From positions 83,535 to 115,534 of the forward strand of contig JBDLRP010000029.1 in NCBI GenBank assembly GCA_039799905.1: DNA of 32,000 nt, in the 5' to 3' direction. Under the pieces are notes generated by a model. That model did not search any database and was not told where the DNA came from. It saw nothing but the letters and a program-made list of their open reading frames with translations. Of this stretch, positions 1 through 32,000 are shown one piece after another (the first letter of the stretch is position 1; the number at the start of each line of letters is the position of its first letter). This stretch comes from Pseudomonadota bacterium. Lineage in GTDB: Bacteria; Bdellovibrionota_B; Oligoflexia; Silvanigrellales; Silvanigrellaceae. A program made the position numbers and the translations under genes.

Positions 1-477
1 ATCAACCTGAAAGGGCTGCGAACGATCCGACGAAAACCGACCGTCAGCGAACATGCGCAAGCTGGCGATTCCGAGCCCTTCGGAACGTCCGTGAACCTGA
101 CCTGTCCCGGCTTCTGTGAACGCCCATCGGCCACCGGCACCGGCGTCCAGAAGAACACTCACAACAACGAGATCAATGTGTCGGCGTGTCTTTTCAAGAG
201 AATCCAAATTGTTCCATGCAGCCTCAAGTTGACGATGCCTTTCGATTCCTCCCGCTTCAAAATGCCGCCAGCGACTGTGAAAAGGGATGTCGAGTGTCGG
301 ATAATCATGCCTGATTAATTCGAAGATGTAGTCCGCAACGGCCGGAAGACAATCCTCATGCACACTGAAATGGCGGAGTTTATCTTGCTCAGCAAGACTG
401 TATAAGCGCGCACACTGACTGCGGACTGTGGCAAGTTGCCGAAGACCTGACAATGAAAATTGTTGCCCGCCGCTCAT
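1..477 (-). CDS. DUF1688 / Urc4-like protein, N-terminal 159 codons (gene continues past the left window edge)
   Basis: Absent from the ORF track because it has no stop in the window. My own minus-strand translation from ATG (477..475) reads MSGGQQFSLSGLRQLATVRSQCARLYSLAEQDKLRHFSVHEDCLPAVADYIFELIRHDYPTLDIPFHSRWRHFEAGGIERHRQLEAAWNNLDSLEKTRRHIDLVVVSVLLDAGAGGRWAFTEAGTGQVHGRSEGLGIASLRMFADGRFSSD... and stays open to position 1. The blocks IPFHSRWRHF, VSVLLDAGAG and SEGLxIASLRMF match my recollection of the DUF1688 (yeast Urc4) family. The start overlaps the upstream stop as TGATG. Confidence 0.6.
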   Translation of the reverse strand, partial: MSGGQQFSLSGLRQLATVRSQCARLYSLAEQDKLRHFSVHEDCLPAVADYIFELIRHDYPTLDIPFHSRWRHFEAGGIERHRQLEAAWNNLDSLEKTRRHIDLVVVSVLLDAGAGGRWAFTEAGTGQVHGRSEGLGIASLRMFADGRFSSDRSQPFQVD

Positions 478-1727
478 CACAATTCCCGTCCCTTCTTCTT
501 TTTCAACTCGCTCTCGTCGGGAACATGATCGGTGAAGTAACCAGCGGCTTTTTTCGCATCCATTTCGACCTGCGCATCAGCTGGAATCAGATCGTCGGGA
601 ATCTCAAATCGATCGTGAACAACGATGCCTGAATTCACGATTGCATTGTATTTCATGTTGCTCATTGATACGAGTCGATCGATGCGTGTGACGCCAAGCC
701 AATGCAAAACATCGGGCATCAGCTCCTGAAAACGCATGTCCTGAACACCCGCGACACACTCCGTGCGCGCAAAATATTTATCCGCGCGATCGCCTCCCTC
801 TTGTCTCTTGCGCGCATTATAAACAAGGAACTTGGTGACTTCGCCGAGGGCCCGACCTTCTTTGCGACAGTACACAATGATGCCGAGTCCGCCCTCTTGC
901 GCGGCCTGCGCGCACACCTCGATGCCGTGTGTCAGATAAGGTCTGCAAGTGCAGATGTCAGAACCAAAAACGTCCGAACCGTTGCATTCATCATGAATAC
1001 GCACAGCAACCGGTTTTGACGGATCATCAATCGCCGACATGTCGCCGAAGATATAGATGCTGTATCCGCCGATCGGCGGCAAAAAGACAGAAAAGTCGGG
1101 CCGCGTGATCAACTCCGGATACATGCCGCCGGTTTGCTCGAACAGAGTTCTGCGCAGAGTCCCCTCATCGATTCCGCAGCGTTTGGCAACTCCGGGAAGG
1201 TACCAAACTGGTTCGATGGCGGCTTTGGTTACACTGCAGATCCCCTCTTCGGAGACAATCTCTCCGTCGGGTTTAAGTCGTCCCTTCACTACAGCTTCGG
1301 AGATTTCCGGCATGTGGATATGAGCCTTCGTGACAGCGATGGACGGACGAATGTCATAGCCTTTTTCAAGAAGGTCTTTATAGGTGTCAGCAACCAGCGC
1401 GCCCCAAGGATCCAGAGACACAATTTTGTCGGGATCAGACCAGCTTGGAAAAGGTCCAACCGATACTGCTGGAGCTGTGTTTGTCAGATCAGGCTTGTGC
1501 ATCGATTGCAAAGATCCCGTCGCAATCGCAAGCGCCCGATAAATGGCATATGAGCCTGAGTGAGTACCAATGGCATTTCGATGCGCCTGATTGGCAACCG
1601 TGGCAATGACCGGACCACGCGCAATCGGATCGCGATCGCCCCATTGAATACTTGGAGGCTTCGGGCCGAAATGATTCGGATGAGAAGTCAGAACAATATG
1701 CTGAGAACCCTGTCGTTGCTGAGTCAC
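477..1727 (-). CDS. GTP cyclohydrolase II family protein with long N-terminal extension (Urc1-like rather than RibA)
   Basis: 416-aa ORF. The C-terminal half carries the cyclohydrolase II core, including the Cys cluster HDECNGSDVFGSDICTCRPYL and IVYCRKEGRALGEVTKFLVYN. A roughly 190-aa N-terminal extension is typical of the Urc1 subfamily. AGAGGG lies 7 nt upstream of the ATG, and the gene starts 18 nt after the mmsA stop. Confidence 0.8.
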   Translation of the reverse strand: MTQQRQGSQHIVLTSHPNHFGPKPPSIQWGDRDPIARGPVIATVANQAHRNAIGTHSGSYAIYRALAIATGSLQSMHKPDLTNTAPAVSVGPFPSWSDPDKIVSLDPWGALVADTYKDLLEKGYDIRPSIAVTKAHIHMPEISEAVVKGRLKPDGEIVSEEGICSVTKAAIEPVWYLPGVAKRCGIDEGTLRRTLFEQTGGMYPELITRPDFSVFLPPIGGYSIYIFGDMSAIDDPSKPVAVRIHDECNGSDVFGSDICTCRPYLTHGIEVCAQAAQEGGLGIIVYCRKEGRALGEVTKFLVYNARKRQEGGDRADKYFARTECVAGVQDMRFQELMPDVLHWLGVTRIDRLVSMSNMKYNAIVNSGIVVHDRFEIPDDLIPADAQVEMDAKKAAGYFTDHVPDESELKKKKGREL

Positions 1728-1745
1728 TGCTGAACCCTCTGTATA

Positions 1746-3254
1746 TTAAGTCGTATGAAGTAAGAACTGACCGGCATTTGAATCAGATGATTTTAGTGCT
1801 GGCCAGGTTGTTGTGATCTTCTTGAGGTCCGACCAAAAATCCAATCCGCTCCGGCCGGTGATGTCACCATGTCCAAAACGAGATTGCTTGGTTCCACCGA
1901 AAGAGAAGGGTTCACGTGGAACAGGCACACCGATGTTGATACCAATCATCCCGGCGGTAGAACCCGACGCCACAAACTGTGCGACGTCGCCGCGTGTGGT
2001 GAAAACCGCCGCGGCATTTCCGTAGGGTGATGCGTTGGAGATTGACAGAGCCTCTTCGAGACTTGAGCAGCGGATCACTGTCAACACCGGACCAAAGATC
2101 TCCATCTGTGCGCATTCCATTGAAGGCTTTGCCTGATCGATGATGGTTGCGCCAAGCCAATTTCCTGCTTCGCTACCGGCAGCCGCCGATTTTTTTCCTC
2201 GGCCATCGAGAAGGAGACGCGCCCCCTGTTTCTCGGCATTGGCGACCGCGCCCTCAATACGGTTCAGCGACGCGCGATCGATGATGGCACCCATCTCCGA
2301 GCCCAGCACCTGACGCGACGCCAGATTGACTACTTTTTCAATCACGTGATCTACATCACCCACAGCGAGAAGCACGCTGGCCGCCATGCAGCGCTGTCCC
2401 GCACAACCGGTAAACGAAGACAAAATTCCACGCGCAGAGGATTCCGGCTCGCAGTCGGGCATCAATATTATGTGATTTTTAGCGCCACCCAATGCAAGGA
2501 CGCGCTTACCTGCGGCGGTTCCCATTTTGTAGACATGCGACGCCACCGCCGTTGAACCGACAAAACCGACCGCCTGTACATCCCGATGGGAGGCAAGCGC
2601 ATCCACGACTTCAGCGCCTCCGTTGACAATTGAAAACACCCCTGCAGGCAGTCCGGCCTTCATCAGAAGGTCGCCGAGAATCTGCGATGTCAGCGGTACC
2701 TTCTCCGAGGGTTTCAGAATGAAGGAATTCCCGACAATGAGCGCCAGAGGAATCATCCACAAGGGAACCATGGCCGGAAAATTGAACGGAGTGATGCCTG
2801 CGACGACCCCCAACGGTTCGCGCCGGAACTGACAATAAACTCCTTGGCTGACCTCAGCGGCGATCATCTGTTCACTGTTGGGCAGGCTCACGGCAAACTC
2901 GATAATCTCCATTCCCTTCTGCAGTCCGGCCTCGGCCTCGACTCTTGTTTTGCCGGACTCGAGTGCCACTGAATTTATCAGAACCGGCATGGAATCAATC
3001 ATAAGATTTCTGAATTTTGATAAGATTTCTGCGCGATTCCGCAGGGGCATCTGCCGCCACAGAGGCCATGCGGCATGCGCAGCGCGAACAGCATCATCAA
3101 CGTGCTTGGCTGTCGAAAGAGGGACTCTGCCGAGCAGTTTTCCGTTGTAGGGACTCAGGATATCGCGCAGCGGAAGATTGGCCGGATCCTGCCATACCCC
3201 GCCGATGAGATTTCCGCACTGAACGGGTTGCGCGGGAAAGTTGAGACTGGTCAT
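1746..3254 (-). CDS. mmsA: CoA-acylating methylmalonate/malonate-semialdehyde dehydrogenase
   Basis: 502-aa aldehyde dehydrogenase superfamily ORF. It has FNFPAMVPLWMIPLALIVGNSFILKPSEKVP and the catalytic-Cys block FTGCAGQRCMAASV. GQRCMA is the hallmark of the MMSDH subfamily. Confidence 0.85.
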   Translation of the reverse strand: MTSLNFPAQPVQCGNLIGGVWQDPANLPLRDILSPYNGKLLGRVPLSTAKHVDDAVRAAHAAWPLWRQMPLRNRAEILSKFRNLMIDSMPVLINSVALESGKTRVEAEAGLQKGMEIIEFAVSLPNSEQMIAAEVSQGVYCQFRREPLGVVAGITPFNFPAMVPLWMIPLALIVGNSFILKPSEKVPLTSQILGDLLMKAGLPAGVFSIVNGGAEVVDALASHRDVQAVGFVGSTAVASHVYKMGTAAGKRVLALGGAKNHIILMPDCEPESSARGILSSFTGCAGQRCMAASVLLAVGDVDHVIEKVVNLASRQVLGSEMGAIIDRASLNRIEGAVANAEKQGARLLLDGRGKKSAAAGSEAGNWLGATIIDQAKPSMECAQMEIFGPVLTVIRCSSLEEALSISNASPYGNAAAVFTTRGDVAQFVASGSTAGMIGINIGVPVPREPFSFGGTKQSRFGHGDITGRSGLDFWSDLKKITTTWPALKSSDSNAGQFLLHTT

Positions 3255-3422
3255 GAATATCTTGCCCTCTGGTAATCTGTACTATGACGGCTGTGAGCCA
3301 GACTCATGAGTGTAGCAAGCCCGAGGCCGGGGATCGAGTTCTGCACTTTTTCAGTTGGGGCAGTTGACTCATTTAAAATTTCGTGTCGCGCATCTTTACG
3401 GATTTTTTCCTCAAGGCACATC

Positions 3423-3451
3423 TTGTCAGTTTTAAACTTGCGCTGTAAGGT
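3423..3451 (+). promoter_or_regulatory. candidate sigma70-type promoter for hup
   Basis: TTGTCA (3423-3428), 17 nt spacer, TAAGGT (3446-3451), ending 33 nt upstream of the hup ATG. An AAGGAA SD sits at 3471-3476. This is pattern evidence only. Confidence 0.25.
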
Positions 3452-3484
3452 CACAGACAGGTATTCAAGAAAGGAACACCGCGC

Positions 3485-3829
3485 ATGAAAAAGCCTACTA
3501 CAGTTTCTACCAGCCAGTTGATCTCTGCCGTTGCAAGCAAGCACGACGAACTGCCAAAGAAAGTAACGAAGGAACTCATCGTTGAGTTTCTCGCTGAAAT
3601 CGAGTCAGAACTCGTCAGCCGCCAATCCAAGATCCGTCTCGACAAAGTCGGCATCATTCAGGTCAAAGAGCGCGCTGCTCGCAAAGGCCGCAACCCACAG
3701 ACAGGCGAAGAAATTCGCATTCCTGCTTCCAAGAAAGTTGCTTTCCGCGCTGCCAAGTCTCTGAAAGAGGCTGTCGGCATCAAGAAGAAGGCTACAGCTG
3801 CGAAGAAGGCCCCTGCACGCAAGAAGTAA
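3485..3829 (+). CDS. hup: HU/IHF-family nucleoid protein with Lys/Ala-rich C-terminal tail
   Basis: 114 aa. The HU fold signature is LISAVASKHDELPKKVTKELIVEFLAEIESEL...GIIQVKERAARKGRNPQTGEEIRIPASKKVAFRAAKSLKEAV, followed by the tail GIKKKATAAKKAPARKK. An SD and a downstream terminator are present. Confidence 0.85.
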   Translation: MKKPTTVSTSQLISAVASKHDELPKKVTKELIVEFLAEIESELVSRQSKIRLDKVGIIQVKERAARKGRNPQTGEEIRIPASKKVAFRAAKSLKEAVGIKKKATAAKKAPARKK

Positions 3830-3881
3830 TTTCTGCTGCAGCTGCATACGTCCCACTCAATTTGAGTGCGATACTGCCTTG

Positions 3882-3913
3882 AAAACCACCCCATGCGGGT
3901 GGTTTTTGTTTTC
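3882..3913 (+). terminator. rho-independent terminator of hup
   Basis: aaaaCCACCC-catgc-GGGTGGtttttgttttc. The GC stem is 3886-3891/3897-3902, followed by a T-run. Confidence 0.7.
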
Positions 3914-3943
3914 CCGACATAACAACGTTTGAAATTATATAAT
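3914..3943 (+). promoter_or_regulatory. candidate promoter for the trypsin-like protease gene
   Basis: CCGACA (3914-3919), 18 nt spacer, perfect TATAAT (3938-3943). This is pattern evidence only. Confidence 0.2.
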
Positions 3944-3971
3944 TCACGCGCGAACATCACGCATTCAACCT

Positions 3972-4799
3972 GTGCATGCGGATACCGATATGTTTGTCGT
4001 GCCTTTTATCGTGCCCCATTCAGAGCTGGCGCTGCCAAAGGCAGTGGCGATTGTCCGTCACATCTCAGGAACGCAGCAGTTCTTTTGCAGCGGTGTACCA
4101 CTCACCGAGAGAGTCATTCTCACGGCAGCTCACTGTGTTCACCGATCGCTGTCTACGACAAACGCAAGCGCGGCGGGAGACATCACACTGAGAAAACCGA
4201 ACGACCCCAGCAGTCAGTTCAAGGTGCTCCGCATTCTCATTCATCCCGACTACGACGCAAAGGGCCCGTCGGCAAAACAGGAAGATTTCGATCTTGCATT
4301 GGTTGAATCCGAAAGTTTACTCACAAAGGGTGCCATTGAATCGTCGGCCAGCAGAGACTTCGAACCACCGAATCATTTTCCAAACACCGAATTCTGGCTA
4401 GCGGGATTCAGTCCAGTCAGGCTTGGCTCGAATGACCCCAATCATCTCACAAAATCGCCCACGGCATGGGCTCCCTTAAAAATAAAGCATCTGATCGCGC
4501 AAGAAGGCAAATTTCTTGCGCGCGCTGTAGAAACCAACTCCGCAGCAGCGTGTGCCGGAGATTCGGGTGCACCGGTATGGCAGTTCAAACAAGAGCAAAG
4601 CGCCCTGATTGGAATCGTTGTGCAAGGCAACTGCCTGAAGGGCGACGCAAAGATCGTCAATCTGAAGAAATATGCTGCTTGGATTGACGAAGCTTCGGAA
4701 CGTCTCAATGCAATTCATCAAGTTGCATGGGCAACGTGGAAAAACGTCCTTTGGCGTCAAGCTGAAGCCGCCCGCATGGTACATCGGGATCGTGAGTGA
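3972..4799 (+). CDS. trypsin-like (S1 family) serine peptidase, no recognisable signal peptide
   Basis: The catalytic triad contexts are LTAAHCV (His), DFDLALV (Asp) and GDSGAPV (Ser). The domain ends near YAAWIDEAS. The start is ambiguous (GTG 3972 or ATG 3990) and neither has a clear SD. The 3' end overlaps the convergent MBL gene by 95 nt. Confidence 0.7.
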   Translation: MHADTDMFVVPFIVPHSELALPKAVAIVRHISGTQQFFCSGVPLTERVILTAAHCVHRSLSTTNASAAGDITLRKPNDPSSQFKVLRILIHPDYDAKGPSAKQEDFDLALVESESLLTKGAIESSASRDFEPPNHFPNTEFWLAGFSPVRLGSNDPNHLTKSPTAWAPLKIKHLIAQEGKFLARAVETNSAAACAGDSGAPVWQFKQEQSALIGIVVQGNCLKGDAKIVNLKKYAAWIDEASERLNAIHQVAWATWKNVLWRQAEAARMVHRDRE

Positions 4800-5556
4800 A
4801 AAACAACATTCCTCCACGCGGCGCCAAGGCTTCCAAAAGACCTTTTTTCTCGTCAATGACCAACTCGGGATACCGATCGTAGCCCATGCTGATGGGCACA
4901 TGGACCCACGGAGCTCCAGGGATGAGGTCTGAAGTAAAAACCAGCGGACCCAGAGATGTTTTGATCTCAGCCATCATCAATCCGGGGGTGTGACCATCAG
5001 AAAAATGAAAACTGACGAAGTCAGCGATTGCGGGATGAGCTTCGCGATCAATGAGGCAAAGTCGTCCGCTCTCAGTTAAAAGACGATTGAGGTCAGGTAC
5101 AAAGGACGCCCTGTCTCGCGAATGCGGAGCGTTTGATCGTTGCCAGTTTTTAGCCGAGGCATGAATTCGTGCACGCGGGAAAATCAGTTTGAGCGGACCG
5201 TCTTCGTAACGGCTCAATACACCGCCGGCGTGATCAAAGTGCAGGTGGGAGAGAACAACGTCGTCAATGTCATCGGGGCTAAAACCAAGGGTTTTCAGAC
5301 TTTGCACAAGCACATGCTCGCTCTCGACAACGCCGAACCTCTCGCGCATTTTCGGTTCAAAAAACGCACCAATTCCGGCTTCAAAGAGTACCTTTTGACC
5401 TTGATCGGTCACCACGAGCAAACTGCGGCAGGCAAGTGAAATGCGGTTCAACTCATCGGGCGGCGACCACTTTTCCCACATTGCGCGTGGAGCGTTGCCA
5501 TACATCGCACCACCATCGAGCTTCTGCGTATTTCCTTCAACCGAATAAAATTTCAT
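4705..5556 (-). CDS. MBL-fold metallo-hydrolase
   Basis: 283 aa with the HxHxDH motif (SHLHFDHAGG) and the downstream HTPGL / FTHD metal ligand contexts. ATGA overlap with the upstream gene at 5553-5556. Confidence 0.8.
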   Translation of the reverse strand: MKFYSVEGNTQKLDGGAMYGNAPRAMWEKWSPPDELNRISLACRSLLVVTDQGQKVLFEAGIGAFFEPKMRERFGVVESEHVLVQSLKTLGFSPDDIDDVVLSHLHFDHAGGVLSRYEDGPLKLIFPRARIHASAKNWQRSNAPHSRDRASFVPDLNRLLTESGRLCLIDREAHPAIADFVSFHFSDGHTPGLMMAEIKTSLGPLVFTSDLIPGAPWVHVPISMGYDRYPELVIDEKKGLLEALAPRGGMLFFTHDPDVPCGRLQLDAKGRFSTLPMQLDELH

Positions 5557-7040
5557 TCCTGTTCACTCCATCCGAGCCGGTAAACCGTTTCAGTATGCCA
5601 ATGCTCGTTCTTTTTAACCCATGGTTTAGTCTCTGCAAGACGGGATGTCGAGTGGGGAACTCCCATCCAGGCACTCATCACCGCGTTGAGAAAATCGAAT
5701 TGCTGCTTCAAGACTGAGCGGCGGATCTGCTCCTCCTCAGGAGGTTTCGACGATGAAGACAGAGAATTGACCAAAACGCCGGAGCCTGAATCCTGATAGA
5801 CAATTTCAGCACCCCACAACTCTGAACCGAGCGCCTTCTTTCCAAGAACCTCACGGACGCGACTCACAAAAACATCACCGGCTGAACTGTTGAAAAAATC
5901 TTCAAGCCACGACGCTCCGTCGATGCTGCTGGTGCTCAAAACACCCAGCGTCTGCTCAACTTTACGGGCAAGGACATTTTGATTTAATAAAACACCGGCT
6001 GAACTGACGTTGCCTGTGCTCACACCTTTTGCGAATCTGCGCAGCTGATGTCCATCGACATATCGTTGCGATTCCGACATGGCCAAGCCTCCGCCGCATT
6101 CGTCAGAGACTCCGGAGTGCAAGAGAGTCAACAGACAATCGCGATTGTTCGACCAAAGCAAATGCTGTCCGCGCAGAGTCCAAAAAACGCTCAACTGAAT
6201 CTGAAAGTTCTCGCTGAGAGCGAGAAGCGGACTCAAGGGATTTTCAACGGGATCGACGTCAGAACAGTAATCGTCAGAAAGATTTTCCAAGTCACATAAC
6301 CGGCCGAACAATTCGGCGAGCTCTCGCCCCCCCAAGTCGACAAACGCCTCCCGAACAAATGGCTCGCCGCTTTGAATTTCAGCTTGAGCGCGGGGAATTG
6401 CATCGAGCCAGCTCGGCAAATCGGCGCCGTCGCTGCGGACGATGAGACCCTCTATCAAAGAGTCAAAAATGTACGGCGAAAACTGCGACTGGGCGGCAGC
6501 AACCAACCATCCCGAGAACGGCTTCGCCCAAATCGGAAAATCGAAATAAGCGGAACCCGCAAGTGCAATAAAACCGGACTTCCAGACGTCGGTAAAAAAA
6601 TCAGCGAAAGCCAAGTCATATGGATCGCGTTCGAAATAGCCTTCGTTTTCATCCTGAGCACCGTCGAATCCTTCACCCTCCTCAGGCGGCACAGGAACAG
6701 GAGGCAATACGTGAGGTTCATCCTGAGCCGCCGCATCTGTCTCCTCAAGAATCAGCAGATACTCCTGAAGCCAATCATCGAAATGTGCGAACGCTCTCTG
6801 AGCGTGTGCAGGATTCAACCACAGCGACACAGATACCCTCTGCAGCTCCTTGGAGGAGCCCTTGTCGTCGACGGTCGGGAATTGAATCCAGAGACTCACG
6901 GGCGCTTCTTTTGAGAAGGCATTGACCGTGTAAAAATTTTTACCGCGGGATGTGGCAAACCAAAGAATCATACCGCCAAGGGCAAAAGCCACAGTGGCGA
7001 CAAAAATGCCGGTGAAAAGAATTTTCAAAACTCTTGTCAT
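5553..7040 (-). CDS. hypothetical N-terminally membrane-anchored protein with acidic Pro-rich linker
   Basis: Long ORF with one N-terminal TM (VLKILFTGIFVATVAFALGGMILWFA). I prefer ATG 7040 (GGGGAA 5-6 nt upstream) over the track's GTG 7052. No family recognised. Confidence 0.6.
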   Translation of the reverse strand: MTRVLKILFTGIFVATVAFALGGMILWFATSRGKNFYTVNAFSKEAPVSLWIQFPTVDDKGSSKELQRVSVSLWLNPAHAQRAFAHFDDWLQEYLLILEETDAAAQDEPHVLPPVPVPPEEGEGFDGAQDENEGYFERDPYDLAFADFFTDVWKSGFIALAGSAYFDFPIWAKPFSGWLVAAAQSQFSPYIFDSLIEGLIVRSDGADLPSWLDAIPRAQAEIQSGEPFVREAFVDLGGRELAELFGRLCDLENLSDDYCSDVDPVENPLSPLLALSENFQIQLSVFWTLRGQHLLWSNNRDCLLTLLHSGVSDECGGGLAMSESQRYVDGHQLRRFAKGVSTGNVSSAGVLLNQNVLARKVEQTLGVLSTSSIDGASWLEDFFNSSAGDVFVSRVREVLGKKALGSELWGAEIVYQDSGSGVLVNSLSSSSKPPEEEQIRRSVLKQQFDFLNAVMSAWMGVPHSTSRLAETKPWVKKNEHWHTETVYRLGWSEQE

Positions 7041-7061
7041 GAAATTCCCCACAACCGCGGT

Positions 7062-9083
7062 CTAACGGAACAATTCAAACAGCCGCTTCGCAGCTTCAAT
7101 GCGCTGTGCCTCCTCGGCATCGGGATCGGTTTGGCTCAGTACAAGCTGATCGGCCGCAACTTCCGAGAGAAAGCGCGACGGTTCAACTCCGTCACCGCGG
7201 ACACTCCGATTGCCTCTGGCGCGAAAGCCGCAGTGACTCAGAAATAAATATTTCTGTGCACGCGTCAGCGCGACGTAAAACAGTCTGCGCTCCTCCTCAA
7301 CTCCCGCAGGCGTCTCCATGCTGCGTTCGTGAGGAAGACGCTTTTCTTCAACACCAACAACAAACACACAGGGAAACTCGAGTCCCTTGGACGCGTGAAT
7401 CGTCATCATCTGCACCCGATCGCCCGCCTCCTTCCGCGAAGAAAAACTGCTGTCGTCTAGATGCAGAGCGTCTGTCACATCTCCGAGCGAAAATGAATCT
7501 ATGTCCAGTTTCTCAATCAGACTCAGCATTTTTTCGACAAGGTTAATACGCCAATTCGCAATCTGCATGCTCTTGGAGGTTGCCAGAACGTCCTGCTTGA
7601 GCCCGAGGCCCTCAAAACACCCGCGGAGCGATTGTGCCACATCCGCCTTGCTGCCGGCCGCACGGAATTTTTCGAAAACAGGAATGAACTGGTCCAAAAA
7701 CAGACTGACGGCCGGAAATTGTTCCCTAACCGAAAGCAAATAACTCATAAACGACAGCCTGCGGTCGGACGAATGCGCAACCTCATAACCATCACGCAGT
7801 GTCTCAAGGGTTTTCAGACCAATTCCGCGGGCCGGAATGTTGATCACCCGGAAAAGTGAATTGACATCAAAAGGGTTGTTGACGAACTTGAGATAGGAGA
7901 GCAGGTCACGGATTTCTTTTTTATCAAAAAATTCACTCCCACCGTGGACGAAATATGGTACTTTTCGCTCGATGAATACCTGCTCGATAATATCGGTCTG
8001 CGCATTGCTCCTGACGAGAATGGTGAACGACGACCACGGCAACCCGTCCTCGCGGCGCAGTTTTTGTATCTGATCGGCAACAAAAATAGCCTCATCACGC
8101 TCATTCTCCGCAGAATGCAGCCGCACGGGCACTCGCTCGTCCTTGCGGCTCCAGAGAGTTTTTCCAAGCCGGGTGAGATTTGTCGCAATCACTGAATTCG
8201 CGACCGCAAGAATCTGGCTGCTGCAACGGTAATTCTGCTCAAGCGTCACACGCCGAGTTTCCGGAAACACCTCAAGGAAATCGAACAGTACTTTCGGTTT
8301 TGCACCACGCCATGCGTAAATGCTCTGATCATCGTCTCCCACGGCACAGACGTTGCGGTGCGTTTCTCCGAGCAGCCGGACAAGTTCGAACTGCGCGTTG
8401 CTGGTGTCCTGAAATTCATCGACCAAAAAATGCCGATAGCGCTCTGTCAGCTGCTCCCTTATCGCGGGATGCTGCCTCATCATAAGCACAGTGCGATATA
8501 CAATGTCGTTGAAGTCCACCAGGTTGAACAGTCGCAGACGGCGCTCGTAGTCTTCAAAAAGTTTTTTGACCAACAGGCGATTGACCAGATGGGAAGCCTT
8601 TGACAAATCCTGCGGCAGCAGCAAATCGTCTTTGCACGTGCCGATGATTTCCGAAGCCTTCGCAAGAGAAAAGATTTCCTGCAGCTTGTGGGCCTGTAAA
8701 CTCTCCTTCAACAAATCGCGACTTGTTCCCTCATCAGCAATCGAAAAGCCCGAACGCAATCCGGCGTGCTCGGGAAATTCCCTCAGAATGCGCAGACAGA
8801 ACGAATGAAAAGTTGACAACACCGAACGTTTTTGAATTTGCTTGCCAACCATGTGAGCGAGTCGCTCGCCCATCTCACGCGCTGCCTTGTTGGTAAAACT
8901 GACAGCGACAATCTGTTCAGGTCGCACGCCGCTGGCAATCAAGTTGGCAATCCGTGACGTAATCACTTTGGTCTTGCCCGTTCCTGCACCTGCAAGGACA
9001 AGCAATGGCCCCTGTAGTGTTTCAACCGCACTGCGCTGTTCGGGATTCAGCGATTTGAGTACATCGCCCATTGCTTGAACCAT
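7062..9083 (-). CDS. UvrD/Rep/PcrA-family ATP-dependent DNA helicase
   Basis: 673 aa with Walker A AGAGTGKT, motif II LVDEFQDT, TIHASKGLEFPCVFVVG and FYVALTRAQ. Confidence 0.9.
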   Translation of the reverse strand: MVQAMGDVLKSLNPEQRSAVETLQGPLLVLAGAGTGKTKVITSRIANLIASGVRPEQIVAVSFTNKAAREMGERLAHMVGKQIQKRSVLSTFHSFCLRILREFPEHAGLRSGFSIADEGTSRDLLKESLQAHKLQEIFSLAKASEIIGTCKDDLLLPQDLSKASHLVNRLLVKKLFEDYERRLRLFNLVDFNDIVYRTVLMMRQHPAIREQLTERYRHFLVDEFQDTSNAQFELVRLLGETHRNVCAVGDDDQSIYAWRGAKPKVLFDFLEVFPETRRVTLEQNYRCSSQILAVANSVIATNLTRLGKTLWSRKDERVPVRLHSAENERDEAIFVADQIQKLRREDGLPWSSFTILVRSNAQTDIIEQVFIERKVPYFVHGGSEFFDKKEIRDLLSYLKFVNNPFDVNSLFRVINIPARGIGLKTLETLRDGYEVAHSSDRRLSFMSYLLSVREQFPAVSLFLDQFIPVFEKFRAAGSKADVAQSLRGCFEGLGLKQDVLATSKSMQIANWRINLVEKMLSLIEKLDIDSFSLGDVTDALHLDDSSFSSRKEAGDRVQMMTIHASKGLEFPCVFVVGVEEKRLPHERSMETPAGVEEERRLFYVALTRAQKYLFLSHCGFRARGNRSVRGDGVEPSRFLSEVAADQLVLSQTDPDAEEAQRIEAAKRLFELFR

Positions 9084-9100
9084 GTGTTCACCTGTGCCTG

Positions 9101-9979
9101 TCAGACTTCCTCAAAAAACAGGCTGAGAATGTAGGGTTGCCATAAGCAGACGATCAAGGCGGCGGCAGCTAAAAAAGGGCCAAAAGGCAGACTGGTCTGC
9201 AATCCCTCTTTCCTTGCAACACCGAGCCCGATACCGACAAGGCTGCCGAGTATGCTCGCCAGTCCAAGGACAATCAAGACTCCCTGCCAACCCACCACGG
9301 CGCCGATGAGGGCCATGTACTTAACGTCGCCAAAACCAAGTCCTTCGCGTCCACGCAAGACTTCATAGGTTTTTGCAATGAAAAAAAGCATTCCAAAGCC
9401 CAATAAAGAACCAAACAAAGCACCCTTCCAACCCAGAGCAACGTTCGCAGTTCCGAGTGCCAGTGCTGGAAGTGTCCCGCCGATGGTGATGACATCCGGC
9501 AAAATCCTCCAGCGCAGGTCTATTAGACTCAAGGGGATGGCGGTATAAAATAGAAACAGGCGGGTCAGCATAGAGATGATGGGCTGAAAGCGCATACTTC
9601 CCAATTGAGTTGCGTAGGGACCATCCGACCATATGGCTCCAATGAATTGCACCGGTGTGAGTGCAGAAAAGAACAGATAAACCGTTCCCACCGCAGTGAG
9701 AAGTTCAATCAGCGGATATTGCCAAGACACCGGCGCACCGCATGCCGCACAGCGCCGCCTGACAAGAAAAAAACCAACAATCGGGACAAGTCCGTGCACA
9801 GGTACAGGCGTCTTGCAGGCAACGCAGTGCGAAGGGGGCTGAACCACCGACAGACCAAGCGGCAGGCGGTAGGCAACCACATTCAAAAAACTGCCGATGC
9901 AGCCCCCCAGAAGAAAGAGAAACAGGGCAAACGCCGCGTTCAATGTTGATTCGTCCAGCAGCATGCTGCTTGCCCTCAT
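9101..9979 (-). CDS. pilD: prepilin peptidase (A24 family)
   Basis: It has two CxxC pairs (CVACKTPV...CAACGAPV), multiple TMs, and the catalytic Asp contexts LIDLRWRILPD and GFGDVKYMALIG. I trimmed the start to ATG 9979 (MRASSMLLDE...). The track's 10141 start would run across the divergent smpB start. Confidence 0.8.
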   Translation of the reverse strand: MRASSMLLDESTLNAAFALFLFLLGGCIGSFLNVVAYRLPLGLSVVQPPSHCVACKTPVPVHGLVPIVGFFLVRRRCAACGAPVSWQYPLIELLTAVGTVYLFFSALTPVQFIGAIWSDGPYATQLGSMRFQPIISMLTRLFLFYTAIPLSLIDLRWRILPDVITIGGTLPALALGTANVALGWKGALFGSLLGFGMLFFIAKTYEVLRGREGLGFGDVKYMALIGAVVGWQGVLIVLGLASILGSLVGIGLGVARKEGLQTSLPFGPFLAAAALIVCLWQPYILSLFFEEV

Positions 9980-10046
9980 GTATGAAAAAACATATCCATT
10001 TAGGAGAGCTTGAGTGTGCCACAAGCTGCTGGGCAGGGCCAATACG

Positions 10047-10490
10047 ATGAAATCGATTTCAAAAAACAGACGCGCGTTCCACGAATACGCAATCGAGGAT
10101 AAATATGAAGCGGGAATTGCGCTGCGTGGCTCGGAGGTCAAGATACTCCGCGAAGCTTCACCCAGTCTCGCAGAGAGTTATGCGATGATTCGTGAAGGAC
10201 AGGCATGGCTCATGAACCTCACCATTCCGACGCTCAAGCAGGCATCCTATCTCAACCACGCCGAGCGTCGTGATCGCCGCTTGCTGCTCAAGCGAAGTGA
10301 AATCAAAAAACTCGACGAAGCAACTCGACAAAAGGGATACACGCTGATTCCACTCGAGCTTTATTTCAACGATGACAACCGAGTAAAAATTGAACTTGCA
10401 CTGGCAAAAGGCAAGGCTGGCCACGACAAGCGTCAGTCGCAGAAAGAAAAAGACGCCAAGCGGGAAATGGATCGGGCCATCCGCCGCTGA
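10047..10490 (+). CDS. smpB: SsrA-binding protein SmpB
   Basis: MKSISKNRRAFHEYAIEDKYEAGIALRGSEVKILRE... with the basic C-terminal tail KGKAGHDKRQSQKEKDAKREMDRA. ATG 10047 is preferred over the upstream in-frame ATG 10014. Confidence 0.9.
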   Translation: MKSISKNRRAFHEYAIEDKYEAGIALRGSEVKILREASPSLAESYAMIREGQAWLMNLTIPTLKQASYLNHAERRDRRLLLKRSEIKKLDEATRQKGYTLIPLELYFNDDNRVKIELALAKGKAGHDKRQSQKEKDAKREMDRAIRR

Positions 10491-10501
10491 GTATCCGACG
10501 G

Positions 10502-10530
10502 TTCCCGGCTATCGGGAAATTCTTTCGGTT
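10502..10530 (+). terminator. weak candidate terminator after smpB
   Basis: TTCCCG-gctat-CGGGAA followed by attctttcggtt. The stem is short and the T-run interrupted. Confidence 0.3.
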
Positions 10531-10695
10531 CATGTTCAAGAAAGTAAAAAGTAAGGCCCGCACCGTTACAGCTGTGTAAAATCTGTATGCAGGTAAAAAA
10601 AGAAAAAAAACTGTTTTCCCACATTAAATATCGTGGCACGTCATTTGCTACCCTTCCGCACTGAGGCTGTCTGTCTCGCACTTGCGGGGGTTACG

Positions 10696-11490
10696 ATGAA
10701 GAGTCTGAATTTGCTCCCGACCTTAATCACCGCTTCACTGCTGCTCGCCAGCTGTGGACAAAACACTGCAGATAAATCCGAAAGCTTCAGCAATTCGAAC
10801 ACCGACACTCCGTTCGTGCTGATTGGTGCAATGCCAACATTCTTGAAAAAAACTCCGGATGATTCATCGAAGCTCAACAGCGGAAGCGGAAAATGTGCGA
10901 TTTCCGCGGGCACGAAACTTTTACTGCAATCAGATCCGACGACTGATGGTGCACATCTGATCGTCAACACCGAGCAGGTGCTCGCGGGCTGCGGATTTAG
11001 CAAAGGATACATTTATCGTCCGCATGTCGAGCGGAGTTCCGTCAAGCTTCTTTTTTCACCGACTGTAAGTGCGTTTCTCGACACAATCGGCTACGCCGAA
11101 GGAACCGGAGATCGCTACGACTACATATACACTCACAAAGTTTTTTTCAGCTACAATGGTCATCCCCGTGACCTACAATGCTCTGCAGGGCTCTGCTCGG
11201 ATGCGGCAGGCCGCTATCAATTTTTGTCGACAACTTGGGATGGCATTCGCAAAAGACTTGGACTCAGCGATTTTTCACCGCCCAGTCAGGACCGAGCAGC
11301 GGTGCAACTCATGAAAGATGTAGGCTGCTACAAATTCGTTGAGAATATTAATGGACCGGAAACCTTTTCCCGAGCGGCCAGTTGTGTTTCGGGTCAGTGG
11401 GCGTCGTTCCCCAGTTCCCAATATGGACAGAAAAAATATTCTTCTTCTCATCTGTATGAAAAGTTCAGAAAATTCATGGAGCGCTACTGA
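10696..11490 (+). CDS. lambda-R-type lytic transglycosylase (GH104-like) lipoprotein with N-terminal SH3b-like module
   Basis: The C-terminal domain aligns by eye with phage lambda R: FLDTIGYAEGT ~ FLDMLAWSEGT; AAGRYQFLSTTWDGIRKRLGLSDFSPPSQDRAAVQL ~ GAGRYQLLSRWWDAYRKQLGLKDFSPKSQDAVALQQ; WASFPSSQYGQ ~ WASLPGAGYGQ. ATG 10696 gives the lipoprotein signal MKSLNLLPTLITASLLLAS|C. Confidence 0.8.
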   Translation: MKSLNLLPTLITASLLLASCGQNTADKSESFSNSNTDTPFVLIGAMPTFLKKTPDDSSKLNSGSGKCAISAGTKLLLQSDPTTDGAHLIVNTEQVLAGCGFSKGYIYRPHVERSSVKLLFSPTVSAFLDTIGYAEGTGDRYDYIYTHKVFFSYNGHPRDLQCSAGLCSDAAGRYQFLSTTWDGIRKRLGLSDFSPPSQDRAAVQLMKDVGCYKFVENINGPETFSRAASCVSGQWASFPSSQYGQKKYSSSHLYEKFRKFMERY

Positions 11491-11535
11491 GCCTTGTGAA
11501 CAACTCTCAACTCTTCAAATGATTCTTTCGGGCAT

Positions 11536-12516
11536 TTAATCGACGTGTGCCTGAAAGACGAACCCGGTTTGTCCGACTTTTGCAAATTCGCAGCCAGACA
11601 AAGGCTCGGCAAGTCGAACGCGAAAATGACCAGATTCGCCTCTCCCACCATTGAGAATAAAAACCTTCATCGCCTGACCGGTCACAAGTGAACATTTTTG
11701 TTGTGCAGAGAGCTCTGCAGATTGAGCCGTCGAGGTTTTAAACCAGCTGTCATGCCGCAATTTGATTGAAACCGCGCTGCCTTCAGGCGGAGGCTCCGAC
11801 CAAACAACGCCTTCAGAGCCCCTCGGAGTCTTTCCAACTTCAGGTTGTGGCTCTTCATCACCACGCGGCTGAATTCTACGAATGCGATACCAAATTTCAG
11901 CAATGCCGCGTGCATCATCGGTAGTCAGCGAATTTGCTGCATTGCGCAGATTGGCCTGCATCACGGCTCCGCTCACATTGCTGTGGTGAAGGCCGAAAGC
12001 GTGCCCCAGTTCATGAAGAACGGTTTTTCGTCCGCCGCTCGAATCGCGTTTGGGATTCGTGACACCGGCCATGTTCAGGTACAAACTCCCAGCTCCAATC
12101 AGATAAGCACCTAGAGTGGGGCTTGTTGTCTGCGAAATCTCGCGCTGAAATCGACCTTCGTCATAGTGGAGTATGACTCGCAGCTCACCTGCCGAAACAT
12201 CGCCTCCACACGTTCCAAGAAGAAAGCGAACTTCTGGATTCACCTGAATGACACGCATCCATTCAAGGATTGCGAATTTGACGACTGATGCAAACTGACC
12301 GGCGTCTTTTTCGTAACGAACGGAGTCGACCGAACCTTCAGACTCCATACAAATCAGCAAGGGACGCCCCTGATGGACCGCCACAAGAAGATTTGCGGCG
12401 GGCTGCGCCCACCAATCACCCGTTACAAAGGCCGGCTGGGAATCTGTGGAAGAGGTCGGCAATTTGCATCCACAGAGCTGCAGACTAAAAAGACTGAGCA
12501 ACACATTCCGCAGCAT
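11536..12516 (-). CDS. matrixin-like (M10, metzincin) zinc metalloprotease lipoprotein with C-terminal SH3b-like module
   Basis: VLHELGHAFGLHHSNVSGAVM matches HExxHxxGxxH plus the Met-turn. ATG 12516 gives the signal/lipobox MLRNVLLSLFSLQLCG|C. Confidence 0.75.
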   Translation of the reverse strand: MLRNVLLSLFSLQLCGCKLPTSSTDSQPAFVTGDWWAQPAANLLVAVHQGRPLLICMESEGSVDSVRYEKDAGQFASVVKFAILEWMRVIQVNPEVRFLLGTCGGDVSAGELRVILHYDEGRFQREISQTTSPTLGAYLIGAGSLYLNMAGVTNPKRDSSGGRKTVLHELGHAFGLHHSNVSGAVMQANLRNAANSLTTDDARGIAEIWYRIRRIQPRGDEEPQPEVGKTPRGSEGVVWSEPPPEGSAVSIKLRHDSWFKTSTAQSAELSAQQKCSLVTGQAMKVFILNGGRGESGHFRVRLAEPLSGCEFAKVGQTGFVFQAHVD

Positions 12517-12540
12517 GAAAACCACCTCAACAGAACACAA

Positions 12541-13539
12541 CTACAAATCCACAACCCGGCTTTCTTGCGGCCTCAGCGGGGCGTACATCGGAGTATCGGT
12601 AGAACTGCCATCCGACTTAAATACCCGCAGCAGGTAGTTCACAGGTGGCAAGTAGCGGAGATCATAGCCACCATTTTTAACATCACCAATCGCTTCGGCC
12701 CGGTCGCATGAACTTGTGGTGTCAAACACATTCGCAACATTCACCGCTCCAGCAGGCAAATGACGCTGAAATTGCCCCACAGGCTCAAACTGCTTTACGT
12801 TCAACTTGTTGTGACGTCTTGATCCTCCCAAAATGTATGCGCAAATTCGTGTCACAGAAGGGTCGCCGACAGAGCCGTAAATACGCGCGGCAATTTTGCT
12901 TGGAACGACGTGAATCATCGGTTTCATCGCATAACGTCCGTCGGGTAGTTTAATCACAGAACGACGCAAATCGACGTGGATGATAATTTCGTTTTCGGAA
13001 TCCTCCTCAACGTCAAACTCCTCAATAATCGTGAATTCTTTTTGACCAAACGGACCGACGGGAAAATCTAGCCTGACGCGTTCGCCGGTCGACTTGCTCA
13101 CACCCTCAACCTCACTGTCCTGCGTCATAAAGAGTCTGAGACCTTCATAGGTACCTGCGGGAAGATTGGCTGCGAACGGCAAGACCTGGGTTTTTCCATC
13201 CGAGAGGGACAGCAGATCGACCTCTGTTTCTTTGTTCAAATCAAAATAGTAAAGCGACGAATCGGCGCAGGAACTGCGCGGATCTCTCAAACAGCGTCCT
13301 GTTCCCCCAGGGGCAAACGCAACAGCACGCACTGTCACATACAGGTTCGAAAAATCATCCACGGGTGCATCAGCCAGAGCCACCGTTACATTGCCCGGCT
13401 TGATAGGTTTTGTGGTTTGGGGATTGCCAGCCTGAACACGACAGCCGGATTCGCCCTGCATAAGAAACAACAGCAGCAAGAAAGTATATATTCTGCTGCG
13501 AAAGGCCGCGCCACTCTGAATTCCCAGCCGTTTTTTCAC
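12541..13539 (-). CDS. secreted DUF4382-like protein with CarboxypepD_reg-like C-terminus
   Basis: It has a signal peptide. GNVTVALADAPVDDFSNLYVTVRAVAF...DLLSLSDGKTQVL...LPAGTYEGLRLFM...IIIHVDLRRSVIKLPDGRYAMKPMIHVV matches my recollection of the DUF4382 template. GTGA overlap with the upstream gene. Confidence 0.6.
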   Translation of the reverse strand: MKKRLGIQSGAAFRSRIYTFLLLLFLMQGESGCRVQAGNPQTTKPIKPGNVTVALADAPVDDFSNLYVTVRAVAFAPGGTGRCLRDPRSSCADSSLYYFDLNKETEVDLLSLSDGKTQVLPFAANLPAGTYEGLRLFMTQDSEVEGVSKSTGERVRLDFPVGPFGQKEFTIIEEFDVEEDSENEIIIHVDLRRSVIKLPDGRYAMKPMIHVVPSKIAARIYGSVGDPSVTRICAYILGGSRRHNKLNVKQFEPVGQFQRHLPAGAVNVANVFDTTSSCDRAEAIGDVKNGGYDLRYLPPVNYLLRVFKSDGSSTDTPMYAPLRPQESRVVDL

Positions 13540-14414
13540 TTCTTACCCCCCGCCGCCTTCGTTAACGGAAAGATCTGCATGGAAATCTGGACCACCCGGC
13601 TGCCATCCTGAGTTTCAGCGGGAGGATGATCTTGATAAATCCGTTGTGAGAAGTCTTGAATCTTCTCTTTAAGTCCATCAAATTGTTCTTGAGAAAGCGT
13701 AAGCACCAGAGAGTTAATGTCCCTCTCTTCGGCCGGGCAGTCGACGACCGCAGCACGTGCCAAATCCAAAAGCGTCTGATGATAGCGAACCATCGCCACT
13801 CCGGCGACCTCGGGACCTGTCGCCACGTCATTCTGCAGCGCAACGTAACGCTTCTGACTACCATCCAGTTTCGCATAACCAATCCTGCACAGCAGCTCCA
13901 GTCCACTGTTGATTTCGTCGAGAGTAATCTTCGGACGAATCCGTTCCTGAAACCACTGCGGATCATCTGTGCTACCAGCAAAGCTCATCAACTCGAGCAA
14001 GACGGCATGTGACCAGTGACTAAAAAACTCTAACTGCCACTTATCGAGCTCGTTGACGACAAGACTTCCCTTCAACGCAACCAGTTTGCGGAAAACCGAT
14101 TCACGAATGACCGGATCGCGTTCGTAGCTGTGCTCCACCAGCAATTCGAAATACTGACGCTCACGTCCGACGAGCCCCAGGCCGGCAATCATTCTTTTGC
14201 AAGTCTTTATAGTCAGCGGACGGCGGCCACGAATGAGGGCATTCATCAGGTTGTTGCGGCCGAGGCCTGCATCGAAGGCAAAATCGAAGTATGTGTATTC
14301 GGGCTCGGCATTTTTAAGACCAACGAACAGCGCCTCCAAATACACCCGGTAATCGAGGTACTCCGATGGACGGACGACTTCGTTGCAAATCTTTTTGATT
14401 TTTGCCTTGTCCAC
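13536..14414 (-). CDS. TIGR02147-family protein (putative HTH DNA-binding)
   Basis: 292 aa. EYLDYRVYLEALFVGLKNAEPEYTYFDFAFDAGLGRNNLMNALIRGRRPLTIKTCKRMIAGLGL...ERQYFELLVEHS follows the pattern of the Fibrobacter/Bdellovibrio paralogous family TIGR02147. GTG start with AGGAGG upstream. Confidence 0.6.
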   Translation of the reverse strand: MDKAKIKKICNEVVRPSEYLDYRVYLEALFVGLKNAEPEYTYFDFAFDAGLGRNNLMNALIRGRRPLTIKTCKRMIAGLGLVGRERQYFELLVEHSYERDPVIRESVFRKLVALKGSLVVNELDKWQLEFFSHWSHAVLLELMSFAGSTDDPQWFQERIRPKITLDEINSGLELLCRIGYAKLDGSQKRYVALQNDVATGPEVAGVAMVRYHQTLLDLARAAVVDCPAEERDINSLVLTLSQEQFDGLKEKIQDFSQRIYQDHPPAETQDGSRVVQISMQIFPLTKAAGGKK

Positions 14415-14523
14415 GCCCCTCGTTTCCTCCTGATAATCATATCGACATTTTGTCCATCTGATTAAACAAAAAGCACAAGGAACTTAAAAGGATAAGCTTT
14501 TTGACATGAAACCGCATGAGCGT

Positions 14524-14543
14524 GAATTGTCCCAGGACAATTC
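14524..14543. promoter_or_regulatory. perfect 9-bp inverted repeat GAATTGTCC-ca-GGACAATTC
   Basis: Seen directly in the 138-nt gap between the lipoprotein gene stop (14553) and the TIGR02147 gene start (14414). No adjacent T-run on either strand. Confidence 0.3.
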
Positions 14544-14552
14544 ATCTCCTGA

Positions 14553-16232
14553 CTACAGTGGCCGCGCCCCCATATATGCTCCGAGACCAGCGGAAATCAC
14601 CGAACGCTCCAATTCACTCATTCTCACCCTGACAAACTGCTCCTCAAGCATACGAGCAATTTTAACCTTGGATGCAATGTCAGATGGCTTTGCCGAGGCA
14701 TCGGCAATGGGACTCAGCAACGCTCTGAGTTCTGCCTGCAAATCGGGAGGAAGCGAACGTGCCATGGAGGGTTTGGTGTTCTTCATATGCGTTGCCGCAT
14801 TGCGTAAACCGTTCATCGCCAGCTTGAATTTCTCCCAAGCAGCGCCTCCCTTGGTGTTCAACTGCGTGATGATCTCTTTTTTTGTCAGTGCGTTTTTTGG
14901 CGCAATCTTCAATAGATTACGCCAGGCCTGCGGATTGAGAACATTGCCGACAATCGACTTGCTGGTGCTCAATGCGCGCGCGGTATGAAAAATACCCTTG
15001 CGTGCTACGTTGTAAACGTCTGCCGCAATCATCGTATAGTAGGCCGTCTGCATCGCAACTTTCAAAGGACTCATCGGCAAATCCTCGATCCAGCGACTCA
15101 GCGGAATGCTCACCGCCGTGAAGACACCGCCCGCCGCAACGGCAACTGCAAACGCACTTGAGGCCATGACTGTCGCCGCACTTCCGGCCGAGGTAATGCC
15201 CGCAGCAACAGCCGCCGAAGAGGATGCACCTGCCGTAAAATATCCGACTGTTCCTGCTGTTGCAGTCCACATGGAACCCATTGCTGCTCCAAGCGCAGGA
15301 AGCGACACGACACTGATGGCAATTGCAGCACCCACTCCGACCACAACCTTGCGCGCGCCGTCGACTTGCTGCTTCAACCAGACTTTTGAGAACTCCTCCA
15401 AGTCCAACGGACCCTTTTCCTCATCGGGAATTCCCAGCATTTGTTTTGCTATGCTCTGCTCATCGGAAGCTTCTTTACCTTCAAAAAACCGATCAGAAGG
15501 AAGAGGCGCCGGAAAGGCAACCTCATTAGCCCACGAATCCGGGCGATGGGTCACCATGACTGTGCGCGCGAGAGGCTTACGCCTGATGAAAATTGCAGAC
15601 AACTCCTGCCAGTTGCCTGTCACACGAATCGCCTGATAGAGCTTGCCGTCCGCTCCGCGGACAAAAACAAATTCAAACTGCCGGGTGTCGCCAAGGATAG
15701 TTGAACCCCAATTGGGGTCGGTTGTGAAACCTGAGCAGTCTTTTGGGTTGCTTGTACCCGTCCCATTTTGCCCCAGCAATGTATTCGGATCGCCCAAGGC
15801 AGGGGTAATCCTGCAACCAAAAAAACGCAGAGTGCTTGCGTCGTTCCCGCCTTCAGCAGCAATTTTCATCTCATTGAGCAGCGCGCCGACTTCCGAAGAC
15901 GGGAGAAACTCCTCGAACTGGCTTTTCTTTTGCCGCACCTGAACTTTGACCTTGCCGTTGCGCGCCCCCTCCAAATTTACCGCAAGCATATGCATCGCAG
16001 AACAGTCGGCCTTCAACTGATCTTCCGTATCAGGATCCAGCAGGCCAGCTTCATCTTCCGGTGAGCAGGCCTCACTGATTTTTTTCATCGTCTCGGGATC
16101 CAGGTTGTCGCGATCTTCAATACCATACGAACGGCTGTTCGACTTCTGCTTGATGCATCCCGACAGAGTGCCTGCAAGCACTGCAGACGTTGCAACACAA
16201 ATGAGAGCTCTTCTCCATATATGAAAGCTCAT
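14553..16232 (-). CDS. hypothetical polytopic lipoprotein, last gene of the mot-like block
   Basis: 559 aa with a canonical lipobox (AVLAGTLSG|C). Domain order: a roughly 290-aa soluble domain, a Gly/Ala/Ser-rich hydrophobic stretch (VVVGVGAAIAISVVSLPALGAAMG...AFAVAVAAGGVFTAVSIPL) and a roughly 180-aa helical C-terminal domain. GAGGAGG SD. Confidence 0.65.
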   Translation of the reverse strand: MSFHIWRRALICVATSAVLAGTLSGCIKQKSNSRSYGIEDRDNLDPETMKKISEACSPEDEAGLLDPDTEDQLKADCSAMHMLAVNLEGARNGKVKVQVRQKKSQFEEFLPSSEVGALLNEMKIAAEGGNDASTLRFFGCRITPALGDPNTLLGQNGTGTSNPKDCSGFTTDPNWGSTILGDTRQFEFVFVRGADGKLYQAIRVTGNWQELSAIFIRRKPLARTVMVTHRPDSWANEVAFPAPLPSDRFFEGKEASDEQSIAKQMLGIPDEEKGPLDLEEFSKVWLKQQVDGARKVVVGVGAAIAISVVSLPALGAAMGSMWTATAGTVGYFTAGASSSAAVAAGITSAGSAATVMASSAFAVAVAAGGVFTAVSIPLSRWIEDLPMSPLKVAMQTAYYTMIAADVYNVARKGIFHTARALSTSKSIVGNVLNPQAWRNLLKIAPKNALTKKEIITQLNTKGGAAWEKFKLAMNGLRNAATHMKNTKPSMARSLPPDLQAELRALLSPIADASAKPSDIASKVKIARMLEEQFVRVRMSELERSVISAGLGAYMGARPL

Positions 16233-16278
16233 CTTGCCTCCTCATTCTGCAGTCCCTGCAGAAAATCAGCCCATGCCC

Positions 16279-18825
16279 TCATGCGACAACGGGGCTTGAA
16301 ATTTTAAAGCGCCTACTCATGTCTTTGATCGCGGTATCAGCCTCACTTGGCGAAACACGCGGGTACATCACTTCATTTATCTCGCTCAGATTGATTAATC
16401 CGCTCGCAGCAAAAGACCTGATTTTCGACAACACCTGCATCTCTGCCAGACGGAATGACTCACTGTCCAACCCGCGGATGTTTGAAGCGCTCTCGTTCCA
16501 GTCGTCGGCAATCTCATCGGGAGCTTTGCGCAGAACAAGTTGTCTTATTTTGTCTCGTGTGCCGGCAAGGAATGTCACCATCACCTGAGGTTCGAGTGCC
16601 AGGAATATTTCCAAAAGAAGCCCGTCGCTCAAATAGGCAAGGGTTTCCACACTGACAAAGCGGCTTCTCACCTGACGAGCAAGTTCTGGATTGGTGCGAT
16701 CCAGATTCTCAAGCATTTCAAGCTGGGAATCGCGTTCGCTCCGTTCCACAAGATCGATGATTACATCAGCGCCGCCAAGCATTTCTCCTCCGGCTGCTCC
16801 CATTTTTTCAATCTTTCTCTTGAGTGCCATAGCTACATTGAACAGGTATTCGCGCGGCAGCGTTTCCTTGATGCAGAGCTCGCGCAAGAGTGCGGACTTT
16901 AGACTGCCTTCAAACAACTCAAACACAGCCCTGCGCTTGTCTGTCGGTAATTGAGTCAGCACAACAGCCTGCGACCGCGCACTCTCATCGCAAATCAAAT
17001 CATAAATCTGTCTTCCTGAGAACGATTTCAAGAAGTCAAATGTATCCTGAGCACGTTGAGTCATCTGCCTGATTTTTCCGGCAGTCAGCTTGAGTTTGAG
17101 ACTTCTCAAAACCGAAAGCTGTTCACTGTCGCCGACAATTGGAGCGTTCACATGAATGTATTCAGCGAGCAGGGCGACTTCTTTTTTTACGTCATCATCG
17201 CCCAGCAAATCAAAGACCATTATCTCGCCAAGCACGGATACACATTTAGCCGAGAATTCAATTCCATCTTCCCTAAGAATGCGCGAAAAGACATCTCGTG
17301 CAATCTTCGGCTGAGAAATAAACATCTGAGTCAGCTCATCGCGCAGTGATTGGATATTCATGCGCTGGGCAACTTCATCGTTGATTCCACCGGCAGGAAT
17401 CACAACGGCACGCGGGCGAATCGGAAGTGCTGCAGGAACAGTTGTTACCGGAGGGCTTGCCCCAAATGCGGACTGACCAATCTCTGTGGCAGCAGGTATG
17501 GCAACATCATCTCTGAAGTCCGCCTGCGGAGCGTGAACACCACGCCCCTCGGAAATGAGATGCTGTACCTGTTTGCTGCTCAAAACATAACGGAGCCCAA
17601 GCGCTCCAACCAACAGAAGAACGGCAAAGACGCCTGCAAACAAAAGGACCCTGTCTTTTGTCCAAAAGTCCTGAAGTCCGTTCTCGCTGAGCGTTTTTTG
17701 GGTATCCGACAACTCCTTGGTCTGTGAGGACTCCACAGACTGCGAAGAATTGCTCTTCTCCGAAAGTGACTCTCTGTTCCGCTCGCGCTCCTTCTCACTT
17801 TGCCTTTCCCGCTCACTCTCGCGGCTGATACTGTCGCGCTCGCGGATTACTTCTTTTGTATTTGCGAATTCGCGGAATATTCTCAGTGAACGGCCCAATC
17901 TTTCCAGACCCCAAGGATCGTTGCGCAATTCGTCGGAATCCTTTTGCAACTCGGAGGCAGCCTTTGGCATTGAGGTCAGTTTGACGTTCAAGATTCCCTG
18001 ACCATAGTTGTCGAGGTGATCACGCAAGAGATTTTCAATCTGCAGCCGGCGGTTGTCTTCCATCTCGGATGCAAGAGTCAGACTCGCAGTAACACCCGAA
18101 ACCACGAGCGCATGCTTGCTTTCACGAATGACAACAGCACGTCGCATCAGTGATGACTGGGCGTCCTCAAGAGGAATCCGCACCGTTTTAACCTCAAGCG
18201 TCTGCAATCTGCATTCAAGCGGACAAAAATCAGATAAAATTCTTTCAATGGAACTCTTCACTAAGCTGACTGCCTCCGATTTAGCCTCTGCCTCTGCCCG
18301 GATGACGTGAGGAGGGTCTGGAAGTGCGGCATTTGTGAATTCAATTTCTAACGGAACACCATAGCGTCGTGACGCTCGGAGCAGGACATCGCGTATCCGC
18401 TCGATATTGCTCTTTCCCAGTCTGTTATCAATCAAAACCTCGGCAACCGCACTGCTCACCAAAAAAGTTCTTGGTACGACTGTTGCGCTTTCGAAACCAA
18501 GTGAAGCCGAATTTGTGTCAAAGAGCTCGCGGCTTTCAACATCCACACCCAAAATCGTACAACCATCCGGACAATACTTCGTCACGTCCGACTGGAGTTT
18601 TGTTCGAATGCGCTGAATTGTTTCTTCGTCGAATCTGAGCTTTTCAGGGTCGGCGGGGGCCATGGATTGGAACGCCTGAATTTGCTGCGATGCAAAAGCG
18701 GTTTGATAGAGCGAAAGTTGCGTCATGAGGGCAACAAGCGAGGCACAAAAAAAGCTAGCCACGGAGAGTGTAGAACTCCTCCCCATCACTTTCGCCTTTT
18801 TATATGCAACTCGACAAATCATCAC
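16279..18825 (-). CDS. bitopic membrane protein: periplasmic repeat domain + TM + complete cytoplasmic FliG-like module (FliF-topology/FliG fusion)
   Basis: 848 aa. TM1/signal is aa 18-45 and TM2 is aa 393-415. Residues ~500-815 align by eye with FliG N/M/C: DESARSQAVVLTQLPTDKRRAVFELF; GGADVIIDLVERSERDSQLEMLENLDRTNPELARQVRSRFVSVETL; LSDGLLLEIFLALEPQVMVTFLAGTRDKIRQLVL...FRLAEMQVLSKIRSFAASGLINL. The start (GTG 18825 / ATG 18822) overlaps the motB stop as GTGA. Confidence 0.8.
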   Translation of the reverse strand: MMICRVAYKKAKVMGRSSTLSVASFFCASLVALMTQLSLYQTAFASQQIQAFQSMAPADPEKLRFDEETIQRIRTKLQSDVTKYCPDGCTILGVDVESRELFDTNSASLGFESATVVPRTFLVSSAVAEVLIDNRLGKSNIERIRDVLLRASRRYGVPLEIEFTNAALPDPPHVIRAEAEAKSEAVSLVKSSIERILSDFCPLECRLQTLEVKTVRIPLEDAQSSLMRRAVVIRESKHALVVSGVTASLTLASEMEDNRRLQIENLLRDHLDNYGQGILNVKLTSMPKAASELQKDSDELRNDPWGLERLGRSLRIFREFANTKEVIRERDSISRESERERQSEKERERNRESLSEKSNSSQSVESSQTKELSDTQKTLSENGLQDFWTKDRVLLFAGVFAVLLLVGALGLRYVLSSKQVQHLISEGRGVHAPQADFRDDVAIPAATEIGQSAFGASPPVTTVPAALPIRPRAVVIPAGGINDEVAQRMNIQSLRDELTQMFISQPKIARDVFSRILREDGIEFSAKCVSVLGEIMVFDLLGDDDVKKEVALLAEYIHVNAPIVGDSEQLSVLRSLKLKLTAGKIRQMTQRAQDTFDFLKSFSGRQIYDLICDESARSQAVVLTQLPTDKRRAVFELFEGSLKSALLRELCIKETLPREYLFNVAMALKRKIEKMGAAGGEMLGGADVIIDLVERSERDSQLEMLENLDRTNPELARQVRSRFVSVETLAYLSDGLLLEIFLALEPQVMVTFLAGTRDKIRQLVLRKAPDEIADDWNESASNIRGLDSESFRLAEMQVLSKIRSFAASGLINLSEINEVMYPRVSPSEADTAIKDMSRRFKISSPVVA

Positions 18826-19478
18826 TGATAAACCCTTATAACAACCCTTCTGTTTGCCGCGCGTGCCTGTTCAAGTGCATCGCCCGCTTTTCCACTGATG
18901 GAAATTTTGGGCCTCGAAGAACCAAATCCTGCAACGCTCATCCTTTCCTGCGGGACCTTGAGTTCACGCATTTTGTTCAGCAGTGCGACTCCGCGCGCGC
19001 TGCTGAGCGCCCAATTCACCTCATCATTCCCGACATCGTCAGTATGTCCCTCAAAACTGAGGAAATATTTGCGATCTGTCTTTTGGAGAATCTGCAAAAT
19101 TGGCATTGCTTCCTTTGCCGCAAAGTCACTTAACTCATCGCTTCCCTGACGAAACAGAACACCACCTAAAAACTCAACCATCAGACCTGACATTCCCAGC
19201 TCGGTGACGACCGAGCTCTGCAAGCCCCTGTTGGCAATCTCGAAATCAATCTGTTTTTTCAATTCATCAAGACTGTCGGTCCGCTGGCGGGTCATCACCT
19301 GTGATACGACATCAAATTTCTGCGCGCTGACCTGCGACATCGACAGCATCAACACGAAGAGTGCGAGCATATTTGTTGTCAGGTCGGCATATGAGGTCAG
19401 CCACAATGAGTCTTTGTTTTTCTTTTTGCTGCGCTTTGAAATTCCGGCGACAGAATTGAAGAATGATTCCTGAGTCAT
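18822..19478 (-). CDS. motB: MotB-type stator protein (OmpA-like peptidoglycan-binding C-terminus)
   Basis: 218 aa. The TM carries the conserved Asp context WLTSYADLTTNMLALFVLM. The C-terminus is FEGHTDDVGNDEVNWALSSARGVALLNKM...AGFGSSRP. A GGGAGGG SD lies inside the motA 3' end. Confidence 0.85.
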   Translation of the reverse strand: MTQESFFNSVAGISKRSKKKNKDSLWLTSYADLTTNMLALFVLMLSMSQVSAQKFDVVSQVMTRQRTDSLDELKKQIDFEIANRGLQSSVVTELGMSGLMVEFLGGVLFRQGSDELSDFAAKEAMPILQILQKTDRKYFLSFEGHTDDVGNDEVNWALSSARGVALLNKMRELKVPQERMSVAGFGSSRPKISISGKAGDALEQARAANRRVVIRVYQ

Positions 19479-19484
19479 TTTTCG

Positions 19485-20315
19485 CTACCCTCCCTGAGAC
19501 GCGCGGGTGCGCGGCGGGAGATCGCGATTGCCTTCACTCTGGGAGAGACCGGCCGCAGTGCGACCCTGTGTTTGTTCCTGCGAGTAGGTGCTCAAAACAT
19601 CTCTCAGGTGTGCTTGGGATTTCTTTTCCTTGAGCAGGAGGACTCCCTCAAGAATCATCAAATCAAGCTGCAAAGTCTTTTCCGCATAAATCGCGATTTT
19701 TTCAGAGATGGGTGTGTACACAACGGTACCGAGAATTATTCCATAGAGGGTTGTCAGCAGGGCTATCGCCATAGATGGGCCGAGTTTGGCTGGCTCCGAC
19801 ATGTGTGAGAGCATTTGGACAAGTCCAACGATCGTTCCGAGAAGTCCCATGCCGGGACACAGTTTTCCCAAACTTTCAAAAAGACTCACCGCATGGGAAA
19901 ACTGAGTTTGCTTGGTATTTATTTTTGCAGTCAGGTTGTGCCTGATTTCGTCGGCTGTAAAGCTCGATAGAATGAGCGTCACGCCATCCCTGAAGAGCTG
20001 ATTGCTGATTTGCGGTTTGTATTTTGCGAGAATTCCTATTCCCTCTGTCCGCACTGCGTAACTGAGCGTCGACAGCTGATTTGAAATTTGGTTCATTTCT
20101 TTTTTTTGATTCAGGAACGCAAGACTCAACAGTGTGCGAAGCCCTGAAAAGAAATCGATGAAACTGTGCGACATAAGCATTACGGCAATCGGCGCGACTC
20201 CGAGCAGGACGGCCGAGGCCGGCTCCCAGAAGCCTTCGAAATTTTCGCCGCCATGAAAAATCAGATACCAAAGTGACCACGCAAAGGCTGTAAGGCCGAC
20301 AAGAATGCTGATCAT
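19485..20315 (-). CDS. motA: MotA-type stator protein (4 TM, large TM2-TM3 cytoplasmic loop)
   Basis: 276 aa. TM3 LCPGMGLLGTIVGLVQML and TM4 ALLTTLYGIILGTVVYTPIS retain the two conserved Pro residues. The loop is AVRTEGIGILAKY.... ATGA overlap with the upstream gene. Confidence 0.85.
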   Translation of the reverse strand: MISILVGLTAFAWSLWYLIFHGGENFEGFWEPASAVLLGVAPIAVMLMSHSFIDFFSGLRTLLSLAFLNQKKEMNQISNQLSTLSYAVRTEGIGILAKYKPQISNQLFRDGVTLILSSFTADEIRHNLTAKINTKQTQFSHAVSLFESLGKLCPGMGLLGTIVGLVQMLSHMSEPAKLGPSMAIALLTTLYGIILGTVVYTPISEKIAIYAEKTLQLDLMILEGVLLLKEKKSQAHLRDVLSTYSQEQTQGRTAAGLSQSEGNRDLPPRTRASQGG

Positions 20316-21088
20316 GGCACCCTCCCGTCGACTGCCTTTGTGCTCTGCGCAGGTTGATCGATCCTCTTTTGCCGGAGACCTTCGCGGCTTGAAATAACTC
20401 TTCGCAGTTGCTCGATCTGCGCGAGCAGCCGAGGATTCGGCTCGAGGTCAAACGCCTTTTCATACGCGGAAAGCGACAAATCTGACTGACTCAGTCTGAG
20501 ATGAAGAGTCCCCTTCATGGTCCAAAGCAATGCTGATTTGGAGAAATGCAGCAGCAGTTCGTTTGTCTCAACAAGAGCATCCTCGTAACGTTTTGATGAA
20601 AACAGCTGACGTATTTTTTTTGTTGATTCAGTGAAGCTCGGGCTGAGCGGTCTTCCGTCCTCCTCGCTGACTCCCAAAACCCGATCAAAATCTCCAAGCC
20701 TTTTCTCGAATTCACCGGCACCGCTCACGCCTGCGATTTCGGCGTCCGTTCTTTGCAAGCGAGCTCTCTCGCGGGATTGTGCAATGGGATCGCCTGTCAC
20801 ATCTCCCGGCTCAAGTCCCATCACAGATGCGGGTAGTTTGACCTCAGTAAGATCCGAACCTCGTTCTCCGGTGAGCACCTGCTCGACAGTTTCCCGTTGA
20901 GCACGTTCGCTTGCTTCCCGCGAGGCAGGAGGGGGTGCAATTCGAAATTCCGTTGCTGGATTTTTGTTGTCCTGCAACACGCGCTGCTGTTGCGCTGCCG
21001 GTGTTTCCGCAGGCGTCGACGTACACGAGAAATGTGCGACTCCCACAAACAGGAGGCACAGTTTAAAACTGGAGGCCGAAGGCAACAT
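20312..21088 (-). CDS. secreted TPR-repeat protein
   Basis: ATG 21088 (GGAGGA 10 nt upstream) gives the signal-like N-terminus MLPSASSFKLCLLFVGVAHFSC. The C-terminal TPR-like helices are YEDALVETNELLLHFSKSALLWTMKGTLHLRLSQSDLSLSAYEKAFDLEPNP. The track start at 21175 would overlap the upstream gene by 113 nt. Confidence 0.6.
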   Translation of the reverse strand: MLPSASSFKLCLLFVGVAHFSCTSTPAETPAAQQQRVLQDNKNPATEFRIAPPPASREASERAQRETVEQVLTGERGSDLTEVKLPASVMGLEPGDVTGDPIAQSRERARLQRTDAEIAGVSGAGEFEKRLGDFDRVLGVSEEDGRPLSPSFTESTKKIRQLFSSKRYEDALVETNELLLHFSKSALLWTMKGTLHLRLSQSDLSLSAYEKAFDLEPNPRLLAQIEQLRRVISSREGLRQKRIDQPAQSTKAVDGRVP

Positions 21089-22271
21089 CAGCAGCCAATC
21101 CTCCAGGCGTTGTGTATTTATATCGATTGCGAACACTGATGGTCGTCGGAAGGCTGTATCCAACACCGGCGTCAATTAGAAATCGCTGACCCAAACGCAT
21201 TGTTGCGCCGCCTCTCAACGAAAAGCAGGCATATCCTTTGGAGACAATCGTTCCAGCACCCAATTCCAGACCGGTGACGGTGCCATCAACGCTGGAGGAA
21301 TCCTTCGAAAAGAAGTGTCCATAAATCGCGTAAAGTCCCAAAGCTCGCGTGAAGGGGAGAATGATTTCCGTGTTGCTGCCTTCTTTGAATTCAGCACTGG
21401 AAGCAGGGTCGCCGACAATCTCCGGATAGTCGGAAATCAGCACAGATGGCGCTAAAATCCCGCTCAGTCTTGTGCCAACTTCATCCCGCCCAGCATTGAA
21501 TTTTTCAGAAAACCGCAGATTGATTCCAAGCATGTTCGCGCTGTCTTTGACATTCGGAACAAGATGCCAACCGATTGTCGTGGCAAAGAGATATTTCGAT
21601 TTTTTGGCTGTTTCGACTTCAATCTGCTGCTTGGTTTCGGAGTCGCGCTGCTCCATCTTCTGCCTGTAGATATTTTCAGTGTTGTAAAGCTTGCTCCAGA
21701 GCAACTCTTTGGACTTGGAATCGAACACATGGAATCCCAAAATCATGCTTGTTTCTTGATAAATCAGCGTCATATCAACCCAAGCTTCAACCCCGAGCTG
21801 ACTTGCGATTGCGTCCAGTTCCTGCGGATTGTTTATGGGCGTGGTCATTACCAGCCGTCCGTTTTCAACGACCGTTCGACGCACCCGACAATTGGTGCAC
21901 TGCAAAACCTTGGTGCCGCTGTGCTTGCGGAATGCATCCGAGATCTGTGTTTCAAGATAGCTCTCATATGTGCGCGGTATGCCCTCGCCCAAGGCAACAC
22001 GACGGATCGCCACGTTTCGCAGAGAATTTAGTGCTTTGGCCCGTAGATCAAATGAAAACTCGTTCACAAGATCTTGCAGAACTTCATTGAAACTCTTCAC
22101 CTGCTCGCCTTGACCTTGCGTCATCAAAGCGGCTTGTGACTTTGCGGGTGGCGATTCGACGGCAAATGCATACGTCGTCGGTGCGAGCACGACAGTGAGC
22201 GCAAACGCGTGAGCGAGCGCCCGAAAAACGAGCTGTGCTCTCCTTATTTTCTGCCGAAAAATGTCAGGCAT
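21063..22271 (-). CDS. putative outer-membrane protein: N-terminal alpha/beta domain + C-terminal beta-barrel
   Basis: 402 aa with a signal peptide (RRAQLVFRALAHAFALTVVLAPTTYAFA|VE). The C-terminal third has alternating-hydrophobicity strands and ends in ...GLAADVAFGLQF, a terminal aromatic typical of OMPs. Confidence 0.6.
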   Translation of the reverse strand: MPDIFRQKIRRAQLVFRALAHAFALTVVLAPTTYAFAVESPPAKSQAALMTQGQGEQVKSFNEVLQDLVNEFSFDLRAKALNSLRNVAIRRVALGEGIPRTYESYLETQISDAFRKHSGTKVLQCTNCRVRRTVVENGRLVMTTPINNPQELDAIASQLGVEAWVDMTLIYQETSMILGFHVFDSKSKELLWSKLYNTENIYRQKMEQRDSETKQQIEVETAKKSKYLFATTIGWHLVPNVKDSANMLGINLRFSEKFNAGRDEVGTRLSGILAPSVLISDYPEIVGDPASSAEFKEGSNTEIILPFTRALGLYAIYGHFFSKDSSSVDGTVTGLELGAGTIVSKGYACFSLRGGATMRLGQRFLIDAGVGYSLPTTISVRNRYKYTTPGGLAADVAFGLQF

Positions 22272-22272
22272 G

Positions 22273-22305
22273 AAAAAACCCCACAGAAGTCCTCGGTGGG
22301 GTTTT
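22273..22305 (-). terminator. rho-independent terminator of the 213-aa gene, abutting the next start codon
   Basis: The minus strand reads aaaaCCCCAC-cgaggacttct-GTGGGGttttttc followed by ATG (22271). Stems are 22279-22284 and 22296-22301. Confidence 0.65.
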
Positions 22306-22375
22306 CGGCTTTACTGATTCTGCGACTGATGCACTTCTTGCCGTGCTTCCAATCGTCTGACGGGACGTCCTCGCC

Positions 22376-23017
22376 TCAGAGCGAGTAGGTCAGCTTCGCA
22401 AGAGACTCTTTGCCGGTTGCGACAACGAGTTCCCAAGATTTGCGCGCTTCGTCGCCCTGAAAATCTTCGTCGTAAGTTTCGAGCAAGTCCTGAATTCCCT
22501 CTGCATCTTCAAGAAGGCTCAGGGCGTTGACAGCCGAGCGGAAATAACGCGCAGCTTCGTTCGGGTGACGCTTCACTTTGAGGCTGAGACGTCCCATTTC
22601 TTCATACCACTGCGCCTTCTCTTCGGGAGTCGCAACTTCGCCCGTCTCGCCCAGCATATATATGTAGGTGTTCAACGCACGAGTGTTGTCTTTGGAAGCC
22701 ATCAGCTCGGAAATCTTGGGCAGGAGAGTTTGAATCGTCTTGCGGGCCTTAGCTTGTTCTTTGCGTTTGTCCTCGAGGCTCTCGGATGAGTGCTTTTCGA
22801 GAATTCTCTCACAATGGGCGCGCAGTAGACGCAGGTCTTCGGGAAGAACCTGATCGCGCTCTGTTTCGAGTGTGGGGTTGATTTGGCGAAACAGAGACAA
22901 GAGTTCCGCCGGAGAAACGTGAAGGTAGCCGGCGAGAATCTGAATTGCCCACGGGCGATCGTCGGGCCAAATCCGCTCTGCACGTTCCATCTGCCGAATC
23001 AACTCATGCATATCCAT
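22376..23017 (-). CDS. hypothetical helical cytoplasmic protein
   Basis: 213-aa ORF with a GAGGAGA SD 4 nt upstream of ATG 23017 and its own terminator. No family recognised. Confidence 0.6.
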   Translation of the reverse strand: MDMHELIRQMERAERIWPDDRPWAIQILAGYLHVSPAELLSLFRQINPTLETERDQVLPEDLRLLRAHCERILEKHSSESLEDKRKEQAKARKTIQTLLPKISELMASKDNTRALNTYIYMLGETGEVATPEEKAQWYEEMGRLSLKVKRHPNEAARYFRSAVNALSLLEDAEGIQDLLETYDEDFQGDEARKSWELVVATGKESLAKLTYSL

Positions 23018-23137
23018 GTGCTCTCCTCAGTCTGCGCTTCAGTACGCACGTCGAGCACTCCTCCCAAAGAAGAATGCCGGACCATCACAGGTTTTTCAGT
23101 ACCCCCTTCATTCTACGACAGGCGCGCTGGGTCAAGA

Positions 23138-23884
23138 TCAATTTTGAGACCCAGTAAAATTCTTTCGAAGTCGCAGGAAAAACCTGATTAAATGGTAGCA
23201 GAGCAGCAGAAGGACCACCAGCCAAACAGCGGAAAGCGGGCCCTGATCCAAAAAACTGACTGGTTGGCTTGACAAATAATTTCTTTCCCTGTTGACTAGA
23301 CGGCCCGCTGCGAGAGCCTCACCCTCTTGAGCCGCTTTGCGCACATCCCCGAGCAGGTTGTTCCAGAAAACTTCAAACCCGGCCGAAGCGAATTCTACCG
23401 GACCATTCTGATACGCAAGCAGCTCACCGTCTCGGTCGAGCAGAAAAAAAGCCGGGTGCGCGACCACAGACAAGCGCTCACTTAGAACTCCCTGAGGATC
23501 CCAAATAATACCCTTCAGGCTCCTCAGGCCCGTCGCCCGATACTCCAAGCCCAACTCAGGAAGCGTGGGCCAATCGCTCACAACTATGCGCGCACAGACC
23601 GTTGGCGCCAACGCACCCGCGACTGGAGGATGCGCTTCCTGCAAACGCTCAAGCGCCCGGGCACCTGCACGACAATTTTCACACTCAGGCAAGGTAAAAT
23701 AGAGCGCAGTGAGGTCGGCAGGGCGCCCTCCCTCCTTGTCACAAAACAACGACTCAGGCGCAGGCGCAGCGTCGGCATCTCGCTCACCGACAACAGGGAA
23801 TTCAAAATTTGGAACGAACACCTTGCTATCGAGGGTGTGCAGTCCGGAGGCCTTGGCCATCTGAGAGAGAGTTGTTAATCCCAT
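23138..23884 (-). CDS. thioredoxin-fold (TlpA/ResA-like) protein with C-terminal TM anchor
   Basis: It has the CxxC after strand 1 (ALYFTLPECENCRAGARALERL), a cis-Pro region (VVAHPAFFLLDRDGELLAY) and a C-terminal TM (LSAVWLVVLLLLCYHLIRFFL). I chose ATG 23884 (GGAG 5 nt upstream). The longer track ORF to 24274 conflicts with a better plus-strand ORF. Confidence 0.5.
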   Translation of the reverse strand: MGLTTLSQMAKASGLHTLDSKVFVPNFEFPVVGERDADAAPAPESLFCDKEGGRPADLTALYFTLPECENCRAGARALERLQEAHPPVAGALAPTVCARIVVSDWPTLPELGLEYRATGLRSLKGIIWDPQGVLSERLSVVAHPAFFLLDRDGELLAYQNGPVEFASAGFEVFWNNLLGDVRKAAQEGEALAAGRLVNRERNYLSSQPVSFLDQGPLSAVWLVVLLLLCYHLIRFFLRLRKNFTGSQN

Positions 23885-24070
23885 ACCGTCTCCAAAATGA
23901 GACACATACCCTTCGAGGTGATGCTTTCCTGAGACACTAGCTATCCCCCCTTCTCTGAGTAATTGCAACGGATGTTCCAAATCATAGGCTCTGTCGCCGA
24001 ATTTTAAAATTGGCACGGTATTTGCTTTGAGACTTCCGAAATCGAACGCACTGTCATAGGAGAGAGAACG

Positions 24071-24325
24071 ATGGAAACACTCGTGAACACAATGAACGCT
24101 ATCCGACAGCAGGCTGCACAGAGCACTCAACCACTGAATAACAAGGTTCTCGCAGAAAATCTTTTCCGTGACCTTCGCCTTCAGGGACTGAAAGACAAAG
24201 ACATCGTCAGTCTGTCTTCCGAACTGATTGCTCAACTCACAAACGACATCAAAGTCAGAGCAGAAAAAGTTCACACCGGTGAAACTCCTGCCATCAGCTC
24301 CGAAAAGCTCACCCGCACTCGCTAA
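24071..24325 (+). CDS. small hypothetical protein (84 aa)
   Basis: AGGAG lies 8 nt upstream of ATG 24071. The composition is protein-like (METLVNTMNAIRQQAAQSTQPLNNKVLAENLFRDLRLQGLKDKDIVSLSSELIAQLTNDIK...). It overlaps only the Cys/Phe-rich, poor-looking N-terminal extension of the antisense ORF. Confidence 0.5.
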   Translation: METLVNTMNAIRQQAAQSTQPLNNKVLAENLFRDLRLQGLKDKDIVSLSSELIAQLTNDIKVRAEKVHTGETPAISSEKLTRTR

Positions 24326-24333
24326 TCAATATT

Positions 24334-24360
24334 AAAAAAAAACCCGCCCAACGGGCGGGT
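24334..24360 (-). terminator. rho-independent terminator of the H1-like gene
   Basis: The minus strand reads ACCCGCCC-gtt-GGGCGGGT followed by nine T (plus-strand A-run 24334-24342). Confidence 0.8.
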
Positions 24361-24387
24361 CGACTCATCGAGTGATGAGTGGCTGAC

Positions 24388-24801
24388 TTAGCCTGCCTTG
24401 TGCAGGGGTGTGACCTTAGCCACAACCTTGCGAGCTTTGCGAGCTGCAGGCTTCTTGGCTTTCTTTGCCTTCTTCTTAGCAGCTGGCTTCTTAGCGGCAG
24501 CCTTCTTAGCTGTAGCCTTCTTAGCCTTCTTCTTGGCAGCTGGCTTCTTGGTAACAGCCTTCTTGGCGGTTGCCTTCTTAGCCTTGCGCTTAGCTGGCTT
24601 CTTAGCAGCAGCCTTCTTAGCGGTAGCTTTCTTGGCAGTAGCCTTCTTAGCCTTCTTCTTCGCAGCTGGCTTCTTAGCCTTTGCAGCAACTTTCTTCTTC
24701 GCCTTGCCGCCTACTTTTTTCTTAGCTGCGCGGACTGTCTTCTTCTTCTTTGCACGCTTCGGTTTTGCGTGCGATACTTCAGCTTTAGTTTCAACTGTCA
24801 T
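24388..24801 (-). CDS. histone-H1-like Lys/Ala-repeat basic protein
   Basis: 137 aa consisting almost entirely of KKPAAKKKAKKATAKKA-type repeats. The minus strand is chosen because the terminator lies 28 nt downstream and AAGGGA lies upstream of the ATG. The other three overlapping frames give Leu/Ser/Phe or Arg/Leu nonsense repeats. Confidence 0.7.
   Translation of the reverse strand: MTVETKAEVSHAKPKRAKKKKTVRAAKKKVGGKAKKKVAAKAKKPAAKKKAKKATAKKATAKKAAAKKPAKRKAKKATAKKAVTKKPAAKKKAKKATAKKAAAKKPAAKKKAKKAKKPAARKARKVVAKVTPLHKAG
24440..24740. repeat. imperfect tandem coding repeats (GCCTTCTTAGC-type units) inside the H1-like gene
   Basis: Directly visible reiteration of ggcttcttagc / gccttcttagc / gccttcttggc. 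At the protein level there are about five KKPA-initiated units of 10-24 aa. Confidence 0.6.
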
Positions 24802-25118
24802 TTAGACGTTCCCTTCTTCAGACTGCGACGCTCGGAGACAAAGCTTGTGTCCCCACGCCTGAATTGTGAAACCAATTCACTCGACCGCAACGTCTCCCGA
24901 CGTGACCAGCGACAGCGTCTTCCCGACGCAGAGCACCGCACATTCATGCGATACCAATTTTTCGTCATGTCTCAGTATAACTTGAGTCGAAGTTCAGCTT
25001 TTTTTAGCACGTCACTTTTTTGGAGCTTCTGGTGAACTTTTTGACACAACACACAACTTTTTCACCTCTCATCGCACAACTCGGATCGCAGAGTTTTGAG
25101 CTCCAGGCGCGAACAAAT

Positions 25119-25673
25119 ATGAATTCCGGAAACTCCGTCGACGGTTCTTTTCCAACTCTGCTCGCGATCGTTCTGGTCACTTTCGTTCTCGTCCTTTTCC
25201 TTATGGCGACCCTTTGGCCGAGAGAAAAGTCCGACTCCATACATTCACGGCAGAGACAATTCGGACGGGTCGACGGACTGTTCTTCAAAATCCAGACAGC
25301 GCTTCTCGACAGCGAAGAATCCAGCAGATATCTCGCAGGACAACTCTCGAGTCCCGCTCTTTTGCAAGGGATTCTCCTCATGAAAAGTCAGTCCCTGACA
25401 CTGGTGTCTTTGAGCGTCGGCGGCTGTGCCTTTGTCTCGCCCACGCCACTGAAGAAAGGTTCAGTGCTTCTTCTCCAACTCGGCTCACTGCCCGACTTTC
25501 CCAAAGAAAATCTCATTGTTGCATGCAAAGTTGTGTGGTCGCGGCACGACAAGGGAAAGCACGGCGGAGTGGAGAGTGCCGGTTGTAAATTTGTTTTTCC
25601 GCAGGGAGCCGCAGGTCCCGACGAGCCCCTCAAAAACTACATCACATTCCTGATGGATGAACCGGTGAGCTAG
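25119..25673 (+). CDS. membrane-anchored PilZ-like domain protein
   Basis: ATG 25119 is preferred over TTG 25020. It has an N-terminal TM (FPTLLAIVLVTFVLVLFLMATLW), an RxxxR-like motif (SRQRQFGRV), a (D/N)xSxxG-like motif degenerated to SLSVGG, and a beta-barrel-like tail (VACKVVWSRHD...GCKFVF). Confidence 0.5.
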   Translation: MNSGNSVDGSFPTLLAIVLVTFVLVLFLMATLWPREKSDSIHSRQRQFGRVDGLFFKIQTALLDSEESSRYLAGQLSSPALLQGILLMKSQSLTLVSLSVGGCAFVSPTPLKKGSVLLLQLGSLPDFPKENLIVACKVVWSRHDKGKHGGVESAGCKFVFPQGAAGPDEPLKNYITFLMDEPVS

Positions 25674-26603
25674 ATGGATGAAAAAGGAGTCACATCGTCA
25701 ACGGACGGAACGACGCAGCTACTTGTGCTGCTTGGCAAAGACCTAAGCCGGTCGCCTTCGCCGGCCACACACACCCAATGGGCGCAGATCCGCAAACTCA
25801 ACTTCCACTACAACGCGATGTCCACAAACAGCGAGGCGGAATTTATTTCACTCGCTGAGAGTTTGATGCGCTCGCAGCACTTTGCGGGCGGCAACATCAC
25901 CAATCCTTTCAAATCCGCTGCGCTGAAGCTCGACGGTGTCAGCGTGGATGCAGCGGCGCTGCGCTGCGGCGCTGCCAACACACTCTATCGAAGAGAAGAG
26001 TTTTCGACTGTCTCGTGGCATCTCACCAATACCGACCTATTGGGATGTTCGGAATCGATTCAAAAAATCATGAGCTCAATCGGCCCCGATTCATCCATCG
26101 TTGACCTCATTGTTCTGGGACGCGGCGCAATGGCGAGAACCGTCTTACGTGCTGTCGAAGATTTTTCCGCATTGTCCGGGGTCGAGTTCGATGCATTGAT
26201 TGGCGGTAGAGACAGCCTCCCTATCGACCCACTTCCTAAATTTAACCTCAACAGTTTCAGATACTTTAATTTAAACGACGAGGCCTTGGTGACCAACGTT
26301 GCCGAGAACTTGCCCACGAACCGCCACCTGCTTTGCATCAACACACTTCCCGGAGGCACGAACACCGAAGCTGAAACGACGATTCACAACACCCTGCGCA
26401 CGCTAAGCAACTCCGGACATTGGCAACAAAGAAAATTTTTCTGCGTGAGTTACGCCGAGCAAACTTGGCACTCAACGGCCCGACAGCTCGGTTGGGATGT
26501 TATCAATGGAGATTTGCTGTTCGAGATTCAGGCGCGCGCAGCGTTCAAACTCTGGACGGGCGTTGACGCGCCCAATCATCCAACCGCTCTGCTGCGTTCC
26601 TGA
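25674..26603 (+). CDS. aroE: shikimate dehydrogenase family protein
   Basis: SRSPSPATH (SxS), GGNITNPFK (NxTxPxK), DAAALRCGAANTL (D...GAxNT), and a Rossmann region VLGRGAMARTVL. The ATG follows directly after the PilZ gene stop (TAGATG). Confidence 0.65.
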   Translation: MDEKGVTSSTDGTTQLLVLLGKDLSRSPSPATHTQWAQIRKLNFHYNAMSTNSEAEFISLAESLMRSQHFAGGNITNPFKSAALKLDGVSVDAAALRCGAANTLYRREEFSTVSWHLTNTDLLGCSESIQKIMSSIGPDSSIVDLIVLGRGAMARTVLRAVEDFSALSGVEFDALIGGRDSLPIDPLPKFNLNSFRYFNLNDEALVTNVAENLPTNRHLLCINTLPGGTNTEAETTIHNTLRTLSNSGHWQQRKFFCVSYAEQTWHSTARQLGWDVINGDLLFEIQARAAFKLWTGVDAPNHPTALLRS

Positions 26604-27774
26604 GGGTTTGATCGGATTTGCAGAATGCAAAACGCAGCCAGTTGAGCCGGCGCGGCGGCTGACTCCCATAATAGAAGACTGATGGAGGAATGGCCGCAAC
26701 ACGTGCCTCAGCTATCAGTCGCTTTGCAAACTCAACGTCACGAACAGCTGCACCCTCCACATGGGCATCGTAGCCGCCCATCAAAAAATAGCTGCCCTGC
26801 GCTCTTTGCACCCGAAAGCCAGCCTTGCGCAAACTGTCTTCAAGAAAGTTTTGCTTCGCACCATAAATGGCAGGAAGTGTCTTCAGATAGTCATTCACCC
26901 AGTCATCTTGTGCAATCATCGTGGCAAGCCCGCGCTGGGTTGCAGGGTTGGTACAAAAAACGACCCCCTGATGCACCAGACGCACGTCGCGAGTGAGTTC
27001 TGCAGATGCAGTCACCCAACCAACCTTAAAACCCGTAAAACCAAACGTCTTTGCAGACGAACTGATCCGCACCACTCTTGAACGCATATCAGGCATGGAC
27101 ACGGGAGAGGTTGCGCCTGCTTCCGAGTACACAAGGTATTCATAAACCTCATCGGACATCAAAACAGCATCGTGCTCGCGAACCGCTTCACAAATTTTCT
27201 CAAGCTCTGCAGACGTGAAAACTTTGCCGGTCGGGTTGTGAGGTGTGTTGAGAATCATCAGTGCGAAGCCAGTGGACGTTGCCGCTTTGAACTCATCCCA
27301 GTCGACCGCCCAGCCGCGCGCGGAGACTCCGGCGGGAGTGTCGGGAGCGTGCAGGCGCACCGGCACCAACACTCCACCAGCATTTGCGATGGCCTGCGCA
27401 TAACTGTCGTAACAAGGTTCGAACACGACGACTCTGTCACCCGGATTTACGAATGCGTTGATCACAGAGTAAATAGCTTCAGTTGCGCCTGTGGTGATTG
27501 TCACCTCTTGATCGGGGCAATACTCGACTCCGGTGCGCGCACGCACCAATGCACTCACGGCTGCGCGCAATGAAGCCTCACCGATCGCCGGAGCATACTG
27601 ATTGTGACAGTGCAGTGTTTCATGAGCGACTTGCCGGAGTACTTCCTCGGGGCCTGAAAAATCAGGAAAACCCTGCGCAAGATTGACAGCCTGATTTGCG
27701 TTTGCAAGCTGGGTCATCTCGGTGAAGATACTTGTTCCGAATGCGGACCATCTGTGCGCCAGTTTCATCGACAT
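26545..27774 (-). CDS. class I/II pyridoxal-phosphate aminotransferase (YbdL / kynurenine-aminotransferase-like)
   Basis: MSMKLAHRWSAFGTSIFTEMTQLANANQAVNLAQGFPDF..., NTPHNPTG, and the PLP-Lys block SSSAKTFGFTGFKVGW. ATG 27774 lies 17 nt after the upstream permease stop, and the track's longer N-terminus would overlap that gene. Confidence 0.85.
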   Translation of the reverse strand: MSMKLAHRWSAFGTSIFTEMTQLANANQAVNLAQGFPDFSGPEEVLRQVAHETLHCHNQYAPAIGEASLRAAVSALVRARTGVEYCPDQEVTITTGATEAIYSVINAFVNPGDRVVVFEPCYDSYAQAIANAGGVLVPVRLHAPDTPAGVSARGWAVDWDEFKAATSTGFALMILNTPHNPTGKVFTSAELEKICEAVREHDAVLMSDEVYEYLVYSEAGATSPVSMPDMRSRVVRISSSAKTFGFTGFKVGWVTASAELTRDVRLVHQGVVFCTNPATQRGLATMIAQDDWVNDYLKTLPAIYGAKQNFLEDSLRKAGFRVQRAQGSYFLMGGYDAHVEGAAVRDVEFAKRLIAEARVAAIPPSVFYYGSQPPRRLNWLRFAFCKSDQTLRNAAERLDDWARQRPSRV

Positions 27775-27791
27775 AATATTGATTCCCCTGT

Positions 27792-28670
27792 TCAACCGCG
27801 GCTTGAACGCGGATCGAGAGCGTCCCGCAGGCTGTCGCCTAACACGTTGAGACAGAAAACGGTAAGGAAAATTGCCGCCCCCGGAAAAACCAGAGTCCAC
27901 CAAGCCTGATAAAAGTCGGCCTTACCTTCAGCGAGCATCGCACCCCACTCGGGTGTCGGAGGCCGGACACCCAAACCAAGAAAGCTAAGGCCAGCCGACT
28001 CGAGCAAGGCACTGGCAAAACTCATCGTTGCGACAACAACGACGGAATTCAAAATATTTGGCAAGACGTGCTTGAATAAAATACGGCTAAGCGAAGCGCC
28101 ATTGGCATGAGCCGAGGTAACGTATTCTTTGCTGCGCTCTCCCAAGGTTGCGCTGCGTGCCACACGGGCGAAAGTTGGAGCGTAAGCCAATCCTACGGCT
28201 ATCATCAAATTAACAATCCCCTGTCCCAGGAAGGCGACAAGGATAAGTGCCAAGAGGATCGCTGGAAAAGCTAGAAGACAGTCATTGAGCCGCATAAGAA
28301 ATTCATCGGTCCGGCCTCCCAGATAGCCGGACAACAGGCCGAGCGGAACTCCCAAACCTGCTCCAAGCGCGACTGGCAAAAAACCGAGAACCAACGAGAT
28401 GCGTCCGCCGTGAAGTACCCGCGAGAAAACATCCCGACCAGAACCGTCGGTGCCAAACGGATGCAGCCAACTTCCGCCTTCGGAAAAGAACGGAGGAATG
28501 AAGCGGGCTGATTCCAGATTAAGTGTCAGAGGGTCGTGTTGGGCCAACCATGGCGCGCCCAGTGAGCACACGATAAGGAAGAATAAAACTGCAACCGCCC
28601 ACTGTGCGCTGCGGTTCGAGCGGATTTCACGCAACAGACTGCGCCAGACTGTCGGACGGGCGGTCGTCAT
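27792..28670 (-). CDS. ABC transporter permease (DppC/OppC-like)
   Basis: SAHANGASLSRILFKHVLPNILNSVVV (EAA-loop region) with 6 TM-like segments. ATG 28670 shares one base with the upstream stop (TGATG). Confidence 0.85.
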   Translation of the reverse strand: MTTARPTVWRSLLREIRSNRSAQWAVAVLFFLIVCSLGAPWLAQHDPLTLNLESARFIPPFFSEGGSWLHPFGTDGSGRDVFSRVLHGGRISLVLGFLPVALGAGLGVPLGLLSGYLGGRTDEFLMRLNDCLLAFPAILLALILVAFLGQGIVNLMIAVGLAYAPTFARVARSATLGERSKEYVTSAHANGASLSRILFKHVLPNILNSVVVVATMSFASALLESAGLSFLGLGVRPPTPEWGAMLAEGKADFYQAWWTLVFPGAAIFLTVFCLNVLGDSLRDALDPRSSRG

Positions 28671-29725
28671 CAATTTGCTCCTCCGCCAGAGCGTCCCTGC
28701 TTTGTTCGTGGATCCAACCATCCAACTGTCAGGTCGCCCAGCAAATTGAACAAAACAAAAACGGCACCGACGAACAGTGTTCCGGACTGAACCATGGGAA
28801 AATCCCGGCTGCTAATGCTTTCAACCAACAGTTTTCCCAACCCCGGCCAGGCAAACATCGTCTCGGTGATCACTGCTCCACCAAAAAGAGCTCCGGCTTG
28901 CAGGAAGAGTACGGTGACAACGGGCAGAGCTGCATTTCTCGCTGCGTGTTTTAAAACCACCTTGTACTGCGGAACACCTTTCGCGCGTGCAGTGCGGATA
29001 TAATCTTGTTGCAAAACATCAAGCATTGCAGAGCGGGTCATTCGGCAAATATGTGCCATCGGGATCGTCGAAAGTGCAATTGCAGGCAGGGTCAGATATC
29101 GCAGTGCTGATAAAAACACATCCCAGCCCCCGCCGCTGACACCAAGCCAAATTCCATCGACGGTGTACATTCTAAATAGTGAGTCGGTTGCCGAATCAAA
29201 AACCACTTCGTCAGACAGGCGGCCCGATGTCGGGAGCCACCCCAGATTCAGACTAAAAAACCACATCAGGAGCAACGCAAGCCAGAAGATCGGCATGCTG
29301 ACACCAGTCAGTGAAATGAAACTTGCAAGCCTGTCCCACCATGTGCGCCGGGCAACCGCAGACACAACACCCAAAAAAAGTCCGACAGGAATAGCGATGA
29401 GCAGAGCCGCCGAAGCAAGCTCGACTGTTGCGGGAATTGCCGTGGCAAACAGATTAGAAATCGCCTGATCGTGAAATAAGCTGTGCCCGAGGTCACCCTC
29501 AAGTATGAGCCTCTTGAGATAGAGGCCATACTGAACCCACCAAGGGTCATCTAGTCGCAGCGAAGCTCGGATATATGCAACACGCTCGGGAGTTGCGCGC
29601 TCGCCAGCCATGACGAGAGCAATATCCCCCGGAATGAGCTTGAGCGCCCAGAACAACAACAGCGTCAGAAAGAGTAGAACAGGAACTGACTGCGCAAATC
29701 TGCGCAGGGCTTGACGTGCGAACAT
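28670..29725 (-). CDS. ABC transporter permease (DppB/OppB-like)
   Basis: MFARQALRRFAQSVPVLLFLTLLLFWALKLIPGD... and YIRTARAKGVPQYKVVLKHAARNAALPVVT. Confidence 0.85.
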   Translation of the reverse strand: MFARQALRRFAQSVPVLLFLTLLLFWALKLIPGDIALVMAGERATPERVAYIRASLRLDDPWWVQYGLYLKRLILEGDLGHSLFHDQAISNLFATAIPATVELASAALLIAIPVGLFLGVVSAVARRTWWDRLASFISLTGVSMPIFWLALLLMWFFSLNLGWLPTSGRLSDEVVFDSATDSLFRMYTVDGIWLGVSGGGWDVFLSALRYLTLPAIALSTIPMAHICRMTRSAMLDVLQQDYIRTARAKGVPQYKVVLKHAARNAALPVVTVLFLQAGALFGGAVITETMFAWPGLGKLLVESISSRDFPMVQSGTLFVGAVFVLFNLLGDLTVGWLDPRTKQGRSGGGAN

Positions 29726-29731
29726 TACGAC

Positions 29732-31324
29732 TCACTTAGCGTTCAGGCTGACCTTGAAAAAACGACGCGAGCCATTGGGCTGCAAAATAAAACCCTGCAC
29801 CCGAGGATCCATCGGCATTGCGACGCGTGAGTGTGCCAGCGGAATCCAGGGCGCATCCTGATGAATCAACTGCTGAGCCTGCTTGTACATCTCGGCACGC
29901 TTCTTCTGAACAGTGACCTTTTGCGCGTCGCGCAGAATCTGCGTGACTTTGGCGTTGTCATAGAAGGCAATATTTGATGCCGGCGCCTTGGCGTTGTCGC
30001 CGCTCAACAGAACGCTGAGAAAGTTGTCCGGATCACCGTTGTCTCCCGTCCAACCAAGCAATGCCATCGGGTGCTCGCCCTTTTTTGTCTTATCCAGATA
30101 AACGGCCCATTCGTGTGTCGTGAGTTGAACCTTGACACCGACAGCCCTGAAATCAGCCTGAATCGCTTCGGCGACTCGTTTGGCATCCGGCATATAGGGC
30201 CTCGACACAGGCGGAAAATAAAGTTCAGATTCAAAACCGTTGGGATAGCCGGCTTCTGCCAAAAGTTGACGAGCCTTGGCTTGGTTGAACTGGTATGCCG
30301 CAATCGAAGAATTGTATCCCCACAACGAGGGCGGAATCGGGTTCACTGCTGGAATTCCCATGCCCGCATACACACCTTTGATAATGGCCTCTTTGTTGAC
30401 CGCCATATTCAACGCGCGGCGCACCTTGGGATTGGAGAAGGGCCCCTTGCCGGTATTAAAGGCAAGATACGCAACGTTCATCGCAGGTTCTTCCGTGATC
30501 TTTGCCTCAGGGCGCTTCTGCCGAATAGTGTTCACCTGATCGGGAGTTGGCAGATTCATCATATGAATTTCTTTGGCTAAAAACGCATTCAAGCGCGTTG
30601 CGGCATCTGGATAAGCGCGGAAGATAACCCTTGCAAGCTTGGGTTGACCAGCCCAGAAGCCTTTGTTCGCATCTAAAACTATTTTCTCGTTCTTGGTCCA
30701 GCTGACGAATTTGAACGGGCCCGTTCCAACGGGATTCCGGGCAAACTCGGCCTTGAACTTTCGGACCGCGGTCGGGCTCACGACTGAAGCAAAACTCATC
30801 GCGAGATTTGCGAGGAATGGGGCACTCGGTGTGCGCAAGGTCATACGGACCGTCTTTTCGTCGACGGCATCGATGGCGGACACAAGCTTGTCCATACCCA
30901 TGTCCTGCCAATAGGACCAAACCTGAGCGTACTTATAGGCCTCATGTTTGGGATCGTGCTGACGCATCAAACTGAAGACTACCGCCTCGGCATTCATTGG
31001 TGTGCCATCATGAAAACTGACGTTCGGGCGCAAGCGGAATGTGTAACGGAGCCCGTCAGGACTCACATCCCAACTCTGTGCGAGCGCAGGCTCAATCTCA
31101 GTGGTTCCGTCTTTGAATTGAACGAGTGTGTCGAAAATATTGTCGCAAACGTTCAAACTCTCGCCGTCAGTTTCCTTGGCCGGATCGAGTGACACGGAAT
31201 CTCCGCCACGTCCGTAGATGAGGACCTGTTTGGAATCTGCCGTCGCCGGCTGTTCAAAAGTTGCAAGACCGAGCATAAAAACGCTAAGTGCGGTCAGAGA
31301 GCGGCTTTTGATGGTCATGACCAT
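29732..31324 (-). CDS. ABC transporter substrate-binding protein, family 5 (peptide/nickel/opine type)
   Basis: 530 aa with a signal peptide (LTALSVFMLGLATFEQPATA). The blocks are typical of family 5: GTGPFKFVSWTKNEKIVLDAN, YLAFNT, WAVYLDK...LLGWTGDNGDPDNF. Confidence 0.85.
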   Translation of the reverse strand: MVMTIKSRSLTALSVFMLGLATFEQPATADSKQVLIYGRGGDSVSLDPAKETDGESLNVCDNIFDTLVQFKDGTTEIEPALAQSWDVSPDGLRYTFRLRPNVSFHDGTPMNAEAVVFSLMRQHDPKHEAYKYAQVWSYWQDMGMDKLVSAIDAVDEKTVRMTLRTPSAPFLANLAMSFASVVSPTAVRKFKAEFARNPVGTGPFKFVSWTKNEKIVLDANKGFWAGQPKLARVIFRAYPDAATRLNAFLAKEIHMMNLPTPDQVNTIRQKRPEAKITEEPAMNVAYLAFNTGKGPFSNPKVRRALNMAVNKEAIIKGVYAGMGIPAVNPIPPSLWGYNSSIAAYQFNQAKARQLLAEAGYPNGFESELYFPPVSRPYMPDAKRVAEAIQADFRAVGVKVQLTTHEWAVYLDKTKKGEHPMALLGWTGDNGDPDNFLSVLLSGDNAKAPASNIAFYDNAKVTQILRDAQKVTVQKKRAEMYKQAQQLIHQDAPWIPLAHSRVAMPMDPRVQGFILQPNGSRRFFKVSLNAK

Positions 31325-31444
31325 GGGGGGTTATCTCCGCGTCAGAGTTCGTTTTGACAGGACATAAGAGTCGGGCGGTTTTAGCTCAGGCGGGGTTGAA
31401 AGGCAATGCGGCTCGAACGGGCGGAATTCGAAATTCTTCAACAG

Positions 31445-31759
31445 CTACGGCTGATTCCACACCTCACAAAGGGCGTCTGTGCTGTTCATGTACTGGTTTC
31501 CGGTGGAAAAGACAGCGTCGCGCTTCTTCAACTTCTGTCCAGCATCCAAAATCTGCCGAGTGCCTGGAGCAAAGTTTCCATCCGATTGTTCGTGCACCAC
31601 TTCAACCACAGACAACGCGGCGCGGAGTCGGACGGTGACGAGGAACTTTGCATCGACCTCGCGCGACGATCGGGCACCCCGATAAAAGTTTGGCAATGGC
31701 CCGTCGAGCTCACCCAGCGTGTGGAAAACGGCGAAAACTTTCAAAATCTTGCACGACAC
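31445..31759 (-). CDS. hypothetical protein (104 aa)
   Basis: GTG start with a strong GAGGAG SD 8 nt upstream (rc of 31769-31774). No family recognised. Confidence 0.4.
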   Translation of the reverse strand: MSCKILKVFAVFHTLGELDGPLPNFYRGARSSREVDAKFLVTVRLRAALSVVEVVHEQSDGNFAPGTRQILDAGQKLKKRDAVFSTGNQYMNSTDALCEVWNQP

Positions 31760-32000
31760 TGGCGATACTCCTCAGTGCGCGAATTCGCTAAAGAATACAG
31801 TCAACACTCGAGCACGGACGACTGGCTGATCGCAACTGCCCACCACCGAAGGGATCATGCAGAGACAGTCTTGCACAACCTCACCCGCGGCTGCGGCATG
31901 CAGGGAATGCTGGGTCTCACTCCGTGGACCGAAAAAGAAAAACTACTGCGACCTCTCCTTTGGCTGAGCGCTGCGTTGTCGGACAATTACATAGCAAACA

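What the first reader, a model, noticed from the sequence alone, without database searches (positions are those of the whole stretch)
14553..22310. Orphan MotAB stator operon wired to a membrane-tethered FliG-like protein, an OM barrel, a TPR protein and a polytopic lipoprotein: candidate non-flagellar ion-driven trans-envelope machine
Six minus-strand genes are packed with coupling signatures that I checked base by base. The OM-barrel gene stop (21063) overlaps the TPR gene ATG (21088) by 26 nt, with GGAGGA 10 nt upstream. The TPR stop and motA start share ATGA (20312-20315). The motA stop to motB ATG gap is 6 nt, with GGGAGGG upstream. The motB stop and the next start share GTGA (18822-18825). 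A 46-nt gap with GAGGAGG then precedes the lipoprotein gene. MotA is of the flagellar type: 4 TM, a roughly 90-aa cytoplasmic loop, and both conserved TM3/TM4 prolines. MotB keeps the ion-carrying Asp (SYADLTT) and an OmpA-like peptidoglycan anchor. The next gene encodes a bitopic membrane protein whose cytoplasmic half is a complete FliG-like module. No fliF, fliH/I/J, fliM/N, flh, flg or flagellin gene lies anywhere in the 32 kb. Known 5:2 ion-driven stators have dedicated partners: MotAB-FliG, ExbBD-TonB, TolQR-TolA, AglRQS-Glt, GldLM and ZorAB. A flagellar-type stator genetically welded to a membrane-anchored FliG-like protein plus OM, periplasmic and lipoprotein partners matches none of the arrangements I know. 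It would amount to a compact envelope-spanning rotor-stator device.
Basis: partly seen in the sequence, partly recalled or inferred. Interest (0 to 1): 0.85.

Follow-up and report, generated by a model that had tools for sequence, protein, structure and literature searches.

The report
Compact flagellar-type motor with one-protein rotor
This bacterial gene cluster pairs a flagellar-type ion-driven stator (MotAB) with one membrane protein that combines the two flagellar rotor parts (FliF-like and FliG-like); the pairing recurs in distant bacteria and has not been described, so it may be a stripped-down rotary motor that works without a flagellum.

Summary
In detail: six tightly coupled minus-strand genes, a PomA-like MotA, a MotB with plug, Asp32 and an OmpA domain, and an 848-aa membrane protein whose C-terminal half passes the Pfam FliG_M and FliG_C cut-offs.

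New here:
- Its periplasmic half is two duplicated alpha-beta-beta-alpha-beta units that match the FliF MS ring by predicted fold only. The protein is therefore a natural FliF-like/FliG-like fusion.
- It belongs to a large superfamily of 545-1009 aa proteins in Oligoflexia and other lineages.
- motAB is adjacent in every Silvanigrellales-type locus and in three very distant subgroups. A TPR lipoprotein usually accompanies it, and in the window clade and L028 a putative outer-membrane protein does too.
- Interface charges covary. Where the FliG module has Glu in place of canonical Arg281, its own MotA has Lys in place of canonical Glu98. Where Arg is kept, Glu is kept.

Corrections:
- The 559-aa lipoprotein is lineage-specific.
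- The barrel is unverified.
- Oligoflexales-type members are not next to motAB.
- Independence from a flagellum is likely but unproven.

The closest precedent is the shorter Chlamydia FliF-FliG fusion, which has no stator. Best reading: a dedicated rotor-stator module of unknown output.

The parts
16279..18825 (-). 848-aa FliF-like/FliG-like fusion protein, the putative single-polypeptide rotor. Order of parts: signal or TM helix (residues 14-45), two RBM-like periplasmic units, a conserved helix DPWGLERLG... (303-330), an acidic Ser-rich disordered spacer, TM2 (~387-415), a disordered linker, then the FliG-like module (483-836).
   Evidence: Pfam FliG_M and FliG_C above cut-off. AF2 model. 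Foldseek matches to FliG (6e-8) and to the FliF MS ring (5e-4). PDB profile hit to A. aeolicus FliG at 9.8e-16.
18322..18654 (-). Periplasmic unit 1 (residues ~58-168): alpha-beta-beta-alpha-beta, with invariant Cys85/Cys89 (YCPDGC).
   Evidence: AF2 secondary structure at pLDDT 83-91. Invariant columns in the family alignments. hhalign unit 1 against unit 2: probability 98.2%, E 5.9e-14.
17968..18318 (-). Periplasmic unit 2 (residues ~170-286): alpha-beta-beta-alpha-beta, with invariant Cys201/Cys205 (FCPLEC).
   Evidence: Fold-level matches to FliF 6scn, 8z5v and the Shigella T3SS inner-membrane ring 6rwx. No sequence-level match to YscJ_FliF or to any PDB chain.
16318..17379 (-). Cytoplasmic FliG-like module (residues 483-836). 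Foldseek aligns 332 columns to full-length FliG 3hjl.
16456..16530 (-). Torque-helix equivalent (residues 766-790, KAPDEIADDWNESASNIRGLD). Substitutions relative to E. coli FliG: K264 to A754, R281 to E771, D288 to E778, D289 to S779, R297 to D787.
   Evidence: MAFFT alignment with E. coli and A. aeolicus FliG, HMMER alignment, numbering.
18822..19478 (-). MotB: plug, TM helix with Asp32, OmpA-like peptidoglycan-binding domain.
   Evidence: MotB_plug 1.6e-15 and OmpA 5.3e-13. Closest NCBIfam models MotD/MotB, below their cut-offs. D32.
19485..20315 (-). MotA of a distinct PomA-like subfamily, dedicated to the fusion protein.
   Evidence: MotA_ExbB 2.8e-21. PomA model 1.1e-41, below its cut-off. 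Profile hit to the PomA structure 8bri at 2e-46 over residues 3-246. Subfamily gap from 233 to 118 bits.
20013..20060 (-). MotA cytoplasmic loop at the rotor interface (residues 86-101, YAVRTEGIGILAKYKP). R89 corresponds to E. coli R90 / PomA R88. The acidic patch (E. coli E98, PomA E96/97/99) is replaced by K98 and K100.
20312..21088 (-). 258-aa periplasmic protein with a lipobox-like Cys and a C-terminal TPR (residues 186-218). Translationally coupled to motA, and conserved next to the module in distant lineages.
   Evidence: Weak TPR hits, E 0.003. Homologs directly upstream of motA in L025, L026, L028 (E 4e-6) and L029 (TPR_2 2.6e-5), and a TPR protein before the fusion in L030. Conserved Cys after a hydrophobic stretch.
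21063..22271 (-). 402-aa secreted protein: signal peptide, conserved N-terminal alpha/beta domain, and a Gly/aromatic-rich C-terminal half ending in Phe. Putative outer-membrane protein; the barrel is not verified.
   Evidence: No Pfam or PDB relative. Orthologs in all clade-S loci and in L026 (34% identity); a distant counterpart in L028 (17% identity; weak FlgO hit at E 0.015 in that member only). The crude beta-amphipathicity test was inconclusive.
14553..16232 (-). 559-aa lipoprotein (lipobox ...SGC|IKQ) with Gly/Ala-rich hydrophobic segments. A lineage-specific accessory, not part of the conserved core.
   Evidence: Lipobox conserved in orthologs. Present only in the closer Silvanigrellales-type loci; absent from L003/L017, L016, L025 and L026.

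Best explanation
The cluster encodes a dedicated rotor-stator pair built from flagellar parts but organised as a self-contained envelope module.

Stator. MotA and MotB form a PomAB-like ion-driven unit, presumably 5:2 as in solved homologs. It is anchored to peptidoglycan through the OmpA-like domain of MotB.

Rotor. The partner is the 848-aa protein. Its two duplicated RBM-like periplasmic units would oligomerise into a ring at the inner membrane, as FliF and SctJ do. Its cytoplasmic FliG-like modules would then form a torque ring under the membrane. The MotA cytoplasmic loop pushes on the FliG_C-like helix through a charge-swapped version of the canonical interface: MotA K98/K100 against E771, and MotA R89 against E778. 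Such a swap would insulate the pair from any canonical FliG/MotAB in the same cell.

Partners and output. A TPR lipoprotein, a putative outer-membrane protein and, in this lineage only, a further lipoprotein are the likely periplasmic and outer-membrane partners. What the ring turns or energises is unknown.

Shown: domain identities, predicted folds, gene coupling, conservation of adjacency, covariation of charges. Inferred: 5:2 stoichiometry, ring formation, rotation, independence from a flagellum, and the role of the envelope partners.
For: - FliG_M and FliG_C pass the Pfam cut-offs. Foldseek places full-length FliG first (6e-8) and the FliF MS ring next (5e-4, 4.5e-3).
- The two alpha-beta-beta-alpha-beta units are modelled at pLDDT 80-90 and are an internal duplication (hhalign 98%, E 6e-14).
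- MotA aligns over its whole length to PomA structures (2e-46). It belongs to a separate subfamily of about 80 clusters; the next-best hits drop from 233 to 118 bits.
- motB lies directly upstream of the fusion in all 17 clade-S loci and in more divergent members whose flanking genes are unrelated (L025, L026, the P0343 contig).
- Three very distant subgroups also keep motAB adjacent: L028, L029 (69% GC) and L030. A TPR protein accompanies them.
- Covariation. The fusion has R or E/D at the E. coli R281 position, and its own MotA has E or K/R at the E98 position. The pairs are R/E in L028 and L030 and in canonical motors, R (shifted by one position)/E in L029, and E or D with K/R in the window, L026 and L025. 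The unpaired alignments agree: none of the 27 aligned subfamily MotAs has the acidic patch, and every aligned clade-S fusion has E or D there.
- No T3SS, rod, hook or switch gene appears in the window or in about 423 kb of related loci.
- The same protein family is present in Oligoflexus tunisiensis, which was described as non-motile with no flagella seen (PMC4179278).
- Engineered FliF-FliG fusions assemble rings (PDB 8z4d; PMC11481574).
Against: - No experiment supports any of this, and no multimer model could be run.
- The periplasmic half has no sequence similarity to FliF/SctJ. Its FliF-likeness rests on one AF2 model built from 25 sequences and on Foldseek E-values of 5e-4 to 0.03.
- It lacks the third RBM and beta-collar of FliF.
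- A long disordered spacer lies between the periplasmic units and TM2, which seems poorly suited to transmitting torque.
- Oligoflexales-type members are not next to motAB, and no matching MotA from O. tunisiensis appeared among the 120 listed hits.
- Cultured Silvanigrellaceae are motile and carry full flagellar gene sets (PMC7386786, PMC12321486), so a flagellar role is not excluded.
- The covariation rests on six paired loci plus unpaired family alignments, and one case (L029) needs a one-residue register shift.
Confidence: 0.6

Rival explanations
1. It is part of the organism's real flagellar apparatus. This would be an extra stator set with its periplasmic and outer-membrane scaffold (as PflA/PflB, MotX/MotY or FlgO/P/T are in other bacteria). 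The fusion protein would then serve as an alternative or additional rotor or scaffold ring around a basal body encoded elsewhere.
For: - MotA and MotB are of the flagellar type, with plug, Asp32 and a PomA-like loop.
- Cultured members of the same family are motile and have flagellar genes (PMC7386786, PMC12321486).
- TPR and outer-membrane-associated proteins next to motAB recall known stator scaffolds.
- One distant homolog of the 402-aa protein gives a weak FlgO hit (E 0.015).
- No output component of its own has been identified.
Against: - No flagellar gene is linked in any of about 30 loci.
- The fusion carries its own membrane anchor and ring-type domains, so it cannot sit on FliF the way FliG does.
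- The charge swap would weaken interaction with canonical partners.
- The family persists in O. tunisiensis, where no flagella were seen (PMC4179278).
- At the same backbone site, a low-GC relative of the Silvanigrella type lacks the cluster altogether.
- The FlgO hit appears in 1 of 12 members only.
Confidence: 0.2
2. It is an energy-transducing envelope system of the Tol-Pal or Ton type and not a rotor. MotAB would use ion flow to drive conformational cycles in the membrane-anchored partner, which passes work to the TPR lipoprotein and the outer-membrane protein (envelope integrity, division, transport or surface-protein movement). No complete ring would turn.
For: - The overall parts list resembles tolQ-tolR-tolA-tolB-pal-cpoB (my own knowledge): an inner-membrane motor, a periplasm-spanning partner, an outer-membrane protein and a TPR protein.
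- The fusion has a long disordered periplasmic spacer.
- Envelope lipoproteins are conserved alongside it.
- In L030 the module is followed by MoxR-DUF58-VWA genes.
Against: - The MotA relationship to TolQ/ExbB is remote (2.4e-5 and 0.013, against 1e-41 for PomA).
- The conserved and covarying contact is the cytoplasmic FliG torque helix, which is not how TolA or TonB engage their motors.
- The periplasmic units have the ring-building topology.
Confidence: 0.15
3. It is a decaying flagellar remnant or an anti-phage Zorya-like system with no rotor function.
For: MotB matches ZorB models in PADLOC (5e-16). Flagellar relic genes are known in non-flagellated bacteria (PMC9927559).
Against: - MotA does not match ZorA, and no ZorC/D-like gene is present.
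- All genes are intact and translationally coupled.
- The family has hundreds of members under purifying selection. Many columns are invariant, including interface residues.
- The module is conserved across very divergent lineages.
Confidence: 0.03

Closest known systems
Flagellar rotor-stator core (MotAB/PomAB stator acting on FliG carried by the FliF MS ring)
   Same: Homologous MotA (PomA-like, full-length alignment), MotB (plug, Asp32, OmpA domain) and FliG middle and C-terminal domains. RBM-type periplasmic units flanked by membrane helices, as in FliF. An electrostatic MotA-loop/FliG-helix interface appears to be retained.
   Different: Rotor functions sit in one polypeptide. There are only two RBM-like units, with no RBM3/beta-collar and no sequence similarity to FliF. 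No export gate, rod, hook, filament, FliM/FliN or chemotaxis genes are linked. Interface charges are swapped (R281 to E, E98 to K). The EHPQR FliM-binding motif is degenerate. Scores lie far below the equivalog cut-offs (FliG 42.9 against 226.7; PomA 142.9 against 341).
Chlamydiaceae natural FliF-FliG fusion (Bergeron 2016, PMC4768692)
   Same: A natural single polypeptide with a signal sequence, two membrane helices, two RBM-type periplasmic domains and a cytosolic FliG-derived domain, in a lineage that does not build flagella.
   Different: The chlamydial protein is about 330 aa and keeps only a FliG-M-like region. It has no torque-generating C domain, and Chlamydia has no MotAB. It is thought to work with the injectisome. 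Here the whole FliG module is present and is welded to a dedicated stator. I did not test homology between the two fusions.
Engineered FliF-FliG fusions (Salmonella deletion fusions; Vibrio FliFG, PDB 8z4d/8z4g, PMC11481574)
   Same: They show that a covalent FliF-FliG chain can still assemble rings. 8z4d is a sequence-level hit of the family profile (2.6e-6).
   Different: They are laboratory constructs of full-length FliF plus FliG inside a complete flagellum.
SctJ/PrgK/EscJ inner-membrane ring of the injectisome
   Same: Two tandem RBM domains followed by a C-terminal TM helix. Weak fold matches to 6rwx and 8axn (E 0.03-0.06).
   Different: SctJ has no cytoplasmic FliG module and no stator, and it is not a rotor.
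Tol-Pal and ExbBD-TonB (other 5:2 motor systems with envelope partners)
   Same: An inner-membrane ion-driven motor is encoded together with periplasmic, TPR and outer-membrane partners.
   Different: The stator here is of the flagellar type, not the TolQ/ExbB type. The partner is engaged through a cytoplasmic FliG domain and not through a TM helix hairpin.
Zorya ZorAB
   Same: MotB-like subunit (PADLOC ZorB 5e-16).
   Different: No ZorA match, no long ZorA tail, no ZorC/D.

Membership tests
FliG (flagellar motor switch protein) | FliG_M and FliG_C domains detectable above the curated Pfam cut-offs | tested here: met
   FliG_M 32.4 bits (cut-off 25) and FliG_C 31.6 bits (cut-off 23.3). Family profile against A. 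aeolicus FliG: 9.8e-16.
FliG (flagellar motor switch protein) | Equivalog-level score (TIGR00207 at least 226.7 bits) and a soluble protein of about 330 aa | tested here: not met
   42.9 bits. The protein is an 848-aa membrane protein with two hydrophobic helices.
FliG (flagellar motor switch protein) | Conserved torque-helix charges (E. coli K264, R281, D288, D289, R297) | tested here: not met
   A754, E771, E778, S779 and D787. All three basic residues are lost and two become acidic.
FliG (flagellar motor switch protein) | EHPQR motif that binds FliM | tested here: not met
   The window has E614-S-A-R617. Oligoflexales-type members keep E-x-P-Q. No fliM/fliN lies nearby.
FliG (flagellar motor switch protein) | N-terminal domain that binds the FliF C-terminus | tested here: inconclusive
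   No FliG_N Pfam hit. Foldseek does align 332 columns to full-length FliG 3hjl, and residues 483-590 are helical.
FliF / YscJ_FliF (MS-ring and SctJ family) | Sequence match to YscJ_FliF (PF01514) or to solved FliF/SctJ chains | tested here: not met
   No such hit at E up to 10 for 14 diverse periplasmic halves or for their profile.
FliF / YscJ_FliF (MS-ring and SctJ family) | Periplasmic RBM folds (alpha-beta-beta-alpha-beta) flanked by two membrane helices | tested here: met
   AF2 model: H60-84 E89-101 E120-133 H138-155 E159-166, then H172-200 E205-218 E238-252 H257-272 E276-284, at pLDDT 80-90. Foldseek: FliF 6scn_A 5.3e-4, 8z5v_A 4.5e-3. This is a prediction only.
FliF / YscJ_FliF (MS-ring and SctJ family) | Third RBM with beta-collar that houses the export gate and rod | tested here: not met
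   Only two units precede the conserved helix and TM2.
FliF / YscJ_FliF (MS-ring and SctJ family) | Assembly into a closed ring | not testable with these tools
   No multimer prediction or experiment was available.
Flagellar stator MotA/PomA (FIT clade of PMC12505986) | MotA_ExbB domain, four TM helices, a large cytoplasmic loop, and the conserved TM3/TM4 prolines | tested here: met
   Pfam 2.8e-21. Full-length alignment to PomA 8bri, residues 3-246. P154 and P202.
Flagellar stator MotA/PomA (FIT clade of PMC12505986) | Curated equivalog score (PomA at least 341, MotA at least 340) | tested here: not met
   142.9 and 116.8 bits. The subfamily is distinct, about 30% identical to the nearest PomA/MotA.
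Flagellar stator MotA/PomA (FIT clade of PMC12505986) | Rotor-facing charges R90 and E98 (E. coli numbering) | tested here: not met
   R89 is kept. The E98 position is replaced by K98/K100, and no acidic residue occurs there in any of the 27 subfamily members.
MotB | Plug, TM helix with the ion-binding Asp, OmpA-like peptidoglycan-binding domain | tested here: met
   MotB_plug 56.8 bits, OmpA 49.6 bits. D32. Equivalog cut-offs are not reached.
Zorya (ZorAB plus ZorC/D/E) | ZorA with a long tail, plus ZorC/D or other effector genes | tested here: not met
   Only the generic ZorB/MotB match appears; no ZorA or effector hit.
Tol-Pal / Ton systems | TolQ/ExbB-type A subunit with a TolA/TonB partner | tested here: not met
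   TolQ 2.4e-5 and ExbB 0.013, against PomA 1e-41. No TolA/TonB-like gene is present.
Chlamydiaceae FliF-FliG fusion | Homology to the chlamydial protein (as opposed to an independent fusion) | not tested
   I had no chlamydial sequence to compare. The architecture is taken from PMC4768692 only.

The most novel reading that the evidence does not exclude
A widespread, flagellum-independent rotary machine. A ring of a single FliF-like/FliG-like polypeptide would be spun by its own co-evolved MotAB, with no type III export apparatus, rod or filament. It would be coupled instead to a TPR lipoprotein and an outer-membrane protein. It could be a surviving relative of the pre-flagellar rotor, or a stripped-down derivative re-used for an unknown envelope task. 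It is present in Oligoflexia, in a 69%-GC lineage and in other uncultured lineages.
Probability: 0.4. Interest if true: 0.92.

Novelty: new variant of a known kind. Interest (0 to 1): 0.8.

Why it matters
FliG is the only known partner of flagellar-type stators, and it is known to generate torque only inside the complete flagellum. A natural module of just MotAB and a one-protein FliF/FliG-like ring would matter in three ways.
1. It would be the smallest known flagellar-type rotor-stator pair, and so an attractive target for structure and single-molecule work.
2. It would bear directly on how the flagellar motor arose: whether a rotor and stator could exist before, or without, the export apparatus and filament.
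3. It would add a new member, with a new output, to the short list of 5:2 motor systems (Mot, Ton, Tol, Agl/Glt, GldLM, Zorya).

The charge swap at the interface is also a natural experiment. It parallels classical charge-reversal genetics on MotA R90/E98 and FliG R281/D288/D289. It suggests a way two motors can coexist in one membrane without cross-talk.

The family is annotated only as 'FliG C-terminal domain-containing protein', 'hypothetical protein' or, wrongly, 'flagellar motor switch protein FliG'.

Tried and rejected
1. **g213 as a seventh component.** The ORF at 22376-23017 is 98-99% identical across loci where its neighbours are 55-78% identical, with third-position identity near 50%. 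The metagenome scan rejected it as a dedicated part. Homologs at 78-84% identity sit in loci without any motor gene; L038 has about 29% GC and the order g213-165aa-832aa-SmpB-PilD. A terminator-like hairpin separates it from the 402-aa gene. Its single-sequence AF2 model was poor (pLDDT 57) and gave no fold match. It has no Pfam or PDB relative.
2. **Structure of the 402-aa protein.** The PDB profile search found nothing. The FlgO lead appears in 1 of 12 members only. A crude beta-amphipathicity test was inconclusive.
3. **Sequence-level link of the periplasmic half to FliF/SctJ.** None was found.
4. **Zorya.** Rejected.
6. **Distant-subgroup alignment.** An alignment of the distant subgroups (A6, 23% mean identity) was too diverse to use for a collection scan.
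7. **Canonical fliF/fliG in the same genomes.** No tool allowed a whole-genome scan. All I could show is that they are absent from the window and from about 423 kb of fetched loci.
8. **Literature.** Searches for a prior description found only engineered fusions and the Chlamydia case.
9. **Note on my notebook.** It first recorded the MotA lysines as K94/K96. The correct numbers are K98 and K100.


Full report
**Observation.** All the junctions are as described:
- a 26-nt overlap of the 402-aa gene with the next ATG, behind GGAGGA;
- ATGA shared by the TPR gene stop and the motA start, behind GGGAGGG;
- a 6-nt gap between motA and motB, behind a second GGGAGGG;
- GTGA shared by the motB stop and the start of the 848-aa gene;
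- a 46-nt gap with GAGGAGG before the lipoprotein gene.

No convincing internal terminator was found. A strong one lies upstream at 24361-24341. MotA is closest to the PomA/MotP/MotA models (1e-41 to 1e-33), although below their equivalog cut-offs. It is far from TolQ/ExbB and keeps both conserved prolines (P154, P202). MotB has the plug, Asp32 and an OmpA domain. The rest of the 32 kb holds housekeeping genes, a prepilin peptidase and a PilZ protein, with no flagellar gene.

**The 848-aa protein is a FliF-like/FliG-like fusion.** Residues 605-677 and 706-813 pass the Pfam cut-offs for FliG_M and FliG_C. A profile of the family hits A. aeolicus FliG at 9.8e-16. An AlphaFold2 model built from 25 family members gives this order of parts:
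1. an N-terminal hydrophobic helix;
2. two alpha-beta-beta-alpha-beta units (residues about 58-168 and 170-286, pLDDT 80-90);
3. a long conserved helix (DPWGLERLG...);
4. an acidic, Ser-rich disordered spacer;
5. a TM helix (about 387-415);
6. a disordered linker;
7. a helical module (483-836).

Foldseek against the PDB puts FliG first (3hjl, 6e-8, 332 aligned columns, i.e. the whole of FliG). The FliF MS ring follows (6scn_A 5.3e-4, 8z5v_A 4.5e-3), with weak matches to the Shigella injectisome inner ring. The two periplasmic units are an internal duplication (hhalign probability 98.2%, E 5.9e-14). Each carries an invariant Cys-x3-Cys.

At the sequence level the periplasmic half matches neither YscJ_FliF nor any solved chain. 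'FliF-like' is therefore a statement about predicted fold and topology only. There is no third RBM or beta-collar.

**Distribution.** The word-indexed search found only 29 close clusters. An exhaustive profile search of 1.84 billion representatives found 1546 proteins at E up to 1e-3 and 87 at E up to 1e-30. Most of the 87 are 700-1000 aa and match over both halves. Genome hits are Silvanigrellales/Silvanigrellaceae MAGs. A second search from a central member named Oligoflexus tunisiensis, Pseudobacteriovorax antillogorgiicola, and Oligoflexales and Pseudobdellovibrionaceae MAGs. The only source names given are 'FliG C-terminal domain-containing protein', 'hypothetical protein' and 'flagellar motor switch protein FliG'. 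A further tier of 545-730 aa proteins has the same plan with one RBM-like unit, often with the same C-P-x-x-C motif. It includes sequences of 69% GC and of 32-41% GC. The best-scoring canonical FliGs come from unrelated phyla (Paenarthrobacter, Thermocrinis), so the module is not a recent copy of a nearby flagellar FliG.

**Linkage to motAB.** In all 17 Silvanigrellales-type loci, motB lies directly upstream of the fusion wherever the sequence is present. The order 402-aa gene, TPR gene, motA, motB, fusion is kept. Those genomes are broadly syntenic, so this alone is weak evidence. Three further lines make it strong.
- The window MotA defines a separate subfamily of about 80 clusters (44-95% identity, 233-571 bits), and the next hits fall to 118 bits. 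The most divergent members I checked still sit in X-Y-motA-motB-fusion arrangements with unrelated flanking genes. These are L025, L026, and the P0343 contig with 213-401-272-MotA-MotB-841 aa. Homologs of the TPR protein are recognisable in L025 and L026, and a homolog of the 402-aa protein in L026.
- Three very distant subgroups keep motAB adjacent:
  - L028: fusion, 369 aa, 320-aa TPR, MotA, MotB;
  - L029: 486 aa, 262-aa TPR, MotA, MotB, fusion;
  - L030: TPR, fusion, MotA, MotB, followed by MoxR/DUF58/VWA genes.
- The 559-aa lipoprotein is present only in the closer relatives, so it is an accessory.

Against a universal linkage, the Oligoflexales-type genes stand alone (L022, L023, L024). 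For L027, Pfam shows no MotA in the 8 kb downstream, and the contig starts just before the gene, so the upstream side is unknown.

**Covariation at the interface.** In canonical motors, MotA R90 and E98 face FliG D288/D289 and R281 (PMC12505986). In the window protein the torque helix reads KAPDEIADDWNESASNIRGLD. The equivalents are R281 to E771, D288 to E778, D289 to S779, R297 to D787 and K264 to A754. In the window MotA, R89 is kept. The acidic patch (E98 in E. coli; E96/E97/E99 in PomA) aligns to AKYK, with K98 and K100. None of the 27 subfamily members has an acidic residue there, and nearly all have Lys or Arg.

| Protein pair | Residue at the FliG R281 position | MotA patch (E98 / E96-99 equivalent) |
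|---|---|---|
| E. coli FliG / MotA | Arg | Glu |
| A. aeolicus FliG; Vibrio PomA (reference sequences, not a cognate pair) | Arg (FliG) | Glu (PomA) |
| L028 | Arg | Glu |
| L030 | Arg | Glu |
| L029 | Arg, shifted by one position | Glu |
| Window | Glu | Lys |
| L026 | Glu | Lys |
| L025 | Asp | Lys/Arg |

(Data.) The other pair, basic in MotA and acidic in the FliG module, is kept in all the pairs compared. This is the pattern expected if each FliG-like module contacts its neighbouring MotA at the canonical site. I regard it as the strongest argument for a working rotor-stator pair. The FliM-binding EHPQR motif is degenerate in the window clade (E-S-A-R) and partly kept in Oligoflexales-type members (E-x-P-Q).

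**Accessory proteins.**
- *TPR protein.* It has a Cys after a hydrophobic leader in almost every lineage, so it looks like a lipoprotein. It carries one C-terminal TPR pair.
- *402-aa protein.* It has a signal peptide, a well-conserved N-terminal domain and a Gly/aromatic-rich C-terminal half ending in Phe. It has no Pfam or PDB relative, and I could not verify a barrel.
- *559-aa protein.* It has a clear lipobox and Gly/Ala-rich hydrophobic stretches.

**Flagellar or not.** I could not scan the host genomes. The indirect evidence favours independence:
- no flagellar gene in the window or in about 423 kb of related loci;
- a rotor that brings its own membrane ring and lacks the FliF collar;
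- swapped interface charges;
- presence of the family in O. tunisiensis, described as non-motile with no flagella seen (PMC4179278, PMC5154148);
- absence of the cluster from the equivalent backbone site (g213 ... SmpB-PilD-UvrD) in a 29%-GC relative of the cultured Silvanigrella/Fluviispira type. The cultured members of that group are flagellated (PMC7386786, PMC12321486).

None of this excludes a role at a flagellar base.

**Mechanism proposed.** MotA5B2-type units, fixed to peptidoglycan by MotB, use ion flow through Asp32 to turn MotA. The MotA loop (R89, K98, K100) engages the acidic torque helix (E778, E771, D787) of FliG-like modules. These modules are held in a ring by the RBM-like periplasmic units of the same polypeptide, so the ring turns in the inner membrane. 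The TPR lipoprotein and the 402-aa protein are candidate periplasmic and outer-membrane partners, either as stator scaffold or as output. The steps actually shown are homology, predicted fold, gene coupling, conserved adjacency and covariation. Stoichiometry, ring formation, rotation and output are inferred.

**Comparison with what is known.** The closest described object is the Chlamydiaceae FliF-FliG fusion: about 330 aa, two RBMs, a FliG-M region only, and no stator (PMC4768692). Engineered FliF-FliG fusions show that such chains can assemble rings (PMC11481574; PDB 8z4d). The recent survey of MotAB evolution describes flagellar and generic ion-transporter clades but no FliG-linked non-flagellar system (PMC12505986). 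Full-text searches found no description of this module. PADLOC gives only the generic MotB/ZorB similarity.

**Verdict.** The partner is a FliF/FliG-type single-chain rotor. The conserved core is TPR protein + MotA + MotB + fusion, joined in the window clade and L028 by the 402-aa protein. The module is widespread and carries a co-evolved interface. Function and independence from flagella remain open.

Noticed in passing
window 22376-23017 (-): A 213-aa cytoplasmic, all-helical protein with no known family is 98-99% identical across genomes whose neighbouring proteins are only 55-78% identical. Third-codon positions are about 50% identical, so purifying selection is extreme. It also occurs at 78-84% identity in low-GC relatives that lack the motor cluster, so it is a backbone gene of unknown but evidently critical function.
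   Followed up: yes
window ~22272-22310 (-): A terminator-like hairpin (CCCCAC ... GTGGGG followed by TTTTTT) ends one base before the ATG of the 402-aa gene. It leaves no room for a Shine-Dalgarno sequence. This suggests read-through or attenuation control of the motor operon from the g213 transcript.
   Followed up: no
window 25020-25673 (+): A 217-aa PilZ-domain protein keeps its position about 2-3 kb upstream of the cluster in all Silvanigrellales-type loci, including the distant L016 (38% identity). PilZ proteins such as YcgR and FlgX bind flagellar stators, so it is a candidate c-di-GMP brake or stabiliser for this MotAB. General synteny could equally explain the position.
   Followed up: partly
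window 24388-24801 (-): A 137-aa Lys/Ala-rich protein made of AKKA/KKPAAKK repeats (histone H1-like composition), followed by the strongest intrinsic terminator of the region (24361-24341).
   Followed up: no
L022 8875-9864, L023 8837-9841 (DsbA-like); window 23138-24274 (-): Thioredoxin/DsbA-like genes lie near the fusion gene in several lineages. Each periplasmic unit of the fusion has an invariant Cys-x3-Cys pair, so disulfide formation may matter for assembly.
   Followed up: no
L022 14752-20988, L023 14750-20481; window 9101-10141 (-); L030 16593-17039: Type IV pilus genes lie within a few kb of the fusion gene in several unrelated contexts: pilMNOPQ in L022 and L023, the prepilin peptidase gene in the window, and a pilin-like gene in L030. 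This may be coincidence or a functional hint.
   Followed up: no
L030 13496-16573: In the 2.17-Mb contig, the TPR-fusion-MotA-MotB module is followed directly by MoxR AAA+, DUF58, DUF4381 and VWA genes, which resembles a Bat/aerotolerance operon.
   Followed up: no
L038 10296-12794 (-): At the backbone site where the window carries the motor cluster, a low-GC relative has an 832-aa ORF with no Pfam match. tblastn at E up to 1e-4 found no similarity to the fusion protein.
   Followed up: partly
window 12541-14414 (-): DUF4423 and DUF4382 genes plus an M10 metalloprotease follow the lipoprotein gene. They are syntenic only within the closer relatives.
   Followed up: partly

What the first reader, a model, noticed from the sequence alone, without database searches (positions are those of the whole stretch)
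16279..18825. Natural single-polypeptide FliF-topology/FliG fusion (848 aa)
The layout was read from the translation. Residues 18-45 are a hydrophobic signal or TM1. Residues 46-392 are periplasmic. Residues 393-415 are TM2 (VLLFAGVFAVLLLVGALGLRYVL). Residues 416-500 are a Pro/Ala-rich linker. Residues ~500-815 are FliG-like and 816-848 form a tail. Several blocks line up with canonical FliG as I remember it (E. coli / Thermotoga). FLKSFSGRQIYDLICDESARSQAVVLTQLPTDKRRAVFELFEGSLKSALLREL resembles FLRNEHPQ..A.IL..L....AA.IL.LFDE.LR.DV..RI. GGADVIIDLVERSERDSQLEMLENLDRTNPELARQVRSRFVSVETL resembles GGVK.AAEILN.LDR..E..ILE.L.EEDPELAEEIKK.MFVFEDI. LSDGLLLEIFLALEPQVMVTFLAGTRDKIRQLVLRKAPDEIADDW...FRLAEMQVLSKIRSFAASGLINL resembles LDDRSIQ.VLREVD...LA.ALKGAS.ELKEKIF.NMSKRAA..L...V..AQQ.II.IIR.LEE.GEI. 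Two TMs flanking a periplasmic domain, followed by FliG, is the FliF+FliG arrangement with the non-covalent FliF-tail/FliG_N contact replaced by a peptide bond. The segment aligned with the torque helix is net acidic (PDEIADDWNES). The partner MotA loop presents R/K (AVRTEGIGILAKYK) where E. coli MotA has the R90/E98 pair. This hints at a re-tuned electrostatic interface, but that rests on a rough by-eye alignment.
Basis: partly seen in the sequence, partly recalled or inferred. Interest (0 to 1): 0.8.

Follow-up and report, generated by a model that had tools for sequence, protein, structure and literature searches.

The report
Natural FliF–FliG rotor with own stator
A real, conserved gene fuses the membrane-ring and torque-ring proteins of the bacterial flagellar motor into one polypeptide and sits in an operon with its own ion-driven stator but no other flagellar genes, which suggests a stripped-down flagellar-type rotary motor used for something other than a flagellum.

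Summary
Window 16279..18825 encodes an 848-aa protein. Its parts, in order, are a signal peptide, two FliF/SctJ-like ring-building (RBM) domains each carrying an invariant C-x3-C, one transmembrane helix, a disordered linker, and a FliF-tail/FliG N-M-C-like cytoplasmic half. It is not an assembly artefact. 29 full-length orthologues exist, and 87 cluster representatives match at E<1e-30, all from Oligoflexia (Silvanigrellales and Oligoflexales, Bdellovibrionota). The start codon overlaps the stop of a PomAB-type motB. The FliG torque helix has lost every canonical basic residue (K264→A, R281→E, R297→D). The adjacent MotA loop has lost its canonical acidic residues and gained an invariant Lys. 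This is a reciprocal charge change. FliF–FliG fusion, MotA, MotB and a TPR protein occur together in five divergent lineages; a signal-peptide protein X joins them in four. None of these loci carries other flagellar genes. My best reading is a stand-alone FliF–FliG ring rotor driven by a dedicated stator, with unknown output. A natural FliF–FliG(M) fusion is already known in Chlamydiaceae, so the fusion itself is not unprecedented. The full torque domain, the dedicated stator and the conserved cassette appear undescribed.

The parts
16279..18825 (-). Whole gene: 848-aa FliF-like/FliG fusion ('FliFG')
   Evidence: ORF and translation. 29 full-length orthologues.
18691..18825 (-). Residues 1-45: N-terminal signal peptide, predicted cleavage AFA|S (less likely an uncleaved signal anchor)
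   Evidence: Most family members have short h-regions followed by AxA-type sites. This is inference from the -3/-1 rule; no SignalP was available.
18328..18648 (-). Residues 60-166: RBM-like domain 1 (alpha-beta-beta-alpha-beta), with invariant C85-x3-C89 at nt 18559-18573
   Evidence: AF2 secondary structure and pLDDT 83-91. Foldseek hits to FliF and SctJ-family rings. Invariant Cys.
17974..18312 (-). Residues 172-284: RBM-like domain 2, with invariant C201-x3-C205 at nt 18211-18225. It aligns with the single RBM3-like domain of the A5 fusion family
   Evidence: hhalign.
17833..17919 (-). Residues 303-331: the most conserved periplasmic segment, an amphipathic helix DPWGLERLGRSLRIFREFANTKEVIRERD
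   Evidence: Runs of invariant columns. It supplied the search patterns for related loci.
17671..17832 (-). Residues 332-385: Glu/Arg/Ser-rich low-complexity periplasmic spacer of variable length
   Evidence: Alignment. pLDDT <50.
17581..17649 (-). Residues 393-415: transmembrane helix (equivalent of FliF TM2)
17380..17580 (-). Residues 416-482: conserved juxtamembrane motif (KQVQHLISEGRG), then a variable disordered linker
17089..17379 (-). Residues 483-579: helical region colinear with the FliF C-terminal tail plus FliG_N of family A5. No direct Pfam FliG_N hit
   Evidence: hhalign A1 vs A5. A5 vs 8z4d_1, 8umd_B and FliF. Inferred by transitivity.
16777..17088 (-). Residues 580-683: FliG middle domain. 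The EHPQ motif is replaced by E-S-x-R
16387..16776 (-). Residues 684-813: Gly-Gly hinge (G684, G685) and FliG C-terminal (torque) domain
16465..16527 (-). Residues 767-787: torque-helix equivalent KAPDEIADDWNESASNIRGLD. The canonical R281 position is E771, the R297 position is D787, and there is no basic residue on the helix face
   Evidence: Ungapped HMMER and hhalign alignments. Conservation.
16279..16386 (-). Residues 814-848 plus stop: C-terminal tail ending in conserved ...ISSPVVA
18822..19478 (-). MotB-like stator subunit: plug, TM with Asp32, OmpA-like peptidoglycan-binding domain. Its stop overlaps the fusion's start codon
19485..20315 (-). MotA/PomA-like stator subunit. Its cytoplasmic loop R89...K98-Y99-K100 lies at nt 20016-20051
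   Evidence: Full-length alignments to solved MotA and PomA. Pfam and NCBIfam. Orthologue conservation.
20312..21088 (-). TPR-containing periplasmic protein. The likely start is Met30 of the 287-aa ORF 20312..21175. It is conserved in the cassette
21063..22271 (-). Protein X (402 aa): signal peptide, conserved N-domain, beta-rich C-half ending ...FGLQF. A putative outer-membrane partner
   Evidence: Synteny. Homologues inside other cassettes (g402 vs L024 E 2.7e-19; alignment). The outer-membrane assignment is inferred from sequence only.
14553..16232 (-). 559-aa protein with lipobox-like LSGC and a long Gly/Ala/Ser-rich hydrophobic stretch. It lies 47 nt downstream behind a GAGGAGG Shine-Dalgarno and is conserved only in the closer Silvanigrellales loci

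Best explanation
The gene encodes a one-piece rotor. After signal-peptide cleavage, two FliF-type ring-building domains assemble a periplasmic ring, probably disulfide-stabilised through the twin C-x3-C motifs. Each subunit crosses the inner membrane once. Each carries its own FliF-tail/FliG N-M-C unit on the cytoplasmic face, so a FliG torque ring forms 1:1 with the membrane ring without the usual non-covalent FliF-FliG contact and without FliM/FliN.

The co-translated MotA/MotB pair is a PomAB-type, peptidoglycan-anchored, ion-driven 5:2 stator. It engages the FliG_C torque helix through a re-wired, charge-complementary interface (basic MotA loop, acidic FliG helix). This interface should keep the pair separate from any canonical flagellar motor in the same cell. 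Ion flow then turns the FliFG ring.

The conserved TPR protein and the secreted protein X (g402) are periplasmic or outer-membrane partners, acting either as a stator scaffold or as the receiver of the output.

Shown: domain identities, conservation of the fusion, operon coupling, the charge changes, and recurrence of the cassette. Inferred: ring formation, rotation, disulfides, insulation from the flagellum, and the roles of TPR and X. The output (surface motility or another envelope process) is unknown.
For: 1. Real and conserved. There are 29 full-length orthologues. 87 representatives at 50% clustering match at E<1e-30, many 720-990 aa and matched end to end. The source taxa are Silvanigrellales and Oligoflexales.

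2. FliG M+C identity.

3. RBM folds, with FliF MS-ring chains as the best structural matches. The colinear homology chain is window family <-> A5 <-> engineered FliF-FliG, FliF and full-length FliG.

4. The stator looks functional. It aligns full length to solved MotA/PomA (E 1e-33 and 2e-31). MotB has the plug, Asp32 and an OmpA domain, and MotA has the two conserved prolines.

5. Translational coupling motA-motB-fliFG: a 6-nt gap, then a 4-nt overlap.

6. Reciprocal charge change:
- In FliG, K264->A754, R281->E771 and R297->D787, with D775 nearly invariant.
- In MotA, PomA R88 is kept as R89, while PomA E96/E97/E99 become Y99/K100/Q102. K100 is invariant in all 12 sequences.
- In cassette L022 the MotA keeps an acidic 'LEE' and its family's FliG consensus keeps the R281-equivalent Arg (NLPxR).
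- In L013/L014, MotA K98->Q coincides with FliG D775->N. This is a single event.

7. FliFG, MotA, MotB and TPR, with X in four of the five lineages, recur in five divergent lineages in different gene orders and with no other flagellar gene nearby.

8. Engineered FliF-FliG fusions assemble rings and support rotation (cited in PMC4768692; 8z4d).
Against: - No experiment or oligomer model shows a ring or rotation.
- The periplasmic domains have no significant sequence match to FliF on their own. Pfam gives none, the PDB HMM search gives none, and periplasm-only hhalign gives prob 3%.
- The Foldseek TM-scores are low because the domain orientations differ.
- There is no axle, export gate or FliM/FliN, so what the rotor would turn is unknown.
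- In Oligoflexales the fusion gene is not next to motAB, so a dedicated stator is documented only for some lineages.
- Cultured Silvanigrellaceae have full flagellar gene sets (PMC7386786, PMC12321486). A role inside or beside the flagellum therefore cannot be excluded.
- I could not check whether this genome has canonical fliF/fliG.
- The MotA loop alignment has an indel, so the residue-to-residue pairing is approximate.
Confidence: 0.6

Rival explanations
1. It is an accessory or alternative part of the ordinary flagellum of these bacteria, for example a second rotor type, or a membrane platform that recruits a second stator set to the flagellar pole.
For: Cultured Silvanigrellaceae are motile and carry complete flagellar gene sets. 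The components are all flagellar homologues. Dual stator and dual FliG systems exist in other bacteria (background knowledge).
Against: No flagellar gene lies within 32 kb here, nor in the loci fetched around the cassettes L022-L025. The EHPQR FliM site is lost. There is no beta-collar or RBM set to house a rod or export gate. The rotor-stator charge pattern is changed on both partners, which argues for a private pairing.
Confidence: 0.15
2. It is a non-rotating membrane scaffold or regulator. The FliG-like domain would dock or sequester MotAB units, as a stator reservoir, brake or ion-flux sensor, rather than being turned by them.
For: There is no obvious load or axle. A membrane PilZ-domain gene is kept nearby in synteny. 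The C-terminus ends in a conserved ...VA that resembles protease-recognised tails, which is speculation.
Against: The whole torque domain, the hinge Gly-Gly and a co-varying charged interface are conserved across very divergent lineages, together with an apparently functional ion channel. A pure docking role would not need ring-building domains.
Confidence: 0.12
3. It is an SctJ-like inner-membrane ring of a secretion or other trans-envelope apparatus, as proposed for the Chlamydia FliF-FliG fusion, and the FliG part is only a cytoplasmic adaptor.
For: The topology (signal peptide, two RBMs, C-terminal TM) matches SctJ. PrgK, EscJ and MxiJ appear among the fold matches. pilMNOPQ lies 2.5 kb away in two Oligoflexales loci, and pilD lies 6 kb away here.
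Against: No T3SS gene is nearby. There is no lipobox. The conserved partners are MotA/MotB, not secretion components. FliF chains outrank SctJ-family chains in the fold search.
Confidence: 0.05
4. The fusion is an assembly, frameshift or annotation artefact, or a decaying pseudogene.
For: None found.
Against: The same uninterrupted architecture occurs in independent assemblies from NCBI, JGI, ENA and Logan at 43-100% identity, with strong column conservation on both sides of the junction.
Confidence: 0.01

Closest known systems
Chlamydiaceae FliF (CT719-type) natural FliF-FliG fusion (Bergeron 2016, PeerJ, PMC4768692)
   Same: Both are natural single polypeptides with a signal sequence or TM, two RBM-like periplasmic domains, a TM and a FliG-like cytoplasmic domain. 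Both occur in a genomic context without a full flagellum.
   Different: The chlamydial protein is about 330 aa and only its FliG middle domain is reported. It has no torque domain and no MotAB partner. Here the protein is 848 aa with FliG M+C and an N-like region, a dedicated PomAB-type stator in the same operon, twin C-x3-C motifs and a conserved TPR/X cassette. I did not compare the two sequences directly.
Canonical flagellar MS-ring/C-ring pair FliF + FliG, and engineered FliF-FliG fusions (Salmonella; Vibrio, PDB 8z4d)
   Same: The order of parts is the same: RBM, TM2, FliF tail, FliG N-M-C. The sister family A5 aligns in one stretch to 8z4d. FliG M/C homology is significant.
   Different: - No RBM3 beta-collar.
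- Only two RBMs, and no Pfam YscJ_FliF hit.
- Probably only one TM in the mature protein.
- EHPQR (FliM site) lost.
- Torque-helix charges inverted.
- No fliM, fliN, flhA or rod genes nearby.
PomAB/MotPS-type flagellar stators
   Same: The neighbouring MotA and MotB align full length to solved PomA and MotA. They have the plug, the Asp32 equivalent, the conserved prolines and an OmpA-like domain.
   Different: Scores are far below the NCBIfam equivalog cut-offs (143 against 341 bits). The acidic residues of the rotor-facing loop are replaced by Tyr, Lys and Gln.
SctJ (PrgK/EscJ/MxiJ), the inner-membrane ring of injectisomes
   Same: The topology matches: N-terminal export signal, two RBMs, a C-terminal TM. 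Fold matches appear.
   Different: No lipobox, no T3SS context, and a large FliG-type cytoplasmic domain.
Non-flagellar 5:2 motors with envelope partners (Tol-Pal with the TPR protein CpoB; Agl-Glt gliding; GldLM; Zorya)
   Same: An ion-driven MotAB-family stator is encoded with TPR and putative outer-membrane partners and without a flagellum. The analogy comes from background knowledge.
   Different: Those systems use TolA, TonB, GltG/J, GldM or ZorA tails as the driven element. None uses a FliG ring. The MotA here belongs to the flagellar (PomA-like) type, not the ExbB/TolQ type. PADLOC finds no ZorA.

Membership tests
FliG (flagellar motor switch protein) | FliG middle domain (Pfam PF14841) above the gathering score | tested here: met
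   32.4 bits against 25, residues 605-677. hhalign to canonical FliGs gives prob 99.6%.
FliG (flagellar motor switch protein) | FliG C-terminal torque domain (PF01706) above the gathering score | tested here: met
   31.6 bits against 23.3, residues 706-813, full profile length 1-108.
FliG (flagellar motor switch protein) | FliG N-terminal domain that binds the FliF tail | tested here: inconclusive
   No Pfam FliG_N hit, and hhalign to canonical FliG starts at the M domain. However, residues 483-579 align colinearly with the FliF-tail/FliG_N part of family A5.
FliG (flagellar motor switch protein) | Equivalog-level score (TIGR00207 cut-off 226.7 bits) | tested here: not met
   42.9 bits.
FliG (flagellar motor switch protein) | EHPQR motif for FliM binding | tested here: not met
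   EHPQ aligns to E614-S-x-R617, and the Arg160 position aligns to Glu.
FliG (flagellar motor switch protein) | Torque-helix charge set K264, R281, D288, D289, R297 (E. coli numbering) | tested here: not met
   The aligned residues are A754, E771, E778 (variable), S779 and D787.
FliG (flagellar motor switch protein) | Encoded among flagellar genes (fliF, fliH, fliM, fliN ...) | tested here: not met
   No other flagellar gene in the 32-kb window.
FliF (MS-ring protein) | Pfam YscJ_FliF / YscJ_FliF_C sequence match | tested here: not met
   No hit in the window protein, even at E<=1. The sister-family member P0142 does pass YscJ_FliF_C (24.8 bits against 23.8).
FliF (MS-ring protein) | Periplasmic ring-building-motif (alpha-beta-beta-alpha-beta) domains | tested here: met
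   Two such domains in the AF2 models (pLDDT 80-90). The best PDB fold hits are FliF chains at E 1e-5 to 1e-3.
FliF (MS-ring protein) | RBM3 with beta-collar insertion; three RBMs | tested here: not met
   Only two RBMs, with short inter-strand loops of about 20 aa.
FliF (MS-ring protein) | Two transmembrane helices flanking the periplasmic region | tested here: inconclusive
   The C-terminal TM is present. The N-terminal segment looks like a cleavable signal peptide in most family members. No dedicated predictor was available.
FliF (MS-ring protein) | Oligomerises into a ring of about 34 subunits | not testable with these tools
   Only monomer prediction is offered.
Flagellar-type stator MotA/MotB (neighbour genes) | MotA_ExbB channel domain with a four-TM PomA-like layout. 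MotB with plug, channel Asp and OmpA-like domain | tested here: met
Flagellar-type stator MotA/MotB (neighbour genes) | Rotor-facing charged pair (E. coli R90/E98; PomA R88/E96) | tested here: not met
   The Arg is kept (R89). The acidic positions are Y99, K100 and Q102.
SctJ (injectisome inner ring) | Lipoprotein signal and T3SS gene context | tested here: not met
   No lipobox at the N-terminus. No T3SS genes nearby.
Zorya anti-phage system | ZorA plus ZorB with ZorC/D or ZorE | tested here: not met
   PADLOC gives only generic ZorB/MotB similarity. No ZorA or other Zor protein is found.

The most novel reading that the evidence does not exclude
The cassette (FliFG ring, private MotAB, TPR protein, secreted protein X) is a free-standing, axle-less, flagellar-type rotary motor. 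It would power a non-flagellar envelope function such as surface movement or outer-membrane or periplasmic work. That would make it the first FliG-based rotor outside a flagellum. It could be either a reduced descendant of the flagellar motor core or a surviving relative of it, existing without the type III export apparatus.
Probability: 0.4. Interest if true: 0.9.

Novelty: new variant of a known kind. Interest (0 to 1): 0.75.

Why it matters
- Scope of the rotor-stator pair. If the reading is right, the torque-generating core of the flagellar motor can exist and be selected for on its own, without rod, hook, filament, export gate or switch complex.
- Evolution. That bears on how the flagellar motor evolved, in particular whether the rotor-stator module is separable from the secretion core.
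- A minimal model system. One rotor polypeptide plus MotA and MotB would be a natural subject for structural and single-molecule work on torque generation.
- Testable contacts. The natural charge-inverted rotor-stator interface is an evolutionary 'charge-swap experiment' that makes the electrostatic contact model directly testable.
- Biology of Oligoflexia. It would add an unrecognised machine to a poorly studied group of freshwater bacteria, some of them pathogens of Daphnia and opportunists in human wounds.

Tried and rejected
- Plus-strand reading. Rejected, because it is full of stops.
- Assembly artefact. Rejected on the orthologue evidence.
- Direct sequence membership of the periplasmic part in FliF or SctJ. 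Pfam gives none, a profile against PDB sequences gives none at E<=10, and periplasm-only hhalign against A6 is not significant (prob 3%). The FliF link therefore rests on fold and on colinear full-length profile alignment.
- Internal duplication of the two RBMs. BLASTP finds no similarity.
- Accessory proteins g402, g559, TPR, g378 and g213. Pfam gives only sub-threshold matches below each family's gathering score, NCBIfam gives nothing, and PADLOC gives only a marginal JetD hit for g213 (E 0.0065). A profile of the X family against PDB gives only chance-level hits.
- Zorya defence system. Rejected.
- g213 as a motor component. Rejected, because in more distant genomes it sits beside an FtsK-like gene without motAB.
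- Promoter and terminator scan. Counts are no higher than in shuffled sequence, so it does not define the operon.
- Literature searches. They found no description of this family or cassette in the held library. This does not prove that none exists.
- A first metagenome scan with alignment A5 failed for lack of a conserved stretch.


Full report
**1. The observation**

The 848-codon ORF lies at 16279..18825 on the minus strand. The plus strand of the same interval is full of stops. The first in-frame start is a GTG that overlaps the stop codon of the upstream gene (…CAGTGATGATT…), and an ATG follows one codon later. The protein ends …SSPVVA-TGA.

Pfam finds FliG_M (residues 605-677, 32.4 bits, cut-off 25) and FliG_C (706-813, 31.6 bits, cut-off 23.3, covering the whole profile). 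It finds nothing in the N-terminal 600 residues.

The two genes immediately upstream on the same strand are a MotB and a MotA. The MotB (18822..19478) has MotB_plug and OmpA domains. The MotA (19485..20315) has a MotA_ExbB domain. No other flagellar gene is found anywhere in the 32-kb window.

**2. It is a real, conserved gene**

A search of 5.8 billion proteins returned 29 full-length relatives at 43-100% identity. They come from NCBI, JGI, ENA and Logan assemblies, and all have the same uninterrupted architecture. Their alignment shows long runs of invariant columns on both sides of the membrane.

Fourteen species-level genomes carry it. All are MAGs labelled Silvanigrellales, Silvanigrellaceae, Silvanigrella or Oligoflexia.

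An exhaustive profile search of 1.84 billion cluster representatives gave 87 hits at E<1e-30. Many are 720-990 aa and match end to end. Named members of this wider set are Oligoflexales MAGs. An assembly-made fusion is therefore excluded.

**3. Anatomy**

*N-terminus.* In most family members it has a short hydrophobic core followed by an AxA-type site. Here the site is AFA|S after residue 45. I read this as a cleavable signal peptide rather than FliF's TM1. This is inference, because no dedicated predictor was available.

*Periplasmic region.* AlphaFold2 models of the whole protein and of residues 55-332 give two alpha-beta-beta-alpha-beta domains (60-166 and 172-284) at pLDDT 80-90. In Foldseek against the PDB, the best matches to this region are FliF MS-ring chains:
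- 6scn_A, E 1.1e-5
- 8z5v_A, E 6.7e-4
- 6sd3_Q, E 1.3e-3

The injectisome ring proteins PrgK, EscJ and MxiJ follow.

Each domain carries a C-x3-C at the helix-to-strand turn (C85/C89 and C201/C205). All four cysteines are invariant, even in the 50-sequence alignment of the wider family.

After the second domain come three elements:
- the most conserved periplasmic segment, DPWGLERLG…FANTKEVIRERD;
- a variable Glu/Arg/Ser-rich spacer;
- the transmembrane helix at 393-415.

*Cytoplasmic region.* A conserved juxtamembrane motif is followed by a disordered, variable linker (427-481, pLDDT <50). The rest is helical.

*FliG part.* Residues 580-812 align to canonical FliG residues 94-327 (hhalign prob 99.6%, E 8.6e-24). 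The family profile hits Aquifex full-length FliG at E 1e-15.

**4. Is the N-terminal half FliF-derived?**

On sequence alone the window family does not reach FliF:
- There is no Pfam YscJ_FliF hit.
- A profile of the periplasmic region finds nothing among PDB sequences.
- The two RBMs are not detectably similar to each other.

The link comes through a second fusion family found in the representative search (alignment A5; 600-730 aa; one periplasmic domain, a TM and FliG). Its evidence is as follows:
- Its profile aligns in a single stretch (positions 141-618) to residues 429-939 of the engineered Vibrio FliF-FliG fusion 8z4d (E 9.5e-55).
- It aligns to Vibrio FliF 412-579 (E 2.9e-4) and Salmonella FliF 408-559 (E 0.015).
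- It aligns to Salmonella FliG residues 6-321, which includes the N domain.
- One member passes Pfam YscJ_FliF_C.

The window family aligns colinearly to A5 from the second RBM through the TM, the tail and FliG N/M/C (window residues 189-819, prob 99.8%, E 3.5e-30). The Oligoflexales alignment does the same at E 3e-45.

Most of that score comes from the FliG part. The periplasm-only comparison is not significant. The FliF ancestry of the window's RBMs therefore rests on three things: fold, colinearity, and the clear FliF identity of the sister family. I take it as probable rather than proven.

By the same transitive mapping, residues ~483-518 correspond to the FliF C-terminal tail and ~519-579 to FliG_N.

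**5. How it differs from the flagellar proteins**

- There are two RBMs, not three.
- There is no beta-collar insertion.
- There is probably one TM.
- The FliM-binding EHPQR motif is replaced (E-S-x-R, and the Arg160 position is Glu).
- The torque-helix charges are changed, as follows.

In ungapped HMMER and hhalign alignments:

| Canonical FliG position (E. coli) | Window residue |
|---|---|
| K264 | A754 |
| R281 | E771 |
| D288 | E778 (variable) |
| D289 | S779 |
| R297 | D787 (invariant) |

D775 and W776 are conserved. The helix is therefore acidic throughout.

**6. The stator**

MotA aligns over its whole length to solved flagellar stators (9lu9 MotA E 1.4e-33, Vibrio PomA E 2e-31). Its best NCBIfam models are PomA and MotP, far below equivalog cut-offs. 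The two conserved prolines are present. MotB has the plug, Asp32 in the TM and an OmpA-like domain.

In the rotor-facing loop, PomA R88 is kept as R89. PomA E96, E97 and E99 align to Y99, K100 and Q102. K100 is invariant, and position 98 is Lys or Arg in 10 of 12 sequences. A two-residue indel makes the exact register uncertain. Whatever the register, no acidic residue remains in that segment.

Rotor and stator have thus changed in a complementary way.

Two further observations fit a direct pairing:
- In a distant cassette (L022) the MotA keeps an acidic 'LEE'. The consensus of its fusion family keeps the Arg equivalent to R281 (NLPxR).
- In the L013/L014 lineage, MotA K98→Q coincides with FliG D775→N. 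This is a single evolutionary event and therefore weak evidence.

**7. A recurring cassette**

In Silvanigrellales the gene order is X(g402)–TPR–MotA–MotB–FliFG, followed by g559 in the closer relatives. This order is conserved while identities fall to 31-61%.

The same gene set appears around other fusion families:

| Locus | Gene order |
|---|---|
| L022, L025 | FliFG–X–TPR–MotA–MotB (with a TPR tail); a PorP/SprF-like gene follows in L025 |
| L024 (GCA_016182335.1) | X–TPR-like–MotA–MotB–FliFG |
| L023 (2.17-Mb contig) | TPR–FliFG–MotA–MotB, then a MoxR/DUF58/VWA operon |

BLASTP links the accessory proteins across lineages. The 402-aa protein X matches its L024 counterpart at E 2.7e-19. 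L024 X matches L022 X at E 2.7e-8. The TPR proteins link at 1e-5 to 1e-11.

None of these loci holds any other flagellar gene.

In Oligoflexales the fusion gene stands apart from motAB. In three loci a DsbA-like gene lies directly upstream, and in two of these pilMNOPQ lies 2.5 kb away.

**8. Interpretation**

The simplest account is a one-piece MS-ring/FliG-ring rotor with a private stator:
- The RBMs build the ring.
- The peptide bond replaces the FliF-tail/FliG_N contact and fixes a 1:1 ratio.
- The peptidoglycan-anchored MotAB turns the ring through a charge-complementary interface distinct from the canonical one. That difference would prevent cross-talk with a normal flagellar motor in the same cell.
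- The periplasmic cysteines are probably disulfide-bonded. A thioredoxin-like membrane protein lies near the operon here, and DsbA-like genes lie upstream elsewhere.

The TPR protein may scaffold the stator, as TPR or Sel1 proteins do in Campylobacter and Vibrio motors (background knowledge). X has a signal peptide, a conserved N-domain and a beta-rich C-half ending in an aromatic residue. It may be an outer-membrane partner.

What the rotor drives is unknown. There is no rod, no export gate and no switch complex.

**9. Rivals**

- *A flagellar accessory role.* This stays possible. Cultured Silvanigrellaceae swim and carry full flagellar gene sets (PMC7386786, PMC12321486). I could not inspect the rest of this genome.
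- *A non-rotating docking or regulatory role.* This is harder to square with conservation of the full torque domain and the co-varying interface.
- *A secretion-ring role like that proposed for Chlamydia.* There is no secretion-gene context.
- *Zorya.* Excluded.

**10. Comparison with the known, and novelty**

Natural FliF-FliG fusion has a precedent. Bergeron (2016, PMC4768692) described a ~330-aa chlamydial FliF with two RBMs and a FliG middle domain, of unknown function. Engineered fusions work in Salmonella and Vibrio.

Searches of the held literature found no description of the following features:
- a fusion that keeps the torque domain;
- its own PomAB-type stator with an inverted charge interface;
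- a conserved TPR/X cassette;
- a wide distribution in Oligoflexia and related MAGs.

I rate it a new variant of a known kind. There is a substantial chance (about 0.4) that it represents a free-standing FliG-based rotary machine.

Noticed in passing
window 22376..23017 (-): A 213-aa soluble helical protein (g213) is 98-99% identical in amino acids to its orthologues in loci whose neighbouring genes are only 54-77% identical. Third-codon positions are only 48-57% identical, so purifying selection on the protein is extreme. Homologues (57-99% identity; some carry the precomputed family PF26585) are widespread. In more distant genomes the gene sits beside an FtsK-like gene, not motAB, so it is probably not part of the motor.
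   Followed up: partly
window 18559-18573 and 18211-18225 (-); g378 at 23138..23911 (-); L015 8837-9841, L016 8887-9864, L017 6848-7846: The twin C-x3-C motifs of the two RBMs are invariant across the whole fusion family. A DsbA/thioredoxin_4 gene lies directly upstream of the fusion gene in three Oligoflexales loci. In the window, a membrane protein with a CENC motif (weak thioredoxin-like) lies upstream of the cassette. Together these suggest dedicated disulfide formation in the periplasmic ring.
   Followed up: partly
window 16279..16300 (-); family members P0036, P0040, P0055, P0062, P0077: Family members whose C-termini were inspected (the 25 sequences of alignment A1 plus five members of the wider family) end in a small-hydrophobic-plus-Ala C-terminus (…SSPVVA, …MVA, …FAA, …VVA, …IVA, …ASA). 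This is reminiscent of C-terminal tails recognised by proteases. It was not tested.
   Followed up: no
L022 565-6356; L025 93-7070; L023 8191-12503; L024 4734-9638: Other natural FliF-FliG fusion families exist, with one RBM3-like domain or one C-x3-C RBM, at 545-730 aa. Each is encoded with MotA, MotB and a TPR protein. The next gene is PorP/SprF-like in L025, and a MoxR-DUF58-VWA operon follows in L023. P0156 (699 aa) appears to carry a FliN/SpoA-like segment ahead of its FliG part, judged by eye only.
   Followed up: partly
window 24388..24801 (-), terminator 24341-24361: A 137-aa Lys/Ala-rich (AKKA-repeat) histone-H1-like protein is followed by the strongest terminator-like hairpin in the region. 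The 218-aa Leu/Ser-rich ORF on the plus strand (24379..25035) is its antisense shadow and probably not a gene.
   Followed up: partly
window 25020..25673 (+): A membrane-anchored PilZ-domain protein (E 3e-8) is kept in synteny next to the cassette region in seven related loci. A possible c-di-GMP link to the motor was not tested.
   Followed up: no
L013 9512-12418; L014 4447-7476 (P0029, P0030): In the most divergent Silvanigrellales members, the fusion protein carries an extra ~150-residue Asn/Thr/Ala/Gly-rich low-complexity segment between the signal peptide and the first RBM.
   Followed up: no
window 9101..10141 (-); L015 14750-20481; L017 12678-18385: Type IV pilus genes lie near the fusion gene: pilD is 6 kb away in the window, and pilM-N-O-P-Q is 2.5 kb downstream in two Oligoflexales loci. 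This may be coincidence.
   Followed up: no
window 11536..14414 (-): Downstream of the cassette lie a DUF4423 protein (E 2e-29), a DUF4382 protein and an M10-type metallopeptidase. They are conserved in the same order in the related loci, and their function is unknown.
   Followed up: no
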